Virus record (IMG/VR): IMGVR_UViG_3300045988_031383
Coordinates: 1 to 57,481 of that record
Length of the DNA: 57,481 nucleotides
From: a virus
Reading direction: 5' to 3' (one strand)
Notes under the pieces: generated by a model
Databases searched by the model: none
The model's input: only the letters and a program-made list of their open reading frames with translations
What the model was told of the DNA's origin: nothing
Shown: positions 1 to 57,481 of the stretch, piece by piece
How positions within the stretch are numbered: position 1 is the stretch's first letter
Layout: each line of letters starts with the position of its first letter
Program-made: the position numbers and the translations under genes

Positions 1-55
1 CCGACAAGGGAGGAACTTTGATGCACTATAACGCATTCGAACAAACATCTGCTAA
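1..55. repeat. Exact 55-nt terminal overlap, identical to 57427-57481, indicating a circularly closed assembly
   Basis: ccgacaagggaggaactttgatgcactataacgcattcgaacaaacatctgctaa occurs at both window ends. It lies inside a continuous reading frame. Confidence 0.95.
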
Positions 56-1130
56 TAACAACGAAGAAATTCGTCACTCATTAACAGAAGCTATGCAAAC
101 CGCTAAAGATCGCGGGCTTAAGCTTAGTAACGTTCTCGTGGACTTCGAGAATGGAGACACTCTTAAGCACTCAATGAACAACATCGACAAGTTGTTCCCA
201 GATCACCAATTACAAAACGGTGTTCAAGTAATCTACTCACCTAACACTGCTACAGAACATATCTTGTCTAAGGTAACTAAAGTTCCTACAGCATTCGTTA
301 AATCAATCATGACCGACTTGTCTGACCTTACTGACGAACAACTTCGTGCGAAAGGTTACATCAAAGGAACTGAAAAGAAAGAACAAATCATTTCATTCCT
401 TTCTCGTAAAACTGATCCAACTACGATCTATAAAAAACAATCAATCGACCGTGACGATGCTATCGATATCGGCCAACAATTGAACGTTGCTGCATTCTTC
501 AACCAAGAAATGCGCATTAAGTTGAACGATGAAATTGCACAAGCAATCCTCGTATCAGACGGTCGTGCTACTGGTGATGCTGCTAAGATTAAAGAAGATA
601 AGATCCGTCCTATCTCTAAAGACGAAGACTTCTACACAATCAAAGCTAAATACAATCCTAAGATGCTTCTTGACTTGTTCCAAACTGTTGCGGAATTCAA
701 GACTAAGATGCTCGGTTCTGGTACACCAACTCTTTATGTTAACCCACTCTTCCTTACTAAACTTCGCTTCTTGCGCAACAAGAACGAACAATGGGTATTC
801 GGTGGACAACAACCAGCAACTAAAGAATATCTTGCTTCATTGTTCGGTGTAGCGGATATCGTTGAAACTAACTTCTTGAAAGAAGACGAAATGATCATGG
901 TTAACCTTGCCGATTACCAAATCGGTACTAACAAAGGTGGCGAAGTTAACACATTCGAACACTTCGATATCGACTACAACAAACAAAAATATCTTATTGA
1001 AGCTCGTCTTTCAGGAGCTCTTGTGCGTGCTAAATCTGCTGTATACTTCACTCCAGAAAATGGTACTGCCGCTCCGGCTGGTCCTGGCGCTGCGACTGAA
1101 TCAGGAACATCTGGACGTGTTGGCGGATAA
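18..1130 (+). CDS. Major capsid protein (HK97-fold). This is the C-terminal module of the protease-scaffold-capsid fusion that starts at 56664. It also has its own SD plus ATG at 21.
   Basis: 370-aa ORF directly after portal and protease in the circular order. The C-terminus ..YLIEARLSGALVRAKSAVYF is typical of Phage_capsid-type proteins. GGGAGG at 8-13 lies 7 nt upstream of ATG 21. The frame is open and in phase with 56664..57481 (offset 57426 = 3 x 19142). Confidence 0.85.
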   Translation: MMHYNAFEQTSANNNEEIRHSLTEAMQTAKDRGLKLSNVLVDFENGDTLKHSMNNIDKLFPDHQLQNGVQVIYSPNTATEHILSKVTKVPTAFVKSIMTDLSDLTDEQLRAKGYIKGTEKKEQIISFLSRKTDPTTIYKKQSIDRDDAIDIGQQLNVAAFFNQEMRIKLNDEIAQAILVSDGRATGDAAKIKEDKIRPISKDEDFYTIKAKYNPKMLLDLFQTVAEFKTKMLGSGTPTLYVNPLFLTKLRFLRNKNEQWVFGGQQPATKEYLASLFGVADIVETNFLKEDEMIMVNLADYQIGTNKGGEVNTFEHFDIDYNKQKYLIEARLSGALVRAKSAVYFTPENGTAAPAGPGAATESGTSGRVGG

Positions 1131-1134
1131 TTAA

Positions 1135-1503
1135 ATGAAATATTCTGGTAACGCGGGTTTTCGGATTACTGATGTAGAGGTAGAGCCGGATGTGTTCGAG
1201 CCTCAAGTGGTTGTTAAGAAAGTACGCGGCGATGTTGTTACGAGTAGATACCATCGAGATCAAAATGGTGACAAATCGACAATTGACAACATACGAATTA
1301 CCAACCAGATTTCATTAGTAGCTGATCAATTCTTTATGAAACATATTTCAAATCTTGAGTATTTGGAATATCAGGGGGTCAAATGGAAAGTCGAAAGCTT
1401 TACCATAAGACCTCCTAGAGTGATCTTGGATTTAGGAGGAGTTTACAATGAGCAAAAGAATGCTTATCCGACAGATTCTAACCGAAGCGATTCGGAAGTC
1501 TAA
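1135..1503 (+). CDS. Putative head-tail adaptor / head-closure protein
   Basis: 122-aa ORF starting 4 nt after the capsid stop. Position and size fit a connector module. No diagnostic motif recognised. Confidence 0.55.
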   Translation: MKYSGNAGFRITDVEVEPDVFEPQVVVKKVRGDVVTSRYHRDQNGDKSTIDNIRITNQISLVADQFFMKHISNLEYLEYQGVKWKVESFTIRPPRVILDLGGVYNEQKNAYPTDSNRSDSEV

Positions 1504-1783
1504 TGAGGATTATAAACTCTTCTATAATCCTACATCAAACACCACTTTGACGTATCCGTGTATTCTTTATAAGAGAACGGGTATTAGACAACGGCATGCC
1601 GACAATGTTCGTTATCATTCACATGAAGTATATCAAATCACTATAATCGACAAACGTGTCGAGACTCCAATCTTACCTCAACTTTTGGAAAACCAATACT
1701 GTGTGTATGAGAATGAATTTATTGTCGATAATATGCATCACACTATTTTAAAAATTAACACGGGAGGATTAGCTAATGGCTAA
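1448..1783 (+). CDS. Putative head-tail connector / tail-completion protein
   Basis: GGAGGAG lies 6 nt upstream of the ATG. The ORF overlaps its neighbours as in translationally coupled late operons and sits between capsid and major tail genes. Confidence 0.55.
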   Translation: MSKRMLIRQILTEAIRKSNEDYKLFYNPTSNTTLTYPCILYKRTGIRQRHADNVRYHSHEVYQITIIDKRVETPILPQLLENQYCVYENEFIVDNMHHTILKINTGGLANG

Positions 1784-2426
1784 ACTTAAATTCGACGAAC
1801 TCGGAAAACGTATTTATGAAACTGGTGTTTCCGAAGCCGTATTGTTTGTACAAAACGCATCTGGTCAATATCCTAAAGGTGTTGCTTGGAACGGTATTAC
1901 TGCCGCTAACGAATCTCCATCAGGAGCTGAAGCAAATGACCAATACGCAGACAACATCAAATACTTGTCACTTACTGGTGCTGAAAACTTTGAAGGTACT
2001 ATCGAAGCATTCAACTCTCCAGTTGAATTTGATGAATGTGACGGTATGAAAGCTATCGTTAAAGGTGCAGTTGCTCACCAACAAAACCGTACACCATTTG
2101 GATTTGCATTCAAATCTATCGTTGGTAACGACACTCAAGGTAATGACTACGGTTACAAACTTCACTTGTGGTATGGATGTAAAGCTGCTCCATCAGAACG
2201 TTCACACGCTACTGTTAACGACAGCCCAGAACCACAAAACCCATCTTGGTCAATTTCTTCAACTCCAGTTACAGTTCCTGGTCACAAACCAACTTCTGTA
2301 ATCACTATTGATTCAACACAAGTTGAAGCTACTAAGATGCAAAAAGTTCTTGACGCTGTATATGGTACAGATGATGCTGATGCATATCTTCCATTGCCAG
2401 AAAAAGTTATTGAACTATTGTCTTAA
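1776..2426 (+). CDS. Major tail (tube) protein
   Basis: 216 aa. The N-terminus ..ELGKRIYETGVSEAVLFVQ...YPKGVAWNGITAANESPSGAE..QYADN resembles lambda-like/siphoviral tail tube proteins. It sits upstream of the chaperones and the tape measure. Confidence 0.85.
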   Translation: MAKLKFDELGKRIYETGVSEAVLFVQNASGQYPKGVAWNGITAANESPSGAEANDQYADNIKYLSLTGAENFEGTIEAFNSPVEFDECDGMKAIVKGAVAHQQNRTPFGFAFKSIVGNDTQGNDYGYKLHLWYGCKAAPSERSHATVNDSPEPQNPSWSISSTPVTVPGHKPTSVITIDSTQVEATKMQKVLDAVYGTDDADAYLPLPEKVIELLS

Positions 2427-2455
2427 TTAACACTTTATAGGAGGTATGTCATAGT

Positions 2456-2869
2456 ATGATTAAACAGCAAGTTCATTATAAGGATTTCGATGGTATCCAA
2501 CAAGAGGAAACTCTTTACTTCAATCTTAACCGTATGGAATTGATTGCTTTGCAAGCTCGTTACGGTAAAGATGACATGGCAAAATACATCGAAAAAGTTC
2601 AAGCCGAAGAAGACTATCAAAAGATGTACGATCTATTGAACGACATCGTTTTGACTTCATACGGCGTTCGTTCGGAAGATGGAAAACGCTTCATCAAGAA
2701 TGACCGAGTTCGTGAAGACTTCAAAACTTCACTTGCTTACGAAGCTTTGATTGAAGACTTCCATGACGATGAAGGAGTTACCCTTAATAAATTTATTACC
2801 GGTATCACTTCTCATATTCGTGGGCTTAAAGAAGCAGCCGCTTCTGCCGCAGCTCCAGCTGCACAGTAA
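2456..2869 (+). CDS. Tail assembly chaperone
   Basis: 137-aa acidic protein between the major tail and tape measure genes. The ..LYFNLNRMELIALQ.. pattern is typical of siphoviral TACs. Confidence 0.7.
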   Translation: MIKQQVHYKDFDGIQQEETLYFNLNRMELIALQARYGKDDMAKYIEKVQAEEDYQKMYDLLNDIVLTSYGVRSEDGKRFIKNDRVREDFKTSLAYEALIEDFHDDEGVTLNKFITGITSHIRGLKEAAASAAAPAAQ

Positions 2870-2879
2870 TTCGGGTTGT

Positions 2880-2910
2880 GGGTGTATTTTTTGCACCCCT
2901 TCCTTTTTAT
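2880..2910 (+). terminator. Weak intrinsic terminator / attenuator inside the tail operon
   Basis: GGGTG (2880-2884) pairs with CACCC (2894-2898) and is followed by a T-rich tract cttcctttttattt. Confidence 0.45.
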
Positions 2911-2938
2911 TTGTTAAATTTTTTGAGGTGTGAGTATC

Positions 2939-3508
2939 ATGGGATCAGAGTATCTTACAATAAAAACGGAAGATGTTGAATATTGGGATGAGGAAAAGAA
3001 CGAGTTTATAACCGAAGATGGCAAGGAATACACATTCCGATACACACTTAAGAATTTAGATCGTTGGGAGACAAAACATGAGAAGAGATTCATTGATAAC
3101 AAGGAAGAGGTCACCGAAGAAGAGATTCTCGACTTCATTATTATGATGTGTGATCAAGAATTAGACACTTCTAAATTGTCACCTAATGATTTTAAAAAGA
3201 TTATTGAGTACATGGGACATACACCATCGGCGACAACTACCCCTAAACCAACAGGGAGCGCTCGACCAGTTGCTCAACGTAAGAAGATATTTACATCTGA
3301 GATAATTTATGCTCATATGGCACTTAACCATATTCCGTTCGACTGGGAAGATCGAAACTTAAACAAACTAATCATTTTGTTGAATAGTGTCGCTGCATTA
3401 CAAGAGCCACCTAAGAAAATGACAAAGGAAGAGGCTATGGCGGAGCAGCGAGCTATAATTATGAAACGACGTGCAGAAGAAGCGGAAAGGAGAAAACTAC
3501 ATGGATGA
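2939..3508 (+). CDS. Second tail-chaperone-like protein (Gp15-like, upstream of the tape measure)
   Basis: GAGGTG lies 8 nt upstream of ATG 2939; GTG 2930 is an alternative start. The 189-aa protein has an acidic N-terminal half and a basic helical C-terminus, and its position fits. Confidence 0.6.
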   Translation: MGSEYLTIKTEDVEYWDEEKNEFITEDGKEYTFRYTLKNLDRWETKHEKRFIDNKEEVTEEEILDFIIMMCDQELDTSKLSPNDFKKIIEYMGHTPSATTTPKPTGSARPVAQRKKIFTSEIIYAHMALNHIPFDWEDRNLNKLIILLNSVAALQEPPKKMTKEEAMAEQRAIIMKRRAEEAERRKLHG

Positions 3509-3866
3509 TTTTATTTCCGTTTCGGGAGATTTCAAGAACCTAGAACGATTTTTGAAAAAGAATCGTAGAGCTTCTTTAGAGTCACTTGGTACAGCGATCG
3601 TAAATGCACTAAAAGCATCAACCCCATCTAGATCTGGAAAAACAGCAGCTTCATGGGGATACCGAATCTCTAAGACAGGTCGTGGTGAAGAACTCGAGAT
3701 ATTTAATACTAATATCAATAAAGGTATTAATATCGCTGTTATAATTCACTATGGACACGGAACAGGGACAGGAGGATACGTTCCTCCACACCCTTATATA
3801 ATCAAAGCTATAGATTCGGTTTATAAGAAACAGATAAACAAAATTTTATCTGACTATGTCAAATAG
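3501..3866 (+). CDS. HK97 gp10-like tail/neck component
   Basis: AAAGGAGAAAA upstream of ATG 3501. ..TPSRSGKTAASWGY.. and a Gly-rich HYGHGTGTGGYVPP segment resemble the gp10 family. Confidence 0.55.
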   Translation: MDDFISVSGDFKNLERFLKKNRRASLESLGTAIVNALKASTPSRSGKTAASWGYRISKTGRGEELEIFNTNINKGINIAVIIHYGHGTGTGGYVPPHPYIIKAIDSVYKKQINKILSDYVK

Positions 3867-3875
3867 GAGGTATAT

Positions 3876-6800
3876 ATGGCGGGATACGTTGATGAAAAAG
3901 TTGCTAAGGTCACCTTAGACAACAAAAGTTTCACTAAGAACGCTAAAGACACTATTAGTGCTTTAGAGAAACTTAAAGCCGCATTCTCGAAGTTGAATGG
4001 CGGAAACGCATCTAAGAACATCGCTAAAGAGATGAATGCGATTCCTGATGCAGTATCAAAATCGACGACAAAATCCCAAGGGCTATTAAGTAAACTTAAG
4101 GGTCTATTCACAAGATCTCTCGATGGTATTAACATGAGTAAAGCCGGCAAATCTATCGATCAAATGAATACTGATATTGCCGACAAAACTTCCAAAACAT
4201 CGAGTATTTTGGCCAGACTTAAGAGTGTATTTAAGAAAGCTGATAGTCCTGAAGGATTAAACAATATGTCGAAATCGGTGGACAAAATGAATTCGTCCAT
4301 TGAATCGGCATCTAATCGAACCGGTGGAATATTATCCAAACTTAAAGGTTTATTCCGTAAAGCGGACTATGACGAAGGATTTCCTGGAGCTACTAAATCA
4401 TTAGATAACTTATCTAAGAAAGCTTCTGGAGGTATGCTGGAACGAGCTTTATCCGGAATTAAAAACATGTTCCGTAAAGCCGACTATGACGAAGGTTTCC
4501 CGGCTGCTACAAAATCCTTAGACAATTTATCTAAGAAAGCTTCTGGAGGACATCTAGCGGATGCTTTATCTGGAATTAAAAACATGTTCCGTAAAGCAGA
4601 CTACGATGAAGGTTTCCCGGGAGCAACTAAGTCAATAGATAATCTTTCAACTAAAGTTTCTAAATTCGATGCGGGACCAATCTCAAGTTCATTCGAGAAA
4701 GCTTCTGCTTCGGTTCAGAAGTCTATCACGGCTATGGATATTGCTATGGGTCAACTATTAGCAAACGGTATTCAGAAAGCGGTTGGATTCGGTAAGAAAT
4801 TTTTTGCTGGTCCAGTAGATGGTTTGGGTGAATACAAGGATAAACTTGGTTCGATTCAAACAATTATGACGAATACGGAATGGGCAATTCCTGACCCAAC
4901 AGTTCGTATGCGTAAAGTATCATCTACTTTGGAACAGTTGAATGATTACGCTGATAAAACCATTTACTCATTTAAAGACATGACCAAAAACATTGGTACG
5001 TTTACCGCGGCCGGTGTTGGTCTTGATGAATCAGCTACTGCGATCAAGGGTATTGGTAACTTGGCGGCAGCTTCTGGTGCTAGTACCGAAGACATGTCTC
5101 GTGCGATGTATCAATTATCTCAAGCGTTAGCTTCTGGACGAGTGGGCTTGATGGACTGGAACTCTGTGGTTAATGCTAACATGGGTGGTAAACTATTCCA
5201 AGACGCATTGACTGAGATGGGTAAAAAGATGGGACATGCTCGTGACGAAACCAAAGCATTTCGGGACACCCTTAAAGATGGCTGGTTAACAGCGGATGTA
5301 TTGATAGCGACATTGAAAGACTTCAGTGTGGACCAATCGATGCTAGATGCTGCTCAGAAAATCAAATCATTTGGTCAATTAGTAGACACTGTACAAGAAT
5401 CCATTGGTTCAGGATGGGCAACTTCGTGGGAATATTTGTTTGGTGGATTTGAAGAAGCCAAAAGTCTTTGGACTTCTGTCGGTGAAATCACTCAGAAATA
5501 TTTCGATGATGCTCAAGGAACGTATTTTGATTCTGTCTTAGAGATTGAACGTAGTCTTGGTAACTACCGAAATGCAATGTTGAAGACATGGAAAGACATG
5601 GGCGGTCAAGAAGCCTTATTCGATGGAATTAAGAATAGCTTTGAAGGAATCTTTAAGGCTATGACGAACTTCCGCGAAGGTTTCCGTGAAGTGATTGGTA
5701 CTTATGACCAATCCGCTTATCGTCTTCTACGTATCACACAAGGATTCCGAGACTTCACTGCAAGTCTTAAGAACAATGCTGCTGTCCACGGATTAGTCAT
5801 ATCTGCCGGAAGACTTATGGGTAATATTTTTATGACCGTTTATGCGGTATTAAAACGATTCCACATGGGTCTTAAGAGCACAATTGGATCTTTCGATGGA
5901 GTAATCCTCGTATTCAAACGTGCTGCGGACGGAATATCACAATTCCTATCTTCCATTCGAAGCAATTTCAATGTCATGAGCGGAATCATGAACATTGGTA
6001 AGGCTGTTGGTAATGTAATCAGCACCTTAGGGACACTATTCAAAATCGCTGCAGATTTAGTATTTGACTTCTTTAAAGCATTCATGCCAAAAGGTGACGG
6101 ATCTGGTTTCAAATCATTCACTGAAGGTTTGGTTGATGTAACGACTAAGATTCGAACATTTGTTGAAGGATTACGAGGATCAATTAGACAAATTGGTTTA
6201 TTTTCAACTGCAGCACAAATCGTATCTAAAGTTTTTGAAAACATTAAGAACGCAATTCAAGGTTTATTCCATATTAAATTTGATGGCGGATTCTTGGACG
6301 GAATTTTCGAGGGTCTAAAATCATTTATTTCAAATCTGACAGGCATATCCAAACCTTTTGCTGCTATCGGAAACTTCTTAAAAGGAGCATTTGATAATAT
6401 TATCAATGTTGTTAAGAAGAGTTATGCAGTCATCAAGGGGATCTTTAAAGATCTTCAACTTGGCGATATTATTGCGGCAGGACTAGGATTAGCGGCCTTG
6501 GATAAAGCTTTACAATTCAAATCTGGGGATGGTATTATCAAGAAATTCTTGACTGGATTGATGAAACCTTTTAAAGATTTCGTTAAGACTGGTGAAGAAG
6601 AAATGGGTAAAGTTTCTAAGATATTTAACCAGTTAGGTGAGACTTTGAACGCGTTTACTAACACGGTTAGAGCGTTCACGTTGATCACTATTGCTGGTGC
6701 TTTACTTATCTTAGCTCTCGCTATCGCTAGATTAAGTAAGATTGATATTAAAGACTTATCTAAAGGTATCATCGGTATGATGGTAGCGTTCAATGCCTTG

Positions 6801-9800
6801 AATAAGATAATGTCCAATCTATCCAAACTTCAAGGTATTCCGAAATCTAGTGTAGGAACTATCATTGCTGTGGCTATTGCGATTCGTATCTTAGCCGGAG
6901 CTATGGTAGAACTATCTAAGATGAATATCGATCAAGCCGCCGCGGCAACTTTAGGATTATACGCCTTAACCAAAGTCTTTGGATCTACTCTTAAGATGAT
7001 GGAAAAGATCGGTAAATCCAAAGTTGGCGTTTTCAACATGATTGCTATTGCAATATCATTGAGAATTCTGGTTTCATCGGTTGCCAAACTAGCGCAATAC
7101 AGCCCGGAACAATTAGTATCTAGTGTACTCTCAGTTTCTACATTGCTTCTAGCGCTTGCCGGCGCAATGAAGATAATGGATAAGGTTAAGATTAATCTCA
7201 GAACGTCTCTCGGCATACTCACTGTTGTGGCGTCTCTACGTTTATTGGTTTGGTCTGTTAAAAGCATTGTCGCTTTATCGCCTGAGCAAATGATTTCAGG
7301 AATTAGTGCGGTCGGTGCGCTTCTTTTAGAGCTGAGTCTAGCTATGCGGATTCTTAACAATGTTAAGATCAAAATGGGAGCAATTGGCGGATTAATAACA
7401 CTAACACTTTCTCTTCGAGTTTTAATTGGCGGTGTTAAACAATTAGCCGATATGGACCCTGAGTCATTAATCAAAGGTATATCCGCTTTAGGTGCTTTAT
7501 TAACCGAATTAGTTCTTGCGGCCAGAGCACTTAAAGATATTAAGATTAAGTTCACGACAATAGCTACTTTATTGACATTCGTATTCAGTATAACAACCTT
7601 ACTTAAGGCCTTATCGTTCATTAAAAGTATGGACCCAGGCCAATTTATGGGTGCTATTGGTGGAATGTCGTTTGTATTAGCGGGTCTAATCGCCGCCGCA
7701 TGGGCTCTTGATGGTATGAACATCAATCTATCGTCTGTTGCTGCGGTACTATCATTTGCAATCTCTATGAAAATGATTGGTGATGAACTAGTCAAACTAG
7801 CCTTTATTCCTTGGCCTGCATTGTTGGCTTCAGTATTGGCTATGGGCGCAGTTATGGCTGGAACTGTATTGGCTATACGCAAATTGAACCAAGATAAGAT
7901 TAATACATCTACAATAGTTTCATTGTTGGCTGCTGCTGTGTTATTGCAATCTGTTGGATCGGCCTTAAGTATCGTGGCCAAACATAATTGGCAACAGATA
8001 TTAGTCGCTGTTGGAGCTATTGGCGCAACACTTGGTATATTAGTGATAGCTATGAAGGCTGTTGAGAATGTCGGTCTTAAGGGTGCCGGAAGTATATTAC
8101 TTCTTGCCGTAGCATTAAACATGCTAGCAATTCCTATTGCCGTATTAAGTAAACTTAATTTAGTTGGAGTTGGTATTGGTATGCTAGCCCTTGCCGGTAA
8201 CTTGGCTATATTATTGGCCGCTGCTGCTATAGCACAATTTGTTGCTCCTGGTTTAGCATTATTAGCTAGTACGATGATTAGCTTCGGTGTATCGTCAATT
8301 CTTGCATCAGCATCTATAGCTATCGCCGGTGCTGGGTTCTTAGCATTTGCTATGGCGGTCGACACTCTAGCTAAAAGTGCGCCTGGTGCAATGGCTAAAG
8401 TAGCAAAAGGGTTCGTTGAATTCATAACGACAATTGCTCAGAATGCACCTAAGATTGTTGCGGCATTTGTTCAATTAGGACATGAGTTCTTAAAAGGGCT
8501 GTCGATCCTTATTCCTGACTTTGTCAAATTCGGTCTCAAGACAGTGGTTGGTATTATCAATGGTATTGCTGAAGGAATGCCTCAGATATTTAAAGCTGCT
8601 GTTAATTTGCTGATGGAATTTGCTAAAGCATTTATGGAAAACATAGATGTTATTGTCCAAACTGGTTTACAGATCGCTGTTAAATTTATCGAATCTTTGG
8701 CCAAAGGCTTGATGCAAGTCAAAGATCGGTTGATACCAGCATTAACAGATTTGTTTAAAGTAATAACAGACATTGTTCTAGGCTTACTTGGCAATCTTAT
8801 CGGTCCTATTTTAGAGAAACTTGCGGAAATTCTTACTCCTGTTAAAGACTTTATTTTAGGCGCTTTGAGCGAATTTGCTACGGCAATCGAACCAATATTC
8901 ACGCCTTTGATGGAAGCTCTTAAAGTCTTATTCGAGTCTTTAGCAGTGATTATTCGTTCATTGGCCGATGCTATTATTGCGATCGTACAATCCATCGCAC
9001 AAGTTGTTCAAGCCTTGGCTCCGGTATTTATTACCTTATTCCAAACAATTCAAGTTGTTGCAAATGACATTGTTGTAATATTCCAAACTATTGGACAGAC
9101 AATTACAAATGTGGCTAATGCTATTGTTGCAGTTGTTCAAACCATTGGACAAACCATTCAAGTTATATTCATTAGTATTGCTTCAATTGTTAACTCTGTT
9201 ATGCAGGGTATTGTCGGAGCAATCAACGCTTTCGCTAATGTTATCCGAGCAGTTGGTGAAGCACTCAAGAATGTATTTGTAGGAATCGGTCAAGGTATCC
9301 AAGCAGCCCTACAAGGCGTTGCTTCAGTTGTAGAGTCCATCGGTGGTGCTATTAAAGCTACATTTGAAGGAATCGGTTCTGCTGCTCGAGGATTAGGAGA
9401 AGGTATCCAATCTGCTTTACAAGGGGTATCATCTATTGTTGAGTCTGTTGGTTCAGCAGTTAAATCTGCTCTCGAAGGAATTGGTAAAGCATTTGAAGGC
9501 GCTGGTAAATTTGCCGAAGGATTCGGTAAAGGTATTGAGCACGTAATGAACGGTGTTTCTAAGATCGTTGATTCCGTAGGTAATGCGATCAAAGGTATTA
9601 TCGAAGCAATCGGACATGCCTTCAAAGATGTGGGTAAAGGTATCGAGTTGATGGGTAAAGGTATGAAACCTATTGCCGATCATGGGCTCAAAGCCGCGGC
9701 CGCCATTACTGCGGTCGGTCTCGCTGTTGGGGGACTTGGTATAGCTTCTGGTACTGGTAACCTAAACGGATTCCGTGCCGACCTTGACAAACTCGATACT

Positions 9801-11678
9801 GTAATGTACAAGTTAAGTACTCGTAATGGAGCATCAGGGGCCCTTAAAGATATTGGTTCCGCGCTTAAGACAGTATCGTCTTCTGCCCCTAGTGCTGCTT
9901 CTGATCTTGAGAAATTCGCATCATCATCTGAGAAGATTAAGTCGTCCTCTTCAGGAATGGCTAGCAATATTAAGAGCGTGGCAAACGCGCTTTCTAGTGT
10001 GGGACAATCAACAATGGGTGCTGCTCCTGGGATTATGGTTCTCGCCGCGGGTCTTGAGAAAGTGGCAAACACATTATCTCAATTCATATCTCGTATTACA
10101 GCAGTCGGTGCGTCGATGTCTTCTCTAGGAATGATGTTTACAACAACTGGATCTGCTGTAGCAAACCTTAGCACAGCATTCTCATCTATTTCTAACGGCA
10201 CAACGGCATTCGGTAATGCTATGAACCAAGCAAGAACTGCTCTTGCGCAATTTGGAGCTAGTGCTGCTGGATCTACTGCATCATTTGCGGTTCTTGGTAC
10301 TGCTATGACTATGGCAATGACTTTGGTCGTTAATGCTGTTAATAACGGTATGAACCAAGCTCGTGCAGCATTACAACAAGGCTTTGCTTTGATGGGAGCC
10401 GCTGCCGCAACATCTATGACTACTGTTGTTATGGCTGTTAATATGGGAATGTTGAGCGTCGTAAATGCTATCCGTACGAATATGGCTTCCGTATCTACTG
10501 TCATATCTACTGGTATGGCTCAAGCGGCAGCCGGTATGGCTAGAGGATTTGCTATGATGGGCACTAGTGCTGCTACATCTATGGCATTAGTCCGTACAAC
10601 AGTAATGACTGGTATGATGGGCGTTGTCCAATCCATCCAGAACTCAATGAACCAAGCAGCTATGGCTATGACGGCGTCTATGTCTAGAATAGCTCAAGCT
10701 ATTTCCTCATCTATGTCACAAATTAATGCTCAAATGAACATGTCTCTAAATATGATGAGAGCATCAATGCAAATGGCGTTTATGACCATGCAGATGACAA
10801 TCATGACAGCTATGATGCAAATGGCGAACCAAATCCGTAGCTCAAGCGCAATGATGCAAGCCACTATGCTCCAACTCGGAACACAAATGGTATCTGCTAT
10901 GCGTATGGCTATGGCATTGCTTAATATCACAATCTTGACTGGTATGATGCAGGCTGCAAATGGAGTTCGATCTGCTGCTGGTGTAGCTCATGCTGGTGGT
11001 GTATATGTCGGTTCGATGATTTCTCAAGGGGTTGCTGCTGGTATTAGAGCTCATCTGGGTTCTGTTATTGCCGCAACCAATGAAATCGTTGCTCAAGCCG
11101 AACGTGCTGCTCGTGCTAAAGCGAAGATCAAATCACCATCACGGTTATTCGCGGCCAATGTAGGTAAATATATTCCTCAAGGGGTTACTATGGGTATCAT
11201 TAAAGAAATGCCTAAGTCTATAGCTAAGATGTCTAAGGCATTCGGCGATGCATTTAGCGAAGTCGGTGGTAATGCTATCGACCATGCAAACTCAATGGCA
11301 ACTGCCGTTAGTGATGCTGTGAACAGCGTTGGACAATTGCTAGACGATTCGCTTGCCGATATGGACTACAAACCAACTATCACTCCTGTAGTCGATACTA
11401 CCAATCTTGACAAACTTCAAAATGGCAACATTTTACGGGCTATTGGAGTTGATGCAACTAATGTTCCACGTCCAGCATACCCTGGAGTACCTAGCTCAAT
11501 GCAATCAACCAACACAAATGTCTACGACAACTCTAATAAAGAATACTCTATTACTGTTAAAGTGGATAATGGTGGTAAACCAGTTGACGGTAAACAACTT
11601 GCTAGAGAAATTCAACAACATATTAAGGACTTTGACGATCAAGCTCGTCGAGGGAAAGGTGAAGAAGTATTATGGTGA
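3876..11678 (+). CDS. Tail tape measure protein (2600 aa)
   Basis: TP901-type TMP core: ..YADKTIYSFKDMTKNIGTFTAAGVGLDESATAIKGIGNLAAASGASTEDMSRAMYQLSQALASGRVGLMDWNSV... It is the largest ORF and lies between the chaperones and Dit. Confidence 0.95.
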   Translation: MAGYVDEKVAKVTLDNKSFTKNAKDTISALEKLKAAFSKLNGGNASKNIAKEMNAIPDAVSKSTTKSQGLLSKLKGLFTRSLDGINMSKAGKSIDQMNTDIADKTSKTSSILARLKSVFKKADSPEGLNNMSKSVDKMNSSIESASNRTGGILSKLKGLFRKADYDEGFPGATKSLDNLSKKASGGMLERALSGIKNMFRKADYDEGFPAATKSLDNLSKKASGGHLADALSGIKNMFRKADYDEGFPGATKSIDNLSTKVSKFDAGPISSSFEKASASVQKSITAMDIAMGQLLANGIQKAVGFGKKFFAGPVDGLGEYKDKLGSIQTIMTNTEWAIPDPTVRMRKVSSTLEQLNDYADKTIYSFKDMTKNIGTFTAAGVGLDESATAIKGIGNLAAASGASTEDMSRAMYQLSQALASGRVGLMDWNSVVNANMGGKLFQDALTEMGKKMGHARDETKAFRDTLKDGWLTADVLIATLKDFSVDQSMLDAAQKIKSFGQLVDTVQESIGSGWATSWEYLFGGFEEAKSLWTSVGEITQKYFDDAQGTYFDSVLEIERSLGNYRNAMLKTWKDMGGQEALFDGIKNSFEGIFKAMTNFREGFREVIGTYDQSAYRLLRITQGFRDFTASLKNNAAVHGLVISAGRLMGNIFMTVYAVLKRFHMGLKSTIGSFDGVILVFKRAADGISQFLSSIRSNFNVMSGIMNIGKAVGNVISTLGTLFKIAADLVFDFFKAFMPKGDGSGFKSFTEGLVDVTTKIRTFVEGLRGSIRQIGLFSTAAQIVSKVFENIKNAIQGLFHIKFDGGFLDGIFEGLKSFISNLTGISKPFAAIGNFLKGAFDNIINVVKKSYAVIKGIFKDLQLGDIIAAGLGLAALDKALQFKSGDGIIKKFLTGLMKPFKDFVKTGEEEMGKVSKIFNQLGETLNAFTNTVRAFTLITIAGALLILALAIARLSKIDIKDLSKGIIGMMVAFNALNKIMSNLSKLQGIPKSSVGTIIAVAIAIRILAGAMVELSKMNIDQAAAATLGLYALTKVFGSTLKMMEKIGKSKVGVFNMIAIAISLRILVSSVAKLAQYSPEQLVSSVLSVSTLLLALAGAMKIMDKVKINLRTSLGILTVVASLRLLVWSVKSIVALSPEQMISGISAVGALLLELSLAMRILNNVKIKMGAIGGLITLTLSLRVLIGGVKQLADMDPESLIKGISALGALLTELVLAARALKDIKIKFTTIATLLTFVFSITTLLKALSFIKSMDPGQFMGAIGGMSFVLAGLIAAAWALDGMNINLSSVAAVLSFAISMKMIGDELVKLAFIPWPALLASVLAMGAVMAGTVLAIRKLNQDKINTSTIVSLLAAAVLLQSVGSALSIVAKHNWQQILVAVGAIGATLGILVIAMKAVENVGLKGAGSILLLAVALNMLAIPIAVLSKLNLVGVGIGMLALAGNLAILLAAAAIAQFVAPGLALLASTMISFGVSSILASASIAIAGAGFLAFAMAVDTLAKSAPGAMAKVAKGFVEFITTIAQNAPKIVAAFVQLGHEFLKGLSILIPDFVKFGLKTVVGIINGIAEGMPQIFKAAVNLLMEFAKAFMENIDVIVQTGLQIAVKFIESLAKGLMQVKDRLIPALTDLFKVITDIVLGLLGNLIGPILEKLAEILTPVKDFILGALSEFATAIEPIFTPLMEALKVLFESLAVIIRSLADAIIAIVQSIAQVVQALAPVFITLFQTIQVVANDIVVIFQTIGQTITNVANAIVAVVQTIGQTIQVIFISIASIVNSVMQGIVGAINAFANVIRAVGEALKNVFVGIGQGIQAALQGVASVVESIGGAIKATFEGIGSAARGLGEGIQSALQGVSSIVESVGSAVKSALEGIGKAFEGAGKFAEGFGKGIEHVMNGVSKIVDSVGNAIKGIIEAIGHAFKDVGKGIELMGKGMKPIADHGLKAAAAITAVGLAVGGLGIASGTGNLNGFRADLDKLDTVMYKLSTRNGASGALKDIGSALKTVSSSAPSAASDLEKFASSSEKIKSSSSGMASNIKSVANALSSVGQSTMGAAPGIMVLAAGLEKVANTLSQFISRITAVGASMSSLGMMFTTTGSAVANLSTAFSSISNGTTAFGNAMNQARTALAQFGASAAGSTASFAVLGTAMTMAMTLVVNAVNNGMNQARAALQQGFALMGAAAATSMTTVVMAVNMGMLSVVNAIRTNMASVSTVISTGMAQAAAGMARGFAMMGTSAATSMALVRTTVMTGMMGVVQSIQNSMNQAAMAMTASMSRIAQAISSSMSQINAQMNMSLNMMRASMQMAFMTMQMTIMTAMMQMANQIRSSSAMMQATMLQLGTQMVSAMRMAMALLNITILTGMMQAANGVRSAAGVAHAGGVYVGSMISQGVAAGIRAHLGSVIAATNEIVAQAERAARAKAKIKSPSRLFAANVGKYIPQGVTMGIIKEMPKSIAKMSKAFGDAFSEVGGNAIDHANSMATAVSDAVNSVGQLLDDSLADMDYKPTITPVVDTTNLDKLQNGNILRAIGVDATNVPRPAYPGVPSSMQSTNTNVYDNSNKEYSITVKVDNGGKPVDGKQLAREIQQHIKDFDDQARRGKGEEVLW
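4059..4655 (+). repeat. About five tandem 40-aa coding repeats in the TMP N-terminus
   Basis: The unit ..LSKLKGLFRKADYDEGFPGATKSLDNLSKKASGG.. recurs. The last three copies are nearly identical at the protein level. Confidence 0.85.
6669..8400 (+). repeat. Degenerate repeats of about 58-60 aa forming a hydrophobic (predicted multi-helix membrane) block within the TMP
   Basis: Recurring ..SLR(I/L/V)L..V..LA...PEQL......LLL.L..AM.....VKI.. units run across roughly 570 aa. Confidence 0.7.
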
Positions 11679-12463
11679 TGCCTTTAAAGCCTGGATATTT
11701 TATGATCAACGGATACAAGTCTGAAGATTATCATGTATTTATCCAAGATCGACCAGATATAGAAACACCTAAACGACGTGTGACTTTCGAGTCACCAAAT
11801 GGCTACGAAGGAGAGTTGGCTTTTGACGATGAAGGTTATGAGCCAACCGAATTCGAGCTAAGCTGTTTCTATGACGGACGAAGTCATAATGACTCGGATC
11901 GAGATATTTCATTAGCCCGTAATAGAATCAATTTTCTATTTAATAATGGGATCGGTAACTGGATTGACTTTATTCCATATTTCGATCAAAGTCATATTTA
12001 CAAAGTTATCATGACAGAAATCACATACGAGAACAAATACTTCTATCAAGGTTGTATTTCGTTCAAAGTGAAACTTAAATGTCAGCCGTTTAAATATAAC
12101 GTTGATAACCAACCACGAGTTGTTACTTCTGGTGAGGTTATTGACAATCCTAATTTATATTTCTCCAGACCAACAGTACAATTCTCTGGAGTTACGGGTA
12201 ACTTGAAAATTTCTATTGGATCTACTGCTATGACAATTAAGGATATGCAAAACGAGACAATCGTCATTGATAGCACTCGTTATATTGTATATTCTAAGTC
12301 AGGATCCACGATCACAAACAAAAACAACAATACTGTGGGGAAAGAGTTCTTTAAACTTGAGCCAGGAAATGATCTCCGGACTAACCGGGTATATTTCACA
12401 GCCACTAAGGGTACTGCTCCGGCTACGATAACTCTAACCCCTAATTGGAGGGTATTAGTTTGA
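11672..12463 (+). CDS. Distal tail protein (Dit)
   Basis: The ATG overlaps the TMP stop (ATGGTGATG). ..GYFMINGYKSEDYHVFIQDRPDIETPKRR.. is typical of Sipho_tail family proteins. It immediately follows the TMP. Confidence 0.85.
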   Translation: MVMPLKPGYFMINGYKSEDYHVFIQDRPDIETPKRRVTFESPNGYEGELAFDDEGYEPTEFELSCFYDGRSHNDSDRDISLARNRINFLFNNGIGNWIDFIPYFDQSHIYKVIMTEITYENKYFYQGCISFKVKLKCQPFKYNVDNQPRVVTSGEVIDNPNLYFSRPTVQFSGVTGNLKISIGSTAMTIKDMQNETIVIDSTRYIVYSKSGSTITNKNNNTVGKEFFKLEPGNDLRTNRVYFTATKGTAPATITLTPNWRVLV

Positions 12464-15400
12464 GACCAATTTTATATGAACAGAACGAACGGGTCTTTGA
12501 TACTAATGGTATGGGGATCTTATACGACGCCATATCTGCAGAAGTCACTGAAGTTCGTAATGCAGAATTTGAGCTTGAACTAAAATATCCTGTCGGTGGA
12601 GAGTGGGCCCAAGCGCTCACTCAAAACCGTTATATTTTGGTTAAGCCAAACGACTATGATGAACCTCACGCATTTCGTATTTACGAGATTGAGAAAGAGG
12701 TTGATTCAAACCAAATTACGGTTAAGGGTGTTACTAAGACTGACGAATTGTCTGGTAATGTCATCAAACCACTCTCAATTAAATCTGCAACACCGTCTGG
12801 AGCTTGGGAACAACTCAAACGTGTAGCTGTGGATCCAATTGAGTACAACTTTATTTCCGATATTCAAACAGCAAAAGATACAAACATGGATATCCGTAAT
12901 GTGTTGAACGCTATTGCCGGAGAAGAAGGATCGTTTATTGACACTTGGGGTGGAGAAATTAAACGTACTAACAATACGATTTTCTTATATTCCAAACGTG
13001 GGAAAGATCATGTTACAACAATCCGACCTCGTAAGAATCTCAAGAATGTAAAAGTCAAATCGTCTATGGCTGGTAAATTCACTCGTATTTTACCTTATGT
13101 GACATTCACTCCTGAAGGCGAGAATGAACCAGAACAAGTAATCTATGGGGATATTATCAAGTCTCCACACTACGACGATTATTTCGTCAAACGTATTGTG
13201 CCTCTTGATTTGAGCTCGGAGTTTAACGACTCTTCAACGCATAAAGAGGGTGAAGAAGCCAAAAAGAAAGCTCCCACACCAGCTCAAGTTACAGCCAAAG
13301 CACAATCATATTTCACATCTAAGAACAAAGATGCTGATAAACCGGATTTGAGTGTCGAAGTTGAGATGATTCCTCTCCAAGACTCTACTGAATGGGATCG
13401 TCGGATCATTCAAGCTTTGGAGAAGATCCAACTTTGTGATACTGTTGATGTGTATGTACCGAAGATTGACTGCGACGTTACTGTCAAAGTCCGTAAGATT
13501 GTGTATGACGCTCTCCGTGAGCGAATCATCAAAATCGAGGCAAGTTCCAGTGGGTCTGGTCGAGCTAGCTTGGCTGATCAGCAGAAAGCCCAATGGCAAG
13601 ACTTGACAAACAAGATCGTCAACAATGCTCTCTACGGAGAGAAGGATGGGTTAATCCATACAATCCTAACCAGCGCTAACAACAAGAACAAAAACTTCTA
13701 TGGACCTGAGGAACCTCCTCGTGAGAAGGTATCCAAAGACGACTTGTGGTTTAAACCTGTTGGTGGTGAGGGCGAAGTTGAGATGTGGCGTTTTGATGGT
13801 GAGAACTGGGTTCTTGTCATCGACGCAAACTTTGGACAGAAGGTAACTGACAAAGTTAATGACGCTATTAACTCGGCTAAACAGGATATCAATGCCAATG
13901 TGCAAGCTACTGTTAACGCTGCTCTTGCTGATGCCGAGAAGAGATGGCGACCAGATCTTACCCCAATACAGAACGAGCTTGACGAGAAACTTAAGAAAAT
14001 CGACGACGACATTAATGTCAAAGTTAGTGATATTAAAGACCAACTAGCTTCCCAACTAGAACGAATCAAACCAGGAAATCCTAACTTACTTGATGGTACT
14101 TTGGAGATGAATAGTGGGGATGGTACCGATTGGAATGTTGTCCAAGGCGGCGGAGGAATGCAAAATGGCCAAATCCTCGGCGCTCGTAATATATTAATTG
14201 ACGAGATCGCAGGGCAACTGTACAATAACTATTTCAGTATGCCTTTTACACCTAAAAGTTATACAGTACCATATACTTGGTCATTCTTTGTTAAAAACAC
14301 AAGTACGAATAATGGTAAGATTAAGTTAACTCCATATTTTTCCGACACTAAAGTTACTGTCAACGGAGAGGACTTGGCACCAACTGGTGGTGAGGCTATA
14401 TTTGACGTTCCTCCTGGGACTGAGAAGTATGTGACAGTAACCTATCCTAGTCTTGGTAATAATGATATCCAATTACAAATCCGAGAAATCGGTCTACGTG
14501 ATGGCACAAACTTATACACATACAAGTGGAAAGTTGAAGAAGGGACCAAAGCTACTGGCTGGGTACCTAGTGCTGCTGATGGAGAACAGAAGTGGAAGAA
14601 TTACAAATCCACTGTCGACGGTGATTTGGCATCTATGAAGAGACGGATTACTGACACTGAGGGTCGTGTGACCACAAACTCCACTGAGATCCAACATCTC
14701 AATACTGGATTGGCTGCTAAAGCTGATCAAGAAACAGTAAACCATCTCGATGGCCAGATTGAAAGTGCTAAAGCAGAACTAAACTTGGTTCCAAACAAGA
14801 TTTCCACTGCTATAAGCCAATACAAGTCAACTGTTGATGGACAGATCTCGAAGGTGTCAACCTCTATTGACCAGAAGGCTAATGAAATCAAAATCGCTGC
14901 ACAAAACCTAGAGAAGAAGGTTGATGGGAATGCGACGAATACCGCTGCGGAACTAAGGGTTATCAAAGACTCAATTTCTGCTAAGGTATCTCGTACGGAT
15001 TTGGATACAGTCAGTGGGAAAGTTACTGCTGTTGAGACAAACTTAACTGCTAAGATCGACGGTATCAAGACTTCGGTCGACAAGGTTACTCGAGATGTGG
15101 ATGGTAAGATCACTTCCGCTGTATCCTCAGCTATCACTCAATCTGAGAACGGACTAAGATCTCAGATCAACTCGGTTAACGAGGCCGCTCAAATTGGTAT
15201 TGCGAATTTATCAAGCAATGCTATACCTAGTGCTATATCTAATGCCAAACAATACACCGACACCCAATTCAGTCAAGTGGATGGTAAAATCCAAACCCAA
15301 ATCAACACCAGACTAGTTGATTATGCTAGAACTTCTGATATTGCAACTCGGGTTACTCAGGAAGCCGGTCGAATCAAGACGGAATTAACATCGGTTATTG

Positions 15401-17544
15401 ACCAGAAAATTCCTAAGAAATACGGTAGTCGAAACTTACTCACTAAGACTAAGGAAGAAATCAATTTCAATGGACCACTTAAAAACCCACAAGATAATAA
15501 TGCCTGGGATGTAATTAGTGGATATTGGTTTATCGACAAAAAGACCCTAAAAGAACGTGGGTATAAAGTCGGTGACCGTATGAATATCCAATTCAAGACT
15601 CGTACGACCACTCCTGGTATCACATCCATGCGGGTTTCTCCTGAAGTTTATAGTGGTGGCGGTTATTTGCAATGGATTAATGGATCTAACCCATTTGGAT
15701 TACCACGAGAATACAACAAAGACGAATGGGATGTCTCTACGTCAGATACATACAAAACCAAAATTGGTTGGTTTAATATCTCAGAGAATTCTCTTAATAA
15801 CGGTATGCAAATCCGATTCCGTGTTGATGCCGGTAATAAAGCTGCTGGTACTGTTGTCGCGGTTGATATTAAAGATGCGATGATGTGGGATGGAGACTTA
15901 TGGACGGATTATGCTCCGGCATATGAGGATATTGACCTCGATTCGAGTGAGAAATTCCAAGAAGTCCTACAGACCGTTGATATTTACAAACGTACTCTCG
16001 GTACAACTCAAAACGGGATCACCACGTCTATTTCCCAGTTAATCCAGTCAAGTGATGAGATCAAAACAGTTATCACCAATGCGTCACAATCAACCGATAA
16101 CTTGATTGTCGATACGGACACATTCTTATCCGCAAAATTAAGTAACTTCACTAACGGAGTTGATGGATACACGACATCTACCAGACCTGGAAATTACGGA
16201 AGTGCCGAGTATTTCTATTTTTCTAAAGGCAGTTACGATGGAACATATTCAAACAATTCCGCATTTGTGTCATTACCTCTGGTTATAGACAAAATGGAAG
16301 ATGGTGATAAGTATACTTTCTATTGTAAATACCACATGGATGCAACCGGAGTTTATCGAGGCAATAAAGATATGAATGTCGAATTGCAAATCATCGATAA
16401 CAACGGAACGCCGGTATATACTAAAGGACTGACAGCACAACCTGGCTATCAATACCAAACCTATACCAAAGATACATTCGATGTAGTTGGTCAGCATATA
16501 TTCGATAATGTCAATGGATATAACGGACGATTCTCATTCCGAATCAAATTAACTGGTGAAGGTCGAATTGGTATTAAGGAGATTATGTTGGTACGTGGAG
16601 AAACTGTTGGACGGTACAAACCATCTGGTGGTGTATCCTCAACTATCATATCTCAAAAGAACGATGCTTGGGCATTAAGCCTATCCGGCCCTAAAGATGT
16701 AATCACTTCGATTAATGCTGATACTTCTGGCGTACGACTCAAAGGTAAAAGCATTGTTCTTGATGGTGATGTTATTGCTAACGGCACAGCATTTATCAAA
16801 GAGAGTTGGATTGAGGATTTGAATGCTAGTAAGATTACTGCTGGTACGATTAATGCTTGGCAAGTCAAGATTGTTAATATGGATGCAAGTAATATTGTCA
16901 CTGGGACTATGAGCGCCTCTCGACTTCGAGGCGGTGAACTTAGGTCGTTAAATGATTTAACAGTATTTGATCTCGAGAGCGGCGCCCTTAATTTATATTC
17001 TAATACAGGAACTATTCGAAGAATCGATGACACAAACTCCTCGCAATTTCTTAAGATGACAAAAAGTGGTTTTATTGCTGAACGATTTAGAGATAGTAAT
17101 GCTGCTCAGATTGTTCTAGGCACAAACCATGATAAAACGGAAAGCACTGAGAACGCAACCTTTTCTGGACTAAGAATTTATTCAGGACAAGGTAAAGGCT
17201 ATAAAGAATCAGCTTTCGAGATTGTGTCTGACCGTATACACTTTTATTCCAATGGAGAATATCGTAGTCCGTGGGTTTTACATAATAATACTCAAGATGG
17301 AATGTCATTTTTTATGCCTATGAATGAAAGAAGTATAAAACATTATCTAGGTCGTGGCGATAAGCTTTTTGAAGGAGTCTATACAAAGAATCTTTATTTA
17401 GGAACTGGTGGACTTAATGCTGGTGGTTATCTATGGGATTTATTGACATGCTTCGGTGTTATTAGATCATATGGATGGGATCTTAAAAGTAAAGCCATTC
17501 AAAAACATATCGGTGATGTGCTAAATAAATACCATTTTAAATAG
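12460..17544 (+). CDS. Tail-associated lysin-like protein / tail fibre fusion (Tal), about 1694 aa
   Basis: GGAGGG lies 7 nt upstream of TTG 12460, in a TTGA overlap with the Dit stop. The N-terminus RPILYEQNERVFDTNGMGILYDAISAEVTEVRNAEFELELKYP.. matches prophage-tail endopeptidase N-domains. It continues with long coiled-coil Thr/Ser/Asn-rich repeats and C-terminal ITAGTINAW..NIVTGTMSASRL fibre motifs. Confidence 0.85.
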   Translation: MRPILYEQNERVFDTNGMGILYDAISAEVTEVRNAEFELELKYPVGGEWAQALTQNRYILVKPNDYDEPHAFRIYEIEKEVDSNQITVKGVTKTDELSGNVIKPLSIKSATPSGAWEQLKRVAVDPIEYNFISDIQTAKDTNMDIRNVLNAIAGEEGSFIDTWGGEIKRTNNTIFLYSKRGKDHVTTIRPRKNLKNVKVKSSMAGKFTRILPYVTFTPEGENEPEQVIYGDIIKSPHYDDYFVKRIVPLDLSSEFNDSSTHKEGEEAKKKAPTPAQVTAKAQSYFTSKNKDADKPDLSVEVEMIPLQDSTEWDRRIIQALEKIQLCDTVDVYVPKIDCDVTVKVRKIVYDALRERIIKIEASSSGSGRASLADQQKAQWQDLTNKIVNNALYGEKDGLIHTILTSANNKNKNFYGPEEPPREKVSKDDLWFKPVGGEGEVEMWRFDGENWVLVIDANFGQKVTDKVNDAINSAKQDINANVQATVNAALADAEKRWRPDLTPIQNELDEKLKKIDDDINVKVSDIKDQLASQLERIKPGNPNLLDGTLEMNSGDGTDWNVVQGGGGMQNGQILGARNILIDEIAGQLYNNYFSMPFTPKSYTVPYTWSFFVKNTSTNNGKIKLTPYFSDTKVTVNGEDLAPTGGEAIFDVPPGTEKYVTVTYPSLGNNDIQLQIREIGLRDGTNLYTYKWKVEEGTKATGWVPSAADGEQKWKNYKSTVDGDLASMKRRITDTEGRVTTNSTEIQHLNTGLAAKADQETVNHLDGQIESAKAELNLVPNKISTAISQYKSTVDGQISKVSTSIDQKANEIKIAAQNLEKKVDGNATNTAAELRVIKDSISAKVSRTDLDTVSGKVTAVETNLTAKIDGIKTSVDKVTRDVDGKITSAVSSAITQSENGLRSQINSVNEAAQIGIANLSSNAIPSAISNAKQYTDTQFSQVDGKIQTQINTRLVDYARTSDIATRVTQEAGRIKTELTSVIDQKIPKKYGSRNLLTKTKEEINFNGPLKNPQDNNAWDVISGYWFIDKKTLKERGYKVGDRMNIQFKTRTTTPGITSMRVSPEVYSGGGYLQWINGSNPFGLPREYNKDEWDVSTSDTYKTKIGWFNISENSLNNGMQIRFRVDAGNKAAGTVVAVDIKDAMMWDGDLWTDYAPAYEDIDLDSSEKFQEVLQTVDIYKRTLGTTQNGITTSISQLIQSSDEIKTVITNASQSTDNLIVDTDTFLSAKLSNFTNGVDGYTTSTRPGNYGSAEYFYFSKGSYDGTYSNNSAFVSLPLVIDKMEDGDKYTFYCKYHMDATGVYRGNKDMNVELQIIDNNGTPVYTKGLTAQPGYQYQTYTKDTFDVVGQHIFDNVNGYNGRFSFRIKLTGEGRIGIKEIMLVRGETVGRYKPSGGVSSTIISQKNDAWALSLSGPKDVITSINADTSGVRLKGKSIVLDGDVIANGTAFIKESWIEDLNASKITAGTINAWQVKIVNMDASNIVTGTMSASRLRGGELRSLNDLTVFDLESGALNLYSNTGTIRRIDDTNSSQFLKMTKSGFIAERFRDSNAAQIVLGTNHDKTESTENATFSGLRIYSGQGKGYKESAFEIVSDRIHFYSNGEYRSPWVLHNNTQDGMSFFMPMNERSIKHYLGRGDKLFEGVYTKNLYLGTGGLNAGGYLWDLLTCFGVIRSYGWDLKSKAIQKHIGDVLNKYHFK

Positions 17545-17552
17545 GAGAATAA

Positions 17553-17804
17553 ATGAACGACGAACAACTATATAAAGAATCATTCGAAGAGTTATCTCTT
17601 GTATTATCGGATGCTATGAAAAACAACGCTATGCTTAAAGCTCAAGCGGAATTCTATATTTCTAAGGGTAAAGCTTTGTTTGAAGAAAATGAGCAACTTA
17701 GAAAAGAAAACCAAAAACTTGTTGATGAAAACAATCAACTCACAGAAGATCTGCGTAAACTAGAAGGTGAACCAGATCCACATGCTACGGAGGAAAATAA
17801 ATAA
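17553..17804 (+). CDS. Hypothetical coiled-coil protein in the tail module
   Basis: AGGAGAATAA upstream of the ATG. 83 aa with heptad-like EENEQLRKENQKLVDENNQL. Confidence 0.65.
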   Translation: MNDEQLYKESFEELSLVLSDAMKNNAMLKAQAEFYISKGKALFEENEQLRKENQKLVDENNQLTEDLRKLEGEPDPHATEENK

Positions 17805-18412
17805 TGGGTATTTATGGCGAATACAAAGTAACAAACGTATATCCTCGTTATGGTTCTGATGGAGCTGTCATTGGCACAGTTGTGTCCATCAAGCAAGATA
17901 ATCCATATTTTGCTGTCATGGACTACATCTTAAACGGTGACCAAACATCGAAAGACCATGATGATCTGTTGAAGCAAATCAAACGTCAGGAATTCTACAC
18001 GAATTTCTCAGAGTTTGCGCAACAAGAAATTGTTAAGGAGATTGACAATGCGAATACGAAATCCAACAGTAACGCAGAAGCCATTGAAAAGATCAACAAA
18101 CTGACTCATACAGTTATTCTCAATTCTGTAATGAGCGATGGTGTTAAATACGGTGTTGTCTACAAACAATTTGCAGAACAACTCCCTGCTGCTACAGATG
18201 GCATGAAAATCAAAGCCCAAGACATCTTCACAGTAAATGACCCAAGTCATACTGAGGTTGATGGCGAAGGTAAACTTGTCATCGTGCAAGCAAACCGTGA
18301 ATTCACATATGCTGGACAACCTGCTTCTGAATTCAAAGAAAACGGATATTTCGGACAAAACGGAATTGCCTTGTCATATCCATTCGCTAAGGAGAACACT
18401 CCTACACAATAA
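17804..18412 (+). CDS. Hypothetical structural protein (baseplate region)
   Basis: ATG overlaps the upstream stop (TAATG). 202 aa, lying between Tal and the fibre. Confidence 0.65.
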   Translation: MGIYGEYKVTNVYPRYGSDGAVIGTVVSIKQDNPYFAVMDYILNGDQTSKDHDDLLKQIKRQEFYTNFSEFAQQEIVKEIDNANTKSNSNAEAIEKINKLTHTVILNSVMSDGVKYGVVYKQFAEQLPAATDGMKIKAQDIFTVNDPSHTEVDGEGKLVIVQANREFTYAGQPASEFKENGYFGQNGIALSYPFAKENTPTQ

Positions 18413-18427
18413 CACAAGGAGGCTTAA

Positions 18428-20971
18428 ATGCGATATTTAGATACGCCTGTGACTATCGTCGATGACGGTACAGATCGCAGCTTAAGTATCAAATTTGCCG
18501 AGCCGGGTGCCGGGGATACAGAGGTTATCTCCGGTGTCTTGTTTAGGACATCACATGATACTTCTGAGGAAATTCAAGCTAAATTTGAACCTACTACTGG
18601 GTGCCTAAATCTTGAAATTCCTAATAATTTAATTAATTATACGGGCTACGCTAAAATCGTTGTCCCTAAATCGTCATTCTTATCTGAACCTATCACTGTC
18701 AAGTTCGATGTATATTCTCCAAAGGACGAAGACGGAGCTGACCGTGGTTATACTGGCGCAGATAAGTACTTATTTGTCCGTGACTTCCATACAAATGGTG
18801 ATATTTACGTCGAGGTGGGATCCGATGTAGTTAATACTGATTTCTTGCGAAGCGTCATTGACAAAGTTATTGCTAACACTGGACTATCGGATAAAGATGG
18901 GGTTGAAATTGACACTGTCGCTCTTAAGAATGACATTCTCAATCGTGTGATCAAGTCTATCGATACCAATAAGATCCAGAATGATGTTCTTACGGCTGTA
19001 ACAGCTAAGATCGATAAGATCCAAGAAGAACAATCAAAATCCGTGCAAAATCAGGACAGTAAGATTCAAGCCGTCGAATCTAAAGTTGCTGGTATTGACG
19101 TGGATACAATTAAGACAAATATCCTTAGTGAGTTCAACACCAAGACAGAGCAAATTAAAGCAGAGATTGTTAATGCCGTCGACATTCCTCAGCTTAAATT
19201 AGATTTGACAGCTTTGGTTAACTCTAAATTCACAGAGGAGAAACAAGCTATTGTGGATAGTGTGACCTCCACAATTAACGAGAAACTCCAATCTAATGAA
19301 TTTATCGATCCGATTGTCCAACGGGCGATTGCTGGGGTGGATACACATGGATATGCTGACACGGTTAAGTCCGAACTTACTACCAAGATCGAGACTAACG
19401 AATCGAACATCGCTGGGATCAACACCAAACTAGAAGGTATTGAGCAGAAGTTATCTGCTAGTATTTCTGAGGCGATCCTGAAGACACTGAAGGATCAACT
19501 TACTTCTCAAGATATTACAACTATTCTTAAGAAGGACGATTCTTATGTTACCACTATCTGGGAAGATATCAAGACTGCTGGTAAACTAGATGAATTTGTT
19601 AAAGATGTTGACTTTCGAGTGATCGATGATATTGATGGTGGAGCAACTTTATATAATGGCGCGAATGTAGTATTAAGACTTCCAGCGCCAGGTCCTAGTA
19701 TTTCTGAGGTTAATCAACTTCGATCAAGTTTGGAAGCTCTAACTGGCAGAGTTGGTACTGCCAATTTAGAAATCGAAGAAATCAAAAAACAAGGAGTTGG
19801 TGGCTCAGGTACTCCTGGACCGCAAGGTGAACAAGGTATCCAAGGCCCTCCTGGACCTCCGGGTCCTAAGGGGGATAAAGGTGAACCTGGCGAACGTGGC
19901 CCTAAAGGTGAAGATGGACAACCAGGTCCAGTTGGACCACAAGGTCCTGCCGGCCCTCCAGGAGAATCTCCAACTATCGATACTACTAACTTTGCGACTA
20001 AGCCAGAGCTCAATCAGGTTAAATCTGATGTTACTGGTCTACAATCACAAGTTAGTGACGTTGATGGACGGGTTACAACTCTTGAGAACAAACCTGCTCC
20101 GACAGTAGAAATCCCATCAGAATACAAGAAACTCAATGACTTATACGCTATTTTCCCAACATACGAAAATCTTCTAACCCAAATGACAACAAATATCAAG
20201 AACCAACACTTGGCTCTTGGTATTGATGCTGTGGTCGACGACAAACTTCGTAATGGTGGAGACCCATTTGTTACTACGTCACGGATGACCGAGGCTATAA
20301 AAGCAGTAAACGGTGGGTCTGGTAGTGGTACTACTATCGTTGCGGGTAATGATGTAGATACTGTATTTGGTGATAATTACCCATATGATGGTGATAATAT
20401 CACAACTCTTAAGGATATCCCAATCGGATCGGTATATGTCGACCGACTTCGTAAGAACGGCGCATTGAAATGGATCAAGACTCAAATGTATGCTAAGAAT
20501 GCGGATCGTAATCAAGCACGAAATTGTTGGCGTGTGTTATATGGCGATACTGGAGCGGTTAAAATGCCGATGACAGGTTCTCCTCTAAATGGCGCGGTAT
20601 TGACATTCCGTCGTGTCAACTCCACTGTCGAACTCACTTGGGGTGGATTGTCTTGGGGTTGGTTCGGTATCAAACGAAGAGGAGCTGCTGGATATGCAGA
20701 TCACCCATCAGACCGTAACAAATTTGTAACGATCATTCCTCAAGGAGGTCTTAAAGACGGGTTTATCCCTACAGGATCTAAATTGGGAAATATGACAAAC
20801 GATAAGGGTGTTCCTTACGGTACATTCTACGTTGGCAGTGTGACTGATTCTAGACAAGTGCGCTTGCAATTCCTGAATGACGTACCAACAGATCGTGATA
20901 TTGGAGATATTCGATTTACAACTATGACGTATATCACGGACGATCCGTGGCCAGACCAAATTACTAGATAA
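18428..20971 (+). CDS. Collagen-like tail fibre / receptor-binding protein (BppU-like N-terminus)
   Basis: AAGGAGG upstream. 847 aa comprising an N-terminal beta-rich domain, coiled-coil repeats, a G-X-Y collagen run and a C-terminal globular domain. Confidence 0.8.
19793..19963 (+). repeat. Collagen-like G-X-Y triplet repeat (coding)
   Basis: [58 protein letters not shown]. Confidence 0.95.
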
Positions 20972-20983
20972 CGAGGTTAATTT

Positions 20984-21508
20984 ATGTTTAAACTAGAACG
21001 CTTCGAAGATGAAGAAGGGACTAAGGTAGCGGTTGTGGATAACAATCCATATTTCCGCTACGAATATCCTTATGTCCTAACGGAAGATATGAAGCAACAA
21101 ACTGACGAAGAGATTGGTAAGTACCTTATTCAAGATCTTCAATATCGTAATGAGCACACTTTGATGTCTACTTTGCTAGACGTTAACTTGCGCTCTCCAT
21201 TTATTTACGACAACCAATTTGCAACTCTTATCCAATACCTTAAAGAAGGAGAACTTGGTGAATCATATTTCCCAGGATCTCAAATCAAACTTCGTATTCC
21301 GAATTACGAAGCTGAGGGTTGGGAAGGTGACTTTGCTATGGTTACTGTGAATAAACCACTCACAATTCCTAAAGATACCACAGATATCTACAAACTGTTC
21401 TCAGATTATCATAAAAACGGTATCGTAGAAATTTTAAAGTGGCAAGACGTCGTTCACCTAAATCCGAACGACTTTAAGAAAGCAGCAACAGAAACTGGAG
21501 GAAACTAA
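20984..21508 (+). CDS. Hypothetical protein (tail fibre accessory?)
   Basis: 174-aa ORF, GAGG upstream, follows the fibre gene. Confidence 0.6.
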   Translation: MFKLERFEDEEGTKVAVVDNNPYFRYEYPYVLTEDMKQQTDEEIGKYLIQDLQYRNEHTLMSTLLDVNLRSPFIYDNQFATLIQYLKEGELGESYFPGSQIKLRIPNYEAEGWEGDFAMVTVNKPLTIPKDTTDIYKLFSDYHKNGIVEILKWQDVVHLNPNDFKKAATETGGN

Positions 21509-21510
21509 AT

Positions 21511-21912
21511 ATGGCATATACAGCAATTGACGACTCACAAAGCGTAATCAAACACTATGGTAAAAAAGGTATGAAATGGCGTAAAAACCGTGACCAAGCG
21601 GACATGCAAGATTATAATCCATACGACCTTGCATCGGGTCAAGATCTTCGTGACGATGACAAAGACTCTAGAGATATTGCCTATTGGAACCAACGTAAAG
21701 CACTTAACAAAGCTAGTGACAAAGCTACTCTTGAACGTATTTACGGTAAAGGTAAAGTTTCTGACAAACACCTTGCTAAATACCAAGAAGGTATTTATGG
21801 AAAACAAATCAAAGCATTAGCTTCGAAACGTCAAGAACGATATCGCAAACTCCGTGATCATAAGGTCAAAGTCGACAAGATGTCTTCAATGCGAACTAAA
21901 CCACAAATTTAA
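21511..21912 (+). CDS. Small basic protein with the N-terminal SQSVIxHYGKKGMKW motif (paralogue 1 of 3)
   Basis: GGAGGAAACTAAAT upstream. The N-terminus MAYTAIDDSQSVIKHYGKKGMKW is shared with the ORFs at 22661 and 53154. Confidence 0.7.
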   Translation: MAYTAIDDSQSVIKHYGKKGMKWRKNRDQADMQDYNPYDLASGQDLRDDDKDSRDIAYWNQRKALNKASDKATLERIYGKGKVSDKHLAKYQEGIYGKQIKALASKRQERYRKLRDHKVKVDKMSSMRTKPQI

Positions 21913-21926
21913 CGGAGGAACTTAAT

Positions 21927-22664
21927 ATGACAGTAAATCCCGCACTGATGCTCGCATGGATGATTGCTCGTGAAGGACGGGTGACATATTCCATGTTACG
22001 TCGTACAGGCCCAGACTCATTTGACTGCTCATCATCAATGTATTATGCTGGTGTAGCCGGTGGTATGAGCACTCTACCTTGGCCTTGCTCGACTGAGACA
22101 ATGCACGACTGGTTGTTACAAAATGGCTGGGTACTGTTGGCTGAAAACCAAGAAGCTGACGTACAAGCTGGTGATATTTTCATCTGGGGTCAAAAAGGAT
22201 ATTCTGCTGGGGCATTTGGTCACACAGGTATTTTCCTAGACTCAGAAGGAACTATTATCCACTGTAACTATGGATATAATGGTATTACTCGAAATAACCA
22301 CGATGAAATCTGGGGTTATAATGGTCAACCATATTTCTACTTCTATCGTTACAACGGTGGAGCTCGTGTCCCTAACCCTCCTCAACTTGAGATGGCTGAA
22401 AGCAGCTTCGAGCATGAGTTGAATGTTGGTACGCATCTGCCATCGAGTGAACAACCATATTACGAAGCGACAGTCACAGAGGACTACTGGGTCGAAGCTC
22501 AACCGTTCGCTGGTGCTGAAGAAAAAGAACTATTCAAGAAAGGTTCTCGTGTGCGTGTCTATGAGAAAGTGGACGGATATTCTCGGATTGGGTCTCCTCA
22601 ATCTGCTCAATGGATTGATGACAACTATCTAGACGACGCTGAGGATATGGTTGGTAAATTATGA
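21927..22664 (+). CDS. Endolysin: Amidase_5/CHAP-like Cys-His peptidoglycan hydrolase with a C-terminal SH3b-like domain
   Basis: ..REGRVTYSMLRRTGPDSFDCSSSMYYA...GDIFIWGQKGYSAGAFGHTGIFLDSEGTIIHCNYGYNGI.. matches the phage peptidoglycan-hydrolase (Amidase_5) pattern. The C-terminal ..GSRVRVYEKVDGYSRIG..AQWIDDNYL is SH3b-like. Confidence 0.85.
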   Translation: MTVNPALMLAWMIAREGRVTYSMLRRTGPDSFDCSSSMYYAGVAGGMSTLPWPCSTETMHDWLLQNGWVLLAENQEADVQAGDIFIWGQKGYSAGAFGHTGIFLDSEGTIIHCNYGYNGITRNNHDEIWGYNGQPYFYFYRYNGGARVPNPPQLEMAESSFEHELNVGTHLPSSEQPYYEATVTEDYWVEAQPFAGAEEKELFKKGSRVRVYEKVDGYSRIGSPQSAQWIDDNYLDDAEDMVGKL

Positions 22665-23086
22665 CATATACAGCGATTGATAATTCTCAAAGTGTTATTC
22701 AGCACTACGGGAAGAAAGGAATGAAATGGGGCGTAAGAAGTCGTCATGCTGACTTAAGAGCCAATCATGAGTCATATAAAAAGTTAAAGAAACAAGCCAA
22801 GGGAATTGTTAAGGATATTAACAAAGAACACAAAGGTGACGGAACCAACAATGGCGGTTATACTAAATGGCGTCTTAAAGAAAAAGTAAAGGGTGCTAAA
22901 AAGTATAACAAGGCCGAAGAGTTACGGCGAGTAGCTCAGGAACGTTATCAAAAGAATGGTGGTAAGACTGATAAGAAAATCAATAAGTATTTAAATAAAT
23001 ACAATAAGTTACAAAAAGAAATTTCTAATCATGACAACAACTATAATATGAGCCCTCGGGAATATTTCAACAGAAAAGGCAAATAG
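22661..23086 (+). CDS. Small basic protein with the HYGKKGMKWGVR motif (paralogue 2 of 3)
   Basis: ATGA overlap with the endolysin stop. The N-terminus is MTYTAIDNSQSVIQHYGKKGMKWGVRSRH and the remainder is Lys-rich. Confidence 0.7.
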   Translation: MTYTAIDNSQSVIQHYGKKGMKWGVRSRHADLRANHESYKKLKKQAKGIVKDINKEHKGDGTNNGGYTKWRLKEKVKGAKKYNKAEELRRVAQERYQKNGGKTDKKINKYLNKYNKLQKEISNHDNNYNMSPREYFNRKGK

Positions 23087-23090
23087 GATT

Positions 23091-23122
23091 GAAGCGGAGT
23101 CTACATGGCTCCCTTCTTTTTT
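23091..23122 (+). terminator. Intrinsic terminator ending the late operon
   Basis: GAAGCGGAG (23091-23099) pairs with CTCCCTTC (23109-23116) with one bulge and is followed by TTTTTT. Confidence 0.8.
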
Positions 23123-23130
23123 CATTTTCT

Positions 23131-23165
23131 AAAAATTCCCCGGGAGTGATTTTTAACCTAAATTC
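23131..23165 (+). promoter_or_regulatory. G/C box copy A (AAAATTCCCCGGGAGTGATTTTTAACCTAAATTC)
   Basis: Near-identical to 51271-51304 (about 30 matched positions with four 1-nt gaps, hand alignment). Weaker copy at 37750-37784. Lies at the start of the early block. Confidence 0.6.
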
Positions 23166-23188
23166 GCAGTTTCTACATGCCCTATAAT
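23165..23188 (+). promoter_or_regulatory. Early promoter P1 (CGCAG-N13-TATAAT)
   Basis: cgcagtttctacatgccctataat followed by GAAGAAAT..AAAGGAGG and ATG 23217. Confidence 0.75.
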
Positions 23189-23216
23189 GAAGAAATATTA
23201 AAGGAGGGTCATTACT

Positions 23217-23639
23217 ATGACTAACACAACAAAGGAATTTAATTTAAATCAACGAAACATGATTTCGCTAGCATTTATGTTTGACGACAATGAAATCAGA
23301 GACATGTTTGAATCTCATTTATGTTGGTTGTTGAATCATTCAGAATTCGACGATCATATTAAAGAGTATATACGTAATGTCTTTGATCGACTTGTAAAAG
23401 AAAGCAAACCGCTATTGGAATGTATTTCGCGCGATGAGGTAATTGAAGGAACTAAACGTTTGTGGAAGGTTAACGAACAATTAGTCTCCGTGAATATTAA
23501 GTTGAAAAAAGAGGTAATCGAAAAACTTGACAAACACAACTTAGAGATGATGGAAATGGTGATCGATGATATGGGGGACAAAGTTAGAGAGTTCAACAAA
23601 GGAATTGAAGAAATTATCAAATTCTACGAAAGCTTGTGA
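23217..23639 (+). CDS. Hypothetical early protein
   Basis: 140 aa, AAAGGAGGG upstream, bounded by promoter P1 and a terminator. Confidence 0.75.
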   Translation: MTNTTKEFNLNQRNMISLAFMFDDNEIRDMFESHLCWLLNHSEFDDHIKEYIRNVFDRLVKESKPLLECISRDEVIEGTKRLWKVNEQLVSVNIKLKKEVIEKLDKHNLEMMEMVIDDMGDKVREFNKGIEEIIKFYESL

Positions 23640-23645
23640 TTGATC

Positions 23646-23671
23646 GAGGGATTCATTCCCTCTTTCTTTTT
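23646..23671 (+). terminator. Intrinsic terminator
   Basis: GAGGGA ttcat TCCCTC followed by TTTCTTTTT. Confidence 0.85.
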
Positions 23672-23674
23672 GTC

Positions 23675-23698
23675 CGCAGAAATTACATACACTATAAT
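23675..23698 (+). promoter_or_regulatory. Early promoter P2 (CGCAG-N13-TATAAT) driving the tRNA-like locus
   Basis: cgcagaaattacatacactataat followed by GAAGAA. Confidence 0.75.
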
Positions 23699-23702
23699 GA
23701 AG

Positions 23703-23778
23703 AAGGTGCTTAGCTCGGTTGGGGTAGAGCAGCCAGAGAGATCTGGAAGGTCGCGGATTCGAATTCACGCACACCTTC
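23703..23778 (+). ncRNA. tRNA-like RNA with a non-canonical cloverleaf (pseudo-tRNA or tRNA mimic)
   Basis: Canonical D-arm GCTC GGTTGGGGTA GAGC, variable AGGTC, and T-arm GCGGA TTCGAAT TC(A)CGC. Acceptor AAGGTGC/ACACCTT has 6 bp plus a mismatch. The anticodon arm is CCAGA GAGA TCTGG (a 6-nt loop or a GNRA-capped hairpin), there is one extra linker nt, and no CCA. Confidence 0.5.
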
Positions 23779-23787
23779 ATCATATAG

Positions 23788-23863
23788 AAAATAGGTACCG
23801 CGAGAGGAAGCTGTAAATGCCGGTTCGATTCCGGATGGTTAAATTTATAGCCTATTTTTTTTT
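23788..23863 (+). ncRNA. Second structured element with a tRNA T-arm remnant, ending in a T10 run (probable end of the RNA locus)
   Basis: CCGG TTCGATT CCGG hairpin (23820-23834). It is enclosed by AAAATAGG (23788-95) pairing with CCTATTTT (23851-58), then TTTTT. Confidence 0.4.
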
Positions 23864-23887
23864 GAATTTCATATTAAGGAGGTAGTC

Positions 23888-24331
23888 ATGGCAGTAAGCA
23901 AGACTAGAAAGAAAAGTCCTCGTAGAAAACCACGAGGTGAAGTCAAACGTGTGCCGAAAGTATACTCAATTAAATACAAGTTTATTCGCGGCTCATACAA
24001 ACCAAAACTCGATGTTGTCGAGTTGTATATTAATATGCAGGTCAACGATGAGAATATTGTTGTGCATGGTAATGTAGATCCTGACAAGTCATATTTCGAT
24101 GGACTATATATCCACACAGCAAATCCTCATGCAGGACTTACAGCTCGTACGGCATGGATCAATAAACGTGATGCGCCTAATCTAACGATGGCTGTGAGAG
24201 CATTTGTTGATACTATTGGTGATTTGTTAGATGACAATACACCGGTAGAAGATCTTCCTTGTTTGAGTATTAATGACAAGGGAGTATATTTTGGAGAAGA
24301 TCGCTTATACGATATTGCCAAGGTATATTAA
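23888..24331 (+). CDS. Hypothetical early protein with a basic N-terminus
   Basis: TAAGGAGGTAGTC upstream of the ATG. 147 aa. Confidence 0.75.
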   Translation: MAVSKTRKKSPRRKPRGEVKRVPKVYSIKYKFIRGSYKPKLDVVELYINMQVNDENIVVHGNVDPDKSYFDGLYIHTANPHAGLTARTAWINKRDAPNLTMAVRAFVDTIGDLLDDNTPVEDLPCLSINDKGVYFGEDRLYDIAKVY

Positions 24332-24334
24332 CTC

Positions 24335-24358
24335 CGCAGAAATTACATACTCTATAAT
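24335..24358 (+). promoter_or_regulatory. Early promoter P3 (CGCAG-N13-TATAAT)
   Basis: cgcagaaattacatactctataat followed by GAAGAAATAATTTAAAGGAGG. Confidence 0.8.
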
Positions 24359-24387
24359 GAAGAAATAATTTAAAGGAGGATTTTAAC

Positions 24388-24585
24388 ATGGAAATCAACA
24401 AAGGAGTATTTGGTTTATACAATTACGAGGATACAGTACTTGAGGTTAAAGACCAAGAAAAATTTTCTAAGAAAATTTGGAAAGCGATTGGCCAAGGGGC
24501 TGTTAACACAGTTGTTATAAACGGAATGATCTATACAGGATTGGTATTGTTAGCATGCATCTTAAATAAAGATTCAGAAGAATAA
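24388..24585 (+). CDS. Small membrane protein (C-terminal TM helix)
   Basis: 65 aa, conserved leader and RBS, hydrophobic VVINGMIYTGLVLLACIL. Confidence 0.7.
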   Translation: MEINKGVFGLYNYEDTVLEVKDQEKFSKKIWKAIGQGAVNTVVINGMIYTGLVLLACILNKDSEE

Positions 24586-24616
24586 AAGTTGGGTTTACAC
24601 TCAGCTTTTATTTTTG
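24585..24616 (+). terminator. Intrinsic terminator
   Basis: AAAGTTGGGT ttac ACTCAGCTTT (10 bp including 2 G-U) followed by TATTTTT. Confidence 0.75.
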
Positions 24617-24641
24617 TCAAAAGAGAAAAGGAGAACAGAGA

Positions 24642-24923
24642 ATGGCAATTCAAAAATATGAAAACTTAAGTGACATGGACATGATTTACTTGTTAGTTGA
24701 GAGTACCGATATTTACTATAGGACAATTGGCGGTGATCAATCACAATGGGCCGGTATACGATGGACATTTAGACCAAACGATTGGTCAAGATGGCGGATT
24801 CGCGAGATCTATAGAAAGATCAACGATATTCGCAAGAAGTATAAATTGTTATCCGTTCCTACAGGAGCTTCTTTAGAGGACTGCTGGGAAGGTATGCCTC
24901 CGCAGAAATTACAAGTCATATAA
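24642..24923 (+). CDS. Hypothetical early protein
   Basis: AAAGGAGAACAGAGA upstream. 93 aa. Its last 8 codons are promoter P4. Confidence 0.7.
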   Translation: MAIQKYENLSDMDMIYLLVESTDIYYRTIGGDQSQWAGIRWTFRPNDWSRWRIREIYRKINDIRKKYKLLSVPTGASLEDCWEGMPPQKLQVI

Positions 24924-24924
24924 T
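24901..24924 (+). promoter_or_regulatory. Early promoter P4 (CGCAG-N13-TATAAT), embedded in the 3' end of the upstream ORF
   Basis: cgcagaaattacaagtcatataat followed by GAAGAAATAATTTAAAGGAGG, a leader identical to that of P3. Confidence 0.8.
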
Positions 24925-24953
24925 GAAGAAATAATTTAAAGGAGGTAACTATT

Positions 24954-25136
24954 ATGTTACGGAAAGCATTACGATTTATTGGATTTTACTGCTTGGCTGG
25001 TTATGCCGTGTTGGAGGAAGCTCATATTGATAAGCTTGTTAAACAAGGATATGTGTCAGCAGATGAAGGGCCACATCGTGAGCGGCTAGATGTTGTACAG
25101 AAAGTTCTACGTAAATTAAAGAACGAAGGATATTAG
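24954..25136 (+). CDS. Hypothetical small early protein
   Basis: 60 aa, conserved leader and RBS, terminator immediately downstream. Confidence 0.7.
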   Translation: MLRKALRFIGFYCLAGYAVLEEAHIDKLVKQGYVSADEGPHRERLDVVQKVLRKLKNEGY

Positions 25137-25166
25137 ATGTTAGATTAACTAACATCTTTTCTTTTT
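25135..25166 (+). terminator. Intrinsic terminator
   Basis: AGATGTTAG attaa CTAACATCT (perfect 9 bp) followed by TTTCTTTTT. Confidence 0.9.
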
Positions 25167-25181
25167 GCCAAGGAGGATTAA

Positions 25182-25436
25182 ATGGATAATTTTTCAATTG
25201 AGTTAATTATTGAGGACATGCGTAAGAAAGATAAGACAATCGAGTATGCGACTAAGCTACTTACATGGTTATGCTTTCTAGGCATACTGTTTGCGTTCAC
25301 TTATCGATACGAGCGTAAGGTCGAATCTCGAGACCAGCAGATCGAGATGTATAAGAAGCGTTGGGAAACACGGGACAAAGCTGCTGAATACTACAAAATG
25401 AAATACGAGGTGGAAAAAGCTAAGAATGAAAAATGA
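25182..25436 (+). CDS. Small membrane protein
   Basis: AAGGAGGATTAA upstream. 84 aa, TM segment LLTWLCFLGILFAFTY. Confidence 0.7.
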   Translation: MDNFSIELIIEDMRKKDKTIEYATKLLTWLCFLGILFAFTYRYERKVESRDQQIEMYKKRWETRDKAAEYYKMKYEVEKAKNEK

Positions 25437-25659
25437 ACACAACAAAGGTTATAATGTGTCAATGATTACGCTGGGTATCTGTGTTGTCCTAGCGCTAACA
25501 TATTTGATCCCACAAACTTTGCATGAGCACCAAATTGAAGAAGAGCGCATGGAAAGACTTGAACGAACTATTGATCGATTGAATAAAGATTTCGACGATC
25601 TGGAAAACAAAATGATTGACTTGGAGGATGGTAAAATTGACGATAAGGTATCACACTAG
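25426..25659 (+). CDS. Small membrane / coiled-coil protein
   Basis: 77 aa, TM segment MITLGICVVLALTYLIP, overlaps the upstream stop. Confidence 0.65.
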   Translation: MKNEHNKGYNVSMITLGICVVLALTYLIPQTLHEHQIEEERMERLERTIDRLNKDFDDLENKMIDLEDGKIDDKVSH

Positions 25660-25930
25660 ACCGACGCAGATAGATCGTAAAGATCCATATCACCGTATTC
25701 ATGACAAATACCGTGACCAATGGATTTATGGTATCAACGACAAATATTTCGTGTCGTTTGTTGTATTGGATTTGGGTATTGGCCCTAAAGAATCAGAATG
25801 CGCTTTATGCTCATACGATAACCGTGTAGCGGATGCTACTGTCAACAAGATGTTTACTAAGAATGATCTGGTTACTTATGTAAAACATTTCCGCGGACTA
25901 CCAGAAAACCAATTAGAAGATTTCTTCTAA
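25628..25930 (+). CDS. Hypothetical protein (start uncertain: ATG 25628 or TTG 25637)
   Basis: GGAGG at 25623-27. The ORF runs to 25930. The N-terminal extension in the track (25616) overlaps the previous gene. Confidence 0.6.
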   Translation: MVKLTIRYHTRPTQIDRKDPYHRIHDKYRDQWIYGINDKYFVSFVVLDLGIGPKESECALCSYDNRVADATVNKMFTKNDLVTYVKHFRGLPENQLEDFF

Positions 25931-25936
25931 AATACT

Positions 25937-26099
25937 ATAGGCCCGTTAAGAGCTGCACATTGAGGGACATAAGAAAAATTTTATTTAATCTACTATTTAC
26001 ATACACCTTGTCCCGTGTAACAAGCTACTTACGGAAATTTACGAAAGGAAAGCCTCTACACTGATACTATCATCTGTATGTAGCTTTTAGCGGGTCTAT
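25937..26099 (+). ncRNA. Candidate structured RNA (or MITE-like inverted-repeat element) closed by a 17-bp long-range helix
   Basis: ATAGGCCCGTTAAGAGC (25937-53) pairs with GCTTTTAGCGGGTCTAT (26083-99). There are 14 Watson-Crick pairs plus 3 G-T pairs, which are allowed only on the + strand. Inner helix GGGACA (25964-69)/TGTCCC (26009-14). No ORF on either strand. Confidence 0.4.
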
Positions 26100-26163
26100 T
26101 CAACTATCGATATATTTGATAGTTCCGAACTGCGCATAACATAATTTGTATAAAATGTGATCT

Positions 26164-26280
26164 CCTTTTTAATATTTTTTATTTCAACTTTACTTTTACA
26201 AAATACAAATTTATTGTCATGTAATGTTAAACCACATTATACGCAGTAACCAAATTCTTCCTACCTTTTTAATATTTTTT
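26164..26280. repeat. Two 17-bp direct repeats CCTTTTTAATATTTTTT exactly 100 bp apart (26164-80 and 26264-80)
   Basis: Read directly from the sequence. They lie in a 430-bp non-coding AT-rich region that also holds three TTATRCGYRG motifs (26130-39 inverted, 26237-46, 26318-27). Confidence 0.8.
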
Positions 26281-26378
26281 CATAATCCATAATACAATTA
26301 CATTAGGTACGAGTTTGTTATGCGTGGTTTGGAGCTATCAAATAGCTTTAACATTTTTATTTATTGGAGGATTATAGT

Positions 26379-26741
26379 ATGTCATTTGAGAAATTATTTA
26401 ACGAAGAAGTTAAATCTATTAGTGTTGTTACCGATATTACTGACGGTAAACAAAAGGTTGTGGAGTTAGGAAAAGACTTCGATGAGTATGTTGACAAAAC
26501 ATACGGTAAAGCTATTAAAAACCAGAAAAATACGGCGGAAGCCGCTAATGGCATTCGCAAAGCCACAATCTATTTCGCGCTGGCAACCGGAGCATCATTC
26601 CTATTACAACGTAAACTTAAGAAACGCGCTGAGCGTCAATACAAAGATATTTGTGACGATATGTTTTCTGACAAAACAATGGACGAATTTGTAATTAAGG
26701 CGTTTGAGGAGCAGTTTGGTAATGAGAAGAAAGAGAATTAG
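26379..26741 (+). CDS. Hypothetical protein, possibly with one TM helix
   Basis: TGGAGGATTATAGT upstream of ATG 26379. 120 aa. Confidence 0.7.
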   Translation: MSFEKLFNEEVKSISVVTDITDGKQKVVELGKDFDEYVDKTYGKAIKNQKNTAEAANGIRKATIYFALATGASFLLQRKLKKRAERQYKDICDDMFSDKTMDEFVIKAFEEQFGNEKKEN

Positions 26742-27069
26742 AAGACTAATTTACACTACTAAAGGGGACGAACGCGTAGTATCTGTTTTGCTACGCGACC
26801 CTTATATTACTATTAAACACACAATTGCATGTAACGAGATTCCTGAGTTTGTTATGGAAGCAAATATTAGCGAGGAACTCGCTCAAGAATTGTTCAACGC
26901 TATTTATCTTAGCGGAAGGAATAAGCCTTGTATAAACGACTTATCCAGGGCTTATTTAGTTGGTCATATTGTCAAAGACGTGGCAGTTAGTAGTATTTCA
27001 ATAAATCGTTATACACCATGGTCACGTGTTATTAAGATTGAAGGATTATATTTAGGAACCGAGGTATAG
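26722..27069 (+). CDS. Hypothetical protein
   Basis: GAGGAG lies 10 nt upstream of ATG 26722. 115 aa. Confidence 0.6.
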   Translation: MRRKRIRRLIYTTKGDERVVSVLLRDPYITIKHTIACNEIPEFVMEANISEELAQELFNAIYLSGRNKPCINDLSRAYLVGHIVKDVAVSSISINRYTPWSRVIKIEGLYLGTEV

Positions 27070-27071
27070 AA

Positions 27072-27335
27072 ATGGGACTATTTAGTAAAGTAAACAAATT
27101 GGAAAAAGTGGATTTTGGTGATGCCGAGCTTAACGCTATTTATGAAAAAGGGTTGAACGACGGCAAGGAGTATGGTCAAATGGACGAAGCAATCCAAGGT
27201 ATCTTATTTGCTGCTGGTGGACTTGCAGTATATTATCTTGGACGACGAGCCCTAAATCGTTCGAATAAGGAATTGAACGATGTCATCAAAGAAGGACAAT
27301 TTGATTCTTTTGAGAAACTGTTGAATGGTAAATAG
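27072..27335 (+). CDS. Small membrane protein
   Basis: 87 aa, TM segment ILFAAGGLAVYYLG. Confidence 0.65.
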   Translation: MGLFSKVNKLEKVDFGDAELNAIYEKGLNDGKEYGQMDEAIQGILFAAGGLAVYYLGRRALNRSNKELNDVIKEGQFDSFEKLLNGK

Positions 27336-27346
27336 GAGGTTTAAGT

Positions 27347-27751
27347 ATGGCTATGATGAATATTGAGACGATCAAAGAATTCAAATACAAAGGTTATAAA
27401 TGTCTTATCAAGAAAATCTCATATACTGACAAAGGACTTTCTGTTATTGAGCAAACCAATGGATTAGTTGGTTACGACTTAAGCTCTAGGAAATGGTGGC
27501 TATGCGGCTATATTGTTCTTCCTAAAGGTCATATGCTTAATGGATACGGGTATGACGATATTTCAGAATTTATCGAAGTTCATGGCGGATTCACATTTGC
27601 AGAAAACGGCGAATATGGTACTTTTGTTATTGGCTTCGACTGTAACCATGCAAAAGATGGTGATGCTGAAAACACCGAAGAATTCGTTATATCTGAAATC
27701 GAAAAAGCTATCGATCAAATGTCAGGAGAACAGGAGGAGTCTAATGAGTGA
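27347..27751 (+). CDS. Hypothetical protein (..CGYIVLPKGH..VHGGFTF..GFDCNHAKD.. motif family)
   Basis: TAGGAGGTTTAAGT upstream. 134 aa. Confidence 0.75.
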   Translation: MAMMNIETIKEFKYKGYKCLIKKISYTDKGLSVIEQTNGLVGYDLSSRKWWLCGYIVLPKGHMLNGYGYDDISEFIEVHGGFTFAENGEYGTFVIGFDCNHAKDGDAENTEEFVISEIEKAIDQMSGEQEESNE

Positions 27752-28283
27752 ATTAGATGAGTTTGGTATTGTTCGGTATATTATAGACACTGGCGATAAA
27801 GTCGTGTCTATATTGCTTAACGATATTGCGGAAGACACAGGCGATAATGACGACACTCTTCTTTTAGTTAAGAGCGAACACATTCCATTTTATGATGAAC
27901 TATGGGACACCCCTCAATCCTCTGAGTATATACTAGTTAAAGGTATTAAATTCTATGTTAGTACATGGCACGCTTTGGGATATGGTATATATTTCATTGT
28001 TGATTTGTATACAACAGAACACGGAAACATTCTATATTTAGACTCGGATAGAAAAGATCGTCTATATGATATGGATTGGTTCATTGCAAATAAGTGCTTG
28101 GTTGGATGTGATGGTGGATTCCTCAAACGAAATTATAGAATGTATTCAAGATGTTGTATTAATTTCTATGGAGCCAAAAAGGTATTTCCAATCAATCATT
28201 CTATAGTCCACGATTGGTATGGATTTGAGAAGCATCTAGCTAACTCTTACTTAAATAGCTCGCAGAAAAAACAAGGCTCATAG
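27744..28283 (+). CDS. Hypothetical protein
   Basis: CAGGAGGAG upstream of ATG 27744. The longer track version (27513) overlaps the previous gene out of frame. Confidence 0.7.
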   Translation: MSELDEFGIVRYIIDTGDKVVSILLNDIAEDTGDNDDTLLLVKSEHIPFYDELWDTPQSSEYILVKGIKFYVSTWHALGYGIYFIVDLYTTEHGNILYLDSDRKDRLYDMDWFIANKCLVGCDGGFLKRNYRMYSRCCINFYGAKKVFPINHSIVHDWYGFEKHLANSYLNSSQKKQGS

Positions 28284-28284
28284 T
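28261..28284 (+). promoter_or_regulatory. Degenerate seventh copy of the CGCAG-N13 -10 promoter (CGCAGAAAAAACAAGGCT CATAGT)
   Basis: Same 13-nt spacing. The -10 is weakened to CATAGT. It overlaps the stop of the upstream ORF. Confidence 0.4.
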
Positions 28285-28303
28285 GAAAGGAAGGTAATTT
28301 ATT

Positions 28304-28621
28304 ATGAATAAACATTTTAATGATGTGGATAATTTAGCTTACGCTATCGCATTCGATGGCTTGACTGGAGAAATTGAGAAAACTAAAGTTGAACTGGCTT
28401 TAGCCGAGGACGAAGAAGCAGCGAAAGTTTTGGAAACTCGATTGGCACGCCTAATTGCTTTGAAGAATGAAGAAATCAAACATAAGGTGAAACCGATTGA
28501 CATTTTCAATACGATCACTGCCGGAGTCGCGGGTATTGCTGTACTCAGCTATGAGCAAACTGGAATTATTACCAGCAAGTTATGGAACATGACGGCTGGG
28601 GCTTTATTCCGCAAACGTTAA
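28304..28621 (+). CDS. Hypothetical protein with a C-proximal TM helix
   Basis: GAAAGGAAGG upstream. 105 aa. Confidence 0.7.
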   Translation: MNKHFNDVDNLAYAIAFDGLTGEIEKTKVELALAEDEEAAKVLETRLARLIALKNEEIKHKVKPIDIFNTITAGVAGIAVLSYEQTGIITSKLWNMTAGALFRKR

Positions 28622-28622
28622 T

Positions 28623-28653
28623 AAGGGAATTTAAACAATTCCCTTTCTTTTTT
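28623..28653 (+). terminator. Intrinsic terminator
   Basis: AAGGGAATT taaac AATTCCCTT (perfect 9 bp) followed by TCTTTTTT. Confidence 0.9.
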
Positions 28654-28664
28654 GGAGGTGAGTG

Positions 28665-28865
28665 ATGTTTAAAGATGATGCGTGGGTTAAGGTTTTAAGT
28701 ATATTACTATTTGTTTTGTTCATTCTATTGTTCTTTTTAGTAACCACAATAGAAGATCATGTAACAAAATTAGAGCGTACAGTTGAAATTCAACAAATCC
28801 AAATTGACTATCAACGAGATGTTATAAACAACATCAACAGAAAAGTGTTATATCCTGGAGGTTAG
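28665..28865 (+). CDS. Small membrane protein
   Basis: GGAGG lies 6 nt upstream of ATG 28665. TM segment VLSILLFVLFILLFFLV. Confidence 0.7.
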   Translation: MFKDDAWVKVLSILLFVLFILLFFLVTTIEDHVTKLERTVEIQQIQIDYQRDVINNINRKVLYPGG

Positions 28866-28868
28866 AGT

Positions 28869-29180
28869 ATGGATAGAAAACAACCAATGTTTAAATTGTC
28901 TCAACGCGGAGACGAAATTGAAATCACAAGTGATAACTACAATCTTATTCGTCATTCGTACGACTCGTATAAATTTATGATGGATAAGTGTTACCCAATG
29001 CGCCCAGGTCTTATTATGGACGATACGAATCTCGCTGAAGAGGTTCTTATTATCGGTATCACGGATCTTTGGATGAATAGGACAAACAATATTTGGCACT
29101 TCACTATTTACTTGACGGAGCTGCATAGCGACTCACCGTTCAAGACACTGAAGGAGTATTTTGGAAAGGAGGTTAAATAA
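28869..29180 (+). CDS. Hypothetical protein
   Basis: TGGAGGTTAGAGT upstream. 103 aa. Confidence 0.7.
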   Translation: MDRKQPMFKLSQRGDEIEITSDNYNLIRHSYDSYKFMMDKCYPMRPGLIMDDTNLAEEVLIIGITDLWMNRTNNIWHFTIYLTELHSDSPFKTLKEYFGKEVK

Positions 29181-29680
29181 TGGTATCACCTATTGTGAAA
29201 CGGTCTAGCGAATTCAAAGATACAGTTGTATCAATGGTACGAGCTATGCCGTTAGATGAGATGCTTCTTGTGCCTGCGTCGTATATTGACAAAGGTATTG
29301 AAGCGTGGCTTGCAGTTGACCCCGATACGGGAATTAGCCCTGCCCAGGAAGACTACAAGCATTACTTTCAATTCATCATGACAATTCCTAAAGAGATGTA
29401 CGTCTTAGACATGGATCTATATTATTTGCGTATTGCTAAACGGATTGTGGACAATATTCTTATGACTATGCTCGATACATCGTATTACAAATCTGTATTT
29501 GGGTATGCTGATGTCGAGAAGGAACAATATGAGCTTATTTACGCTCTAACAAATGATGTTCTGGATCGACTAGAGGACACTCAAGATGGTCGGCGAGTGT
29601 ATAAGAATACAAAAGAACTTAGGGAAGAATTCGAAAAGTATTTCGAAGAGGTGTTAAGCAATTATGACGAAGAGTCTTGA
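29180..29680 (+). CDS. Hypothetical protein (tandem paralogue A)
   Basis: AAAGGAGG upstream. 166 aa. ..MPLDEMLLVPASYIDKGIEAW.. parallels the next ORF. Confidence 0.7.
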   Translation: MVSPIVKRSSEFKDTVVSMVRAMPLDEMLLVPASYIDKGIEAWLAVDPDTGISPAQEDYKHYFQFIMTIPKEMYVLDMDLYYLRIAKRIVDNILMTMLDTSYYKSVFGYADVEKEQYELIYALTNDVLDRLEDTQDGRRVYKNTKELREEFEKYFEEVLSNYDEES

Positions 29681-30173
29681 ACCGAGTTATATCGCAAAAT
29701 CTATCCCCATATTGACTAAGGACGAATTCTTTGCGTATATTCGAGATAGCATAGTCAACTTACCGTTAAAAGAGATGTTTTATGTGGACGATTGGTATAT
29801 TGATCGTCTTATTACAAATTGGCAAACGTTTAAATTTGAGTCTGACTATCGTAAATACATATTCGGACTCTTAATGTTACCTAAGAATCTCAAGCAATTG
29901 GATATCGACTTGATGCTTTGGAATGTTGTTAGAAGTCTCGTTGATGAAATGATAGTATCTTTAGCCGAGGGATTCTATTACGACGAGATGGAAAGTGTTA
30001 TCGGCGAGACTATATATTTTGAGCCCTTCAAGAAATACAAAGGACACGAAATCGACAAACAAAAAGTCAATTATTTCCTCGACATTCTTGATACAATATA
30101 TGGTCGTGTGGACGAGGGATTTGACACGCTGACGTGGATACGCTCAGCTGTCGATGAGAATTATTTACTATAG
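29664..30173 (+). CDS. Hypothetical protein (tandem paralogue B)
   Basis: 169 aa. ..LPLKEMFYVDDWYIDRLITNW.. and ..LDIDLMLWNVVRSLVDEMI.. parallel the previous ORF. Confidence 0.7.
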   Translation: MTKSLEPSYIAKSIPILTKDEFFAYIRDSIVNLPLKEMFYVDDWYIDRLITNWQTFKFESDYRKYIFGLLMLPKNLKQLDIDLMLWNVVRSLVDEMIVSLAEGFYYDEMESVIGETIYFEPFKKYKGHEIDKQKVNYFLDILDTIYGRVDEGFDTLTWIRSAVDENYLL

Positions 30174-30179
30174 GAGGTT

Positions 30180-30341
30180 ATGCTCGTTGTGAAACAGCAT
30201 GTAAACTTTATTTTGTCGGATGGCGATATGAATGATATCGCTACACAATTCATGGCATGTGACCGTGAGTTGGAGGTTGAGATCGAGGGTAGTAATGTAG
30301 TTTTACACCTCGTACGTGATGATGCAGATGCAGAATACTAA
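30180..30341 (+). CDS. Possible small acidic ORF (53 aa) missing from the track
   Basis: TAGGAGG immediately upstream, but spacing to the ATG is only 2 nt; GTG 30189 is an alternative start. It fills a gap that would otherwise be 190 bp. Confidence 0.4.
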   Translation: MLVVKQHVNFILSDGDMNDIATQFMACDRELEVEIEGSNVVLHLVRDDADAEY

Positions 30342-30362
30342 GAAAATTAGGAGAATAGAGAA

Positions 30363-31823
30363 ATGAATAAAAAAGCAATCGTATTTACAGGAACTATCGC
30401 ACTTGCCCTTTTGACAGCACCAAGCGTATTAGCTAACGAAGCCGATACTGTTGTCACCAAACAAGATACTAATATCACAGTGCAAAATCCTTCAGTTGAA
30501 GTAACAACATCTGATGATACTATTTACGCTGATGTAGATGTCAAAGTTAATGATATCCAAATCCCAGATGATATTTCAATCAATAAAGGAGACAGTATCA
30601 CTGTTGGATTGCCGCAAGAGCTTAAATTGGTAAATAACTACACATTCCCAGTTAACAATAACGAGGGAACAGAAGTTGGTACAGCCACTGCGAACAAAGA
30701 TAATAACGAAGTTACAACTGTGTTCAATGACTACTTTGAATCGCACCCTCTAAATAAAACATTCTCTCTTGATATCAAAACTCAATGGAATGTCGAAAAG
30801 GTTGCTGAGAATCAACAAGTTGCCCTTGATTTCAACGGTCGTAAGGTTGAAACTACTACTGGTAAAACTGGTGTTATCGGTAAAGATGAAACTCTTATGA
30901 AATGGGGAGGCGAGGACGCCGAACACCCAGGCGAAATCGTATGGGCAATGCGTGTTAACTACGCCAAGAAAGACCTAGTCAATGTCAAAGTTGCTGATAC
31001 TTGGGACGAAAACCAAGAATATGTTAAGGATTCGTTCAAAATGGTGTCTGTTGAATCAAATAACCCTTGGAAAGAAAAAGAATCTGAAGCAACTAAGATT
31101 GCTCCTGTATTCCATACTAATGGTTTCACTTGGTCTGCAGATAAACTCTCGGATCAGTTGTATATTAGCTATCGTACAAAGGTTATCAAACAAGCTGAGC
31201 GTTATTTGAATAGCGTGGTTCTTAGTGCTGACAACTTCAATTCACAATATCGTGATGTACCTTATCAATTTGTAACCGGCAGCGGTAAGGCAGATGGAGA
31301 AAACAAACCTAAGGTAGAGGATAAGAAGCCAGAGGAAAAACCAAAAGAAGATCCTAAACCTAAGGAAGAAACTCCTAAAGAAGATCCTAAAGAAGATCCT
31401 AAAGAAGATCCTAAGAAGCCAGAAGATAAGCCTAAAGAAGATCCTAAAGAAGATCCTAAGAAGCCAGAAGATAAGCCTAAAGAGGAACCTAAACCTAAAG
31501 AAGAAACTCCTAAAGAGGAACCTAAAGAGGATCCTAAGAAGCCAGAAGATAAGCCTAAAGAGGATCCTAAGAAGCCAGAAGATAAGCCTAAGGAAACTCC
31601 TAAACCTCAAACACCACCTGCACCTAAGCAAGTTGTAATTCGTAAATACGAAGAAAAGAAACCTGTTGTGCGCAATATCCCGGCCAAAGTAATTGAAGCA
31701 ACCAAACAAGTTGAAACTCATACTTTGCCAAATACTGGATCTAGCCTAGAGCTTGCCCTCATTACTACTGGTGTGTTCTTGGCATCTGCTGCGGTAGCTA
31801 TCAAACGAAAGGAAACTAAATAA
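30363..31823 (+). CDS. LPXTG cell-wall-anchored surface protein with a Cna/collagen-binding-like adhesin domain
   Basis: Signal peptide MNKKAIVFTGTIALALLTAPSVLANE. ..GDSITVGLPQELKL..TATANKDNNEVTTVFNDYFE.. resembles MSCRAMM A-domains. Also has a Pro/Lys/Glu/Asp-rich wall-spanning repeat, LPNTG (31725-31739), a hydrophobic stretch and a KRKETK tail. Confidence 0.9.
   Translation: MNKKAIVFTGTIALALLTAPSVLANEADTVVTKQDTNITVQNPSVEVTTSDDTIYADVDVKVNDIQIPDDISINKGDSITVGLPQELKLVNNYTFPVNNNEGTEVGTATANKDNNEVTTVFNDYFESHPLNKTFSLDIKTQWNVEKVAENQQVALDFNGRKVETTTGKTGVIGKDETLMKWGGEDAEHPGEIVWAMRVNYAKKDLVNVKVADTWDENQEYVKDSFKMVSVESNNPWKEKESEATKIAPVFHTNGFTWSADKLSDQLYISYRTKVIKQAERYLNSVVLSADNFNSQYRDVPYQFVTGSGKADGENKPKVEDKKPEEKPKEDPKPKEETPKEDPKEDPKEDPKKPEDKPKEDPKEDPKKPEDKPKEEPKPKEETPKEEPKEDPKKPEDKPKEDPKKPEDKPKETPKPQTPPAPKQVVIRKYEEKKPVVRNIPAKVIEATKQVETHTLPNTGSSLELALITTGVFLASAAVAIKRKETK
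31306..31628 (+). repeat. Tandem Pro-rich coding repeats (KPEDKPKEDPKEDPK-type)
   Basis: gatcctaagaagccagaagataagcctaaaga recurs four times, with shorter gaagatcctaaa units between. Confidence 0.9.
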
Positions 31824-32158
31824 TGCAAAGTTGGTTAAAGACTCCGGATATGGCAAAAGATAGTGAGACATTCGGTATCATTGCTTTATTTAAATCTATG
31901 GCATATGATTACAAATACGCAAATCTAGATCCAATTGAGAAGTCTGTGGTGTCATATTTGATGATAAACTATCATCAAATTGAACTTGGGAATAATGTTC
32001 AGAACGATCTAAAAGAAATTTCCCAAATCTTCATAGAAGAAAACGGACCTTCTATTGTATCTGACGTATGTACACTGATGGCTAATCCAGATTTGATTGC
32101 GGAACATATCGAATACCTCAAAAGTTTTAATAATCCGCAGGAATTACACGCACTATAA
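31823..32158 (+). CDS. Hypothetical protein
   Basis: TAATG overlap with the adhesin stop. 111 aa. The last codons are promoter P5. Confidence 0.65.
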   Translation: MQSWLKTPDMAKDSETFGIIALFKSMAYDYKYANLDPIEKSVVSYLMINYHQIELGNNVQNDLKEISQIFIEENGPSIVSDVCTLMANPDLIAEHIEYLKSFNNPQELHAL

Positions 32159-32159
32159 T
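32136..32159 (+). promoter_or_regulatory. Early promoter P5 (CGCAG-N13-TATAAT), embedded in the ORF 3' end
   Basis: cgcaggaattacacgcactataat followed by GAAACGAAATAAAAAAGGAGG. Confidence 0.7.
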
Positions 32160-32188
32160 GAAACGAAATAAAAAAGGAGGACTATAAA

Positions 32189-32509
32189 ATGTCAAAAGAA
32201 ACTGTTTCAAACAAAATCGAAGAAGTTAAGGACGAAGCAACTGAAGTTGTTGAGAACGTCCAAGAAGAAGTTAAAGAAGTTGTTGAAGGGCAACCTGAAA
32301 CTAAGGTCGATGTTGTCGAACAAAAAGAAACCATCTTTAAAAAAGGTGAAAAAATTGTTCGTAAATACCGTCCTGTGTTTAAGAAAGCTCTGATCACAAC
32401 CGGATTGATTATTCTTGGTGGACTCGCATACGGATATGTGAAGAAATCCAATACTGAAGAAGATGTTGTTGAAGGTGAATTTGAAGGCATTTCATATGAC
32501 AACGAATAA
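32189..32509 (+). CDS. Acidic protein with a C-proximal TM helix
   Basis: AAAGGAGGACTATAAA upstream. 106 aa. Confidence 0.75.
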   Translation: MSKETVSNKIEEVKDEATEVVENVQEEVKEVVEGQPETKVDVVEQKETIFKKGEKIVRKYRPVFKKALITTGLIILGGLAYGYVKKSNTEEDVVEGEFEGISYDNE

Positions 32510-32520
32510 AATCGTTTAAG

Positions 32521-32557
32521 AGAATACGGGATATTACATCTCGTATTCTTTTTTTTT
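32521..32557 (+). terminator. Intrinsic terminator
   Basis: AGAATACGGGA tattaca TCTCGTATTCT (11 bp) followed by T8. Confidence 0.9.
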
Positions 32558-32580
32558 GAATTTAGAAAGGAGAACTACTA

Positions 32581-32766
32581 GTGAAAACATTTATTGGCGC
32601 TGTATGCATGTGCTTTATCGGAGCGTTATTTAGCGCTGCACTATATACTACGTTTGTTTATTTCTTTAACGCCGACCCACGATTGGCTGTGTGTTTAACA
32701 GGAGCTTTACAGACGATTGCTATGTACTTATGGGGGTATACAGCCGGAAAAACTAGTAAAGAATAA
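32581..32766 (+). CDS. Small two-TM membrane protein (holin-like topology, GTG start)
   Basis: AAAGGAGAACTACTA upstream of the GTG. 61 aa with two hydrophobic helices and a charged C-terminus. Confidence 0.6.
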   Translation: MKTFIGAVCMCFIGALFSAALYTTFVYFFNADPRLAVCLTGALQTIAMYLWGYTAGKTSKE

Positions 32767-32769
32767 CTT

Positions 32770-33018
32770 ATGGCAGTAATTTTAGATGACTATGATGTTG
32801 TTAAAGTACACAACCATGGTAGAAATCGGTATACATTTTTCTTATTGCTAGACGGGCCTCGAGATATTGCACTAGCTGATTTGGCTACAGAACTAAATGT
32901 ATATAGAGATGTGATGTCATATCGTGGAGAGCGTTATTACGCTTTGTCTGGAATAGAGAAACGTATGAATCCCGAAGACGCACAGTGGATTGCTACGATA
33001 GAAAGTGAGAGGATTTAG
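32770..33018 (+). CDS. Hypothetical protein
   Basis: 82-aa ORF, tightly packed, weak RBS. Confidence 0.55.
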   Translation: MAVILDDYDVVKVHNHGRNRYTFFLLLDGPRDIALADLATELNVYRDVMSYRGERYYALSGIEKRMNPEDAQWIATIESERI

Positions 33019-33675
33019 ATGACCAAAACATCTTACGATAAAGTAAAACTAAAAACAACCCAAATTGCTGAGGGTGAATTAGAAGAAAAGCATATTACGG
33101 CGGTAGCCAAAGGACGAATCGAGAAGCCTGGCGTTGGTAAATGGTTTAGTCATATCCTATTTGGTGAAGAAGGATTCCGTGGCGCAGCTACTCATTTAGT
33201 ACAAGAGGTAATTGTGCCGTCTGTACAAAACACAGTTGCTGATGTATTGGTCACAGCCGTACAGCGTGCTATCTTTGGTGATGACTATATTCACCGTAGA
33301 GGTAATAGTGGATCGTTCTGGGGACGTCCTAGCAACGTAACCCGCATGGATACATATCGTTCTAATGGACGAAACGACTACACTAAGAATTTCGCTAAGC
33401 GTAACAACAGGGCTTCTAATGTAGTTAATGATATTGTCTTCGAGACTCGTCAAGATGCTCAGGAAGTATTTAATATTCTTCTGGCGAACCTTGACCAATA
33501 TGGGGTGGTTACTGTCGGTGACTTCTACGAGTTATCTGACCAGCCAGCAGCATTTACTGATCAGGCATATGGTTGGACGACTCTTGGAGGTTCTAATGGG
33601 TTGGATGGGGCCCGTATTGTGGCGGCCCGTGGAGGCGGATTCAAAATACAATTCCCAATCCCAGTGGAGGTGTAA
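33019..33675 (+). CDS. Hypothetical protein
   Basis: GAGAGGA upstream. 218 aa. Confidence 0.7.
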   Translation: MTKTSYDKVKLKTTQIAEGELEEKHITAVAKGRIEKPGVGKWFSHILFGEEGFRGAATHLVQEVIVPSVQNTVADVLVTAVQRAIFGDDYIHRRGNSGSFWGRPSNVTRMDTYRSNGRNDYTKNFAKRNNRASNVVNDIVFETRQDAQEVFNILLANLDQYGVVTVGDFYELSDQPAAFTDQAYGWTTLGGSNGLDGARIVAARGGGFKIQFPIPVEV

Positions 33676-33676
33676 G

Positions 33677-33910
33677 ATGAATAAATTAGAACCGTATTTC
33701 AATCCTATTGTAAACATTATTTTATTGGTTACTATATGGATACTATATGGTGCTTTAATGTATGGAGGCATTTGCCTAACCGAAGGTTACGTGTACTTAC
33801 AAGTATCATTCGGCGGATTATGGTTCTGCGGATTCTTACTAGCCTCATTTTTCATCGCTATCGAATTTGGCGAAATACAAAGAATTAGGAAATTAAGAAA
33901 AGATGAGTGA
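33677..33910 (+). CDS. Small two-TM membrane protein
   Basis: GGAGG lies 6 nt upstream of ATG 33677. The longer track ORF (33428) overlaps the previous gene. Confidence 0.65.
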   Translation: MNKLEPYFNPIVNIILLVTIWILYGALMYGGICLTEGYVYLQVSFGGLWFCGFLLASFFIAIEFGEIQRIRKLRKDE

Positions 33911-34163
33911 TCGTTGGAATCGTATTATGTCACAAGGGATCACAACCTCAGACTTAGGTAAGGTGAAGCGCATTGTCGCTCACATGGATACCGTTGAGGA
34001 GATGACCCTACGTGATTTTAAGATACTTCTGGAATTGCCAGAAGACTGTTTCGATATTCGTGACCAGAACTATATCTGGATTAAATCAAATGTCGATATT
34101 CGTACTGTTGATGCGGGAACTAAATACTGCATCGTATGTAAATTCAAACAGAAAGAAGGCTAG
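33903..34163 (+). CDS. Hypothetical protein
   Basis: 86-aa ORF overlapping the upstream stop. Confidence 0.6.
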   Translation: MSDRWNRIMSQGITTSDLGKVKRIVAHMDTVEEMTLRDFKILLELPEDCFDIRDQNYIWIKSNVDIRTVDAGTKYCIVCKFKQKEG

Positions 34164-34165
34164 TC

Positions 34166-34258
34166 ATGAAAAGTTGTCTAGGAACTTTGTTTTTATTGTG
34201 CACACCACCGGTTGGGTGGATTATATTAGCTATATTATGGGTAGGGAAAGACAGATGA
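34166..34258 (+). CDS. Possible 30-aa hydrophobic peptide (MKSCLGTLFLLCTPPVGWIILAILWVGKDR)
   Basis: GAAAGAAGG upstream. ATGA overlap with the next ORF. Faintly Pmp3/YqaE-like. Below the track's size cut-off. Confidence 0.3.
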   Translation: MKSCLGTLFLLCTPPVGWIILAILWVGKDR

Positions 34259-34455
34259 CCAAAGTGATTAAGGCCTTACTTCTCACGCTACCAACTATTA
34301 TAGCGACTGTAGGGTTGCTATATCTGCTATACTGGTTTTGGGTATTGGATATTATGTTGTGGTTTTGGATTACGGCATTTATATTCTTCTTATACCAATT
34401 CAGTATCTGTTATTTAGTATTGGAGCAGGTCTATGAAACATATAAACGAAACTAA
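34255..34455 (+). CDS. Small two-TM membrane protein
   Basis: 66 aa, very hydrophobic (..LLYLLYWFWVLDIMLWFWITAFIFFLY..). Confidence 0.6.
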   Translation: MTKVIKALLLTLPTIIATVGLLYLLYWFWVLDIMLWFWITAFIFFLYQFSICYLVLEQVYETYKRN

Positions 34456-34720
34456 ATTAAATGCTATTGTTATGCTGGATGGTGCATACGTTGATACTCT
34501 AAGAGATATTGATGATATTACCACTTCAAAAGACGGACAAGTATATATGGTTGACTATGAGAACATCACATACATATTCAGACGTTCTCAGGGATTTCTA
34601 ATCATGCCATATTTCGATGTCCCAGCATTCAAATTTTCAATTAAAGACTTAGCCGTTGAACAGGCTATAGATAAAACCATGGAGGAACTATATGAAGCTT
34701 CGAATCTATCCCAAGGGTGA
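34433..34720 (+). CDS. Hypothetical protein
   Basis: GGAGCAGG upstream. 95 aa. Confidence 0.65.
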   Translation: MKHINETKLNAIVMLDGAYVDTLRDIDDITTSKDGQVYMVDYENITYIFRRSQGFLIMPYFDVPAFKFSIKDLAVEQAIDKTMEELYEASNLSQG

Positions 34721-34946
34721 ACAGCGACCATTGTTATTCGCTGATGTCACAAGTGTAACCGTTAATTTCTACGGTCCAGATTGGGATCTCACATTTACTC
34801 ACACGGACTATATCCGTAACAACGCAACCTGCAAAGCCCAAAGTCATTTCTCAAGTGGAAATAGTTCAGGGTTCAGTTTCTTAATCGAAAAAGAAACACA
34901 AGATTGGATTAAAGAGAACATCACATATAACCGTGATGCTAAGTAA
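34692..34946 (+). CDS. Hypothetical protein
   Basis: GGAGGA lies 6 nt upstream of the ATG. 84 aa. Confidence 0.65.
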   Translation: MKLRIYPKGEQRPLLFADVTSVTVNFYGPDWDLTFTHTDYIRNNATCKAQSHFSSGNSSGFSFLIEKETQDWIKENITYNRDAK

Positions 34947-34966
34947 GACACAAAGGAGAAACTAAA

Positions 34967-35836
34967 ATGAAATTACCAAACATGAAATCTATTAAATCTG
35001 CTGCAAAACACTCATATACTGTATCTAAAATTCTTGCTAAGAAGTACGCTCCAGTCGCATTAGTGACTACTGGACTTGTTGGATATGGCGTTGCCGTATA
35101 TAAAGGTATCCAATCAGGCAAAAAGCTTGAAGCTACCAAAGCTAAATACGAAGAACTCGATGCGCAAAACGTTGAATACACTCGTATGGATGTAATCAAA
35201 GACGTAACTAAAGATGTTGCTGTACCAGTTGCTATTGCTGTCGCATCTACTGCTGCTATTGGATTGGGCTTTGCCATCCAAACAAACCGTCTTAAAGCCG
35301 TATCTGCTGCTCTCACAATGGTCACAGAAGAACACGCTCGCTACCGTCTACGTGCTAAAGAAGTGTTAGACGAAGAAACATTCAAGAAAATTGACGCGCC
35401 GGTTGAAACTAAGAAAGTTGAAATCGACGGAAAAGAAGTTGAAGTAGAATCTATCGTTCCTAAGGAAGGGGATTTCTATGGACGCTGGTTCAAATACTCT
35501 CGCCACTATGCATCTGATGATCCAGACTACAACGAAGCTTGGGTTAAAGAAGTGGACAACATGTTAACTCAAAAGATCAACACTCAATCTGGCGGTGGTA
35601 TGTTGACATTTGCTGAAGTGTTGGATGCACTCGGATTTGAAGTGCCTAAAGCAGCTCTCCCATTTGGTTGGACAGATACTGATGGATTCTATCTAGAATG
35701 GGATACTCATGAAGTATGGAACGAAGACAAACAAGAGCATGAACCACAAATCTATGTACGCTGGCAAACGCCTCGTAACTTGTATTCTACTACAAACCTG
35801 CGTGATATTATCCCAGGCCGCAAACAATTAGCTTAA
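34967..35836 (+). CDS. Membrane protein (two TM helices plus a globular C-terminal domain)
   Basis: AAAGGAGAAACTAAA upstream. 289 aa. Confidence 0.75.
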   Translation: MKLPNMKSIKSAAKHSYTVSKILAKKYAPVALVTTGLVGYGVAVYKGIQSGKKLEATKAKYEELDAQNVEYTRMDVIKDVTKDVAVPVAIAVASTAAIGLGFAIQTNRLKAVSAALTMVTEEHARYRLRAKEVLDEETFKKIDAPVETKKVEIDGKEVEVESIVPKEGDFYGRWFKYSRHYASDDPDYNEAWVKEVDNMLTQKINTQSGGGMLTFAEVLDALGFEVPKAALPFGWTDTDGFYLEWDTHEVWNEDKQEHEPQIYVRWQTPRNLYSTTNLRDIIPGRKQLA

Positions 35837-35855
35837 TATTAGGAGGAATCATATA

Positions 35856-36956
35856 ATGAAAGCATCGGTTAAAGTTATTTTGAGTTTGGCTGGTGTGGCG
35901 GGCATCTCTTATGGTGCCTACCGCATCTATAAATGGTGGAAGGAAGAAGAAGCTTTGGAAGCAGAGGGCTTATCTTACGAAGAGTTAGTTGCAGAAGCCG
36001 AAGCTAAAAAGATTGAGGAAGAAATCGCTGAGCGTGAGGCGCGTGAAATTGAGAATGAACGCCATATTCGCGAGCTCGAAGGCCTTCCAGTTGATGATAG
36101 GCACGATTGGTTCAAGACTGAAGACGGATTTATTCGTCGTGAGTTGACGCCATACGAACGTAATTTCGGCGCAGAATACGATCCACTCACTGAGGAATGT
36201 ATTCAAGAGATGAGCAAAGACGGAATTCTATACGACTTTGTTCAGAAATTACCTCAAGGTAAGACTCGTCTATATAACTACCGTGAAAAAGAACGTCCTG
36301 TCCGCGATATCATAGAGAGTGTTGAGGACATGGGCAGCCAAATTCGAGCATTAAAAGGAGCTGATATGGAACATGATCGCATCATTTATGAAAAACATTC
36401 GACAGAAGCGTTTGATTATTACAAGGCACTCGTCCTCGACCGTTATGATATCCAAGACGAACAATTACGTCGTGATCTTATTGCCTTGTTCTCCTGGGAA
36501 TTCAACCCTCTTAAGTCTAAGGTTGGTGATTGGGGACGTCGTGAGGATATTGTTCAGCGCCGTACCGAACATTTCGGTTTCGGAACGCCTAATAGTGACT
36601 GGGCGTCTGTTGCTGAAGCTCTTCTAGAGTATTCTCAAATTATAGCAGACGCACTATATCGTGTATCTACTGAACAAGTCGCTGGTTGGTTGATTGAGAC
36701 TATTGGTCTTGACTACGAATCTGATATTGACCCAGTTATCCACGACACTCTCATCTCATTTATTGAGCATGACCGTGCACATCGTCCAAATGCTGACGAC
36801 ACTTATGGCCTATTCCATATTGACCTCGACCAATACAACGAATGTGAAGCACTCTATAACGAAATGAACGTATGTATTTACGAAATCATGGAAGAACGAC
36901 TCGACCCAGAATTCACAATCCCTTACAAAGACGAGGAGGAAGATAATGAAGACTGA
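35856..36956 (+). CDS. N-terminally anchored, very acidic protein
   Basis: TAGGAGGAATCATATA upstream. 366 aa. An N-terminal TM helix is followed by a Glu-rich helix. Confidence 0.75.
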   Translation: MKASVKVILSLAGVAGISYGAYRIYKWWKEEEALEAEGLSYEELVAEAEAKKIEEEIAEREAREIENERHIRELEGLPVDDRHDWFKTEDGFIRRELTPYERNFGAEYDPLTEECIQEMSKDGILYDFVQKLPQGKTRLYNYREKERPVRDIIESVEDMGSQIRALKGADMEHDRIIYEKHSTEAFDYYKALVLDRYDIQDEQLRRDLIALFSWEFNPLKSKVGDWGRREDIVQRRTEHFGFGTPNSDWASVAEALLEYSQIIADALYRVSTEQVAGWLIETIGLDYESDIDPVIHDTLISFIEHDRAHRPNADDTYGLFHIDLDQYNECEALYNEMNVCIYEIMEERLDPEFTIPYKDEEEDNED

Positions 36957-37617
36957 TGATATCTTACAAGCAATTGCTAGTGGGATAGCGCGGGCATTTG
37001 CTCGCGTTCGTCTCAAATTCTCTATGTGGTACGTCCGCAAGGGATATAATTGGTCTAAAGACCTACGTAAAGATTGTATTAATTTCATCTGGAAGAACCA
37101 ACTTATCCTAAACCAATGGAATGTCCGTGGTAAATACTGGGCTGATGTTATCCCATCTGACTTCAAAGTTGATCCGTCTAAGACTATATTCGACTCGAAC
37201 AAATACGGGGTAACTAATTATACTGTTGGTAATGAACGAGCTGTTGATATCCCTGGATATCGTTTCTTAATTAACGACTCCGGGTATATCATGGAGAAGA
37301 CAACTCTATCTCAGAACCTACGATTCTTCACAGTTAAATGTGACACAATCGCTGTACCACTTATTTGTATTATGCGTACTAATGGAAATCCTGGTACTGT
37401 TATTGATGGGTTGGCTCATAACCCAGCTACTCTTGTGGCTTGGACTAATGCTAACTGCGATATCTATCCTATGATCCCTGTAGACAGAGGTTATGATGGT
37501 TCTAAAGGAACTCTCGTGACATTCGGTGACCAATTGTATGGCGTTGACCATCCAGACAACCAAGGATTATTTATCGATATCGAGCGGTTCCGCAAGGGAG
37601 GCTGCTATGATCACTAA
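36946..37617 (+). CDS. Hypothetical protein
   Basis: GGAGGAAGATA upstream. 223 aa. Confidence 0.7.
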   Translation: MKTDDILQAIASGIARAFARVRLKFSMWYVRKGYNWSKDLRKDCINFIWKNQLILNQWNVRGKYWADVIPSDFKVDPSKTIFDSNKYGVTNYTVGNERAVDIPGYRFLINDSGYIMEKTTLSQNLRFFTVKCDTIAVPLICIMRTNGNPGTVIDGLAHNPATLVAWTNANCDIYPMIPVDRGYDGSKGTLVTFGDQLYGVDHPDNQGLFIDIERFRKGGCYDH

Positions 37618-38326
37618 TCCAGGTATCTTATTTCCATTTGGGAAGGAGCCTGACTATGCTGCTGCGCGTGAATACAGATCAGAGTATTTGGCAGAGATGC
37701 TGAATGAGTGTTCGTATTTCAAGCCATTCGACTTAGAAATCGATTTATCAAAAATTGCCCGGGGTGGGATTTTGCACCGAATTCGGAATAATCCAGGTGT
37801 CAATATCTATATCCCTGGGTATTGTAATGTGTTGATCGGTTATTTCCCAGGCAGCGTATTCCAGATCCCATTTCCATACCTACTACTATCTGAGCGTAAT
37901 CGCGATTTGCGTATGCTCATTTTCTCAGAAGCTGCGGGCCTTGTTAGATTTCTACAGGACATTCGTAATGACCAACTGAAATTTGATAACTACATGGCTG
38001 ATGGATTGAGTAAGGGTTATTTCCTCTCAATCCGTTTGCAGCATTCTAAGGTTGATAATTGCTTTGTACCTCAGCATGGATACAATATTCCATTCGTGAC
38101 GGGATACAAAATCCCTCCACACAGTCAAATCACTGACGAACTATTTAATTCTCGCTTATACGGTCAATATAATTGGCCAGATGTAAGTGATATTGACTAC
38201 AACTCACATTTCGGTATTTATTCCAAGACTAAATCCGAGATAATCTACACTCCTAAAGAACTAATTCTTATGGAGGATCTAATTTTAAATCGTTGCGCAG
38301 AAAGGATTGCAAACAATGAAACTTGA
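37607..38326 (+). CDS. Hypothetical protein (contains G/C box copy C)
   Basis: GGGAGGCTGCT upstream of ATG 37607. 239 aa. Confidence 0.7.
   Translation: MITNPGILFPFGKEPDYAAAREYRSEYLAEMLNECSYFKPFDLEIDLSKIARGGILHRIRNNPGVNIYIPGYCNVLIGYFPGSVFQIPFPYLLLSERNRDLRMLIFSEAAGLVRFLQDIRNDQLKFDNYMADGLSKGYFLSIRLQHSKVDNCFVPQHGYNIPFVTGYKIPPHSQITDELFNSRLYGQYNWPDVSDIDYNSHFGIYSKTKSEIIYTPKELILMEDLILNRCAERIANNET
37750..37784 (+). promoter_or_regulatory. G/C box copy C (AAAAATTGCCCGGGGTGGGATTTTGCACCGAATTC), intragenic
   Basis: About 24 of 36 positions match copy A in an ungapped hand alignment, including the AAAATT, CCCGGG, TTTT and AATTCG blocks. Confidence 0.35.
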
Positions 38327-38807
38327 TATTACACGTATTCCGACTATTGAAAAGAACCATTTCAAAGACCAAGCAGAATTCATCAACACAATCAACCCAG
38401 GTTCTTATGGGTCAACAGTTGAAGATCAGCTTGAATTGACCCTCCAAACATTCCTAGACCTCCTTAAATACGGTGGCACAATCAGTGTTGCCGATATTCG
38501 TCGTATGGCTGGTAAGAAAGTTGCCACTAAGGACTACTATTTCGGTTGGGATATCTCAGTAATCACACAATTGAATATTGTAGATGGTAACAAAATCATC
38601 TTCCCAGCTATTTACTGCAAACAAATCCTTGAACCAAACACCGATATCTTCGATTACAGCCGCTTAGCTGCTATGAATGTATCTAAGGGTAAAATCACAG
38701 AGAGCCAACGTTCTTATGGACGTAAATATTTGGATCAACTATTGGAGTTGGGTGAGGTAAATCGTAATTTCGTTAACGATGTGTTGGATTCTAAAGGAGT
38801 AAAATAA
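38316..38807 (+). CDS. Hypothetical protein
   Basis: GAAAGGA upstream of ATG 38316. 163 aa. Confidence 0.7.
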   Translation: MKLDITRIPTIEKNHFKDQAEFINTINPGSYGSTVEDQLELTLQTFLDLLKYGGTISVADIRRMAGKKVATKDYYFGWDISVITQLNIVDGNKIIFPAIYCKQILEPNTDIFDYSRLAAMNVSKGKITESQRSYGRKYLDQLLELGEVNRNFVNDVLDSKGVK

Positions 38808-39067
38808 TGTGTAAAGAGAAATTGGCCGTCAATGTTATTAGTTATATTGATGACAATAAAGCTAAGAATTTAATTGGAGTTGCTAACAATATTTTTCGTT
38901 ATGTTAAAGAAAGCAAAATCGATGGAGACTTCGTTCATATTATTCAACAGTACCCAGAAGGGTTTACAAAACAAGTGTTTATCCCTGTAAATAATGTTGG
39001 ATTGATTGAGGCTTTTAATTCGGAAGAAGAATTCCACGAAGCATATCCAATTAAAGCGTATAAATAA
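38807..39067 (+). CDS. Hypothetical protein
   Basis: TAATG overlap, AAAGGAG upstream. 86 aa. Confidence 0.65.
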   Translation: MCKEKLAVNVISYIDDNKAKNLIGVANNIFRYVKESKIDGDFVHIIQQYPEGFTKQVFIPVNNVGLIEAFNSEEEFHEAYPIKAYK

Positions 39068-39079
39068 AGGAGCCGAGTA

Positions 39080-39463
39080 ATGAAAAATCATGATAGACTT
39101 GTAATTATTAGAAAAGTTGGCGATCCACGCATTGTTGAAATTCATGACAAAGTGGATAAGATAGAGTTTGTTGGTGATGAGTGGCATATTGTGTTAAAAA
39201 ATGGGGTAGTTCATCATTATCCATCTAGTTCTTATGTATTTGAATTGATCGACTCGTTGAATTACTATGGAACCAAACCATTAACAGTAGTTTTTGTAGA
39301 TGGGTCAAGTCGCATGTTTCCAAATGTGCATGATGTGCAAGTTACTCACTATGATAATCACGAGGAATCACTAACTATCGTATGGGACGAACGTGAAGAT
39401 TGCAGAACGGTAACAATATTCCCTATGCATGAAGTTTTAACTTATTCTGGTAAGGAGAAGTGA
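39080..39463 (+). CDS. Hypothetical protein
   Basis: AAAGGAGCCGAGTA upstream. 127 aa. Confidence 0.7.
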   Translation: MKNHDRLVIIRKVGDPRIVEIHDKVDKIEFVGDEWHIVLKNGVVHHYPSSSYVFELIDSLNYYGTKPLTVVFVDGSSRMFPNVHDVQVTHYDNHEESLTIVWDEREDCRTVTIFPMHEVLTYSGKEK

Positions 39464-39464
39464 G

Positions 39465-39707
39465 ATGTTAGAAGACAAACAATATAAAAAGGTCGCTATT
39501 ACCTATTCTGATGACAAACCAACTGATTTAATTCTATTGGTTACGGATATTAGTTACTATAGTTCCTATATCAAAATCCATTTTATGGAAAGTATTGATA
39601 AAGAGGGAACCAAAATTATCGCCATGAATGGTGTTAAGGGTATTGCGATCGATGAACTTGATAAGTTTGATGCGCATAGAACGCTCATGCATCTTGCCGA
39701 AAGGTAA
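39465..39707 (+). CDS. Hypothetical protein
   Basis: TAAGGAGAAGTGAG upstream. 80 aa. Confidence 0.7.
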   Translation: MLEDKQYKKVAITYSDDKPTDLILLVTDISYYSSYIKIHFMESIDKEGTKIIAMNGVKGIAIDELDKFDAHRTLMHLAER

Positions 39708-39905
39708 TTAAGATCGAACGTAAATGGGACCATGATAGACGAGGGCATAATATTGTTATCCACACAATCCATAAAGATCCTGGTCCTGTATGGAGTGGTG
39801 TAGAGGCGATGTATATATTTGATGAGAGCGATATTCAATCTCTTCTTATAGGTCGTTCGGGAATGAAAGATATTAAAGTAAATGTTAACGGAGGGAAGTA
39901 TAACA

Positions 39906-40808
39906 ATGACTGATAAATTAACACCAAAATCAATGGAAGACCAATACGAACACCAACTTGAGACGTTCAAACGCAAAAATCACGACTATGGGAACTCATT
40001 TGAGAAGAGTTTAGACACCTTCGGATTGGTGGCTGGCATCGTCCGTATGAACGACAAATTCGAGCGCTTAGTTTCACTCAATGATCCTTCTAAACGCGCT
40101 CAGATCGCCTCTGAGAGCCTTGTAGACACCTTAGAAGACCTGTCTAACTACGCTGCGATGGCTGCGTGCTGGTTGAAGGGTAAAAAGGCGGCTGAATGGA
40201 AGGAATTACGCCTTAAAGAGCTTGATGGAAACATTGAGGATATTATTAAGAAGGCGGATACTTCGGTTGTGAAATCTATCGATGAAACCAAATCAAAAGC
40301 TATGGTTTTTATGCCCGGTCGTCGTGATGGCAAAACCGTTTCTCTCCAAAAAGCAATTGAAGAAGGCCTTGCGGATAAGGGTATTAAATACCAACCACAG
40401 TTCTCTGGGATTTCTTTGAAAGGCCCTGAGAAACTTGAGTTAAATCTCGAAGTTGACCAGGATAAATTATTTGAAATCTCAAACGCACTGCATCCTAGTA
40501 CATTGCCTAAATCCGTTAAGGTGGATTATGGTCATAAGGCCGTGTATGAATTCCCTGATGGCATCGACGCAATCTCGTATTACATTCGTGAGATGCAAAA
40601 AGAAGAAACTAAAAAGGAAAACGATCGCGTTATGCTTGATATGATGTTATCTCGTATCGAGAAAGGCGAGGTTGTTCGTATTGTGGCTAATGGAGATGGA
40701 TCTTTCACTACATATTTCGAGAAGACTGATTGTCCTTTCAATAAAATTGTAGATAAGGAAGGTGAATCCATTTTCTTCGAGAAAGAAGGACTTGACGATG
40801 ACGAATAA
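39906..40808 (+). CDS. DUF1599 / MazG-like all-alpha nucleotide pyrophosphohydrolase-like domain fused to an unknown C-terminal domain
   Basis: ACGGAGGGAAG upstream of ATG 39906. ..FKRKNHDYGNSFEKSLDTFGLVAGIVRMNDKFERLVSL.. matches the KN.DYG..F...G..G...R..DK..R pattern. Confidence 0.6.
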   Translation: MTDKLTPKSMEDQYEHQLETFKRKNHDYGNSFEKSLDTFGLVAGIVRMNDKFERLVSLNDPSKRAQIASESLVDTLEDLSNYAAMAACWLKGKKAAEWKELRLKELDGNIEDIIKKADTSVVKSIDETKSKAMVFMPGRRDGKTVSLQKAIEEGLADKGIKYQPQFSGISLKGPEKLELNLEVDQDKLFEISNALHPSTLPKSVKVDYGHKAVYEFPDGIDAISYYIREMQKEETKKENDRVMLDMMLSRIEKGEVVRIVANGDGSFTTYFEKTDCPFNKIVDKEGESIFFEKEGLDDDE

Positions 40809-40983
40809 AATTCCTGTTTGTAAGGGACTTGAGAGCCGTGGAATAACTGGTGAAGCTGTTAGTAAATGGTGGACTAGTCATGATCGACGGTGGGCATTTA
40901 ATTTGGAGACCAGGGAGTCGATTAAATTCCCCGATTTTCAATTTCCTGGACGGAAAGAATTGGAGGGACGAGATGAGAGTTAA
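40798..40983 (+). CDS. Hypothetical small protein
   Basis: 61 aa, GAAGGA upstream of ATG 40798. Confidence 0.5.
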   Translation: MTNKIPVCKGLESRGITGEAVSKWWTSHDRRWAFNLETRESIKFPDFQFPGRKELEGRDES

Positions 40984-41146
40984 ACATGTATACCCTAAGT
41001 CTAAGACCATATTACCTCAGCCACCAGTACATGTAAAGCTGTATTTCAATCAAGACGAATGGGAAGAGATTCGGGAACATTTCCTATTAGATAAGGAACA
41101 TAATAATCCCGAGAAAACTGTAAGAATTGTAGGTGGTACTGATTGA
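40973..41146 (+). CDS. Hypothetical small protein
   Basis: GGAGGGACGAG upstream of ATG 40973. 57 aa. Confidence 0.55.
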   Translation: MRVKHVYPKSKTILPQPPVHVKLYFNQDEWEEIREHFLLDKEHNNPEKTVRIVGGTD

Positions 41147-41406
41147 GAAAGAGCATTGATTTCAAGGTCTTTAAAGACCATAATTGGGTTGGAATTGCCT
41201 ATGTCAAAGATGATATTGGGCAGATCCAGGGGTTCAAATTCATGTATAAAGGGCCTGAAAAGCTGAAAGATACGTACAAACCAGGGCAATATTTCCGTGC
41301 TGAAGTCCTTGGATTCGAGTATGATTTGGTATTTGAGAGGGACTTTTGGCATCAATTAGACGAGAAAAACAGCGAATATGGGCTGGAATTTAGGATAATT
41401 TGGTGA
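41143..41406 (+). CDS. Hypothetical protein (TTG start)
   Basis: AGGTGG lies 6 nt upstream of TTG 41143. 87 aa. Confidence 0.55.
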   Translation: MRKSIDFKVFKDHNWVGIAYVKDDIGQIQGFKFMYKGPEKLKDTYKPGQYFRAEVLGFEYDLVFERDFWHQLDEKNSEYGLEFRIIW

Positions 41407-41413
41407 ATTTCGT

Positions 41414-41433
41414 CCCCCAAAAATTTTTGGGGG
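41414..41433. repeat. Perfect 20-bp palindrome CCCCCAAAAATTTTTGGGGG
   Basis: Read directly from the sequence. It lies in the 250-bp non-coding region upstream of the replication genes. Confidence 0.95.
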
Positions 41434-41489
41434 ATTCGCCTACCCCACCATTTTTATTATACTATTTTAGAGTTTGGTTCGGACGATCA

Positions 41490-41545
41490 TCTCGAAAAAA
41501 GAGGGGAAAATGGTCGAAAATGCCCCGAAATCCCAAAAAACTGGG
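41490..41545. other. Five phased A-tracts (period about 10-11 bp): bent-DNA or origin-like segment
   Basis: cGAAAAAAgagg gGAAAATGg tcGAAAATGcc ccGAAATcc cAAAAAActgg. Confidence 0.5.
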
Positions 41546-41570
41546 TGTACTGTATATTGTTGTAGAACGA

Positions 41571-41584
41571 GTTAAAATTTTAAC
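41571..41584. repeat. Perfect 14-bp palindrome GTTAAAATTTTAAC
   Basis: Read directly from the sequence. Confidence 0.9.
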
Positions 41585-41632
41585 TTATATATAAAACAAT
41601 GGGCTTTTGGGGGGCGATTTTGGGATCGCGGG

Positions 41633-41641
41633 TGACATAAT
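41633..41641 (+). promoter_or_regulatory. Extended -10-like element TGACATAAT upstream of the polymerase gene
   Basis: TGn plus CATAAT lies 18 nt upstream of ATG 41659 and is preceded by the G-rich GGGGCGATTTTGGGATCGCGGG. Confidence 0.4.
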
Positions 41642-41658
41642 AGCGATAGGAGGTATAA

Positions 41659-44600
41659 ATGGATTTTTTGGACGTCACCGTCAAAAAGTTCACTTCCAAT
41701 AACAGATCGTGTGATTACGAGGTGTCGCCCGACTTCATTTTTGGTGATGCCAAAGATTTAGTCGTAAAGGGTGGCAAGTTCTACGCTTATTGGAATGGAC
41801 ATAGATGGGACACATTACAACGAAACTTATTTCACGATATTGATAGTCTATTGTGGAATGAAGCAAAAGAACTTCGAGAGAAGAACCCTGGGTTAAGAAT
41901 TGAAGTAAAAGAAATTCGGAAAGCTTCTGGTGGAAAGTTCCGATTATTTATTGACTATTGTAAAGCCACCGAACAGAATGATATTCCATTCAATCAGAAA
42001 GTATTGTTCGCTGATCATAAAATGCAGAGACGAGATTATGCAACTTCACAATTATCGTATTCTCCAACTGAAGGAGAACCCGTAGCATTTATGAAATTGC
42101 TCGGCACTTTATATGCCCCAGCAGAACTAGACAAGATTCTTTGGTTCATGGGCGCCTTATTTACCAACAACATGTACAAGATCGAAAAGTTCATGTATTT
42201 GTATGGTTCAAAAGGTAGTGGTAAAGGAACTGTACTCAAGATATTCAGATGGTTGTTTGAAGATTATTGCGGAACTATCGATTTGAAATTACTTACCAGT
42301 AACGACCCATTCGCAACTGGACAAATTAAAGAAGTTCCATTGTTGATTGATGAAGATACAGACATCAGTCATATTTATAATGACACCCCATTATTGAAAC
42401 TGACAAGTCATGAAACTATTTCTGTCAACCAAAAGTACAAAGAACAATATGACGTTACATTTAGCGGTTTACTTATTACTGCATCAAACCAACGATATAA
42501 AGTTCGAAATGTCGACTCAGGTATTACTAGACGTGCCGTGGTTGTAAATCCAAGTGGCAACAAAGTTCCCCATAAAGATTATATTTCGTTGATGAATCAA
42601 ATCAAATACGAGTTACCCTATATTGCTAATATCGCAATTAGTCGATTTGAGCAATTAGGATTCGATTATTTTGATGATTACTTCGACGTTGACATGGCCG
42701 AGCAGACAGACCATATCTTTGATTTTATTCGAAGTGAAGCGATGCAAATGAAAGATGGTATTAGTCTTAAACAAATTTCGGAGCTTTACAAGAATTATCT
42801 TGAAGACATGGGATGGAAAACTGATGGATATAAAGCCACGATCAAACGTGAAGCCCTTAGATATTTTGATACGATGGTTAAAGATACAAACATCGATGGC
42901 GTTCGTATTAAGAATTTCTTTAAAGGTTTCCGATGGTCTATAGCATTTCCCGAAGGTGTCGTCTCCGAGGACATTACAGAGAATAAAGTTATAGATTGGC
43001 TAGACTTTTGTTATCGTAATGAGGTGTTTAATAAATTAGCTGAAAATTACCCGGCACAAGAAGCTTTAAGTAATGGTAACCCGTCAAAGAAATGGGATGA
43101 GGTTACCACAACTCTAAAAGAAATTAATACCAAGAAATTGCACTGGGTTAAAGTTCCACTACAACATATTGTTCTCGACTTTGATATAAAGGACGAGAAT
43201 GGAGAGAAAAGTTTAGAGCTTAATAAAAAAGCTGCAGCGAAGTATCCACAAACATATGCCGAAGTATCTAAATCTGGGAAGGGAATTCATCTACATTATT
43301 TGTACGATGGTGATGTTAATAAATTAGACAACCTAGTTGAAGATAATGTCGAAATTAAAGTTTATAAAGGGAAGGCGTCTTTACGAAGGATTGATAATGC
43401 ATCGAATGATCTTGAAGTATCTCATATTTCGTCGGGATTGCCGATGAAAGAGAAGAAGGAGATAGTGATGTACGACACTGTAAAAGATATTACCTATACG
43501 GAGAAGACCCTCCGAAAATTCGTTAAGAAACAGTTAGGACTAATTCCGGGAGAAAAACCGAGCCACGCAAATACGAAACCAACGATCGATTGGATTGCTC
43601 ACGAAATTCATAAAGCATACGACATGGGATTACAATACGATATTACAGACTTGAAGCATTCAGTATTTCTTCGAGCATTACAATCCTCTAACCAAAAAGA
43701 TTATTGCTTGGAAGTATTTTCCAAAATCCCATGGTCTTCAATTCGAGATGACGATGGGAAGACAGAATACGAATTGACAACTGGTACACAAATTGTGGCC
43801 AAGGAAGAAATTGTGTTCTTCGATATTGAGGTATATCCAAATCTGTTTGTCGTTGTGTGGAAGAAATATGGTGAAGACGAATTCACTCGTTGGGTAAATC
43901 CTACTCCGGATCAAATTGAGTACTTGTGTACATTTCCTCTGATTGGTTTCAACAATCGTCGATACGATAATCATATCTTGTATGCTCGGTTACTTGGTGG
44001 AACCAATATGGAATTATTTAATCAGTCGCAACGTATCATCAATGAAAAGAATGCGAAGACTGGAATGTATGCTGCAGCTTATGAATTAAGTTATGCCGAT
44101 ATTTACGAGTACTCACAAAAGAAACAATCATTGAAACGTTGGGAAGTTGATTTAGGAATTAAACACGTTGAGATGGAAATTCCCTGGGATCAACCAGTGC
44201 CTGACGATTTAGTTGACACTGTTGTGGAATACTGTGTAAATGACGTGGACGCAACTGAGAAAGTATTCGATGCAACCTATGCAGATTATATTGCTCGAGA
44301 AATTCTTGCGACCATTACAGGCGGAAGTATGAATGCGACAAATAATCAGCTTACCGCTCGATTCATTTTCGGAGATGATCCTCGTCCTCAGGATAAATTT
44401 AATTATGTAAAATTAGCTGAGACATTCCCTGGATACGAATACAAGTTCGGTAAATCTACATATCGTGGATTTGAAACTGGTGAAGGTGGATTTGTATATG
44501 CTGAACCAGGAGTATATAAAGATATTGCCCTGATCGACGTTGAGTCAATGCACCCGAACAGTTTGGTTAATATGAATTACTTCGGACCATATACTCAACG

Positions 44601-45480
44601 ATATGCTGACTTGCTGAAAGTTCGCATTTTGCTCAAGCATGGAAAGATTGACGAAGTTAAACAAATGTTTAATGGATCTTTGGCTCCGTTCTTGGACGAT
44701 GATCAATATATGAAACCGTTGGTTACTGCTTTGAAGATTGTTATTAATTCGGTTTACGGAATGACTTCCGCTTCGTTTGATAATAAATTCAAGCACCCAG
44801 ACAATATTGATAACATCGTCGCAAAACGTGGAGCTTTATTCATGGTCGATCTTAAATTCGCAGTTGAGGCTGAGGGATATCAGGTCTGTCATATTAAGAC
44901 CGACTCAATTAAAATTCCTAACGCTGATGATTATATCGTTGACTTCGTTATGAAATTCGGTAAACGCCCAGAGTACAATTATAATTTTGACCACGAGCAC
45001 ACATATAAACGCATGGCCCTTATTAACAATGCCGTTTATATTGCTCAACTTGAAGACGACAAGTGGGCGCCAACAGGAGCTGAGTTCGCAAATCCATATC
45101 TACTTAAGCGGGTATGGACAAAAGAAGAATTGGTTGATAAAGATTTCTTCATCACCAAACAATCCAAAGGTCATATCTATCTTGGAAACGAGTTTGTTGG
45201 AAAAGTTGGATCTATTTATGCATCTCTCACTGGAGAAGAATGCATGTGGACTGAAGATAACGAGAACTTTAAATCCGTTACGGGTACAAAAGGATTCAAA
45301 TTCAAACAAACTTCAGAATTCAACTATGAAGATATCGACTTTGACTACTACGATAAGGTTGCTATTGCTGGTCTTAAGAAAATTATTAAGGTTGGTGATA
45401 TTAATCAAATCGTTGACGACATGCCGAAGGATTATATTGAGCCATTAGGTCTCAATGAGCAAAATTCTGAGGTTGCTTAA
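41659..45480 (+). CDS. Fusion of an SF3 (D5/P4-type) helicase, an AEP PrimPol and a family-B DNA polymerase with 3'-5' exonuclease (1273 aa)
   Basis: Walker A GSKGSGKGT (aa ~183) and Walker B LLIDEDTD with ..LKLTSHETISVNQKYKEQ..GITRRAVVV. PrimPol motifs VLDFDIKD (aa ~506) and SKSGKGIHLHY (aa ~540). ExoI FFDIEVYP (D722/E724), ExoII NNRRYD, ExoIII YCVNDVDAT. PolB motif A DVESMHPNS (aa ~960), motif B KIVINSVYG (aa ~1026), motif C KTDS (aa ~1080). Confidence 0.85.
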   Translation: MDFLDVTVKKFTSNNRSCDYEVSPDFIFGDAKDLVVKGGKFYAYWNGHRWDTLQRNLFHDIDSLLWNEAKELREKNPGLRIEVKEIRKASGGKFRLFIDYCKATEQNDIPFNQKVLFADHKMQRRDYATSQLSYSPTEGEPVAFMKLLGTLYAPAELDKILWFMGALFTNNMYKIEKFMYLYGSKGSGKGTVLKIFRWLFEDYCGTIDLKLLTSNDPFATGQIKEVPLLIDEDTDISHIYNDTPLLKLTSHETISVNQKYKEQYDVTFSGLLITASNQRYKVRNVDSGITRRAVVVNPSGNKVPHKDYISLMNQIKYELPYIANIAISRFEQLGFDYFDDYFDVDMAEQTDHIFDFIRSEAMQMKDGISLKQISELYKNYLEDMGWKTDGYKATIKREALRYFDTMVKDTNIDGVRIKNFFKGFRWSIAFPEGVVSEDITENKVIDWLDFCYRNEVFNKLAENYPAQEALSNGNPSKKWDEVTTTLKEINTKKLHWVKVPLQHIVLDFDIKDENGEKSLELNKKAAAKYPQTYAEVSKSGKGIHLHYLYDGDVNKLDNLVEDNVEIKVYKGKASLRRIDNASNDLEVSHISSGLPMKEKKEIVMYDTVKDITYTEKTLRKFVKKQLGLIPGEKPSHANTKPTIDWIAHEIHKAYDMGLQYDITDLKHSVFLRALQSSNQKDYCLEVFSKIPWSSIRDDDGKTEYELTTGTQIVAKEEIVFFDIEVYPNLFVVVWKKYGEDEFTRWVNPTPDQIEYLCTFPLIGFNNRRYDNHILYARLLGGTNMELFNQSQRIINEKNAKTGMYAAAYELSYADIYEYSQKKQSLKRWEVDLGIKHVEMEIPWDQPVPDDLVDTVVEYCVNDVDATEKVFDATYADYIAREILATITGGSMNATNNQLTARFIFGDDPRPQDKFNYVKLAETFPGYEYKFGKSTYRGFETGEGGFVYAEPGVYKDIALIDVESMHPNSLVNMNYFGPYTQRYADLLKVRILLKHGKIDEVKQMFNGSLAPFLDDDQYMKPLVTALKIVINSVYGMTSASFDNKFKHPDNIDNIVAKRGALFMVDLKFAVEAEGYQVCHIKTDSIKIPNADDYIVDFVMKFGKRPEYNYNFDHEHTYKRMALINNAVYIAQLEDDKWAPTGAEFANPYLLKRVWTKEELVDKDFFITKQSKGHIYLGNEFVGKVGSIYASLTGEECMWTEDNENFKSVTGTKGFKFKQTSEFNYEDIDFDYYDKVAIAGLKKIIKVGDINQIVDDMPKDYIEPLGLNEQNSEVA

Positions 45481-45512
45481 AATTGATTTTCGCGCAGGGT
45501 CATTTTGGACCC

Positions 45513-45536
45513 CGCAGAAATTACATGGCACATAAT
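45513..45536 (+). promoter_or_regulatory. Promoter P6 (CGCAG-N13-CATAAT)
   Basis: cgcagaaattacatggcacataat, preceded by the inverted repeat GGGTC attttg GACCC. Confidence 0.6.
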
Positions 45537-45537
45537 A

Positions 45538-45586
45538 GAGAGGGAAGTGGAAAAAACTCGAATTTTTCACTCCTCTCATTGTTTTT
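45538..45586 (+). terminator. Promoter-proximal hairpin plus T-tract (leader terminator / attenuator, or short RNA)
   Basis: GAGAGG..AGTG.AAAAA (45538-55) pairs with TTTTTCACTCCTCTC (45563-77) with two bulges, followed by ATTGTTTTT. Confidence 0.55.
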
Positions 45587-45620
45587 GAGTCACGCACGTC
45601 ATTTTAGAAAGGACATTACT

Positions 45621-46157
45621 ATGACTAAATTATTGCAAGCTTCAAATTCACAAATCATTTTGGAAGACGTTCAGTTTATGTTTAAACCGAACTTCGCAGG
45701 ACGACAAGAGAAATACAATCGTGAAGGCGATCGTTATTTCAACGTTGTTGTCAATCCTGAAGACGCGGATATTCTTCGGCAGTATGGAGTTAACGTAAAA
45801 GTATGGGAACCCAAAGCCAAAGATGCGGAAATGGAAAAGAAGATGGCCGAGAATCCTGACATGTACGAACCACAATGTTATTTCAAGGTTCGTGTATATA
45901 CTCAATTCTCAGTTCCATCAGTAGCTATCATTTATGATGACGGTGAAACTCCAATTGACGCCCCTATCGATCCAAGCCAACGTACATATTTCAACGAAGA
46001 TCAACTTGGTCTTATTGATGAAATGGAAATTGCCTTGTGCGATATGGTTATCCGTCGCCGCGAGCCAAGTGAAGATGGGACATATGCTCGTCTTGACTTG
46101 AAGAGTGCTTATATTCGCGTCGCAGCAAATCCACTTGAACGTAAGTATGGATTTTAA
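45621..46157 (+). CDS. Putative ssDNA-binding protein (DUF2815 / gp2.5-like)
   Basis: GAAAGGACATTACT upstream of ATG 45621. 178 aa. It sits between the polymerase and helicase, as in the DUF2800/DUF2815 replication modules of Bacillota phages. No diagnostic motif, so this is a synteny-based call. Confidence 0.45.
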   Translation: MTKLLQASNSQIILEDVQFMFKPNFAGRQEKYNREGDRYFNVVVNPEDADILRQYGVNVKVWEPKAKDAEMEKKMAENPDMYEPQCYFKVRVYTQFSVPSVAIIYDDGETPIDAPIDPSQRTYFNEDQLGLIDEMEIALCDMVIRRREPSEDGTYARLDLKSAYIRVAANPLERKYGF

Positions 46158-47332
46158 TGACTATTGAGTTATACGACTATCAGCGTAGGGCAGTTGATAG
46201 TATGCATAACGGATCTGTTTTGTGCGGGAAGGTCGGTTCTGGTAAATCCTTGACCGGCCTATTTTATTATATGGAGAACCATATTGATAAGCCGCTGTAT
46301 ATTATTACAGTTGCCAAGAAACGAAACGATCGTGAATGGCATAGAGATTTTGAAGCCTTAGGAATAAATGGTGTTGTCGATTCATGGAATAACATCAACA
46401 AGTATTCCGACGTAAAAGATGCGTTCTTTATTTTTGACGAACAAAGAGCGATTGGATACGGAACATGGGGAATGGCATTTATATCAATTGCCAGAAAGAA
46501 TAAATGGATAATGCTCACCGCGACGCCTGGTGATGTTTGGATGGATTGGATGTGTATTTTCATAGCCAATAATTTCTATCGAAACAAAACCGATTTTGTT
46601 GAACAACATGTCGAGTACAATCCATATTCAAAATTCCCTCAAATCAAGCGATATCATAAAACAGATAAGCTTGAAAGATACAGACGATATCTTGCAGTGC
46701 CCATGGAAGATTTTAGAACTACAAAAGTTCATCGTCAATTTATTACTGCTCAGTATGATAAAGAATTATATGAGCAAGTAAAGAAAACCAGGTTCAATCC
46801 ATTTACGGAAGAACCAATACAAAATGCTTCCGAGTTTACTCAAGTATTACGTCGTATAGTAAATACTAGCGATCGTAGGCGAGCAAATGTGAAGCAACAA
46901 ATTATGACTCGTGATCGAATCATAGTTTTCTACAACTATACCTATGAGCTTGATATTCTCAAAGAGATTTGTCAAGAATTAAATAGGGCATTTTATCAAT
47001 GGAACGGCAGTAAACATGAGCCAATACCTGATACCGATAGTTGGGTATATCTGGTTCAGTACACGGCCGGGGCTGAGGGATGGAATTGTATAACTACTGA
47101 CACGATTTTATTCTATTCGTTAAATTATTCCTATCGAATTATGGAACAATCCGAAGGACGAATTAATCGAGTGAATACCTCCTTTAAAGATCTTTTCTAC
47201 ATTTATATGAAATCCCCAGCCTCAATTGATGATGCTATCGCTAGATCTATATCTAGCAAAAAGAAATTTAACGAAAGGAATTGGGTGACCCACGAATGTC
47301 CAAATTGGAGCGAGATTTTCAAAAAGGATTGA
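46157..47332 (+). CDS. SF2 (DEAD/SNF2-like) DNA helicase
   Basis: Motif I GKVGSGKS, motif II FIFDEQ, motif III LTATPG, motif VI QSEGRINR. Confidence 0.85.
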   Translation: MTIELYDYQRRAVDSMHNGSVLCGKVGSGKSLTGLFYYMENHIDKPLYIITVAKKRNDREWHRDFEALGINGVVDSWNNINKYSDVKDAFFIFDEQRAIGYGTWGMAFISIARKNKWIMLTATPGDVWMDWMCIFIANNFYRNKTDFVEQHVEYNPYSKFPQIKRYHKTDKLERYRRYLAVPMEDFRTTKVHRQFITAQYDKELYEQVKKTRFNPFTEEPIQNASEFTQVLRRIVNTSDRRRANVKQQIMTRDRIIVFYNYTYELDILKEICQELNRAFYQWNGSKHEPIPDTDSWVYLVQYTAGAEGWNCITTDTILFYSLNYSYRIMEQSEGRINRVNTSFKDLFYIYMKSPASIDDAIARSISSKKKFNERNWVTHECPNWSEIFKKD

Positions 47333-47601
47333 TTAAAGACATCAAGCAGTTATTTCCTAACGCGATTGTCAAGAAGAATGATCCAAACTATATTCAAGGA
47401 ATTCCTGACCTGTCTGTGGATGTCGGGCCATATTCCTATCACTTAGAGTGCAAGAAAAGCGCCAAGAGTCCGTTTAGACCAAATCAAGAGTATTATCTTG
47501 AGCAGTACAATAAAAACGGAGGATGGGCGAGAGTGATTTATCCGGAGAATAAGGAGGATGTTCTGCATGAAATGGAACAGACACATCGAATACGAGGGTA
47601 A
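47296..47601 (+). CDS. VRR-NUC domain nuclease
   Basis: ..IQGIPDLSV...YHLECKKS....RPNQ....YNKNGGWARVIY.. matches the D..(E)xK..Q pattern of VRR-NUC. ATG at 47296. Confidence 0.7.
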   Translation: MSKLERDFQKGLIKDIKQLFPNAIVKKNDPNYIQGIPDLSVDVGPYSYHLECKKSAKSPFRPNQEYYLEQYNKNGGWARVIYPENKEDVLHEMEQTHRIRG

Positions 47602-48142
47602 GCACTCATTTTTAAGTGCTAGTCAGTGTCACTGGTTAAATTACAGTCCAGAGAAATTGGTTGAGCGTTTTGAAAACGAAAAAGCTAAACAACGAGGAAC
47701 AGAATTACACGAATTTGCGAGTCATGCGATTCAACATAGAATTAAATTACTCCCAGGTAATACTCATCCAGCTGTGGCTAATTTCGTAAATGATGCAATC
47801 GGATATCGCATGGATAGTGAAGTACTATTATTTTACAGTCCATATGCATTCGGTACAGCAGATGCTATCCGATATGATCCGCCAAAGAAAGATAATCCAC
47901 GAGGATTTCTTAGAATTCATGATTTGAAGACTGGAGTATCCAAACCAAAGATGGAACAGCTATTAGTTTATGCTGCTTATTTCTGTCTTGAGTATGGCGT
48001 TAAACCTGAGAAAACTGATTTTGAACTTCGTATTTATCAAGGCGATGATATTCGTACATATATTCCAGAGGCGGAAGATGTGTATGATGTATATCACACA
48101 ATTAAAGAATTCAGTGGAATACTTGAAAGCAAACCGAGGTAA
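47567..48142 (+). CDS. PD-(D/E)XK nuclease (DUF2800 / RecB-Cas4-like exonuclease)
   Basis: ..HSFLSASQCHWLNYSPEKL.., ..GTADAI.. and ..IHDLKTG.. (D...DxK). GGAGG lies 9 nt upstream of ATG 47567. Confidence 0.7.
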   Translation: MKWNRHIEYEGKHSFLSASQCHWLNYSPEKLVERFENEKAKQRGTELHEFASHAIQHRIKLLPGNTHPAVANFVNDAIGYRMDSEVLLFYSPYAFGTADAIRYDPPKKDNPRGFLRIHDLKTGVSKPKMEQLLVYAAYFCLEYGVKPEKTDFELRIYQGDDIRTYIPEAEDVYDVYHTIKEFSGILESKPR

Positions 48143-48145
48143 ATA

Positions 48146-50791
48146 ATGAATCTTGAAGATGCATATAATGATTTTCTAGAACATAGAGGAACTCCTCACC
48201 AAGGATCTATTCCACATAGTGGACGATTTGCTTGGGGTTCGGGAGAGAATTCATATCAACGTGCGACTTCCTGGTCAGATGTCGTTGCTAAATACCGTAA
48301 GAGCGGATTAACTGATACTCAAATTTCTATGAAGCTTGGTATCACAACGACCGAATTCCGTTCTCGTAATAATATTGCCAAGCACGAAATTCGTAAATAC
48401 AACATTAGTCGTATTCAAGAATTATCTGCAAAAGGCATGACTTCTATTGAGATTTCTCGGGCAACTGGTATTCCAGAATCTACAGTTCGTATGAATTTGG
48501 ATGCTAAAGTTCGTCATAATGTAAATCGAATGGAAGAAATTAAGACTGATATTAAGGGATTGATTGAAAAGAATCCATATCTTGACGTTGGTCTTGGTGC
48601 AGCTCAACAATTAGGAGTAAATGAGAATACTCTTAAACGTGCGGTACAACAATTAGAATCCGAAGGATATCACAAACATACAGTATATGTTAAGAATGCT
48701 ACAAATGATGATCACTGGGTCGAAATGAAAGTTCTTACAAAAGAATCAGATCCAAATGTTGTTCGTGAACATAAGCATGAAATCAAACCACCATTTATTT
48801 CTGAGACTGATGATGGAAAAAGTGTATTAGGATTACGTCCAATTGAACATGTTGATTGGAAACGTGTAGGAATTCGATATGCTGAACAAGGTGGTACGGA
48901 TAAAGATGGTGTAATGGAATTACGTCCAGGAGTAAAAGATCTTGATCTTGGTAAATCCCGTTATGCTCAAGTTCGTATTGGTGTAAATGGTACGCATTAT
49001 CTTAAAGGTATGGCTGTTTATGGAGATCCAAAAGATTTTCCAAAAGGCGTCGATATTATTTTCAATACCAATAAACATAAAGGTACTGCAAAAGAAGATG
49101 TCTTGAAGAAATTAAAGGACGATCCAGATAATCCATTCGGTGCAACAATTAAAGTTGGTGGACAAAAAGGTGCTATCAACAAAGTAAATGAAGAAGGTGA
49201 CTGGGCTAGCTGGTCTAAAACATTATCTTCTCAATTTGTTTCCAAACAACCACCAGCTTTGGTTAAAGGTCGTATTGATGAAACATATAAAAAGCTACAG
49301 AAAGAGTTTGATGAGATTTCTAATCTAACAAATCCTGTAGTTAAACGTGTAATGATGCAGGATTTTGCTGATGGTCTTACAACCAAACGGCATAATCTTA
49401 AATTGACTGGGTTCGATAGAATGAAAGGTCAAGTATTATTACCTTTATCTGGAATTAAAGCTAACGAAATCTATGCTCCTAATTTTAAAAACGGTGAGAA
49501 AGTAGTTCTTGTTCGATATCCTCATGGTGGTATTTTCGAATTACCAGAATTAACTGTTAATAATAAATTAGGAAACACTGCAGCTAAATTCATGAAGGGC
49601 GCAAAAGATGCAGTCGGAATTGATTCGTCTGTTGCATCTAAATTATCTGGTGCTGATTTCGATGGTGACTCAGTTATGGTTATTCCTAATAATAAAAACG
49701 GAATTAAAACAAGTCGTTCATTAAAAGAATTAAAGAACTTTGATACGAACGATTATTATTCTCCAGATAAAAACATTTTAAATCGTAATTCAAAAGGTGA
49801 CTGGACAATTAAACAGAAAACGATGGGCGAAGTTTCAAATCTTATTACCGATATGACTTTGAAAGGAGCATCAAATAGTGAAATTGCTAGAGCCGTAAAG
49901 CATTCGATGGTCGTCATCGATGCTGAAAAACATAATTTAGATTATAAAAGATCTGAAAGAGAAAACGGTATTCCAGAATTACGAAAAAGATATCAGATGC
50001 ATTACGATGTTATTACTGGTACTACAAAAATGGGAGCCTCAACTCTTATTTCTAGATCAAAAACAGATCATAGAGAAACAGAGACCTGGGAAAAACCACG
50101 TACTGCAGAAGAACTAGCCGCAAATCCTAGATTGAAACCTACTGTTAAGAAAACTAAAACAGTTTCTACAGATAGTGTAATTGAACTAGTTGATGATGCT
50201 AAGAAACTAGGTTCTGGTACTCCTATTGAAAATATGTATGGAGATTATGTAAATGCTCTTGGTAAAATGAGGGATAAAGCTAATAAAATTGTAGAGACAT
50301 CTCCTAATCTTAAGCTCAGCAAAGAGGCAAGAGTTAAGTATAAGGATCAAGTTGAGTCTCTACAACACAAGCTTAATACTGCCCTTATGAACTCTCCTAA
50401 AGAACGTCAAGCTCAGCTCATAGCTAACAAAGCTATTGCTGATAAACGTACTCCTGAGATGGGTAAAGAACAACTTAAGAAGCTCAAACAACAGGCTATT
50501 GCAGCAGCCCGTCTAAAGACTGGTGCTGATGGAGCTGGTACTCGTATCAACATAGACAATGATGAGTGGCAAGCTATCCAGTCTGGTGCTGTAAGTACTA
50601 AGATGCTTACTGATGTACTACGCTTTGCTGATAGTGATCGTGTTAAGCAACTGGCTACACCTCGTAAAGAGAAGGCTATTAGTCTTGGTACAGCTAGCAG
50701 AGCTAGAGCTATGCTTAAGAGTGGTCACACCTATGCTGAAGTAGCGTCTGCTCTAGGTATCAGTGTGTCTACTGTGCAAGACCTATCATAG
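48146..50791 (+). CDS. Candidate single-subunit two-barrel (double-psi beta-barrel, YonO-like) RNA polymerase with N- and C-terminal HTH domains
   Basis: Beta-like motif KVGGQKGAINKVN (aa 336-348). Beta-prime-like motifs VRYPHGGIFELP (aa 456-467) and GADFDGDSVMVIP (aa 502-514, the DxDGD metal loop). HTH-like segments at aa ~55-75, ~98-116, ~148-170 and ~860-880. Confidence 0.6.
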   Translation: MNLEDAYNDFLEHRGTPHQGSIPHSGRFAWGSGENSYQRATSWSDVVAKYRKSGLTDTQISMKLGITTTEFRSRNNIAKHEIRKYNISRIQELSAKGMTSIEISRATGIPESTVRMNLDAKVRHNVNRMEEIKTDIKGLIEKNPYLDVGLGAAQQLGVNENTLKRAVQQLESEGYHKHTVYVKNATNDDHWVEMKVLTKESDPNVVREHKHEIKPPFISETDDGKSVLGLRPIEHVDWKRVGIRYAEQGGTDKDGVMELRPGVKDLDLGKSRYAQVRIGVNGTHYLKGMAVYGDPKDFPKGVDIIFNTNKHKGTAKEDVLKKLKDDPDNPFGATIKVGGQKGAINKVNEEGDWASWSKTLSSQFVSKQPPALVKGRIDETYKKLQKEFDEISNLTNPVVKRVMMQDFADGLTTKRHNLKLTGFDRMKGQVLLPLSGIKANEIYAPNFKNGEKVVLVRYPHGGIFELPELTVNNKLGNTAAKFMKGAKDAVGIDSSVASKLSGADFDGDSVMVIPNNKNGIKTSRSLKELKNFDTNDYYSPDKNILNRNSKGDWTIKQKTMGEVSNLITDMTLKGASNSEIARAVKHSMVVIDAEKHNLDYKRSERENGIPELRKRYQMHYDVITGTTKMGASTLISRSKTDHRETETWEKPRTAEELAANPRLKPTVKKTKTVSTDSVIELVDDAKKLGSGTPIENMYGDYVNALGKMRDKANKIVETSPNLKLSKEARVKYKDQVESLQHKLNTALMNSPKERQAQLIANKAIADKRTPEMGKEQLKKLKQQAIAAARLKTGADGAGTRINIDNDEWQAIQSGAVSTKMLTDVLRFADSDRVKQLATPRKEKAISLGTASRARAMLKSGHTYAEVASALGISVSTVQDLS

Positions 50792-50808
50792 AAAGGAGGA
50801 GCTAGTCC

Positions 50809-51183
50809 ATGACTACACAACAAGACACCGTTGACAACTCATCACTCTATGCTGATACAGTAACGAATGAAGAGTATAACAAAGCAGTAAGTATCAATGC
50901 TATGCTTACTACGTATGACAACCCATACAATCCATACACAGACTATGATGCTTGGTGGCAATGGGACAAAGAGAATGGTTACAACACGCCAGAACTCTTA
51001 GCGTTTGTAATGGGTGACACATCTAAAGCTTTAGATGAAGTAGAAGTAGCACAGATCCAAGCTACTGCTATGAACTACATCGTAGATGAAGGACCAATCG
51101 AAGACGTTTGGACATTCATCAAAGAAGATACAGCAACGCCCATTCGTTTACCGACATCAACGTCGACCGTGACAACGTTTTAA
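50809..51183 (+). CDS. Hypothetical acidic protein
   Basis: AAAGGAGGAGCTAGTCC upstream. 124 aa. Confidence 0.7.
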   Translation: MTTQQDTVDNSSLYADTVTNEEYNKAVSINAMLTTYDNPYNPYTDYDAWWQWDKENGYNTPELLAFVMGDTSKALDEVEVAQIQATAMNYIVDEGPIEDVWTFIKEDTATPIRLPTSTSTVTTF

Positions 51184-51208
51184 ATGAAATAAAACGAGTC
51201 ACAAAATG

Positions 51209-51270
51209 CGACACCCCATAGGGGGAGGGTCGTGGGATCTCCCCACCCCTCTGCATCGCCGCACCTCTCC
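51209..51270. other. G/C-rich island in an AT-rich genome: candidate cos/packaging site
   Basis: gacaccccatagggggagggtcgtgggatctccccacccctctgcatcgccgcacctctcc. It contains the bulged hairpin GAGGG-tc-GTGGG atctc CCCACCCCTC, lies in a 165-bp non-coding gap upstream of the holin/TerS/HNH/TerL block, and an HNH gene is nearby. Confidence 0.4.
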
Positions 51271-51321
51271 AAAATTTCCCCGGAGTGGTTTTTGACCCTA
51301 ATTCAGGGGTCAAAGTATAGG
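51271..51321 (+). promoter_or_regulatory. G/C box copy B plus inverted repeat TTTGACCC-N8-GGGGTCAAA and TTGACC-N18-TATAGG: candidate late promoter/operator
   Basis: aaaatttccccggagtggtttttgaccctaattc matches 23131-23165. The inverted repeat spans 51291-51314. It lies 28 nt upstream of the first late ORF. Confidence 0.5.
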
Positions 51322-51348
51322 GTAACTAAATCAAAGGAGACTAGAACT

Positions 51349-51780
51349 ATGCACACAGAAGTACATGACCACTTCGTTGGTCTACTAAAGTGGCTACTAT
51401 CTCCTGAAGTTCTTTCTCAGATCGGACTTTATGTCGGTATAGGAGCTTCAATTGTTGGTTTTTCAACTCGTGTGTTCAAGAAACTCTGGAACAAACTCGA
51501 AGAAAAGCAAAACCAAGAGATCGAAGGTATCAAAAATTCCATTGAGGCATTAGCTATTAGCATGGAAGAGATGAGAAAGACCCAAGAGCGAGACTTCTTG
51601 AGGTTACAAATCATCACCGGCATCCATTCCGGACGATTGTCGAACAACGAAGTTCTGACATTGTATGACCAGTACGTCCAAAACGGCGGAAACTCGTATG
51701 TTAGTCGGGTAGTGAATGATTATGTGGAAGAAGAAAAATCAAGGGAAGAGGTAAAACGTAATGTTAGAAAACGTACTTAA
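51349..51780 (+). CDS. Membrane-anchored coiled-coil protein (lysis-associated?)
   Basis: AAAGGAGACTAGAACT upstream of ATG 51349. TM segment IGLYVGIGASIVGFS. The track's longer version (51232) runs through the non-coding GC island. Confidence 0.7.
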   Translation: MHTEVHDHFVGLLKWLLSPEVLSQIGLYVGIGASIVGFSTRVFKKLWNKLEEKQNQEIEGIKNSIEALAISMEEMRKTQERDFLRLQIITGIHSGRLSNNEVLTLYDQYVQNGGNSYVSRVVNDYVEEEKSREEVKRNVRKRT

Positions 51781-52105
51781 TTTAATTACGTTAGTTGTCA
51801 TGGTAGCACCATTGGTTGTTGAAGGGGTTAAATACCTCGGAGCTATCACGCACAACAAAAAAGTTATTACGCTGGCCGAACGAGCAATGATCATCGTATC
51901 ATCACTCGACCGCTTGGACATTGCTAACGACAGTAAGAAACAAGCAGCTCTAGACAAGCTACTTCATTTCGCTAATGAAACACGTACTCAATTAACTACC
52001 GCTCAAGCGGAAGACTATATCGAGAACGCGGTTTTAACGTTACGCAGACTTCAGGAAAGTGCTAGCAATTCGGAGGTATCTACAAATGCCCCGGAGAAGA
52101 AATGA
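51761..52105 (+). CDS. Putative holin, LL-H-like (one N-terminal TM helix and a charged C-terminus)
   Basis: MLENVLNLITLVVMVAPLVVEGV.. followed by ..KKQAALDKLLHFANE..LTTAQAEDYIENAV.., the layout of Lactobacillus phage LL-H-type holins. Confidence 0.5.
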   Translation: MLENVLNLITLVVMVAPLVVEGVKYLGAITHNKKVITLAERAMIIVSSLDRLDIANDSKKQAALDKLLHFANETRTQLTTAQAEDYIENAVLTLRRLQESASNSEVSTNAPEKK

Positions 52106-52409
52106 AACGGACGATATTCGTCAAGCATTAACACCAGAAGGACGGATGCTAAAACTTACAAAGAAAGCATTCGACTTGGCCGAGCGCCAGTTAGACGATG
52201 GTACCATAGCTCCAAGTACTTTGAACGCTCTATTGCGTTATGGTACAGTAGAAAACGAACTCCAACTAGAAGGTCTTAGAGCCAAGAACAAACTTAATGA
52301 CTCTAAAGTCGCTTTGATTGACAGCGAAGTCAAAGGTAAAGGTGACAGTCAAGAAGTTATTAACGCTATTCGTGGTTATATGCCGTCGGAGGAGTTCAAT
52401 GTCGAATAG
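52086..52409 (+). CDS. Putative small terminase subunit
   Basis: GGAGG lies 9 nt upstream of ATG 52086. 107 aa with a basic N-terminus and helical content. It lies upstream of HNH and TerL. Positional call only. Confidence 0.4.
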   Translation: MPRRRNETDDIRQALTPEGRMLKLTKKAFDLAERQLDDGTIAPSTLNALLRYGTVENELQLEGLRAKNKLNDSKVALIDSEVKGKGDSQEVINAIRGYMPSEEFNVE

Positions 52410-52812
52410 GGAGCTTCTATTAGATTTATCTTACGATGAATTAATTAAGTACTCGTCATATGGCGATCGACTAAACTATCTTTCTCTATACAAGAAAGGA
52501 TACATCTCCCCAAGAACAATCTCAAACAAGTTCTATCGTTCAAGACTATGGCTAGATCTTCGTGATCAAGTTATAGCTCGAGATCTAGGATACGATTTGG
52601 GAATTCCTGGAATGGATATTGAAGGCCCAGTTCTTGTACATCACATTTTTCCATTGGAAGAAGATGATATACTAAATTGGGACGAGGACGTTTTGTTAAA
52701 TCCGAATCGCCTCATAACAACTTCTATTAAGACACACAACATTATCCATTATGGAGATAGATCGCAAACGGTATATGTCGAAAGAAAGCCTGGTGATACA
52801 AAATTATGGTGA
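52399..52812 (+). CDS. HNH endonuclease (terminase-associated)
   Basis: ..VLVHHIFPLEEDD..NPNRLITTSIKTHNIIHYG.. (H-N-H). ATG 52399 has GGAGGAG upstream. Confidence 0.8.
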   Translation: MSNRELLLDLSYDELIKYSSYGDRLNYLSLYKKGYISPRTISNKFYRSRLWLDLRDQVIARDLGYDLGIPGMDIEGPVLVHHIFPLEEDDILNWDEDVLLNPNRLITTSIKTHNIIHYGDRSQTVYVERKPGDTKLW

Positions 52813-52819
52813 GGTACTA

Positions 52820-53164
52820 ATGTCAAAAATTTTAGACGATGTTAAGAGTACTTTAGATTTTGCTTCGGAAGAAGATTCCGGATTCGACGCTCGACTTTTG
52901 CTAGAGATCGACGGAATTGTTGGTACATTGTCACAACTTACTAAAGTTCACCCAGACTGTGACATCACAAAAGATACAGAATGGGAACAATTACTAAAAG
53001 AATCCGACAAGCATCTATTAAGACTCGTCAAACAGTACATATTCCTTTCCATACGAGTGGTATTCGACCCGCCTGCTGGTAGTGTGTTAACAACACTAAC
53101 AACAAGCATCAATAATACCGCCCATAGAATTATTATTCAGAAGGGAGAGTACAATGAACAATAA
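52820..53164 (+). CDS. Hypothetical protein (possible gp6-like head-tail connector / DNA-packaging protein)
   Basis: GGTGAGGTACTA upstream of ATG 52820. The N-terminus ..LDDVKSTLDFASEEDSGFDARLLLEID.. resembles QLRG/gp6-type connectors. Confidence 0.45.
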   Translation: MSKILDDVKSTLDFASEEDSGFDARLLLEIDGIVGTLSQLTKVHPDCDITKDTEWEQLLKESDKHLLRLVKQYIFLSIRVVFDPPAGSVLTTLTTSINNTAHRIIIQKGEYNEQ

Positions 53165-53552
53165 TATTGTTTCAGTAGACAATTCTTCTGATGTAATTGA
53201 GCACTTTGGTGTTCGAGGTATGAAGTGGGGCGTTCGACGTCAAAGACGTAGAGAAGCCAAACGTTTGAAAAAAGCCTCGGCAGCGAGAAACAAAGAATGG
53301 CGTAAAAAATATCTTGATCGATCAAACATGACTGACGAAGATATTAGAAAAGCCACAAATCGTCTTAGATTAGAAAACGATTTCGCGGAACAAGTTAAAC
53401 GTTCTGCCGTTGTTTCTATGAAGCCACCTGGAAGAGCTAAACAACTTGGTAACACAGCGATTAATAAAGTTATCGATGTTTCAATCCAAACAGCAGCTCA
53501 AAAAGGAACTAATTACGCTTTTGACAAAATGACTTCAAACAACAGAAGATAG
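53154..53552 (+). CDS. Small basic protein with the HFGVRGMKWGVRR motif (paralogue 3 of 3), immediately upstream of TerL
   Basis: AAGGGAGAGTACA upstream. The N-terminus ..VDNSSDVIEHFGVRGMKWGVRRQRRRE matches the ORFs at 21511 and 22661. Confidence 0.7.
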   Translation: MNNNIVSVDNSSDVIEHFGVRGMKWGVRRQRRREAKRLKKASAARNKEWRKKYLDRSNMTDEDIRKATNRLRLENDFAEQVKRSAVVSMKPPGRAKQLGNTAINKVIDVSIQTAAQKGTNYAFDKMTSNNRR

Positions 53553-53565
53553 AAGGGGTTTCTTT

Positions 53566-55296
53566 TTGGTACTATCTAACAAAGCATATCCGGAAGAGTA
53601 CATGAAGTTTAAGGAGCAAGTTCTTAGAGGTGAGATTCCGGTAAATCGGATGGTGTCACTGGAAATGAACCGTATTGATTTCTTAATTGAGTCACCGGAT
53701 TATTACTATGATAATAAGGCCATCGAGGGCTTCGTTAGGTTTTGCGAGAATGAAATGACCCTCACAGATGGTAGTGACGTAACTCTTCTACCATCATTTA
53801 AATTATGGGCTGAATGCGCCCTCGCATGGTTCTATCTCTCTGAGGAACGGGTTTACAATCCAAAACTCGGTAAATGGGAGATAAAATCAAAATTCAAGCG
53901 ACTTACGAACAAACAATTCTTGATTGTGGGACGTGGGGCCGCTAAATCTCTGTATTCGACATTTATGCAAGCATACATGTTGCTTATAGACACAACCACA
54001 ACACACCAAGTAGTTTGTGCACCAACAATGAAACAAGCAGAAGAGATCATGGGACCATTCCGTACTGCATTAAGTAGAGCCAAAGGCCCTCTTGTGCAAT
54101 ACATGGTTCAAGGATCCAAGATGACGGGTAATCTTACTCAGAAACAATTGTTGGCATCGACTAAAAAGGGTGTTGAAAATTTCGCTACAAATAGTCTATT
54201 AGAAATTCGCCCAATGTCTATTGATAAGCTTCAAGGTCTTCGTTGTAAATATGCCTCGGTAGATGAATGGTTATCAGGTGATGTTCGCGAAAATGTTATT
54301 GGAGCAATAGAACAGGGTGCTTCTAAGAATGATAATTACATGATTATAGCAACTTCGTCTGAAGGTACTGCCCGGGATGGTGTTGGGGATACAATTAAGA
54401 TGGAACTTACAGATATTCTGGAAGGACGATTCTTTAATCCTCATGTATCTATTTGGTATTACCGTTTGGACGACGTACGTGAAGTAGCTTTTCCCGAGAT
54501 GTGGATGAAAGCAAATCCAAATCTTGGAGCTACAGTTTCTTATGAGACATATCGACGTGAGGTCGAACAAGCCGAACACCAACCCTCTGATAGAGCGGAT
54601 ATTCTAGCAAAACGTTTCGGTATTCCTGTTGAAGGTTATACATACTTCTTCGTTTACGAAGAAACGATTCCTCATAGACCACAAAACTTTGATGGACTTG
54701 AATGCGCACTCGGTGGTGACCTTTCTCAAGGTGATGACTTCTGTGCGTTTACATTCTTATTCCCGATTGGTCGTGGTCGATTTGGTGTTAAAACACGTTC
54801 ATATGTTTGTGAAAGCAAACTTAAGAAACTAACGTCCGCTATGCGTAATAAGTATGATGAATTCATAAATGAGGGCACGCTTGTTGTCATGTCAGATACA
54901 ATTCTAAACATGATGAAAGTGTACGATGATCTGTCAAACTTTATTTATGAGCATAAGTATACTGTATACGCATTTGGTTTTGACCCATACAATGCCAGAG
55001 AGTTCGTTGAAAGATGGGGTCGTGAAAATGGTGAGTATGGTGTTGAAAAGATTATTCAAGGTTCTAGAACAGAGTCTGTTCCAATGGGTGAGCTTAAGAA
55101 CTTGGCTATGGAACGACAATTGATCTTTGATGAAGAGCTTATGAAATTTGCTATGGGTAATGCCGTTGCTATCCAAGATAATAACGGTAACTACAAATTA
55201 TCTAAGCGTAGAGCTGATGAAAAGATCGATAATGTTGCGGCATTAATTGACGCATGGGTTGCTTATAAACGTAATCTAGACTTATTTGTATCATAG
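53566..55296 (+). CDS. Terminase large subunit (Terminase_1 family)
   Basis: ..YMKFKEQVLRGEIPVNRMV.., Walker A-like VGRGAAKS, Walker B-like ASVDEW, and nuclease-domain FGFDPYN and DNVAALIDAW. TTG start; ATG 53602 is an alternative. Confidence 0.9.
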   Translation: MVLSNKAYPEEYMKFKEQVLRGEIPVNRMVSLEMNRIDFLIESPDYYYDNKAIEGFVRFCENEMTLTDGSDVTLLPSFKLWAECALAWFYLSEERVYNPKLGKWEIKSKFKRLTNKQFLIVGRGAAKSLYSTFMQAYMLLIDTTTTHQVVCAPTMKQAEEIMGPFRTALSRAKGPLVQYMVQGSKMTGNLTQKQLLASTKKGVENFATNSLLEIRPMSIDKLQGLRCKYASVDEWLSGDVRENVIGAIEQGASKNDNYMIIATSSEGTARDGVGDTIKMELTDILEGRFFNPHVSIWYYRLDDVREVAFPEMWMKANPNLGATVSYETYRREVEQAEHQPSDRADILAKRFGIPVEGYTYFFVYEETIPHRPQNFDGLECALGGDLSQGDDFCAFTFLFPIGRGRFGVKTRSYVCESKLKKLTSAMRNKYDEFINEGTLVVMSDTILNMMKVYDDLSNFIYEHKYTVYAFGFDPYNAREFVERWGRENGEYGVEKIIQGSRTESVPMGELKNLAMERQLIFDEELMKFAMGNAVAIQDNNGNYKLSKRRADEKIDNVAALIDAWVAYKRNLDLFVS

Positions 55297-55306
55297 AAAG
55301 GCCAAT

Positions 55307-56641
55307 ATGAGTATTTTTACAGATGGACTTACGCATGCTTGGTCTATGTTTTCCAAAACGAAAACTACTTCCAATTTCGTTGAGACAGATGATGTATTTC
55401 AACTGTCCGATGAGCCACGGGCTTTAAGCCCAAACACTTCCATAGCCGGACGATCATATAGTCGTTCATCAATTGCGTCCATGATCTTTAATAGGATCGC
55501 TATGGACGCAGCTATGGTTAAATTTCAACACGTTAAATTGGAGAACGACGGAGAGAACCAAACTGTACAAAAGAAATCGTCATTGCAGCGTCTGTTCGAC
55601 GTAGAAATGAATATTGACCAATCGTCAACTGATTTCTTCCACGATTTGGTTTACTCATTGTTTGATGATGGAGTTGTTGCCGCCGTCCCTTTAGAAGCAA
55701 CAATTGATCCAATGACATCTGATGCATACGATATTACATCTATGCGTGTCGGAAAGATTTTGGAGTGGTATCCAACCAAAATTCGTGTTAAAATTTATAA
55801 TGAAACAAAAGGTGATTTCTCAGAGATTATTGTGCCAAAGAAAATGTGTGCAATTATCGAGAACCCTTTGGCAAACATTATTGGGCCTGAAAATCCAACA
55901 ATGTCTCGTCTCTTGCAAAAGTTATCTTTATTAGATGCTCAGGATAGAGAAGCCATTGCCAACAAATGGAACATGATTCTGCAATTACCAGTACCTGTTC
56001 GAAACGACATTAAGCGTAAAGAAGCTAATGATCGTATTAAGGACATCGAGGTTCAACTTAAAGAATCTCCTATGGGTATTGCCTACGTCGCTGCTGATGA
56101 AAAGATTACCCAACTCAATCGCCCGGTTAATTCTAATCTGATGGATGAAATTAAGTATCTGACTGATGAGCTTTTATCGCAGATAGGATTAACCAAAGCG
56201 GTATTTGATGGGACTGCTAACGCAGAGCAAATGCAGAATTATTACACCCGTACAATTGATCCTATTGTTACCCGTATCAAAGAAGAATTTCAACGTAAAT
56301 TCATCACTAAGACCGGTTACACGCAAGGGCATCGCATTGTCACTTATAATGATCCATTTAAACTTGTACCAACAAGTCAACTTGCAACGATTGGCGACTC
56401 ATTATTACGGAACAGAATTCTCACTTCGAACGAATTCCGTGCAGTTATCGGTTATGGACCTATTACAGATCCTATGGCCGATCAATTGTATAATCCTAAC
56501 ATCGCCGATAACAATCAAGATGTTTCTGTACCTGGGTCGGTCGCGTCCCCTGGAGATGAAGGTTACGAAGAGAATCCAGAAGAACTGGATGAAGACGGCT
56601 ATCTCGAGTACCTAAGACAACTTCAAAATGGCGGCAAATAA
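55307..56641 (+). CDS. Portal protein
   Basis: 444 aa, lying directly between TerL and the prohead protease. GAAAGG upstream of ATG 55307; the track's TTG 55286 overlaps TerL. Acidic C-terminus. Confidence 0.75.
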   Translation: MSIFTDGLTHAWSMFSKTKTTSNFVETDDVFQLSDEPRALSPNTSIAGRSYSRSSIASMIFNRIAMDAAMVKFQHVKLENDGENQTVQKKSSLQRLFDVEMNIDQSSTDFFHDLVYSLFDDGVVAAVPLEATIDPMTSDAYDITSMRVGKILEWYPTKIRVKIYNETKGDFSEIIVPKKMCAIIENPLANIIGPENPTMSRLLQKLSLLDAQDREAIANKWNMILQLPVPVRNDIKRKEANDRIKDIEVQLKESPMGIAYVAADEKITQLNRPVNSNLMDEIKYLTDELLSQIGLTKAVFDGTANAEQMQNYYTRTIDPIVTRIKEEFQRKFITKTGYTQGHRIVTYNDPFKLVPTSQLATIGDSLLRNRILTSNEFRAVIGYGPITDPMADQLYNPNIADNNQDVSVPGSVASPGDEGYEENPEELDEDGYLEYLRQLQNGGK

Positions 56642-56663
56642 TTGACGGAGGTAAATCGTATTC

Positions 56664-57481
56664 ATGGGAAAACATCCTAAGTATGATTTCGCGGGTTATG
56701 TAACCCGTAATGACATGCGTTGTACAGACGGTGTCACCATTCGTCATGGAGCATTTGCTGAGAACGATGGTAAAAAGGTTCCTCTGGTTTGGTCACACGA
56801 CCCGAGCACACCTGAAAATATCATCGGACATGTGCTATTGCATCATGCGGATGAGGGTGTTTATGGCGAAGGGTATTTCAACAATACTCAAAAAGCTATC
56901 AACGCCAAAGAACTCGTACAACATGGTGATATCATGTGTATGTCAATCGGAGCGAATCGTATTAAACGTACTCCGCAAAATGACGTTATTCATGGTAACA
57001 TCTATGAAGTATCGCTTGTGCTCGCAGGAGCTAATCCTGGAGCCGTAATTACAGAAGTGCTACAGCACTCTGATAATCCAGACGAAGGGGAAAGTATCGT
57101 AATGGAAAGTAACGAACTTATTCATTCAGCTAGCAATGTGTTGCTTGGCGATGAAACACGAGTTAGTGTATTCGATCGTATTCAACACGCTGAAGAAGGT
57201 ACTGAATCTGCGGTTCTTGATGAAGTATTGGGAACTCTTAACGAAGATCAACAAGAAGCAGTATCTATCTTGACTGAAGCGGCCGCTAATGCAGCTCTTG
57301 AAGCGCATGAAGCAGCTATTGATAAAGAATTTGAAAACGCTGTTGACGCTCGAGTAAATGAAATTCTTGATGAACTCGCAGCAGAAGCCGACGACGAAGA
57401 TAAAGAATCTGAAGAAATCGAACAATCCGACAAGGGAGGAACTTTGATGCACTATAACGCATTCGAACAAACATCTGCTAA
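56664..57481 (+). CDS. HK97-family (S78) prohead protease plus an acidic scaffold-like linker. This is the N-terminal part of the fusion with the major capsid protein. It has no stop in the window and continues in frame at nt 1.
   Basis: ..KKVPLVWSHDPSTPENIIGHVLL..GVYGEGYF..HGDIMCMSIGA.. gives the His and Ser of the S78 fold. This is followed by ~110 aa of Glu/Asp/Ala-rich helix. My hand translation to 57481 found no stop codon. Confidence 0.85.
   Translation, partial: MGKHPKYDFAGYVTRNDMRCTDGVTIRHGAFAENDGKKVPLVWSHDPSTPENIIGHVLLHHADEGVYGEGYFNNTQKAINAKELVQHGDIMCMSIGANRIKRTPQNDVIHGNIYEVSLVLAGANPGAVITEVLQHSDNPDEGESIVMESNELIHSASNVLLGDETRVSVFDRIQHAEEGTESAVLDEVLGTLNEDQQEAVSILTEAAANAALEAHEAAIDKEFENAVDARVNEILDELAAEADDEDKESEEIEQSDKGGTLMHYNAFEQTSA
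57427..57481. repeat. Second copy of the 55-nt terminal overlap (= 1-55)
   Basis: Exact identity with the window start. Confidence 0.95.

Follow-up and report, generated by a model that had tools for sequence, protein, structure and literature searches.

A repeated three-block signal in a phage related to Lactococcus phage 1706: candidate promoters of a phage-encoded single-chain RNA polymerase

In phages of the T7, T3 and SP6 type, a phage single-subunit RNA polymerase uses promoters with a consensus of about 23 nt. Virion RNA polymerases are represented by N4 gp50 and by the RdRP-like gp66 of the crAss-like phage phi14:2, and T4 appropriates the host sigma factor at its middle promoters, which combine a MotA box (TGCTTtA) at -30 with a sigma-70 -10 element. 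The promoter-early stem-loop (PeSL) cassettes of T4-type phages carry ordinary sigma-70 early promoters. How minimal single-chain two-barrel RNA polymerases find their promoters is an open question, explicitly so for YonO of the Bacillus prophage SPbeta, whose promoter and need for specificity factors have been stated to be unknown (PMC5467207). In the Gordonia phage Vardy (cluster DJ), a 50-bp intergenic motif containing TATAAT occurs in five copies before small membrane-protein genes (PMC9671010); that account covers one genome only, reads the motif as a sigma-70 -10 and draws no tie to a polymerase-like gene or to phages of other hosts. The Vardy motif is evidently the same element as the one described here, and we found no publication linking it to a polymerase, the Vardy account being the only published comment on it.

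The window, by which we mean the whole 57,481-nt stretch of DNA analyzed, represents the complete, circularly assembled genome of a relative of Lactococcus phage 1706, and this genome is unidirectional. Seven copies of an unusual promoter had originally been predicted in this 57-kb genome, at 23165, 23675, 24335, 24901, 28261, 32136 and 45513 (here P1 to P7), and all seven coordinates were reproduced in the sequence, as were the exactly 13 nt between CGCAG and the hexamer. The hexamers are also as described, TATAAT at five of the seven copies, CATAAT at 45513 and CATAGT at 28261, and five copies have CGCAG(A/G)AATTACA in common. ACA, which the prediction had not picked out, lies at a fixed position in every copy; the motif is a 24-base signal, CGCAG-N5-ACA-N5-YATART, whose spacing is fixed in 7/7 copies. 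Four copies had been said to continue into an almost identical leader; of these, only 24335 and 24901 have the same leader, that at 23165 being similar and that at 32136 a looser match. The copies and the features around them are as follows.

23096..23122, + strand: intrinsic terminator at the end of the long late operon (structural and lysis genes), directly ahead of P1
23165..23188, + strand: P1 (CGCAGTTTCTACATGCCCTATAAT), 29.5 bits; candidate promoter of a 140-aa ORF (23217-23639)
23646..23672, + strand: P1-cassette terminator, whose T-run abuts P2
23675..23698, + strand: P2, candidate promoter of a tRNA-like non-coding RNA beginning 6 nt after the hexamer
23702..23778, + strand: tRNA-like RNA, predicted to be transcribed from P2
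24335..24358, + strand: P3, 31.7 bits; candidate promoter of a 65-aa ORF (24388-24585)
24586..24620, + strand: hairpin and U-tract after the P3 gene, with a 10-bp stem including two G-U pairs; found by eye, not called by the scanner
24901..24924, + strand: P4, 26.7 bits; candidate promoter of a 60-aa ORF (24954-25136)
25135..25167, + strand: P4-cassette terminator
28261..28284, + strand: P5, the AAAAACA / CATAGT variant, 22.5 bits; candidate promoter of a 105-aa ORF (28304-28621)
28623..28655, + strand: P5-cassette terminator
32136..32159, + strand: P6, 32.5 bits; candidate promoter of a 106-aa ORF (32189-32509)
32518..32562, + strand: P6-cassette terminator, with a 15-bp stem
45513..45536, + strand: P7, of the CATAAT-AGAGAGG type, upstream of the annealing-protein, helicase, endonuclease, exonuclease and polymerase genes
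45537..45587, + strand: leader hairpin, beginning at the first base after the P7 hexamer and followed by a U-tract
48146..50791, + strand: gene of the 881-aa protein, the proposed polymerase reading the motif

The exact pattern CGCAG-N13-TATAAT was observed five times, compared to 0.06 expected from shuffles. A position weight matrix trained on six other phages only, with the window left out, recovered exactly the seven sites at 22.5-32.5 bits, while the next-best score in the window on either strand was 11.9 bits; in 100 shuffled genomes, the best score had a mean of 13.0 and a largest value of 18.1. All seven copies lie on the + strand, as does the coding sequence of every gene, and each is positioned 15-30 nt upstream of a Shine-Dalgarno sequence or of the tRNA-like RNA. 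P1 is the first copy after the late-operon terminator, and its T-rich spacer is shared with the orthologous first copy in D_HF5_2C, a relative from saliva. The P4 hexamer includes the stop codon of a 93-aa ORF upstream, and the AAAAACA spacer of P5 is the norm in other clades.

Two of the copies adjoin putative RNA structures. The tRNA-like RNA after P2 has a D arm, a T arm and an acceptor stem, with a GAGA tetraloop replacing the anticodon loop. ARAGORN and Rfam (at gathering thresholds) reported no RNA genes in the window; D_HF5_2C has the same arrangement of a promoter copy followed by a tRNA-like RNA, and this homologue scores 28.9 bits against the Rfam tRNA family, whose gathering score is 29. 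The hairpin in the P7 leader has a 5-bp stem that is kept in four relatives with one compensatory change, which is weak evidence, and it may act as an attenuator or a 5' stabilizer.

The seven motif sites are the only recognizable promoters in the whole genome. No canonical sigma-A promoters were found in the window, where sigma-70-like matches were at or below shuffle expectation, and no sigma-70-like site of the window is conserved with D_HF5_2C. Two sigma-A-like matches are located in the A/T-rich gap at 25931-26378 and could be a host entry point. A search for a second promoter class for the late genes yielded no other repeat family, matrix match or conserved sigma-A-like site near cos. 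The lack of both a -35 and a TGn element, already part of the prediction, was borne out: no -35-like hexamer above chance was present at any copy (those 16-18 bp upstream of the hexamer read TTGTCC, AACTCC, GCCTCC, TAATCC, GGACCC and the like), and 0/7 copies have TG at the extended -10 position.

A matrix search of related phage genomes, which the original prediction had proposed, found the same three-block signal in relatives that carry the polymerase gene. With identical spacing, it is present in 5-11 copies in every examined relative encoding a homologue of the 881-aa protein, so that motif and polymerase gene occur together in 7/7 genomes, all of the relatives having been found via the 881-aa protein only. 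D_HF5_2C has seven sites by pattern, compared to 0.05 expected, and nine by matrix; Arthrobacter phage Circum has nine copies of CGCGTAAATTACA-N5-TATAAT, Gordonia phage Secretariat 9-11 copies of the motif, Streptomyces phage Scap1 six, Lactococcus phage 1706 nine and Faecalibacterium phage FP_oengus five. The polymerases of these phages are only 38-47% identical, and their hosts span two phyla and differ in their own promoters and in G+C content. Among 76 IMG/VR loci picked solely for encoding the polymerase, 50 have a coding-strand copy that precedes the polymerase gene by a constant interval of about 0.9 or 2.6 kb, and over the 76 loci (546 kb) 59 matches fell on the + strand versus one on the - strand. 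By megablast, the early region had no match among isolated phages. The matrix scored nothing in the stretch of SPbeta examined, which includes the yonN-yonK gap; an 11-nt match to the motif core in that gap, GAAATTACATACC, was rejected as chance, with neither a correctly spaced hexamer nor a matrix match.

The 881-aa protein is encoded at the extreme right end of the genome, adjoining cos, and comprises three N-terminal HTH domains, an RdRP-like two-barrel core and a C-terminal HTH resembling sigma-70 region 4. Its core motifs are YAQVRI..GTHYLKGMA and SGADFDGD; the latter (residues 501-508) does not vary among 34 homologues with 43-83% identity to the window protein, a diverse set that also keeps the catalytic DFDGD loop and both barrel motifs unchanged. 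The protein matches PHROG 4291, 'RNA-dependent RNA polymerase' (E 4e-302), and scores 20.9 bits (E 1.7e-4) against the Pfam RdRP family PF05183, below the gathering score of 23.8; 5/5 diverse homologues match both PF05183 (best E 7e-5) and Sigma70_r4. An AF2 model from the 34-sequence alignment was of medium quality (pLDDT 69, pTM 0.40). Its top Foldseek match was plant RDR2 (7eu1_M, probability 0.92, E 5e-3), and further matches were mostly beta'/Rpb1 largest subunits of multisubunit RNA polymerases at E above 0.1; no Foldseek match of this pLDDT 69 model reached E 0.001, and TM-scores were low. An earlier alignment with 18 sequences, drawn from two clades, had led to an AF2 model too poor to use (pLDDT 50.7). 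Against PDB sequences, profile searches gave a weak, non-significant AR9 beta' match at the catalytic loop (E about 0.9), and these searches and phmmer otherwise returned HTH matches only. A protein-representative search listed full-length family members only, with no bridge to other polymerase families. An HHpred result tying the protein to two-barrel RNA polymerases has been reported independently (bioRxiv 10.1101/842583). Pfam and PHROG scans of about 60 ORFs detected no sigma factor, MotA, AsiA or other DNA-binding protein, leaving the 881-aa protein as the only identifiable transcription or DNA-binding protein among them.

Because the signal accompanies the polymerase gene in phages of two host phyla, we consider the phage polymerase to be the most likely reader, and the seven sites are probably promoters of the phage's own 881-aa single-chain two-barrel RNA polymerase. 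From comparative sequence evidence we infer the enzyme that reads the motif and its activity, and likewise the RNA start position and virion delivery discussed below.

The hexamer bears directly on this assignment. In sigma-70 -10 elements, conservation is strongest at positions 2 (A) and 6 (T) and weak at position 3, position 2 being A-11, the base on which sigma-70 region 2 depends most. Across 56 sites in seven phages, position 3 of the hexamer carries 2.0 bits, the final T (position 6) 1.9 and position 2 only 1.3; family-wide the hexamer is YWTWAT, with A or T at position 2 and an invariant position 3. Position 2 is T in the FP_oengus clade (CTTTAT, TTTTAT), and CTTTAT, TTTTAT, TATTAT and TCTAAT are common in relatives; a hexamer-blind matrix was noisy (34 minus-strand matches), and hexamer frequencies from it were used qualitatively only. 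This conservation profile is the opposite of that of a sigma-70 -10 and, judged from sequence, does not fit sigma-70. The two bases right after the hexamer are conserved purines, suggesting initiation there. In the actinophage copies, positions 1-4 after the hexamer are purines and positions 6-8 are C, and C residues are poor start sites for sigma-70-type enzymes. The prediction of a promoter-like signal not fitting sigma-A stands, but its use of the hexamer as the -10 of sigma-A, with RNA beginning 6-8 nt further on, finds no support in the family hexamer YWTWAT. Of the two readers it had offered, comparative evidence favors a phage-specified polymerase, the 881-aa protein, and a factor-helped host holoenzyme is left unsupported, although the window's own hexamer, being equal to the sigma-A -10 consensus, leaves some probability of host use here.

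The latter nevertheless survives best among the alternatives, although we regard it as unlikely: host sigma-A holoenzyme would use the hexamer as its -10, with a phage protein binding CGC...TTACA in place of the -35 contact. The binder would most plausibly be the HTH domains of the same 881-aa protein, with its sigma-70 region-4-like HTH, and the system would parallel, in a Gram-positive setting, the MotA/AsiA sigma appropriation of T4 or class II activation. Such a mechanism would account for the perfect sigma-A consensus TATAAT at 5/7 sites, for an upstream block at the position of the MotA box, 13 nt from the hexamer, and for the bacterial-type terminators after the cassettes, and co-variation with the motif across hosts would likewise be expected of an activator encoded by the phage. 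However, it is at odds with a family hexamer in which position 2 is unconserved (CTTTAT, TTTTAT, TATTAT, TCTAAT) and position 3 invariant, and with the C residues at positions 6-8, after purines at 1-4, in the actinophages. Furthermore, a DFDGD loop and barrel motifs invariant in 34 homologues would be unexpected for a mere DNA-binding factor, and the scans detected no MotA, AsiA or other co-activator family.

Considerably less probable is that these are ordinary '-10-only' early promoters of unaided host sigma-A, the upstream block being an operator or UP-like element and the 881-aa polymerase transcribing other targets, for example late genes from an unrecognized promoter, as YonO does in SPbeta. 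The TATAAT hexamers do stand before early-looking small genes, the Vardy genome announcement read the motif in this way (PMC9671010) and YonO uses a single late promoter (PMC5467207), but neither a -35 nor a TGn is present, the hexamer variants without A at position 2 argue against sigma-A, fixed-spacing CGC and ACA in phages of two host phyla would go unexplained by host enzymes, and no other repeated motif or promoter candidate was found before the late genes. Firmicute sigma-A promoters normally need a -35 or TGn element. Finally, we give very little credence to the repeats being primarily mobile-cassette boundaries (PeSL-like recombination hot spots) or RNA-processing sites, for although they lie at terminator-gene junctions of the hypervariable region and are the only identity islands there between the window and D_HF5_2C, their strict strand bias, fixed distance to the RBS and A/T-rich hexamer followed by purines are promoter properties, one copy precedes a non-coding RNA and, in 50 loci, one precedes the polymerase module at a constant interval, and any shuffling of cassettes is more readily taken as a consequence of having repeated promoters than as a competing explanation.

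The signal consists of three blocks one helical turn apart: CGC, TTACA, and the A/T-rich hexamer with its two purines. If the 881-aa polymerase reads the motif, its HTH domains would contact both upstream blocks from the same face of the helix and the hexamer would be the melting region; as with T7 and SP6 promoters, RNA would begin with the conserved G/A that comes right after the hexamer. Each promoter would serve one highly expressed small gene or the tRNA-like RNA and be followed by a leaky terminator, with read-through supplying downstream genes. One gene lies 29 nt after the P6 terminator without a promoter, and must therefore be expressed by read-through. The cassettes end in bacterial-type hairpin and U-tract terminators, which we counted against a phage-polymerase reading. 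P7 would drive the recombination and nuclease genes as well as that of the polymerase. Since the genome is unidirectional and no + strand terminator occurs between P7 and the late genes, it would probably also serve the packaging, structural and lysis genes after joining of the cohesive ends.

The polymerase gene would thus lie behind its own promoter copy, creating a bootstrapping problem that is solved only by injected enzyme or by a first transcript from host polymerase. The first polymerase molecules would most likely arrive as a virion protein together with the DNA. The phage 1706 homologue, ORF75, was deposited as a 'structural protein' (EU081845), a label quoted in the ReqiPoco6 record, and on the basis of this GenBank annotation the 881-aa polymerase may be delivered in the virion. 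Counting against this, temperate relatives exist (FP_oengus has an integrase, and some homologues are on contigs of up to 340 kb), and these cannot rely on injected enzyme at induction. We put forward only tentatively, as possible but rather doubtful, the fuller scenario in which, throughout a very large group of siphoviruses of Firmicutes and Actinobacteria, a self-sufficient single-polypeptide two-barrel polymerase equipped with sigma-like HTH modules is carried in virions, injected and, needing no host RNA polymerase, transcribes the entire genome from the tripartite promoters, the late genes coming on only when joined cohesive ends let transcripts from the last promoter cross cos.

These comparisons offer a testable promoter consensus, CGC-N7-TTACA-N5-YWTWAT-purine-purine, for a very large and uncharacterized family of polymerases (at least 1,176 50%-identity clusters and 250 isolated phages) that fuses DNA-reading HTH modules and a catalytic core in one chain. 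Many members belong to SEA-PHAGES isolates on easily grown Arthrobacter, Gordonia and Streptomyces, and others to dairy Lactococcus phages. Were the proposal true, hundreds of 'helix-turn-helix DNA-binding proteins' would be re-annotated as RNA polymerases, the unidirectional, cassette-like genome layout would be explained, and a compact orthogonal polymerase-promoter pair, already working in two bacterial phyla, would be at hand.

Among known systems, YonO resembles the 881-aa protein in being a ~100 kDa single polypeptide with a DxDGD catalytic loop, from a siphovirus of a Gram-positive host, that transcribes phage genes (PMC5467207), and differs in having one late promoter. In hhalign comparisons with profiles of 5 and 34 sequences, the two showed no similarity (probability 0.4-0.5%), and the HTH regions of the 881-aa profile found no counterpart in YonO. 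T4 middle promoters share a conserved box in place of the -35, 12-13 nt upstream of a TATAAT-like hexamer, but their box has another sequence, the window signal has TTACA as a second block, and its hexamer conservation is not sigma-70-like. As in PeSL cassettes, terminator-promoter junctions are repeated between small hypervariable early genes, where identity islands could mediate cassette shuffling; PeSL promoters are ordinary sigma-70 promoters, unlike the signal here. Vardy belongs to the same DJ cluster as Secretariat, with its 9-11 copies.

Like N4 gp50 and phi14:2 gp66, the 881-aa protein is encoded by the phage, would under our proposal be packaged for injection, and would use non-sigma promoters to transcribe early genes; phi14:2 gp66 is, in addition, related to the RdRPs of RNA interference, which the 881-aa protein appears to resemble as well. 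Both virion enzymes are much larger and without the HTH-core-HTH layout, and N4 early promoters, unlike those proposed here, are DNA hairpins. With T7, T3 and SP6 the window shares a long, nearly invariant phage-specific repeat on the coding strand of a unidirectional genome, leaky terminators with read-through, and a signal that travels with the polymerase gene and not with the host. As in the SP6 promoter (...CACTATAGAAGAG), a TATA-like A/T-rich element stands directly in front of a purine-rich putative start, both in the window (...ACACTATAATGAAGAA) and in phage 1706 (...ACTATAGTAGAAAG). The T7 enzyme is of the Pol I type, whereas here we find an RdRP-like two-barrel protein with fused HTH domains and a tripartite signal with one-turn periodicity, and the sequence similarity to the SP6 promoter is probably convergent.

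The seven copies of the promoter-like element described in the original prediction (P1 to P7, beginning at 23165, 23675, 24335, 24901, 28261, 32136 and 45513) were re-read from the window sequence, and their number, spacing and A/T-rich, -10-like hexamers are all as first described. Exact matches to CGCAG-N13-TATAAT occur five times in the window versus 0.06 expected, and an ACA at a fixed place is common to all seven copies, giving the fuller element CGCAG-N5-ACA-N5-YATART. With a matrix built from sites in the window, in Arthrobacter phage Circum and in Caudovirus D_HF5_2C (human saliva; the closest isolate-type record, syntenic with the window and 65-76% identical in conserved-gene DNA), the seven window sites score 28-41 bits and all other positions 12 bits or less. 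A matrix derived from six other phages only, with the window omitted, scores the seven sites at 22.5-32.5 bits; the next best window position on either strand reaches 11.9 bits, and shuffled genomes give a mean of 13 and a maximum of 18. All seven copies lie on the coding strand, six with a strong Shine-Dalgarno sequence 15-30 nt downstream and one (P2) with a tRNA-like RNA 6 nt downstream. Because they are so placed, with four directly after a hairpin and T-run terminator and three with the upstream gene's stop codon inside the hexamer, their context agrees with the promoter-gene-terminator cassettes first proposed.

The tRNA-like RNA from P2 (window 23702-23778) has a canonical D arm, T arm and acceptor stem. 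In place of the anticodon loop, the window copy has a GAGA tetraloop and the D_HF5_2C copy (27879-27958) an oversized loop; the latter copy scores 28.9 bits against the Rfam tRNA family (gathering score 29). ARAGORN made no call on any copy. In Lactococcus phage 1706, an element of similar appearance (~31098-31170; by eye only) sits 3' of a motif copy. In the window and D_HF5_2C the RNA is placed 5' of a 147-aa gene (PHROG 1494) that is homologous between the two, and a second T-arm-like piece is found further on in the window (23793-23862). A role as decoy or processing signal is possible for this RNA.

A search of related genomes, as the original prediction had suggested, recovered the element in all six relatives fetched, with identical spacing, on the coding strand only and at an equivalent place in each genome.

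Copies of the element in related phages
D_HF5_2C: nine copies
Arthrobacter phage Circum: nine copies, CGCGTAAATTACA-N5-TATAAT
Gordonia phage Secretariat: nine to eleven copies, CGCAnnnATTACA-N5-TATAAT-GAGACCCCTAC
Streptomyces phage Scap1: six copies, CGCAAGTTTTACA-N5-TATAGT-GAGACCCCTAC
Lactococcus phage 1706: nine copies, CACATGTTTTACA-N5-TATAGT-AGAAAG
Faecalibacterium phage FP_oengus: five copies, CGCGAAAAATACA-N5-CTTTAT-GG

The hosts of these relatives span two phyla that are unlike in G+C content and promoter habits, and the relatives' homologues of the 881-aa protein, the proposed phage polymerase (48146-50791, + strand), share only 38-47% identity with it. Among 76 IMG/VR loci chosen solely for encoding the polymerase, 50 carry a coding-strand copy at a fixed distance 5' of the polymerase gene, either ~0.9 kb (5' of endonuclease-exonuclease-polymerase) or ~2.6 kb (also 5' of the annealing protein and helicase), and the 76 loci together (546 kb) hold 59 plus-strand matches versus one minus-strand match. 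A pattern scan of IMG/VR gave at least 120 stretches, all short pieces, of which 70 hold homologues of a 14-protein window sample. In the actinophage copies (Scap1 and Secretariat), GAGACCCCTAC, the 11 nt that follow the hexamer, and a GAAAGGA ribosome-binding site hardly vary, even from one cluster and host to another, which suggests that selection acts on the first transcribed bases or the 5' leader in these phages. The SPbeta stretch spanning yonO and its late promoter region gave no motif match by matrix. Its yonN-yonK non-coding gap (~15150, minus strand), the site of a YonO-dependent start, contains GAAATTACATACC, an 11-nt match to the motif core that has no hexamer at the proper spacing and is probably due to chance.

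The 881-aa protein carries three helix-turn-helix (HTH) regions in the N-terminal 180 residues, another HTH at the C-terminus that matches sigma-70 region 4, and a central match to Pfam RdRP PF05183 (E 1.7e-4, just under the curated cut-off) that includes SGADFDGD; both PF05183 and Sigma70_r4 were matched by all five diverse aligned homologues. PHROG 4291, labelled RNA-dependent RNA polymerase, matches it at E 4e-302, and 34 homologues at 43-83% identity to the window protein all retain, without change, the DFDGD loop and a second motif, YAQVRI..GTHYLKGMA. An initial AF2 model could not be used. One built on the alignment of the 34 sequences reached pLDDT 69, and its best PDB match by Foldseek was Arabidopsis RDR2 (probability 0.92, E 5e-3), followed, at non-significant E-values in each case, mostly by largest subunits of multisubunit RNA polymerases from bacteria, eukaryotes and viruses. 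The same polymerase assignment was obtained by HHpred for this type of protein in earlier work (bioRxiv 10.1101/842583), where it is called a signature of a supercluster uniting actinobacteriophages, 1706 and Faecalibacterium phages. YonO has no detectable similarity to the 881-aa protein. The family comprises at least 1,176 clusters at 50% identity (E below 1e-30) and occurs in 250 isolated phages; since some homologues (P0240, P0247 and P0250) lie on 200-340 kb contigs and FP_oengus encodes an integrase (146-1387), it includes temperate phages and prophages of gut Clostridia.

Host RNA polymerase aided by a bound factor and a phage-specified polymerase had both been offered as readers of the element. 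In sigma-70-family -10 elements, sigma region 2 captures the A of position 2 and the T of position 6, and conservation at position 3 is weak. Aligned across seven phages, 56 sites of the present element concentrate their information in a CGC block, a TTACA block and a block formed by the hexamer and the two purines after it; the centres are ~10 bp apart, so that the blocks share one helix face. Hexamer positions 3 and 6 carry 2.0 and 1.9 bits, respectively, and position 2 is A or T by clade, with CTTTAT, TTTTAT, TATTAT and TCTAAT variants; on these aligned sites, the profile is the reverse of sigma-70-family conservation. The window scan bears out the reported lack of a -35 and of TGn, and sigma-70-like sites in the window are neither in excess nor conserved with D_HF5_2C. 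Together with the profile at positions 2 and 3, these absences leave the reading of the hexamer as a sigma-A -10 unsupported. Scans of some 60 further window ORFs against Pfam and PHROG detected no sigma factor or other DNA-binding protein. The phage-specified polymerase is supported by the co-occurrence of element and polymerase in the relatives, and we consider it likely that the element is paired with the 881-aa polymerase as its promoter.

Bases 1-55 recur exactly at 57427-57481, which makes the window a circularly closed phage genome assembly of ~57.4 kb. All plausible genes are on the + strand.

Gene order of the window, + strand
~51215-51300: conserved GC-rich cos-like block
Next: late genes (holin, connector, large terminase, portal, capsid, tail genes, Amidase_5 lysin)
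23096: strong terminator
Next: hypervariable small-gene block
Next: replication genes, including a 1273-aa primase-polymerase
Next: annealing protein, helicase, endonuclease and exonuclease genes
Next: 881-aa protein gene, then a 124-aa ORF, then back to cos

The GC-rich block, CCCCATAGGGGGAGGGTCG...TGCATCGCCGCACC, which separates the 124-aa ORF from the first late gene and has a conserved counterpart in D_HF5_2C, is probably cos. Just 3' of it, a ~38-nt stretch, AAAATTTCCCCGGAGTGGTTTTTGACCCTAATTC (51265-51303), is repeated directly upstream of P1 (23125-23164). The Holin_LLH holin is separate from the lysin, far off at 51761-52105 near cos, and the two genes on either side of the Amidase_5/SH3b lysin have paralogous N-termini (21507-21579 and 22657-22729; 78% DNA identity; Pfam DUF7211). 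The Amidase_5 type of lysin typically belongs to Streptococcus phages, a hint that the host is an oral, Streptococcus-like bacterium. In the early region, a 486-aa protein (30363-31823) with Big_8 and collagen-binding domains and a long PKEDPK-type repeat, whose DNA forms nine tandem copies (31308-31615), looks like a Gram-positive surface adhesin.

We propose that the polymerase, through its HTH modules, would recognise CGC and TTACA in consecutive major grooves, that the A/T-rich hexamer would melt and that RNA would begin at the conserved G/A right after it, each promoter yielding one small gene or the tRNA-like RNA before a terminator. Genes such as that at 32581, whose start follows a terminator too closely for a promoter to fit between, must rely on read-through, so the terminators would act as attenuators. 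P7 is a distinct subtype, CATAAT-AGAGAGG, shared with D_HF5_2C and other relatives, and stands 5' of the recombination/nuclease genes and the polymerase gene. Its leader (45537-45587) forms a hairpin from the first base past the hexamer, followed by a U-tract; conserved in relatives with one compensatory pair, this hairpin could gate polymerase and late-gene expression. Matrix scans of the window found no promoter belonging to the late genes, and no + strand terminator was found between P7 and cos/late genes. In relatives with mapped ends, the genome stops a few hundred bases past the polymerase gene, and many metagenomic contigs also end near this point. For these reasons, the late genes would be transcribed from P7 only once the genome ends are joined.

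Because the polymerase gene sits behind its own promoter type, the first enzyme must come from elsewhere. The 1706 homologue, ORF75, is labelled 'structural protein' by its depositors (EU081845), a label that the ReqiPoco6 record quotes, and on this annotation we tentatively raise delivery of the polymerase with the virion, likened here to N4 and crAss-like phages. Temperate relatives exist, for which another route would be required at induction. An A/T-rich non-coding gap of 450 nt, without counterpart in D_HF5_2C, could be an origin of replication or a host-polymerase entry point.

Sigma-A-like matches in the gap at 25931-26378
26116: TTGATA-18-CATAAT
26269: TTAATA-18-TACAAT

The gap also holds CCTTTTTAATATTTTTT twice, at 26164 and 26265.

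A full-text literature search returned no link between motif and polymerase and no report of cross-phylum motif conservation. Polymerase activity is proposed in bioRxiv 10.1101/842583, whose text contains nothing on promoters or transcription; the paper on Arthrobacter clusters AM and AU mentions neither, and the YonO paper (PMC5467207) left promoter recognition open. The finding should interest transcription and phage specialists, and culturable relatives permit direct tests.

In T7 and SP6 promoters, an A/T-rich TATA abuts a purine-rich start. The layout of the element resembles these, since in the actinophage copies the first four bases past the hexamer are purines and C residues follow 6-8 nt past it, with the start here predicted from sequence. 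The element would be a phage-polymerase-specific promoter, a kind already known, here for a family of HTH-fused two-barrel polymerases.

Follow-up and report, generated by a model that had tools for sequence, protein, structure and literature searches.

A mobile gene for a predicted sortase-anchored MSCRAMM-type adhesin in the pre-replicative region of an integrase-less 1706-like phage

The window analysed here, a stretch of 57,481 nucleotides comprising positions 1 to 57,481 of the virus record IMGVR_UViG_3300045988_031383, carries an adhesin gene at positions 30363 to 31823. It is very probable that this gene is functional, that its product is a sortase A substrate of the MSCRAMM class, and that it moves as a cassette among phages of oral streptococci. 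Its carrier is a complete, integrase-less siphophage of the 1706-like type, in which the gene very probably belongs to a pre-replicative operon.

Architecture and conservation of the predicted adhesin

The open reading frame 30363..31823 (+) codes for 486 amino acids plus stop without internal stop codons. A Sec-type signal peptide (aa 1-24, 30363..30434, +) reads MNKKAIVFTGTIALALLTAPSVLA followed by NE; the cleavage site between VLA and NE is predicted from the sequence. By eye, the peptide has the typical n-h-c layout, and it was kept in every homologue aligned. Neither a lipobox cysteine nor a YSIRK motif was found in its sequence, and the mature N-terminus is also free of cysteine.

The A region consists of two Ig-like subdomains. 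Subdomain 1 (30438..30872, +) was delimited by Pfam, alignment and an AlphaFold model. It matches Big_8 (PF17961) at aa 64-151 with E 6.4e-13 and 49.2 bits (cut-off 22.9) and holds an invariant VTTVFNDYFxxHPLNK block with the invariant residues F96, N97, Y99, F100, P104 and K107 (A-domain numbering). Subdomain 2 (30873..31307, +), assigned by Pfam, AlphaFold and Foldseek, matches Collagen_bind (PF05737) at aa 176-295 with E 7.6e-14 and 52.5 bits (cut-off 27.5). The following Pro-Lys-Glu-Asp stalk, presumed to span the wall, covers aa 315-419 (105 aa, 31305..31619, +) and is a tandem-repeat array. Tandem Repeats Finder reported periods of 12, 33, 45 and 78 nt with arrays at 31344-31604. Pfam gave no match to Cna_B repeats in the adhesin, the spacer being this low-complexity array.

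An LPNTG motif for sortase A cleavage was read from the sequence at aa 455-459 (31725..31739, +). It is followed by a hydrophobic membrane-retention helix of 21 aa (aa 460-480) and a KRKETK tail (aa 481-486), together 31740..31820 (+). The generic anchor HMMs remained slightly below their cut-offs (PF00746 16 bits against 20; TIGR01167 13.8 against 15.9). Despite these scores, the predicted sorting signal of LPNTG, hydrophobic stretch and KRKETK is canonical. Hence, all parts of the complete Gram-positive surface-protein kit named in the original prediction were found, from signal peptide, A region and stalk to LPNTG, anchor and KRKETK tail.

The AlphaFold model of the A region (pLDDT 92.9) shows two all-beta domains. 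Foldseek searches with this model returned ClfA, SdrE, SdrG, Bbp, Cnm, RspB, Cna and Ace with E values of 3e-17 to 1e-12 and TM scores of 0.55-0.63. The best matches fall in the N2N3 or N1N2 regions of ClfA, SdrE, SdrG, Cnm, RspB, Cna and Ace. In a profile search RspB was the best match among PDB sequences (E 1.8e-4). According to AlphaFold and Foldseek, the A region contains the two adjacent Ig-like (DEv-IgG) subdomains required for the MSCRAMM class. The earlier description as an MSCRAMM or collagen-binding-like A-domain is supported by the agreement of Pfam (Big_8 and Collagen_bind), AlphaFold and Foldseek. TM scores of 0.60-0.63 were obtained for ClfA and Cna alike, so that the fold does not distinguish collagen-type from fibrinogen-type binding.

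Two tandem Ig-like subdomains are shared with the collagen-binding MSCRAMMs Cna of S. aureus (PDB 2f6a/2f68), Ace of E. faecalis (2z1p), Cnm of S. mutans (8jl8) and RspB of Erysipelothrix (3v10). The Clf/Sdr adhesins (ClfA 2vr3, SdrG 1r17, SdrE 5wtb) are broader fold relatives; they presumably carry TYTFTDYVD where the adhesin has its conserved TTVFNDYF block. Like the adhesin, collagen-binding MSCRAMMs combine a signal peptide, the Big_8 and Collagen_bind pair, a wall-spanning region and an LPXTG anchor. However, identity to known MSCRAMMs is just 12-20%. Unlike Cna, the adhesin has a Pro-Lys-Glu-Asp stalk instead of Cna_B repeats, which are typical of Cna but not universal. Furthermore, its gene is carried by phages and not on a chromosome or pathogenicity island. 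The protein very probably has a two-domain ligand-binding region of the Cna/Ace/Cnm type on a flexible Pro-Lys-Glu-Asp stalk.

The nearest relatives form 120 protein clusters with A domains 94-99% identical, mostly on contigs of 53-59 kb. LPNTG was kept in all 120 of them, and LPxTG variants occurred in all distant homologues examined. Across these clusters the stalk comprises 12-116 aa and the whole protein 408-511 aa. In an alignment of 121 sequences the stalk was the sole gappy part with high entropy. The repeat array had been proposed as a hotspot of length variation, which the range of stalk lengths bears out. For the A domain, dN/dS was 0.02-0.08 at dS 0.24-0.68; 206 of 290 positions were invariant in the 121 sequences and no hypervariable patch was present. 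Strong purifying selection thus acts on the binding domain, a pattern that speaks for a stable ligand and not for an arms-race target.

Carrier phage, host and operon

The carrier is a complete, circularly closed virus record (CheckV 100%, 55-bp overlap of the ends). Its replicase matches phrog_4210 at E 0 (GP55-type helicase-primase-polymerase) and, along 98% of its length, shares 46.7% identity with the counterpart in phage 1706. The RNA polymerase, a single chain fused to an HTH, was assigned to phrog_4291 (E 4e-302). Every gene of the 57-kb phage lies on one strand, with no divergent switch. Replicase, RNA polymerase, genome size of about 55 kb and one-strand layout characterize the phage, by sequence, as 1706-like. 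The closest named phage is Caudovirus D_HF5_2C (replicase 81% aa identity), which lacks the adhesin gene. Near-identical DNA was not found among GenBank phages.

Signs of lysogeny were searched for at several levels. In six frames of the phage nothing above cut-off was detected for tyrosine and serine integrases (PF00589, PF00239) or HTH_3 regulators of the cI/Cro type. The 50 phage proteins scanned gave no match to a PHROG repressor, antirepressor, excisionase, partition or other lysogeny function. A hidden lysogeny module is improbable on the basis of these searches. No integrated copy of nt 20001-57481 was found in 401 Streptococcus species genomes. The absence of a visible lysogeny module stated in the original prediction is supported by these results. 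The Lactococcus 1706 group, to which the named relatives belong, is virulent (PMC4110766). Together with the negative lysogeny searches, this agrees with the earlier view of an apparently virulent phage. The temperate carrier expected for a moron or lysogenic-conversion gene is, judged by sequence, probably not present here.

Three CRISPR spacers match the window. The protospacer at 28794..28823 is matched 29/30 by a spacer from a type II-A array of a Streptococcus genome with an rpoB region 94% identical to S. parasanguinis (G078). A second Streptococcus genome (G282), whose rpoB region shares 91% identity with S. parasanguinis, has a type II-A spacer that matches 46529..46558 at 30/30. In the third Streptococcus genome (G250, rpoB region 94% identical to S. 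oralis), a spacer of 35 nt from a type III-like array matches the protospacer 47257..47286 over 30 contiguous nt. The late block, upstream of the adhesin region, ends with the gene of an Amidase_5 endolysin (21927..22664, +). This endolysin shares 58-60% identity with lysins from Streptococcus prophages, and the tail fibre also resembles fibres of streptococcal phages. The three spacers, endolysin and tail fibre point to oral Streptococcus hosts of the parasanguinis and mitis/oralis groups.

The host was assigned from CRISPR spacers and not from the labels of metagenome-assembled genomes (MAGs). Granulicatella, Gemella, Saccharibacteria, Carnobacterium and Prevotella were named by these labels; being mutually inconsistent, they were taken as binning noise and rejected as host evidence. 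One exception is a contig labelled Saccharibacteria, in which the adhesin gene lies beside topA and ABC-transporter genes. Saccharibacteria are surface-attached epibionts; an adhesin copy beside housekeeping genes there would be weak evidence for adhesion outside phages, as it rests on binning.

No sortase (PF04203) is present in the phage genome, and each of the five Streptococcus genomes considered as candidate hosts contains the domain with a score above cut-off. Anchoring of the adhesin would rely on host SrtA via the canonical LPNTG.

The adhesin gene lies in a block of small ORFs between the lysis cassette with the endolysin and the replication genes (41659 onward). The place among early genes claimed originally is consistent with this location, the timing being read from position alone. 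A good ribosome-binding site, AGGAG (30349..30353, +), was read from the sequence at a distance of 9 nt from the ATG. Only 21 nt separate the start codon from the end of the preceding ORF at 30341, and therefore no room remains for a promoter of the adhesin gene itself. Within this gap a consensus scan revealed no sigma-70 promoter; other promoter types are possible. A phage-specific promoter was rejected as well: the four copies found of the repeated motif with core TACAN5TATAATGAAGAA lie at 23.1-24.9 kb, away from the gene. Downstream, the stop codon of the adhesin gene and the start codon of its neighbour (31823-32158) overlap in TAATG (31821..31825, +), so that both genes are translationally coupled.

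By consensus scan, terminator-like hairpins at 28623..28645 (+) and 32518..32552 (+) bracket an eight-gene unit that includes the adhesin gene. The latter, a strong hairpin with a 15-bp stem and T run, lies two genes downstream of the adhesin. By the same scan, the adhesin gene has neither a promoter nor a terminator of its own. Small membrane proteins are encoded near the slot (28662-28865, 32189-32509, 32581-32766). An autonomous moron would have its own promoter and terminator and lytic-independent expression; from its context, the adhesin gene does not appear to be of this kind.

Distribution of the cassette among phages

Between the sister phages L021, which has the cassette, and L019, which lacks it, with flanks 93% identical, the adhesin ORF exactly substitutes for a 99-aa gene. 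Comparing phage clades, the adhesin DNA is 89.7% identical versus 68-69% for the flanks, with dS of about 0.6 versus 1.2-3. D_HF5_2C lacks the adhesin, as do 18 of the 24 loci of the lineage in IMG/VR, and in one relative an in-frame deletion of 609 nt removes part of subdomain 2 and the entire stalk. The gene is a cassette in one slot, present or absent among sister phages and exchanged between clades, and it is accessory and dispensable. Near-isogenic phages that naturally differ in having or lacking the cassette are a ready experimental handle.

No PHROG family was found for the adhesin at E <= 0.001. Relatives at 30-45% identity occur in two other settings, the early lytic operons of temperate phages of streptococci and a third, integrase-less phage type with genomes of 54-62 kb. 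The homologues of Javan535, YMC-2011 and numerous prophages of streptococci follow cro, xis or an antirepressor amid replication genes on the lytic strand. Homologues were also detected in nine integrase-less genomes of 54-62 kb, and the replicase type of the window was absent from all five of those tested. Full-length family members occur on 195 IMG/VR contigs of at least three phage types. In a tree, the adhesin copies of the 57-kb lineage group closely together in a separate clade with a long stem.

The adhesin's own family includes the LPXTG proteins of temperate phages annotated with a collagen binding domain (YMC-2011 Ssal_phage00024, Javan535_0035, Javan371, Javan311, SA-TP2). Their layout is the same, their A regions are 34-42% identical to that of the adhesin, and they occupy the same kind of position in the early lytic operon. 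In contrast to the 57-kb phage, their phages carry integrase and repressor. Javan535_0035 is annotated as "sialidase". In the literature searched, no functional study of these temperate-phage relatives was found.

The original prediction had regarded such genes as normally chromosomal or as prophage morons. This has to be revised: the family is mainly phage-borne and not an isolated chromosomal capture, and in temperate streptococcal phages it sits inside the early lytic operon and not at a classical moron site. By sequence, at least three apparently unrelated Streptococcus phage types carry the cassette, namely temperate phages of 35-49 kb, the 57-kb 1706-like phages and the integrase-less phages of 54-62 kb.

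Possible roles and biological meaning

Several phage systems act at the surface of the host cell. T5 Llp is a lytic-conversion lipoprotein made by a virulent phage before lysis. Like the adhesin gene, the genes of T5 Llp, Ltp of TP-J34 (S. thermophilus) and the lactococcal Sie2009 are phage genes with an export signal, whose products act at the cell surface. However, these products are small lipoproteins or membrane proteins blocking the receptor or DNA entry, whereas the adhesin is a predicted sortase-anchored MSCRAMM of 486 aa. Ltp and Sie2009 are encoded in the lysogeny module and expressed from the prophage. PblA and PblB of S. mitis phage SM1 are phage-borne adhesins altering the binding of bacteria to host components. 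They are tail proteins of a temperate phage without sorting signal, which reach the surface after lysis via choline binding, while the adhesin is encoded apart from the structural module and is a predicted dedicated substrate of Sec and sortase. Huge gut phages (>200 kb) encode their own SrtB with an adjacent substrate containing signal peptide and sorting signal (bioRxiv 10.64898/2026.10.24.761521). The concept of wall-displayed phage proteins is common to these modules and the adhesin, but the 57-kb phage carries no sortase.

For the adhesin the following course is proposed. The gene would be transcribed after infection within an operon spanning roughly 28.7-32.5 kb, and the protein would be exported by Sec. 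The housekeeping sortase of the host would cut between T and G of LPNTG and join the protein to lipid II, from where it would enter the wall. The binding domain would project past the wall, and the variable stalk length may tune its reach through walls or capsules of differing hosts. In this way the infected cell, and later its burst, could be kept inside a dense susceptible population rather than being washed off with saliva. The gene suggests that phages modify the adhesion or recognition of infected cells ahead of the burst. Sortase anchoring depends on continuing wall synthesis, and infection may restrict this synthesis.

As a whole, this course from sortase display to retention is the best explanation, and we consider it to have an even chance of being correct. 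Its central part, a lytic-conversion adhesin for a conserved non-phage ligand, is proposed somewhat more tentatively; the ligand may be part of the salivary pellicle, belong to the extracellular matrix or sit on the surface of neighbouring bacteria. The benefit of retention for the phage is our best guess from reasoning.

The main rival is superinfection exclusion or phage trapping, in which the displayed protein blocks later phages; we regard it as unlikely. The adhesin could bind phages directly, for instance at collagen-like tail fibres, or a recruited coat of human salivary or serum protein could hide the wall receptor. Progeny would also be shielded from sticking to debris, as with T5 Llp. 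The pre-replicative location fits such a function, since virulent phages keep exclusion genes in this region (T4 Imm/Sp, T5 Llp), and so does the variable, swappable slot adjoining small membrane proteins. A precedent is the LPXTG-anchored M protein, which blocks adsorption of phage A25 via serum IgG and albumin (bioRxiv 10.1101/2024.02.07.579182). Nevertheless, the binding domain is nearly invariant without a hypervariable patch, unlike proteins of phage-phage arms races. The adhesin also has no lipobox, in contrast to Llp and Ltp. Furthermore, sortase substrates are placed only at sites of new wall synthesis, and a whole-cell cover of the receptor in one latent period would seem inefficient.

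Direct binding of fibres was considered in connection with the tail fibre of the phage itself. Its ORF (18428-20971) contains a collagen-like run of 19 Gly-X-Y triplets at aa 458-514 (19799..19969, +), and within the lineage the adhesin is confined to clades with such a fibre. This association is confounded by shared ancestry, and lineage fibres with collagen-like segments were found both with and without the adhesin. A collagen-like segment (PF01391) is present in just 12 of 33 other adhesin-carrying phage genomes and in none of the nine genomes of the 54-62 kb type. The collagen-like fibre was therefore downgraded as adhesin ligand for lack of support. The less likely variant of the ligand, a collagen-like stalk of phage fibres or streptococcal collagen-like proteins, is rated as highly improbable.

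A second rival assumes that the phage is not strictly lytic and can be maintained as an episome or through a carrier state. The adhesin would then be an ordinary conversion gene of the moron type, benefiting a long-lived carrier cell. Whole phage contigs of the lineage binned with bacterial MAGs, one of 56.9 kb with a mitis/oralis-group Streptococcus and another of 56.6 kb labelled Granulicatella adiacens, could be read in this sense, but coverage-based binning is uninformative on the physical state of the phage DNA. Most early genes of the phage have no known function, which would leave room for an unrecognised maintenance system. The negative results for PF00589, PF00239, HTH_3 and PHROG lysogeny functions in 50 proteins, the one-strand gene order, the virulent relatives of the 1706 group and the lack of an integrated copy in 401 Streptococcus genomes argue against it. 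We judge this reading to be improbable, more so than exclusion.

Least of the three rivals, a selfish or neutral passenger, spread by recombination among co-infecting phages without benefit to them, would account for the patchy distribution, the natural deletion variant and the exchange between clades, but is very unlikely, as a neutral insert of 1.5 kb under a capsid limit should decay, yet dN/dS stays at 0.02-0.08 for dS values reaching 0.68, all 120 clusters retain an intact sorting signal, full-length members persist on 195 IMG/VR contigs and the cassette encodes no mobility function.

Sortase-anchored adhesins are usually seen as bacterial colonisation or virulence factors and phage-borne ones as cargo of lysogenic conversion. 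Here, an intact, strongly constrained adhesin gene stands in the lytic programme of a phage without lysogeny genes, and its relatives are placed similarly in many temperate oral phages and in a further integrase-less phage type. If the protein is displayed, lytic infection would transiently change the adhesive or ligand-binding surface of oral streptococci, and both the spatial structure of biofilms and phage transmission could be affected. Part of the adhesin repertoire in oral metagenomes would then be viral, and phages would offer a route for the exchange of adhesin genes across the mitis, sanguinis, parasanguinis and salivarius groups. It is possible, though rather doubtful, that viruses of the mouth generally use MSCRAMM cassettes as a strategy, by which the infected cell is made to display, in the course of the lytic programme, an adhesin that binds a conserved ligand. 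If so, a virus would steer the seat of its host cell or its clumping partners just before the burst, a bacterial counterpart of the manipulation of host behaviour by parasites.

Architecture and fold of the adhesin

The ORF at 30363-31823 (+) is intact and encodes the adhesin of 486 aa. A Sec-type signal peptide (aa 1-24, ending VLA/NE) is followed by a globular region of about 290 aa, the Pro-Lys-Glu-Asp low-complexity region or stalk (aa 315-419), a short non-repetitive linker, LPNTG (aa 455-459, nt 31725-31739), a hydrophobic stretch of 21 residues and KRKETK directly before the stop codon. The original prediction had claimed a surface protein with signal peptide, A-domain, stalk, LPNTG, hydrophobic anchor and KRKETK. 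All these parts are present at the positions named here, which confirms the observation, and the first reading of the gene is supported. Two Pfam domains were assigned, Big_8 (aa 64-151, 49.2 bits, cut-off 22.9) and Collagen_bind (aa 176-295, 52.5 bits, cut-off 27.5); generic anchor models scored slightly below their cut-offs on the adhesin. Tandem Repeats Finder resolved the stalk DNA (31344-31604) into nested periods of 12, 33, 45 and 78 nt.

The A region, i.e. the two-domain ligand-binding part, was modelled with AlphaFold (aa 26-315) from 23 aligned family members that share 26-98% identity with the adhesin. Two all-beta domains with a mean pLDDT of 92.9 were obtained. The Foldseek matches of this model in the PDB were ligand-binding regions of Gram-positive MSCRAMMs (E 3e-17 to 1e-12, TM 0.55-0.63), namely ClfA (2vr3), SdrE (5wtb), SdrG (1r17), Bbp (5cfa), Cnm (8jl8), RspB (3v10), Cna (2f6a) and Ace (2z1p). 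RspB (E 1.8e-4) and SdrE were also among the matches of the family sequence profile to PDB sequences. By Pfam architecture the adhesin groups with the collagen-type subclass (Cna, Ace, Cnm), but by fold it is not separable from the fibrinogen-type Clf/Sdr subclass. Among the viral protein models of BFVD one real match was found, a metagenomic siphovirus protein named 'Clumping factor'. The adhesin adds a new and divergent member to the MSCRAMM class. For the phage-borne family no functional study was found in the literature, only annotation in YMC-2011, Javan phages and SA-TP2.

Carrier phage and streptococcal host

The window comprises an entire IMG/VR record with a CheckV completeness of 100%, and an overlap of 55 bp between its ends indicates a circularly closed assembly. 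All plausible genes lie on the + strand. With PHROGs a protease-capsid fusion, holin, large terminase, portal, single-strand annealing protein, helicase and exonuclease were identified, besides tape measure protein (3876-11678), tail protein (12445-17544), collagen-like tail fibre (18428-20971), Amidase_5 endolysin (21927-22664), GP55-type replicase (41659-45480) and HTH-fused RNA polymerase (48146-50791). The tail fibre contains an uninterrupted run of Gly-X-Y triplets at aa 458-514 (nt 19799-19969). Its collagen domain PF01391 occurs in the clade of the window and in the sister clade and is missing from six more distant members of the lineage, as the 57-kb 1706-like phages akin to the window are called here.

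Among named phages the saliva-derived Caudovirus D_HF5_2C is closest (81% aa identity of the replicase). More distant relatives (44-47%) belong to the Lactococcus 1706 group, described as virulent (PMC4110766). In D_HF5_2C a gene of 307 aa just upstream of the replicase (OR148986.1, 44007-44930) is labelled 'lysin' in GenBank. The syntenic window gene (39882-40808, 308 aa) matches DUF1599, associated with nucleotide modification, and phrog_1485. The label is probably wrong; in the lineage the endolysin proper is encoded by the Amidase_5 gene that follows the tail fibre.

Six-frame searches of the window genome yielded no tyrosine integrase, serine recombinase or HTH_3 regulator above cut-off, while the controls were positive in 13-14 of 14 reference genomes. 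No repressor, antirepressor, excisionase or partition function was matched in PHROGs among the 50 window proteins scanned. A DNA search with nt 20001-57481 detected no integrated copy in 401 Streptococcus species genomes; the sole long matches belonged to a free-standing phage contig of 56.9 kb in one MAG. Since these searches were negative, the claim of an apparently virulent phage lacking a lysogeny module is as well supported as sequence alone permits.

Three independent CRISPR spacers from three Streptococcus species genomes match the window. The spacer of G078 (type II-A array, 36-nt repeat GTTTTTGTACTCTCAAGATTTAAGTAACTGTACAAC) agrees in 29 of 30 nt with 28794-28823 and that of G282 (separate type II-A array) in 30 of 30 nt with 46529-46558; for G250 (type III-like array) 30 contiguous nt of a 35-nt spacer match 47257-47286. 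In the rpoB region G078 (94%) and G282 (91%) are closest to S. parasanguinis and G250 (94%) to S. oralis. Thus, the lineage is assigned to hosts of the Streptococcus parasanguinis and mitis/oralis groups. The MAG holding a sister phage contig also falls within the mitis/oralis group. Lysins of streptococcal prophages share 58-60% identity with the window endolysin, and for the C-terminal part of the tail fibre the only matches were prophages of S. parasanguinis, S. mitis, S. infantis and S. pneumoniae. The spacers sharpen the host of a lineage whose published relative D_HF5_2C was assigned just to 'Bacillota' (PMC10537320). Sortase is encoded in all five candidate host genomes and not by the window phage.

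A conserved cassette in a phage operon

Via a conserved downstream gene, 24 loci of the lineage were taken from IMG/VR. The adhesin is present in six, four from close relatives of the window and two from another clade (78% identity on the downstream gene); the remaining 18 loci and D_HF5_2C lack it. Its position, wherever it occurs, is always between the homologues of 30180-30341 and 31823/32189. The sister loci L021 and L019, with flanks 93% identical, differ by a segment of 1457 bp, essentially the adhesin ORF, in place of 316 bp with a gene of 99 aa. Between the two adhesin-bearing clades the A region is 89.7% identical in DNA (dS about 0.6), whereas the flanking genes reach only 68-69% (dS 1.2-3), which indicates that the cassette was exchanged after divergence of the clades.

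In the window an AGGAG site is located 9 nt 5' of the adhesin ATG, only 21 nt separate the gene from the preceding ORF, and at its end the stop codon and the start codon of the following gene overlap (TAATG). A consensus scan revealed neither a sigma-70-like promoter nor a terminator belonging to the gene. Hence, the adhesin is part of a phage operon rather than an autonomous moron. A unit of eight genes including it is enclosed by two terminator-like hairpins (28623-28645, 32518-32552). Three small predicted membrane proteins are encoded in this unit or its neighbourhood (28662-28865, 32189-32509, 32581-32766); they had no family matches and could serve further envelope-directed functions. 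Just upstream of the slot, 29180-29680 and 29664-30173 are diverged tandem paralogues (about 28% identity, tblastn), conserved throughout the lineage.

Pairwise dN/dS of the A region is 0.02-0.08 at dS 0.24-0.68. The comparison covered the window and its 120 nearest clusters at 90% identity, nearly all from contigs of 53-59 kb. Their A regions are 94-99% identical, with 206 of 290 positions invariant and no hypervariable patch, and LPNTG is kept in all 120. Variation is confined to the stalk, with lengths of 12 to 116 aa and at least two sequence types, in agreement with the predicted length-variation hotspot. Such constraint would be the signature of a protein that needs anchoring and the binding of an unchanging target. 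In the close relative L017 (IMGVR_UViG_3300045988_049810) the terminal part of subdomain 2 and the entire stalk are lost through an in-frame deletion of 609 nt, equivalent to window 31098-31694, but the LPNTG anchor is retained; either a truncated variant in nature or a collapsed assembly could explain this.

When 1.84 billion cluster representatives were searched exhaustively with phmmer, just 309 clusters were returned at E <= 0.001; the nearest are located on phage-size contigs or bear Caudoviricetes or Streptococcus names. The GenBank phages with a homologue (34-42% identity) are temperate and belong to S. salivarius, S. parasanguinis and S. mitis. Javan535 and YMC-2011 carry the gene on the lytic strand, directly after cro, xis or antirepressor and before the replication genes. 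Prophages in genomes of S. oralis, S. sanguinis, S. parasanguinis, S. salivarius and S. gingivalis show the same context. An LPxTG-type signal is retained in every homologue examined.

In IMG/VR 195 contigs encode an adhesin relative. A tyrosine integrase was detected in 17 of 33 sampled carriers outside the lineage; these 17 measure 35-49 kb except for one of 55 kb. Nine genomes of 54-62 kb (G431, G438-G443, G445, G446), several of them complete with terminal repeats, form a third phage group with an adhesin of 40% identity; the integrase is absent from all nine, and the GP55-type replicase from the five tested. In a maximum-likelihood tree of 95 A regions the copies of the 57-kb lineage group tightly in a single clade (support 100) with a long stem. 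Its placement beside the S. oralis/S. sanguinis prophage type has support 90 but may be affected by long branches. The copies of the 54-62 kb phages are nested within the temperate-phage diversity. The well-supported branches imply at least three switches of phage type.

Two further kinds of copies were observed. L058, from a MAG labelled Candidatus Saccharibacteria (CAKUZG010000016.1), is 72% identical to the Javan535 protein and adjoins FtsX/ABC transporter, topoisomerase I and sigma-factor genes, and thus has a chromosomal, not a phage, context; its GC content of 38% calls for caution with the bin label. Four S. parasanguinis-group genomes (L045/L081, L065/L082, L059/L108, L056/L088) carry a second, more distant paralogue, 28-29% identical to the window adhesin; the prophage-type copy is located on the same contig at a distance of about 26 kb.

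Possible display and role of the adhesin

The adhesin gene would be transcribed along with the pre-replicative genes, and its product exported by Sec, anchored to new wall by SrtA and presented on a stalk whose length varies. Binding of a conserved, non-phage ligand is tentatively favoured, since A regions of MSCRAMMs act as adhesins and the near-invariant binding domain speaks against a target that itself evolves in an arms race. In the mouth the dominant selective force is retention against salivary flow; a burst within a biofilm of susceptible cells would favour phage transmission.

Superinfection exclusion, by which the displayed adhesin would block later phages, is the main rival but appears rather unlikely here. 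The precedent is real, as M protein blocks phage A25 through a coat of serum proteins (bioRxiv 10.1101/2024.02.07.579182). In one version the Cna-like domain would grip collagen-like phage fibres: the window tail fibre has 19 Gly-X-Y triplets, and within the lineage the cassette is restricted to clades with collagen-like fibres. However, only 12 of the 33 other adhesin carriers have such a segment; a general link between adhesin and fibre was therefore rejected. A hidden temperate, episomal or carrier lifestyle, contradicted by several tests, is improbable. That the gene is a neutral passenger is more doubtful still and is likewise contradicted by several tests.

The nearest published concept is that of the sortase B modules of huge gut phages. 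An October 2026 preprint describes sortase B with substrates in these phages and suggests that phage proteins are displayed on the wall of the host (bioRxiv 10.64898/2026.10.24.761521); enzyme, kind of phage and substrate differ from those of the window. Conversion genes and phage surface remodelling are known themes around such a setting. What is new is that a sortase-substrate cassette, swappable and under constraint, belongs to the lytic programme of a phage lacking an integrase, and that this cassette is common to the window phage and at least two other phage types.

Follow-up and report, generated by a model that had tools for sequence, protein, structure and literature searches.

A helicase, a primase and a DNA polymerase joined in a single chain have already been described in phages. 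Kazlauskas et al. 2016 (PMC4889955) named GP55 (orf55, YP_001828703), from Lactococcus phage 1706, as a fusion of an SF3 helicase, an AEP and a family-B polymerase (PolB). The sole other helicase-primase-polymerase triple fusion listed by these authors is Pas55, from Actinoplanes phage phiAsp2. Pas55 combines an SF3 helicase with a DnaG primase and PolA, so that its primase and polymerase modules are not homologous to the AEP and PolB described here. According to the same survey, 94% of fusions have the primase on the N-terminal side of the helicase (PMC4889955).

Zhang et al. 2025 (NAR, PMC12205980) have characterized GP55 as a 'four-in-one replicase', with helicase, RNA-primase, polymerase and 3'-5' exonuclease activities. 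Mutation of K189 abolishes unwinding, D509 is required for priming, D712/E714 for the exonuclease and D949 for the polymerase. An alpha-helical domain (aHD), reported as non-homologous to the helix-bundle domain (HBD), is needed for primer synthesis. Its residue F667 is reported to be essential for priming, and Y655 is also among the residues whose mutation inactivates an activity of the enzyme. GP55 is mainly a dimer by SEC-MALS and recognizes CCAAC, as compared to GTG in the NrS-1 and pRN1 proteins (PMC12205980). Our literature search found no GP55 follow-up papers or structures beyond this work.

The window we have analyzed is the whole stretch of viral DNA, 57,481 nt long. It contains a complete replicase gene at 41659..45480 (+ strand), taken from the ORF list, which starts with ATG, has no internal stops and codes for 1273 amino acids, followed by a TAA stop at 45478-45480. 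The sequence upstream includes a strong ribosome-binding site, a Shine-Dalgarno AGGAGG at 41648..41653 (+), with the ATG 5 nt downstream. An earlier note on this DNA had described a single 1273-aa polypeptide read in one frame, and this is what the ORF list contains; all the motifs listed in that note are found at the places it gave for them in the translation. A polyprotein reading of this ORF was considered and rejected.

The protein is collinear with GP55. A BLASTP comparison gives 47% identity (E = 0) between aa 1-1247 and residues 1-1298 of GP55, 98% of the length. PHROG 4210 matches it from end to end (1-1257 vs 1-1290 of 1304 positions, E = 0), and it is clearly a member of the known GP55-type family which this PHROG represents. 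The domain order is identical: SF3 helicase, PriS-like AEP, aHD, PolB exonuclease and polymerase. Both proteins also have in common the PolB signatures SxHPxS and KTDS and a comparable neighborhood of replication genes. GP55 differs by an additional stretch of about 43 residues, inserted near its C-terminus, which is absent from the 1273-aa protein.

Closer relatives are found in other genomes. Caudovirus D_HF5_2C (OR148986), from human saliva, has a 'DNA polymerase/primase' (WNL48727.1) with 81% identity to our protein over 100% of the length. This genome has the same gene order and a similar size (57.8 kb vs 57.4 kb), with DNA similarity over 37% of a 12-kb test stretch, at 78% identity, and its protein is a sequence variant only. 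Some metagenomic proteins are up to 96% identical to the 1273-aa protein. Human saliva is the source of the closest relatives. Members of the family are routinely annotated in SEA-PHAGES genomes as 'DNA primase/polymerase'.

Most phages have the primase-helicase and the polymerase in separate genes, so a sequencing or assembly error fusing two such genes might be thought of, although nothing specific to this locus suggests it. At least 80% of the protein is covered in a single piece by tblastn in 252 GenBank phage records, and the same architecture appears in hundreds of metagenomic clusters, so that an assembly artefact can be discarded. Among the 120 best clusters at 90% identity, nearly all are full length, most of them with 1254-1293 aa; the four shorter ones have 782-1171 aa and cover 61-90% of the query. 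Many of these clusters are carried by 55-59 kb contigs which are independent of each other. When aa 1-700 were used as the query against 50% clusters, 129 of the 150 best representatives were 1202-1520 aa long and matched the query within roughly their first 700 residues. The other 21 are shorter than 1200 aa and could be split genes, but also fragments at contig ends. On the other hand, the uninterrupted architecture recurs in hundreds of independent assemblies and in cultured phages, and full-length GP55 has been expressed and purified (Zhang et al. 2025, PMC12205980). Gaps in the alignment with relatives are all short (at most 16 columns), except for the 43-residue C-terminal insertion, which is present only in GP55. 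The probability of an error-fused ORF is practically negligible.

The earlier note had presented both the fusion and its domain order as unusual. The order is indeed rare, given the 94% of fusions with the opposite arrangement (PMC4889955). The implied novelty does not hold, as the fusion was published in 2016 and 2025 and is represented by PHROG 4210. A search of databases for the same architecture, which that note had proposed, finds it in GP55, in this PHROG, in the GenBank phage records and in the metagenomic clusters mentioned above. Our protein is not a discovery, given that this fusion has been on record since 2016 and its biochemistry since 2025.

The N-terminal region (aa 1-129, 41659..42045, +) precedes the ATPase core. 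No domain model of its own exists, but family alignment A2 shows conservation, with invariant residues such as K37, G38, W45 and W50. In GP55 the counterpart of this region lies inside the 'helicase domain' removed by the N-terminal deletion 1-439 (PMC12205980), and a role in the helicase may be presumed.

The next region, aa 130-385 (42046..42813, +), is recognized by family models and motifs as the ATPase of a D5/P4-type SF3 helicase. The Pfam DUF5906 model matches with E = 1.1e-11 and 45.9 bits, above its gathering score of 27.6. The NCBIfam model TIGR01613 (P4-family primase_Cterm) matches aa 130-385 with E = 8.9e-18 and 64 bits, below its curated cut-off of 108.7 bits, which is meant for the whole P4-family domain. 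These two matches bear out the SF3 ATPase previously proposed from motifs. PHROG primase-helicase families also align to this module by their C-terminal parts. The motifs GSKGSGKGT, LLIDEDTD and ITRRAVVV are located at aa 183, 228 and 289. All the P-loop ATPase elements are present and invariant in the family: Walker A (K189), Walker B (D231 in LLIDED), the motif C sensor 1 Asn (N277 in TASN) and the arginine finger (R291/R292). A phmmer search of PDB with this region gives only weak matches (E = 0.05), to ASFV C962R. The alignment, with C962R residues 582-754, is consistent with the motifs and supports a helicase but is not decisive.

The SF3 ATPases of vaccinia D5, ASFV C962R and phage P4 alpha share these Walker A/B, motif C and arginine-finger elements. 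D5-type and P4 alpha proteins, however, have their primase (of AEP or DnaG type) before the helicase and carry no polymerase. These proteins are hexameric, whereas GP55 is reported as a dimer. The C-terminal part of the module and a linker occupy aa 386-445 (42814..42993, +), as delimited by residue mapping, in which N439 of GP55 corresponds to N442. The lowest conservation in the N-terminal half is found in aa 331-445, with 40% identity to GP55.

The PriS-like, PrimPol-type AEP catalytic domain extends approximately from aa 446 to 600 (42994..43458, +). Motif I is D507-F-D509 (DFD, aa 507) and motif II is SGKGIHLH, with H544 and H546 (SGKGIHLHY, aa 539). E565 is probably the acidic residue of motif III, judging from its spacing and invariance. 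Among sequence models, PHROG 3022 'DNA primase' matches the region with E = 7e-5, and Pfam Prim-Pol gives E = 0.25 and 12.2 bits vs a cut-off of 22.8. The AlphaFold2 model of aa 446-700 has a mean pLDDT of 79. Its ten best Foldseek matches in PDB are all PrimPols, either NrS-1 N300 (PDB 6A9W, 6JOP) or pRN1 ORF904 (PDB 3M1M, 1RNI). With probabilities of at least 0.97 and E values from 1.8e-5 to 1.9e-3, these matches support a catalytic fold of the PrimPol clade for aa 446-600, as the earlier note had supposed. The NrS-1 and pRN1 proteins also have an AEP and an SF3-type helicase joined in one polypeptide. In them the AEP precedes the helicase and is followed by an HBD instead of an aHD; no PolB is fused, and the AEP itself serves as DNA polymerase.

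Between AEP and PolB there is an aHD, at about aa 601-693 (43459..43737, +). The layout of three modules (helicase, AEP and PolB) that had been read from the motifs is correct as far as it goes, but this domain was missed. Four helices are seen in the secondary structure of the model (aa 615-625, 639-655, 663-674 and 680-688), with pLDDT about 90. It is the region with the lowest identity to GP55 (38%). The Foldseek alignments cover the whole NrS-1 N300 chain, but an rmsd above 12 Å is too high for them to tell whether the four helices are an HBD or PriL-type accessory module.

The rest of the protein, aa 694-1273, is supported by sequence and structural models as an exonuclease-proficient PolB. 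The 3'-5' exonuclease subdomain (about aa 694-900, 43738..44358, +) is indicated by motifs, fold and PHROG 1252 'DNA polymerase', which matches aa 707-905 with E = 2e-43. Its motifs are invariant in alignment A2: ExoI (D722-I-E724), ExoII (N765xxxY769-D770, NNRRYD) and ExoIII (Y858xxxD862, YCVND). The polymerase subdomain (aa 901-1273, 44359..45477, +) has motifs A (D960-VESMHPNS), B (K1026-IVINSVYG) and C (K1080-TDS), also invariant in the family. Pfam DNA_pol_B models do not match anywhere in the 1273-aa protein, while NCBIfam Pol II models do, at about 2e-5. A full-length family profile compared to PDB sequences detects E. coli Pol II only (aa 934-1077, E = 3.5e-5). The AlphaFold2 model of PolB has a pLDDT of 78, and Foldseek finds 221 PDB matches with E of at most 1e-3. 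The 50 best of these are all family-B polymerases, the first being an archaeal PolB (E = 1.1e-15). A PolB with ExoI-III and motifs A-C, previously suggested from the letters, is confirmed by this fold and by the Pol II profile match.

The fold and motifs of exonuclease and polymerase are shared with archaeal PolBs (9N, KOD, Tgo) and E. coli Pol II. Enterococcus siphophages such as IME-EF4 have a stand-alone PolB with 26-27% identity to aa 710-1095. None of these archaeal, Pol II and Enterococcus-phage enzymes has helicase and primase modules.

Such a PolB might itself initiate synthesis, without a primer as in piPolB or from a protein as in phi29, leaving the AEP for another task such as repair or translesion synthesis. 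The GP55 paper sets the PolB motifs beside those of phi29, and PrimPol-type AEPs serve damage tolerance in other systems. Nevertheless, the best fold matches are with enzymes that extend primers (archaeal PolB, Pol alpha and Pol II), and neither phi29 nor any other protein-primed PolB appears among the 50 best of the 221 PDB matches. The D509A mutant in the AEP of GP55 loses de novo synthesis but keeps primer extension, and a GP55 mutant with a dead PolB still yields RNA primers (PMC12205980). In addition, the ends of the 57,481-nt sequence have an assembly overlap of 55 bp, as is typical of circular or permuted contigs, and inverted terminal repeats were not found there. We consider a self-initiating PolB highly improbable; priming by the AEP agrees better with these data.

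Module assignments rest on profile and fold evidence and on homology to GP55, since the curated models for the AEP and the helicase subfamily remain below their cut-offs and DNA_pol_B is silent. Pfam by itself supports the ATPase module only; the AEP needed fold comparison. TM-scores of the AEP and PolB fold matches are modest (0.3-0.5), due to flexible multi-domain models. When domains were checked separately by Pfam, NCBIfam, PHROG and Foldseek, as the note had recommended, each of the three modules was independently upheld.

We have mapped the GP55 residues whose mutation abolishes an activity: K189 corresponds to K189, D509 to D509, D712/E714 to D722/E724, D949 to D960 and Y655 to Y660. 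The seventh, F667, is replaced by R672; the other six are conserved. The conserved essential residues (including D507/D509) are invariant across 18 family members. The position of F667 is occupied by R or K throughout the subclade of our protein, while F is the commonest residue in the other representatives. PolB also has two non-canonical positions. Canonical PolBs have a steric-gate Tyr and DTDS in motif C; here we find H965 and KTDS, with K1080 instead of Asp. The steric-gate His is nearly invariant in the whole GP55-type family and KTDS is likewise a family feature. Zhang et al. 2025 discuss neither of these two deviations.

These substitutions might suggest that one module has degenerated, leaving for instance a helicase-like domain that serves only oligomerization or DNA binding, or an AEP without activity; the protein would then not be a four-activity enzyme. 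The loss of the essential F667, the two PolB motifs that depart from the canon and the dimeric state of GP55, vs the hexamers typical of SF3 helicases, would agree with this. Against it, the helicase signatures (Walker A/B, sensor 1 and arginine finger), AEP motifs I-II and the ExoI-III and A-C motifs of PolB are complete and do not vary within the family, and GP55 is active with the same PolB deviations. Besides, the neighbor genes examined include no other primase or replicative polymerase. A degenerate module is therefore very unlikely.

The replicase gene sits in a replication module. Directly downstream there are genes for an ssDNA-binding/annealing protein, an SF2 helicase, an endonuclease and an exonuclease, an arrangement conserved in relatives. 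The gene order common with Caudovirus D_HF5_2C also includes an RNA-polymerase-like gene of about 880 aa. CCAAC appears 129 times in the genome, as compared to 80 +/- 8 in dinucleotide shuffles, but an order-3 Markov model predicts 131 (rank 278 of 512 pentamers). This GP55 priming site is therefore not specifically enriched. A search for an origin-like repeat array in 40800-41800 found only short two-copy repeats and small palindromes, nothing interpretable. Promoter-like and terminator-like sites around the replicase gene are no more frequent than in shuffled sequences.

The gene most probably codes for the replicative enzyme of a siphovirus-like phage of about 57.4 kb, orthologous to the GP55 'four-in-one replicase'. 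The uninterrupted frame, the identity of the domains and the conservation of catalytic residues are direct observations; by homology, the protein would have all four activities. The AEP and the aHD would make short RNA primers on a single-stranded template. The PolB active site would extend them with dNTPs, either in cis or in trans from a partner subunit, and its exonuclease would proofread the extended primers. The N-terminal helicase, by hydrolysis of NTPs, would unwind the duplex ahead, allowing strand displacement and stimulating the polymerase. Unwinding, priming, synthesis and proofreading in one chain, which the earlier note had anticipated, have been demonstrated experimentally for the collinear, 47% identical GP55 (PMC12205980). 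Other properties of GP55 may not transfer at this level of identity: the preference of the helicase for UTP/dTTP, the dimeric state, initiation with GTP and the 5'-CCAAC-3' priming site. As the essential F667 is replaced by R672, the aHD may work somewhat differently. R672, together with the family-wide His steric gate and KTDS, could also mean that this subclade differs functionally from GP55, which seems unlikely. If this were true, primer initiation or hand-off might be different, or sugar selectivity might be relaxed, which would suit the extension of very short RNA primers.

In summary, the fusion of helicase, AEP and PolB has been published, characterized and routinely annotated, and matters little as a discovery. 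Its value lies in a complete genome with a well-supported, moderately divergent orthologue of GP55 (47% identity), from a clade frequent in metagenomes of the human mouth and gut. This orthologue may be used for comparative biochemistry and structural work on single-chain replisomes. For example, it could help to see how general some features of GP55 are, namely a helicase driven by UTP/dTTP, priming at CCAAC and a dimeric state.

The replicase gene is a single ORF on the + strand (41659..45480), with 1273 codons, an ATG start, a TAA stop and the sequence AGGAGG 5 nt 5' of the ATG. An earlier note had read its product as a fusion of a helicase, an AEP primase module and a DNA polymerase of family B (PolB). 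All the motifs quoted there are in place: Walker A (GSKGSGKGT, 183), Walker B (LLIDEDTD, 228) and the arginine-finger stretch ITRRAVVV (aa 289) in the helicase, DFD (507) and SGKGIHLHY (539) in the AEP, DIE (ExoI, 722), NNRRYD (ExoII, 765) and YCVND (ExoIII, 858) in the exonuclease, and DVESMHPNS (960), KIVINSVYG (1026) and KTDS (1080) in the polymerase. The long ORF might be considered an assembly artefact, which has little support. A total of 492 protein clusters (90% identity) match the window protein at E ≤ 1e-5. Of the best 120, nearly all are full length, most of them with 1254–1293 aa, while four are shorter (782–1171 aa, covering 61–90% of the query). Identity in these 120 clusters reaches 96%, and they are frequently found on independent 55–59 kb contigs. 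Three contigs encoding a 91%-identical protein have the same ORF with the same neighbours. A tblastn search of GenBank phages gives 432 records, 252 of which span 80% or more of the query in a single piece. These full-length homologues on independent contigs and in phages rule out a frameshift or an assembly join.

Each of the three modules is supported. The SF3 helicase is recognized by Pfam DUF5906 above the gathering score (aa 181-292, E = 1.1e-11), by NCBIfam TIGR01613 (phage/plasmid primase, P4 family, C-terminal domain; aa 130-385, E = 8.9e-18, under the curated cut-off) and by the C-terminal halves of several PHROG primase-helicase families. Among PDB sequences, aa 100-445 consistently match only ASFV C962R, a D5-like primase-helicase, in its helicase region; this match is weak (E = 0.05), yet Walker A and B, motif C and the RR finger align. 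The AEP is weakly supported by sequence alone (Pfam Prim-Pol, E = 0.25; PHROG 3022, E = 7e-5), so we modelled aa 446-700 from a 15-sequence alignment (mean pLDDT 79). A Foldseek comparison with the PDB gives ten matches with E ≤ 2e-3, all of them PrimPol-type AEPs (phage NrS-1 N300 and pRN1 ORF904, probability ≥ 0.97). The next matches are unrelated folds, with E leaping to 0.09. As to the PolB, the family profile matches E. coli Pol II across motifs A-C (E = 3.5e-5). A model of aa 701-1273 (pLDDT 78) has 221 matches in the PDB with E ≤ 1e-3; the best 50 are family-B polymerases throughout, headed by the 9N, KOD and Tgo polymerases (E = 1.1e-15).

The window protein is a clear member of a published, biochemically characterised family, that of GP55 (orf55), the replicase of Lactococcus phage 1706. 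Both proteins align collinearly with 47% identity (E = 0, 98% coverage), and PHROG 4210, the family of GP55-type replicases, matches the window protein end to end. The fusion is therefore already known: Kazlauskas, Krupovic and Venclovas (2016, PMC4889955) described gp55, with an SF3 helicase, AEP and PolB architecture, as one of two known helicase-primase-polymerase fusions, and reported that the primase is N-terminal to the helicase in 94% of fusions. According to Zhang et al. (2025, NAR, PMC12205980), purified GP55 is a DNA polymerase (abolished by D949A), a 3'-5' exonuclease (abolished by D712A/E714A), a UTP/dTTP-dependent helicase which gives strand displacement (abolished by K189A) and an RNA primase which prefers GTP and starts within 5'-CCAAC-3' (abolished by D509A). 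Priming needs an alpha-helical domain (aHD), newly recognised by these authors, that lies between AEP and PolB, and aHD mutants at Y655 and F667 are inactive in priming; an alternative in which the PolB primes itself has little support. GP55 is mainly dimeric, and its primase and polymerase cooperate in trans. Processing of the window protein as a polyprotein also has little support. The same authors found more than 1000 GP55 homologues in nr, chiefly from human-associated phages. Our literature search found no follow-up paper and no solved structure of GP55.

The GP55 residues K189, D507/D509, D712/E714, D949 and Y655 are conserved in the window protein as K189, D507/D509, D722/E724, D960 and Y660, and are invariant across an 18-member alignment; the possibility that one of the modules is degenerate has little support. 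F667 is the only mapped residue not conserved: it corresponds to R672 (43672-43674). At this position R or K is common to the subclade of the window protein, while F predominates among other representatives. GP55 constructs were divided at 439/440 and 688/689, which are 442/443 and 693/694 in the window protein. Compared with GP55, the ATPase (58% identity) and the AEP (57%) are the most similar regions and the aHD (38%) the most divergent. The three-module assignment of the earlier note stands, but it had missed the aHD.

Run with phmmer on 1.84 billion representatives (50% clusters), aa 1-700 match 242 sequences at E ≤ 1e-30. Among the best 150, 129 have 1202-1520 aa, with the match in the N-terminal ~700, so that a polymerase-sized extension almost always comes after the helicase-primase half. 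Cultured phages of Lactococcus, Gordonia, Arthrobacter, Streptomyces, Microbacterium, Curtobacterium and Faecalibacterium have the full architecture, usually annotated as "DNA primase/polymerase". There are partial relatives as well, namely the stand-alone PolBs of Enterococcus siphophages (26-27% identity over aa 710-1095) and the P4-type primase-helicases of Klebsiella, Salmonella and Streptococcus phages. Of the genomes in GenBank, the nearest is that of Caudovirus D_HF5_2C, a human saliva phage with the same gene order and an 81% identical replicase.

Two residues of the PolB are signatures of the replicase family. H965 (44551-44553), in the motif A sequence SMHPNS, replaces the steric-gate Tyr of canonical PolBs and is aligned to a Tyr in Pyrobaculum PolB. 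K1080 (44896-44898), in motif C, is aligned to an Asp in Pol II, so that KTDS replaces DTDS. In the 129 full-length representatives, Lys is found in 118, and His in 100 of the 101 which match the motif A pattern. GP55, an active enzyme, likewise has both features. Both are minor points that Zhang et al. (2025, PMC12205980) do not discuss; the terms "steric", "motif C" and "DTDS" are absent from their text.

Bases 1-55 of the window are identical to 57427-57481. This k-mer overlap is the signature of a circular assembly, which makes the window a complete phage genome of about 57,426 bp, in which no tRNA gene was found. The replicase is the first gene of a replication and recombination block, all on the + strand, followed by genes for an ssDNA-binding/annealing protein (45483..46157; PF24083, PHROG 4787), an SF2 helicase (46157..47332; PHROG 62), an endonuclease (47281..47601; PHROG 93), a DUF2800-like exonuclease (47558..48142; PHROG 3953) and an 881-aa YonO-type RNA polymerase-like protein (48146..50791; PHROG 4291). 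The true start of the ssDNA-binding/annealing protein is probably not the mechanically called TTG at 45483: the ATG at 45622, with AAAGGA before it, gives a length near the 181 aa called in relatives. The 881-aa protein is probably a phage RNA polymerase of the single-subunit, YonO-like type. It matches PHROG 4291 ("RNA-dependent RNA polymerase") over the full length (E = 4e-302), has a weak Pfam RdRP match and HTH domains at both ends, and reads SGADFDGDSVMV at aa 499-510, which is the metal-binding motif DbDGD of two-barrel RNA polymerases. Its gene is kept at the same position in relatives; the D_HF5_2C homologue is annotated as "putative transcription factor D5". Holin, connector, TerL and portal genes come after the block. 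Two very large ORFs of the structural region, 3876-11678 (+, 2600 aa, long for a 57-kb phage) and 12445-17544 (+, 1699 aa), presumably code for tape-measure or tail proteins.

A 308-aa ORF (39882-40808, +; PHROG 1485), which lies some 850 nt upstream of the replicase with smaller ORFs in between, has an N-terminal DUF1599, "nucleotide modification associated domain 1" (E = 9e-7). Around the replicase gene we found no repeats resembling an origin, and promoter-like and terminator-like sites are not in excess. The non-coding stretch upstream (region 41410-41434) contains a perfect 11+11 palindrome, TCCCCCAAAAA/TTTTTGGGGGA (41413-41434), and the related TTTTGGGGGGCGA (41605-41617) is found 180 nt downstream of it. 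These sequences may match by chance, or may belong to an origin or a regulatory element.

The analysis shows which domains the window protein has and that their catalytic residues are intact; its four activities are inferred. By homology, the AEP and the aHD would lay down short RNA primers, which would be extended and proofread at the PolB site, while the SF3 domain would unwind the duplex and stimulate synthesis. At 47% identity, the protein may differ from GP55 in the NTP that it prefers, in its oligomeric state and in the specificity of its priming site. CCAAC is found 129 times in the genome, versus 80 in shuffles, but this enrichment is wholly accounted for by tetramer content (131 expected). 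In summary, what remains new in this member of the GP55 family are small clade-specific differences.

Follow-up and report, generated by a model that had tools for sequence, protein, structure and literature searches.

How does a phage-encoded RNA polymerase (RNAP) that consists of a single chain find its promoters? The universal transcription enzyme is held to have its minimal relatives, or even its relics, in the single-subunit RNAPs with two barrels, and for one of them, YonO, promoter finding has explicitly been named an open question (PMC5467207). The same question is posed by an 881-aa protein encoded in IMG/VR virus record IMGVR_UViG_3300045988_031383, whose 57,481 nucleotides were analyzed as a whole (the window). 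A first-pass annotation had read this protein as a two-barrel polymerase homologue with fused HTH domains, and fold search, comparison with the YonO profile, invariance of the catalytic residues, and Pfam HTH matches all back that reading. Sequence and structural modeling support its assignment as a single-subunit two-barrel RNAP homologue of the YonO/QDE-1/crAss class, with predicted polymerase activity. The polymerase reading itself is not new: the family was predicted in 2010 and its architecture described in 2021, and the window gene is an ordinary member. What the present analysis adds is a tripartite promoter-like element that accompanies the polymerase family in phages of two bacterial phyla.

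A member of the phage-1706 ORF75 family

48146..50791, + strand: gene of the HTH/two-barrel RNA polymerase/HTH protein (phrog_4291, phage-1706 ORF75 family), from ORF and translation
48176..48253, + strand: conserved N-terminal peptide, aa 11-36, with the core S25-G26-R27-(Y/F)-(P/A)-W-G-S-G-E-N, a predicted disordered stretch

The ORF is genuine, and all peptides quoted from it at first pass lie at the residues given for them. The phrog_4291 profile matches the protein with an E value of 4.2e-302 (residues 8-879 on profile positions 9-903 of 909). Relatives occur in 250 phage records, with at least 80% query coverage by tblastn in 249 of them, and fall into over 3600 clusters when grouped at 50% identity. 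The protein is homologous to the ORF75 family over its full length, with 38-47% identity to isolates and 83% to the homologue of Caudovirus D_HF5_2C, and shares with the family the HTH-core-HTH layout, the catalytic signature, the promoter-like element in the genome, and the synteny (VRR-Nuc, exonuclease, polymerase gene, small ORF, genome end). The 1029-aa protein of 1706 is longer, having insertions that ours lacks, such as the one around residue 337, and our protein stems from a phage lineage of the human mouth and not from a dairy or soil isolate, but nothing essential differs.

Ruprich-Robert and Thuriaux counted the phage-1706 family among five YonO-like polymerase families (2010; PMC2919709). 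Koert et al. (2021; bioRxiv 10.1101/842583) described its HTH-RdRP-HTH architecture with DxDGD in an Actinobacteria/Firmicutes phage supercluster, named it "HTH domain-containing putative RNA polymerase," and showed the alignment behind an RdRP HHpred probability of 95.7%. PHROGs (phrog_4291) and RefSeq annotate the family as "RNA-dependent RNA polymerase," and many databases list the protein merely as an HTH DNA-binding protein. Ahead of the recognizable domains, S25, G26, and R27 of the N-terminal peptide are invariant and positions 28-33 are kept in at least 90% of 70 sequences, within a region (residues 1-39) where the pLDDT of the AlphaFold model stays below 50; that this peptide serves as a docking or packaging signal is speculation.

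Two barrels with an intact catalytic signature

48866..49186, + strand: barrel 1, beta-subunit-like beta-rich domain, aa 241-347, signature D254-G255, R277, K287-G288
49151..49189, + strand: KVGGQKGAINKVN, aa 336-348, nonconserved look-alike taken for the beta motif at first pass
49424..49687, + strand: barrel 2, aa 427-514, with R457-x-P459-H460 and the Mg-binding loop D504-F-D506-G-D508 (nt 49655-49669)
49805..49996, + strand: conserved helical pair after barrel 2, aa 554-617 (helices 554-572 and 577-596)

The beta-prime-like motifs are genuine and far beyond chance. R457, P459, D504, D506, G507, and D508 are present in 70/70 and 150/150 homologues, the latter a diverse set with 39-66% identity (median, about 43%), and H460 is conserved in 149 of these 150. 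All 150 sequences carry both the Mg-binding DxDxD loop of the two-barrel superfamily and its upstream R-x-P, which corresponds to Rpb1 R446/P448 and QDE-1 R962/P964 (PMC2919709). Aligned with hhalign, the barrel-2 segment matches the active-site barrel of the YonO family over 80 columns (E value of 5.9e-5; probability, 65%), pairing R457/P459/H460 with YonO R492/P494/H495 and D504/D506/D508 with D535/D537/D539; 47 residues separate R457 from D504, and the equivalent spacing in QDE-1 is 45. In the helical pair that follows, G561, N565, D569, D592, K595, and H596 are invariant (150/150), and this is probably a bridge-helix-like region. The Pfam RdRP profile PF05183 matches residues 493-604, spanning the Mg loop and the following helices, and three other members score 22.1, 16.8, and 16.3 bits, so that four diverse members match at the same profile positions. 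At 20.9 bits against a gathering threshold of 23.8, the protein is not a PF05183 member by threshold.

For the beta-like barrel, the superfamily is characterized by one invariant aspartate and two basic residues (Rpb2 D837, K979, and K987; QDE-1 D709, R738, and K743; PMC2919709). In our protein, D254, R277, and K287 keep the expected order and sit on neighboring strands of the first beta-rich domain (modeled strands 241-244, 256-259, 273-280, 284-292, 304-307, 335-341, and 344-347). D254 is kept in 148 of 150 homologues, and G255, R277, and K287-G288 are kept in all 150; the order of this pattern matches D249-G250/R266/K271-G272 of YonO and D709/R738/K743 of QDE-1. Based on pattern and invariance, we infer that these residues are equivalent, the profile alignment restricted to barrel 1 giving a nonsignificant E value of 0.044. 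With this putative equivalence for barrel 1, all eight superfamily signature positions, as defined in PMC2919709, are conserved in 148-150 of the 150 family members. The first-pass annotation had instead located the beta-barrel motif GRHGNKGVISKIN in KVGGQKGAINKVN, with K341 and K346 as its invariant lysines. This does not hold: position 341 is lysine in 34 of 150 sequences (glutamate in 49) and position 346 in 33 (isoleucine in 81), and the peptide is a look-alike inside the first beta-rich domain, at a place where most homologues carry an insertion.

The fold agrees with this signature. The full-length AlphaFold model (pLDDT, 81.3; pTM, 0.73) has 10 significant PDB matches, all of them QDE-1 or RDR2 (E values of 1e-8 to 4e-4; probability, 1.00), the next match having an E value above 1. 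With the core alone, QDE-1 again comes first (E value of 5e-8; TMq, 0.44), followed by the Thermus phage RNAPs 8F72/8F5M (E values of 3-4e-5) and then by RDR2, Pol IV NRPD1, and many beta-prime/Rpb1 chains. The only significant PDB matches are to solved two-barrel polymerases (QDE-1, RDR2, P32 gp64/P74 gp62, and Pol IV NRPD1); crAss gp66 is not among the fold matches of either model. Structurally, the 1706 ORF75 family comes closest to QDE-1, and SPbeta YonO belongs to its sister family.

HTH domains at both termini

48308..48739, + strand: N-terminal DNA-binding region with HTH1 (aa 55-71), HTH2 (aa 98-115), and winged HTH3 (aa 148-198)
50684..50785, + strand: C-terminal three-helix HTH, aa 847-880, sigma region-4/LuxR-like (Pfam Sigma70_r4_2, HTH_23)

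The HTH segments that had been noted on both sides of the core pass Pfam thresholds and form helical units in the AlphaFold model. The N-terminal region is defined by HTH_23, GerE, HTH_IclR, and HTH_24 matches above their gathering scores and by modeled helices with a beta wing. HTH_23 reaches 44.3 bits in the protein (cutoff, 24.6), GerE 27.7 bits at 92-116 (cutoff, 23.5), HTH_24 33.4 bits at 153-175 (cutoff, 21.9), and, at the C terminus, Sigma70_r4_2 33.7 bits at 860-878 (cutoff, 25.7). The modeled helices lie at 57-64/68-, 100-118, 152-172 (with the beta wing at 176-198), and 847-880, the last comprising helices 847-858, 863-870, and 874-880. By Pfam, HTH domains occur at both termini in the window protein, 1706, Hankly, and FP_oengus. 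The protein is not a sigma-70 family factor: of sigma regions 2 and 4, only a region-4-type HTH is matched (Pfam Sigma70_r4_2), and the NCBIfam sigma70-ECF model scores 17.6 bits against a cutoff of 42.9.

The gene closes the replication block next to the probable genome end

47281..48142, + strand: VRR-Nuc-type endonuclease (47281-47601) and PD-(D/E)XK/Cas4-like exonuclease (47558-48142); phrog_93, phrog_3953
50809..51183, + strand: small conserved ORF on the downstream side (phrog_4303); linear relatives have it as the final gene ahead of their genome end
51184..51348, no strand: noncoding gap, G+C content of 59% versus 39% for the genome, with G/C box and inverted repeat

As first described, the replication block, with genes for SSAP, helicase, VRR-Nuc, and exonuclease, ends with the polymerase gene, and the late block follows. 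The order VRR-Nuc/exonuclease/polymerase is kept in 1706, Hankly, FP_oengus, ReqiPoco6, Scap1, and Conley, and the exonuclease stop lies 3 nt from the RNAP start, which makes cotranscription likely. The gap downstream holds a G/C box, TTTCCCCGGAGTGGTTTTTGACC (51275-51297), and an inverted repeat, TTTGACCC/GGGTCAAA (51291-51314). It is probably the cos site, i.e., the physical genome end, and the start of the late block: the cos end of relatives falls at this position, many IMG/VR contigs end 300-500 bp past the polymerase gene, and the left-end gene order of 1706 is that of the window from 51349 onward. Among the about 60 window ORFs scanned, no member of the sigma, ArpU, or RinA families was found, in line with the first reading of the locus, and the TerS family was not detected either.

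A tripartite promoter-like element accompanies the polymerase

23136..23196, + strand: G/C box (23136-23158) and element copy 1, CGCAGTTTCTACATGCCCTATAATGAAGAAAT, from 23165; start of the early block
23675..23706, + strand: element copy 2, CGCAGAAATTACATACACTATAAT..., followed by a tRNA-like element
24335..24366, + strand: element copy 3
24901..24932, + strand: element copy 4
32136..32167, + strand: element copy 5, before the ORF at 32189
45513..45544, + strand: element copy 6, CATAAT variant, heading the SSAP-helicase-VRR-Nuc-exonuclease-RNAP string

The element, CGCR-N4-TTACAY-N4-TATAAT (in its fuller form yCGCR-N4-TTACAY-N4-TATAAT-GA), is roughly 24 nt long and occurs in six plus-strand copies in the window, where its CGCAG..TTACAT core has 7 matches against 0.83 expected. 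It is found in six polymerase-encoding genomes, namely, the window, Lactococcus 1706 (9 copies), Arthrobacter Hankly (4-5), Gordonia Conley (8), Streptomyces Scap1 (1-2), and D_HF5_2C (4-5), with all copies on the coding strand and an expectation of 0.00-0.06 per genome, and is absent from the three control phages sk1, phiC31, and SPbeta. Only 4 nt separate TTACAY from the -10-like hexamer, compared to 17 nt in the sigma-A promoters of sk1. In a blind motif search of IMG/VR, 59 of 120 motif-bearing stretches carried genes of the window phage lineage. Since element and protein are found together in phages of two host phyla, the earlier idea of a phage-private transcription system gains support, and the data suggest that element and polymerase together form a host-independent transcription system.

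The placement of the copies bears on a further proposal, in which the polymerase stands in for a small late activator. The promoter layout suggests otherwise, with copies heading the early/middle block and none found in the structural block. A different signal, the G/C box, marks the start of both blocks in the window (2 copies against 0.01 expected); no copy turned up in D_HF5_2C or in the other loci compared.

The co-occurrence of the element with the protein is equally a co-occurrence with the whole phage lineage. The element also holds a perfect sigma-A-type -10 box, so that host RNAP could use it, alone or with a phage activator; use by host RNAP of the element alone is plausible in Actinobacteria.

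A model for early and middle transcription and its alternatives

We consider it reasonably likely that this two-barrel polymerase of the phage-1706 ORF75 family is placed by its own HTH domains on the lineage-specific promoter that heads the early/middle block. Three N-terminal HTH units and the C-terminal sigma-region-4-like HTH surround a core made of barrel 1, with D254, R277, and K287, and barrel 2, with R457, P459, and the Mg loop D504/D506/D508. The HTH domains would position this core on yCGCR-N4-TTACAY-N4-TATAAT-GA, presumably to copy a DNA template. As the element heads the early/middle genes and the operon containing the polymerase gene itself, early and middle transcription would become largely independent of host sigma factors. 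The first polymerase molecules could come from synthesis early in infection from the right genome end, probably the first into the cell, or they could be delivered with the virion, as hinted by the label "structural protein" of 1706 ORF75.

That label is the one database entry (GenBank EU081845) by which the enzyme may be virion delivered, the same label in ReqiPoco6 having been copied by similarity. A protein that binds DNA and is abundant can also end up in virion preparations as a contaminant. The polymerase gene lies in the replication module, and known virion RNAP genes usually lie in the structural module. The fullest version of the model, with a packaged polymerase, HTH reading of a tripartite promoter conserved with the enzyme in two phyla, and fully host-independent early transcription, is tentative, and we regard it as doubtful in its entirety.

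A division of labor like that of SPbeta is unlikely but deserves serious attention. Here, host sigma-A RNAP would read the elements through their -10 box and express the early/middle genes, the polymerase gene among them, and the phage enzyme would transcribe the late block from about 51.3 kb, starting, e.g., at the G/C box and inverted repeat (51275-51314). YonO transcribes the SPbeta late genes as one operon (PMC5467207), and our gene stands last in the early/middle block, with the late block coming immediately after it once the genome is circularized. The distinct G/C box at the start of both blocks and the structural block free of lineage promoter copies fit this arrangement as well, as does the fact that -10-only promoters are common in Actinobacteria. 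However, with the G/C box confined to the window among the loci compared, no conserved late promoter candidate emerges; Lactococcus sigma-A phage promoters, as in sk1, have a -35 element or a TG-extended -10, which the 1706 elements do not; and if the -10 alone matters, it is unexplained why two phyla should retain both CGCR and TTACAY with constant spacing. The "structural protein" label of 1706 ORF75 is also a poorer fit.

It is much less probable that the protein is mainly a DNA-binding regulator whose HTH domains activate or appropriate host RNAP from the CGCR/TTACAY boxes, with the core secondary or no longer functional. These boxes do sit where a -35 substitute would be expected, just as the MotA box replaces the -35 element in T4, and four HTH units, one of them sigma-r4-like, suit a regulator, which is also what the plain HTH labels in many databases imply. 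Yet the core accounts for over half of the chain, and its catalytic residues and about 40 further positions are invariant in 150 sequences with about 43% median identity, indicating strong selection on the active site.

A role in replication or packaging, through primer or R-loop synthesis or through HTH recognition of the cos region that tethers the protein to the DNA end, appears slightly more remote still. The gene is always the last large one of the replication/recombination module, adjoining the genome end; no small terminase is recognizable; and the N-terminal HTH of 1706 ORF75 exceeds the Pfam Terminase_5 cutoff (26.3 versus 20.3). This match, however, spans just a generic 25-residue HTH, the phage already encodes a 1273-aa primase-polymerase, and nothing links two-barrel polymerases to packaging. 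Least probable of all is an RNA-dependent RNA polymerase that copies or amplifies phage or host RNAs for regulation or counterdefense: the nearest solved folds (QDE-1 and RDR2) and the subthreshold Pfam match are of this kind, but the label derives from the Pfam family name and not from experiment, YonO and the Thermus phage enzymes of the same clade are DNA dependent, the HTH domains for double-stranded DNA and the co-occurring promoter-like DNA element favor a DNA template, and QDE-1 has DNA-dependent activity as well (PMC9508822).

The fullest version of the model, if true, would make this the first two-barrel RNAP shown to recognize promoters via built-in sigma-like HTH domains. Such a portable transcription module would explain why the lineage spans Actinobacteria and Firmicutes and why its G+C content is so much lower than that of the actinobacterial hosts. 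If the promoters are read without host factors, the enzyme would also be a compact orthogonal transcription module for both phyla and would give a mechanistic reason for the cross-phylum host range of the lineage. The family is large, and many of its 250 isolate genomes come from easily grown SEA-PHAGES hosts and from L. lactis. With candidate promoter-recognition domains in the polymerase chain and a well-defined candidate promoter, the question can be tested by simple biochemistry.

Comparison with known polymerases

QDE-1 of Neurospora and plant RDR2, both of the Pfam PF05183 family, are the best structural matches of the model and share its eight signature residues, the barrel-1 positions being putative equivalents. 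With 10-15% sequence identity and low TM-scores (0.3-0.44), the likeness does not extend to the periphery. Both are eukaryotic RNA-silencing polymerases that serve double-stranded RNA production and, unlike the window protein, have no HTH domains.

With crAss-like phi14:2 gp66, the virion RNAP of coliphage N4, and T7 RNAP, the likeness is a functional analogy only, that of a sigma-independent polymerase working on long phage-specific promoters, the gp66 and N4 enzymes being early RNAPs that are virion delivered. The N4 and T7 enzymes have the right-hand polymerase fold, which is unrelated to the two-barrel fold.

YonO, a proven DNA-dependent RNAP (PMC5467207), is likewise a phage-encoded single chain of ~840-880 aa with a beta-like followed by a beta-prime-like barrel and the ordered signature DG...R...KG...RxP...DxDxD. 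There is no BLAST-level similarity: tblastn with YonO finds 40 phage records, none shared with those of the window protein, and our family profile does not match the single YonO sequence, profile-profile comparison reaching barrel 2 only. Without full-protein homology, the window protein is not a member of the YonO family sensu stricto but of a sister family. YonO has no HTH or other Pfam domain, and its gene adjoins an HU-like gene in temperate phages of about 130 kb; the SPbeta segment lacks the promoter element.

The Thermus phage enzymes P23-45 gp64 and P74-26 gp62 are nonvirion single-subunit two-barrel RNAPs and significant fold matches (E values of 3-4e-5), albeit with no detectable sequence similarity and no HTH domains reported. 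The virion enzyme of P23-45, gp96, is part of the tape measure protein; the 2600-aa tape measure protein of the window has only tape-measure/tail PHROG matches. In the Thermus phages, too, a polymerase gene is located close to the end of the genome that is first to enter, and P23-45 gp64 and gp96 are proven RNAPs, each with its own conserved promoter motif, for which the window phage has a candidate counterpart.

The polymerase gene and its genomic setting

The window spans the complete genome of a siphophage, circularly permuted, with a G+C content of 39% and all genes on the + strand. Translation confirmed the polymerase ORF, with every peptide quoted in the first-pass annotation at the residues given there. 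The placement of this gene at the close of the replication block was also borne out, the block ending with the polymerase gene and a small conserved ORF.

Main features of the window
18-1130, +, capsid gene, running off the window start; matches to phrog_3270 and major head protein
3876-11678, +, tape measure protein, 2600 aa, unusually long
From ~23.1 kb, +, early block of small ORFs
After the early block, +, replication block: PolA-primase (41659), SSAP, helicase, VRR-Nuc, exonuclease, polymerase, small conserved ORF
48146-50791, +, polymerase, 881 aa
Late block, +, in order: terminase (53566), portal, apparent protease/capsid fusion, major tail protein, tape measure, tail/fibre proteins, endolysin (21927)
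23165, 23675, 24335, 24901, 32136 and 45513, +, six copies of the promoter-like element CGCAG-N3-TTACAT-N4-TATAAT-GAAGAAAT
23136-23158 (start of the early block) and 51275-51297 (start of the late block), 23-nt G/C box

The capsid gene looks like a fusion of protease and major capsid protein and is annotated likewise in relatives. No small terminase subunit was recognisable at 52751-53552 or elsewhere in the late block, and the ORF directly before TerL (53154-53552) matches solely families of unknown function. An HNH endonuclease gene (52318-52812) lies near TerL, the usual arrangement in HNH-dependent cos packaging. In the early region, a 486-aa ORF (30363-31823) with no PHROG match contains in-frame tandem repeats of AAAGAAGATCCTAA and CCTAAGAAGCCAGAAGATAAGCC, 4-6 copies each, at 31320-31600, which encode a low-complexity segment rich in Lys, Glu, Asp and Pro.

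A new member of a known two-barrel polymerase family

The window gene adds a member to a family that is known but uncharacterised. Its product falls over its full length into phrog_4291, "RNA-dependent RNA polymerase" (PHROGs, E 4e-302), the family of ORF75 of Lactococcus phage 1706; several members carry the same label in RefSeq, and NCBIfam holds no curated model for the protein. Homologues are encoded by 250 phage genomes (tblastn), with hosts among Arthrobacter, Gordonia, Streptomyces, Lactococcus (1706 group), Rhodococcus, Curtobacterium, Microbacterium, Faecalibacterium and Bifidobacterium, and an exhaustive profile search with the family returned 3642 clusters (50% identity), of which 1165 reach E<=1e-30. 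The closest isolate-level relative is that of the oral Caudovirus D_HF5_2C from human saliva (83% aa identity), and human-associated IMG/VR contigs carry near-identical copies. A 2010 survey counted the phage-1706 family as one of five YonO-like families and argued that these are bona fide nucleotide polymerases (PMC2919709). Koert et al. (bioRxiv 10.1101/842583) described the same protein in an actinobacteriophage supercluster (BI, AM, AU, CC, DJ, EL) and the 1706/FP_oengus group, reported that HHpred matches it to PF05183 with 95.7% probability, noted the DxDGD loop and HTH domains at either end, and considered it a possible signature gene of the phage group. We found no experimental study of any family member in the literature. 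The first-pass reading of a two-barrel polymerase with HTH domains was essentially right but already published; the observation behind it stands in part, with its assignment of the beta-like lysines corrected below.

Eight residues are invariant in all two-barrel polymerases, represented in QDE-1 by D709, R738, K743, R962, P964, D1007, D1009 and D1011 (Ruprich-Robert and Thuriaux, PMC2919709). Across 150 diverse homologues with 39-66% identity to the window protein, the beta-prime-like motif proposed earlier holds, with R457, P459, D504, D506 and D508 conserved in all 150. K341 and K346, which had been taken as the catalytic lysines of the beta-like barrel, are Lys in 34 and 33 of the 150, respectively, and most homologues have an insertion in this region; lack of conservation was what the first-pass annotation itself had named as grounds for giving up this motif, and we abandon it. 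An ordered set further upstream is close to invariant, namely D254 (148/150) and G255, R277 and K287-G288 (150/150 each). In the AlphaFold model it occupies adjacent strands (273-280 and 284-292) of the beta-rich domain that comes first, and it is mirrored by the YonO-family invariants D249-G250, R266 and K271-G272. From this pattern, the invariance and the secondary structure, we infer that D254-G255/R277/K287-G288 is the signature of the beta-like barrel; an hhalign alignment of barrel 1 to YonO, not significant in itself, pairs VR277/YLK287G with YonO VR266/WVK271G.

The modelled fold also points to the two-barrel polymerases. The AlphaFold2 model, built from a 70-sequence alignment, has a mean pLDDT of 81.3 and a pTM of 0.73, and in the Foldseek comparison that the first-pass annotation had proposed, two-barrel polymerases were its sole significant PDB matches: ten in number, all QDE-1 or plant RDR2 (E 1e-8 to 4e-4), the eleventh match having E>1. 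A weaker core-only model (11 sequences, pLDDT 61.8), used as a secondary check, again matched QDE-1 best (TMq 0.44), followed by the Thermus-phage single-subunit RNAPs 8F72 and 8F5M (E 3-4e-5) and further by RDR2, Pol IV NRPD1, AR9 beta-prime and many beta-prime/Rpb1 chains. Solved structures are out of reach of sequence search alone: phmmer and hmmsearch against PDB sequences, with the protein, the full alignment or the core alignment, gave HTH matches and no significant polymerase match, a non-significant one (E 0.6) falling on the AR9 beta-prime Mg loop. Since hhalign of the family against the single YonO sequence gave no match, a YonO-family profile was needed; against one of six members, the core profile aligned over barrel 2 (E 5.9e-5), pairing R457/P459/H460 with YonO R492/P494/H495 and D504/D506/D508 with D535/D537/D539. 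The Pfam RdRP family (PF05183) matches residues 493-604 below threshold, and this match recurs in three distant members at identical profile positions. The HTH segments noted at both ends score above the gathering thresholds of Pfam HTH families. The window protein is a two-barrel polymerase homologue with an intact and strongly constrained active site, carrying four HTH units in a single chain. Near its N terminus, residues 11-36 (nt 48176-48253) form a strongly conserved peptide, (H)YG...SGR(Y/F)(P/A)WGSGEN, for which AlphaFold predicts disorder. That a stretch with no predicted structure is so conserved suggests that it serves in docking or targeting, for instance to a partner protein or in packaging.

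A promoter-like element marks the phage lineage

The "CGCAG promoter" of the first-pass annotation is real, with 7 matches to the core pattern in the window against 0.83 expected. The element is tripartite, consisting of a perfect -10-like hexamer, TTACAY 4 nt upstream of it and CGCR a further 4 nt upstream. The early block opens with four of the six copies, arranged as tandem cassettes; another, at 45513, stands in front of the gene string that runs from SSAP through helicase and nucleases to the polymerase. Sigma-70 promoter and terminator scans around the polymerase gene stayed at chance level (42 vs 40.3 and 12 vs 8.3, respectively).

The element recurs in relatives. Phage 1706 has 9 strict copies, grouped just behind the tail genes, plus one in its replication block, and further copies occur in Arthrobacter phage Hankly (4-5), Gordonia phage Conley (8), Streptomyces phage Scap1 (1-2) and D_HF5_2C (4-5), in all five restricted to the coding strand and against a shuffle expectation of 0.00-0.06 per genome. 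Lactococcus phage sk1, Streptomyces phage phiC31 and 50 kb of SPbeta, taken as controls, lack it on both strands. When 2.9 million viral contigs were scanned blindly for the tripartite pattern, at least 120 stretches matched; among the 120 listed, 44 have 2-6 same-strand copies, and 59 carry homologues of the window phage's genes, among them the lineage PolA-primase (18) and the polymerase itself (5). Within 10 kb on either side of the gene at 80 IMG/VR loci, the motif count (3 vs 0, 0.8 expected) is uninformative because the promoters lie 18-30 kb upstream, outside that range. Given its presence in the lineage genomes and the blind-scan stretches, the element is a marker of the window phage's lineage across two host phyla, lineage-specific and co-occurring with the polymerase. 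It is mentioned neither by Koert et al. (10.1101/842583) nor in the Microbacterium phage paper. With the polymerase family already published, this conserved promoter class is what our analysis newly adds, and it makes how a minimal two-barrel RNAP finds its promoters a simple bench experiment.

Directly after promoter copy 2 lies a tRNA-like element (23702-23779), with a second T-arm-like GCCGGTTCGATTCCGGA at ~23820-23836, and D_HF5_2C has one in the same position (~27878-27959). Standard ARAGORN and Rfam searches of this stretch found no standard tRNA or RNA family; at relaxed thresholds ARAGORN reported a "tRNA-???" whose anticodon loop is non-standard, with an "anticodon" of 2 nt or 4 nt, and, with introns allowed, tRNA-Arg(gcg) with a 5-nt intron for the D_HF5_2C copy. 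The element may be an unusual or degenerate tRNA.

The G/C box and the probable genome end

The 23-nt G/C-containing box (TTCCCCGGGAGTGATTTTTAACC / TTTCCCCGGAGTGGTTTTTGACC) occurs exactly twice in the window (0.01 expected), its second copy overlapping a perfect 8-bp inverted repeat (51291-51314). It was not found in D_HF5_2C or the other relatives' loci examined, and we set it aside as a candidate for a conserved late promoter; it may serve as a regulator site or belong to cos. The non-coding gap at 51184-51348 is a 59% G+C spike in the 39% genome, immediately downstream of the small ORF with which the right arm closes in linear relatives, and is probably the cos site and physical genome end. 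The GTG-start ORF 51232-51780 more likely begins at the ATG at 51349, which an AAAGGAG ribosome-binding site precedes. In all linear relatives examined, no large gene follows the polymerase gene before the right cos end, and many metagenomic contigs in IMG/VR end 300-500 bp past it. Phage 1706 has five copies of AAAACTTCGGGA (51646-52033) in a 450-bp gap just upstream of orf75, whereas the window has no such gap, the exonuclease stop lying 3 nt from the polymerase start.

Proposed mechanism and comparison with known systems

We propose that the enzyme needs no sigma factor and, as a DNA-dependent RNAP, would dock through its HTH domains on CGCR/TTACAY beside an AT-rich melting box and transcribe the early/middle block. 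The main rival, which we regard as less likely, has the host RNAP read the elements via their -10 box and makes the protein a YonO-like late polymerase. A -35 at 17 bp from the -10-like hexamer is absent, and sk1, a phage of the same host species as 1706, has annotated early sigma-A promoters of the ordinary TTGACA-17-TATAAT type.

As the elements head both the earliest-looking genes and the polymerase operon, the first molecules of such an enzyme would have to come by one of two routes. They might be delivered with the virion: 1706 orf75 is labelled "structural protein" in its authors' GenBank record, and the same label on scattered small ORFs outside the morphogenesis module suggests experimental detection. 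Alternatively, they might be made first, with the right genome end as their source; the DNA end packaged last usually enters the cell first in siphophages of the cos type. This second route recalls P23-45, whose two two-barrel RNAPs, one virion and one non-virion, each have a promoter motif of their own, and whose nvRNAP gene lies in the first-entering segment.

Among characterised enzymes of bacterial phages, the nearest is YonO, the DNA-dependent RNAP for the late genes of SPbeta; PMC5467207 names the way it recognises promoters as an open question. In all six YonO-family phages examined (SPbeta, Clostridium phage D-1873, Perkons, PMBT24, BUCT082 and TR-TP1), a gene for an HU/IHF-like DNA-binding protein follows 0.3-1.5 kb after the polymerase gene. 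Whereas the 1706-type family has its HTH domains fused to the polymerase, such a nearby partner might supply the YonO family with the corresponding DNA-binding function.
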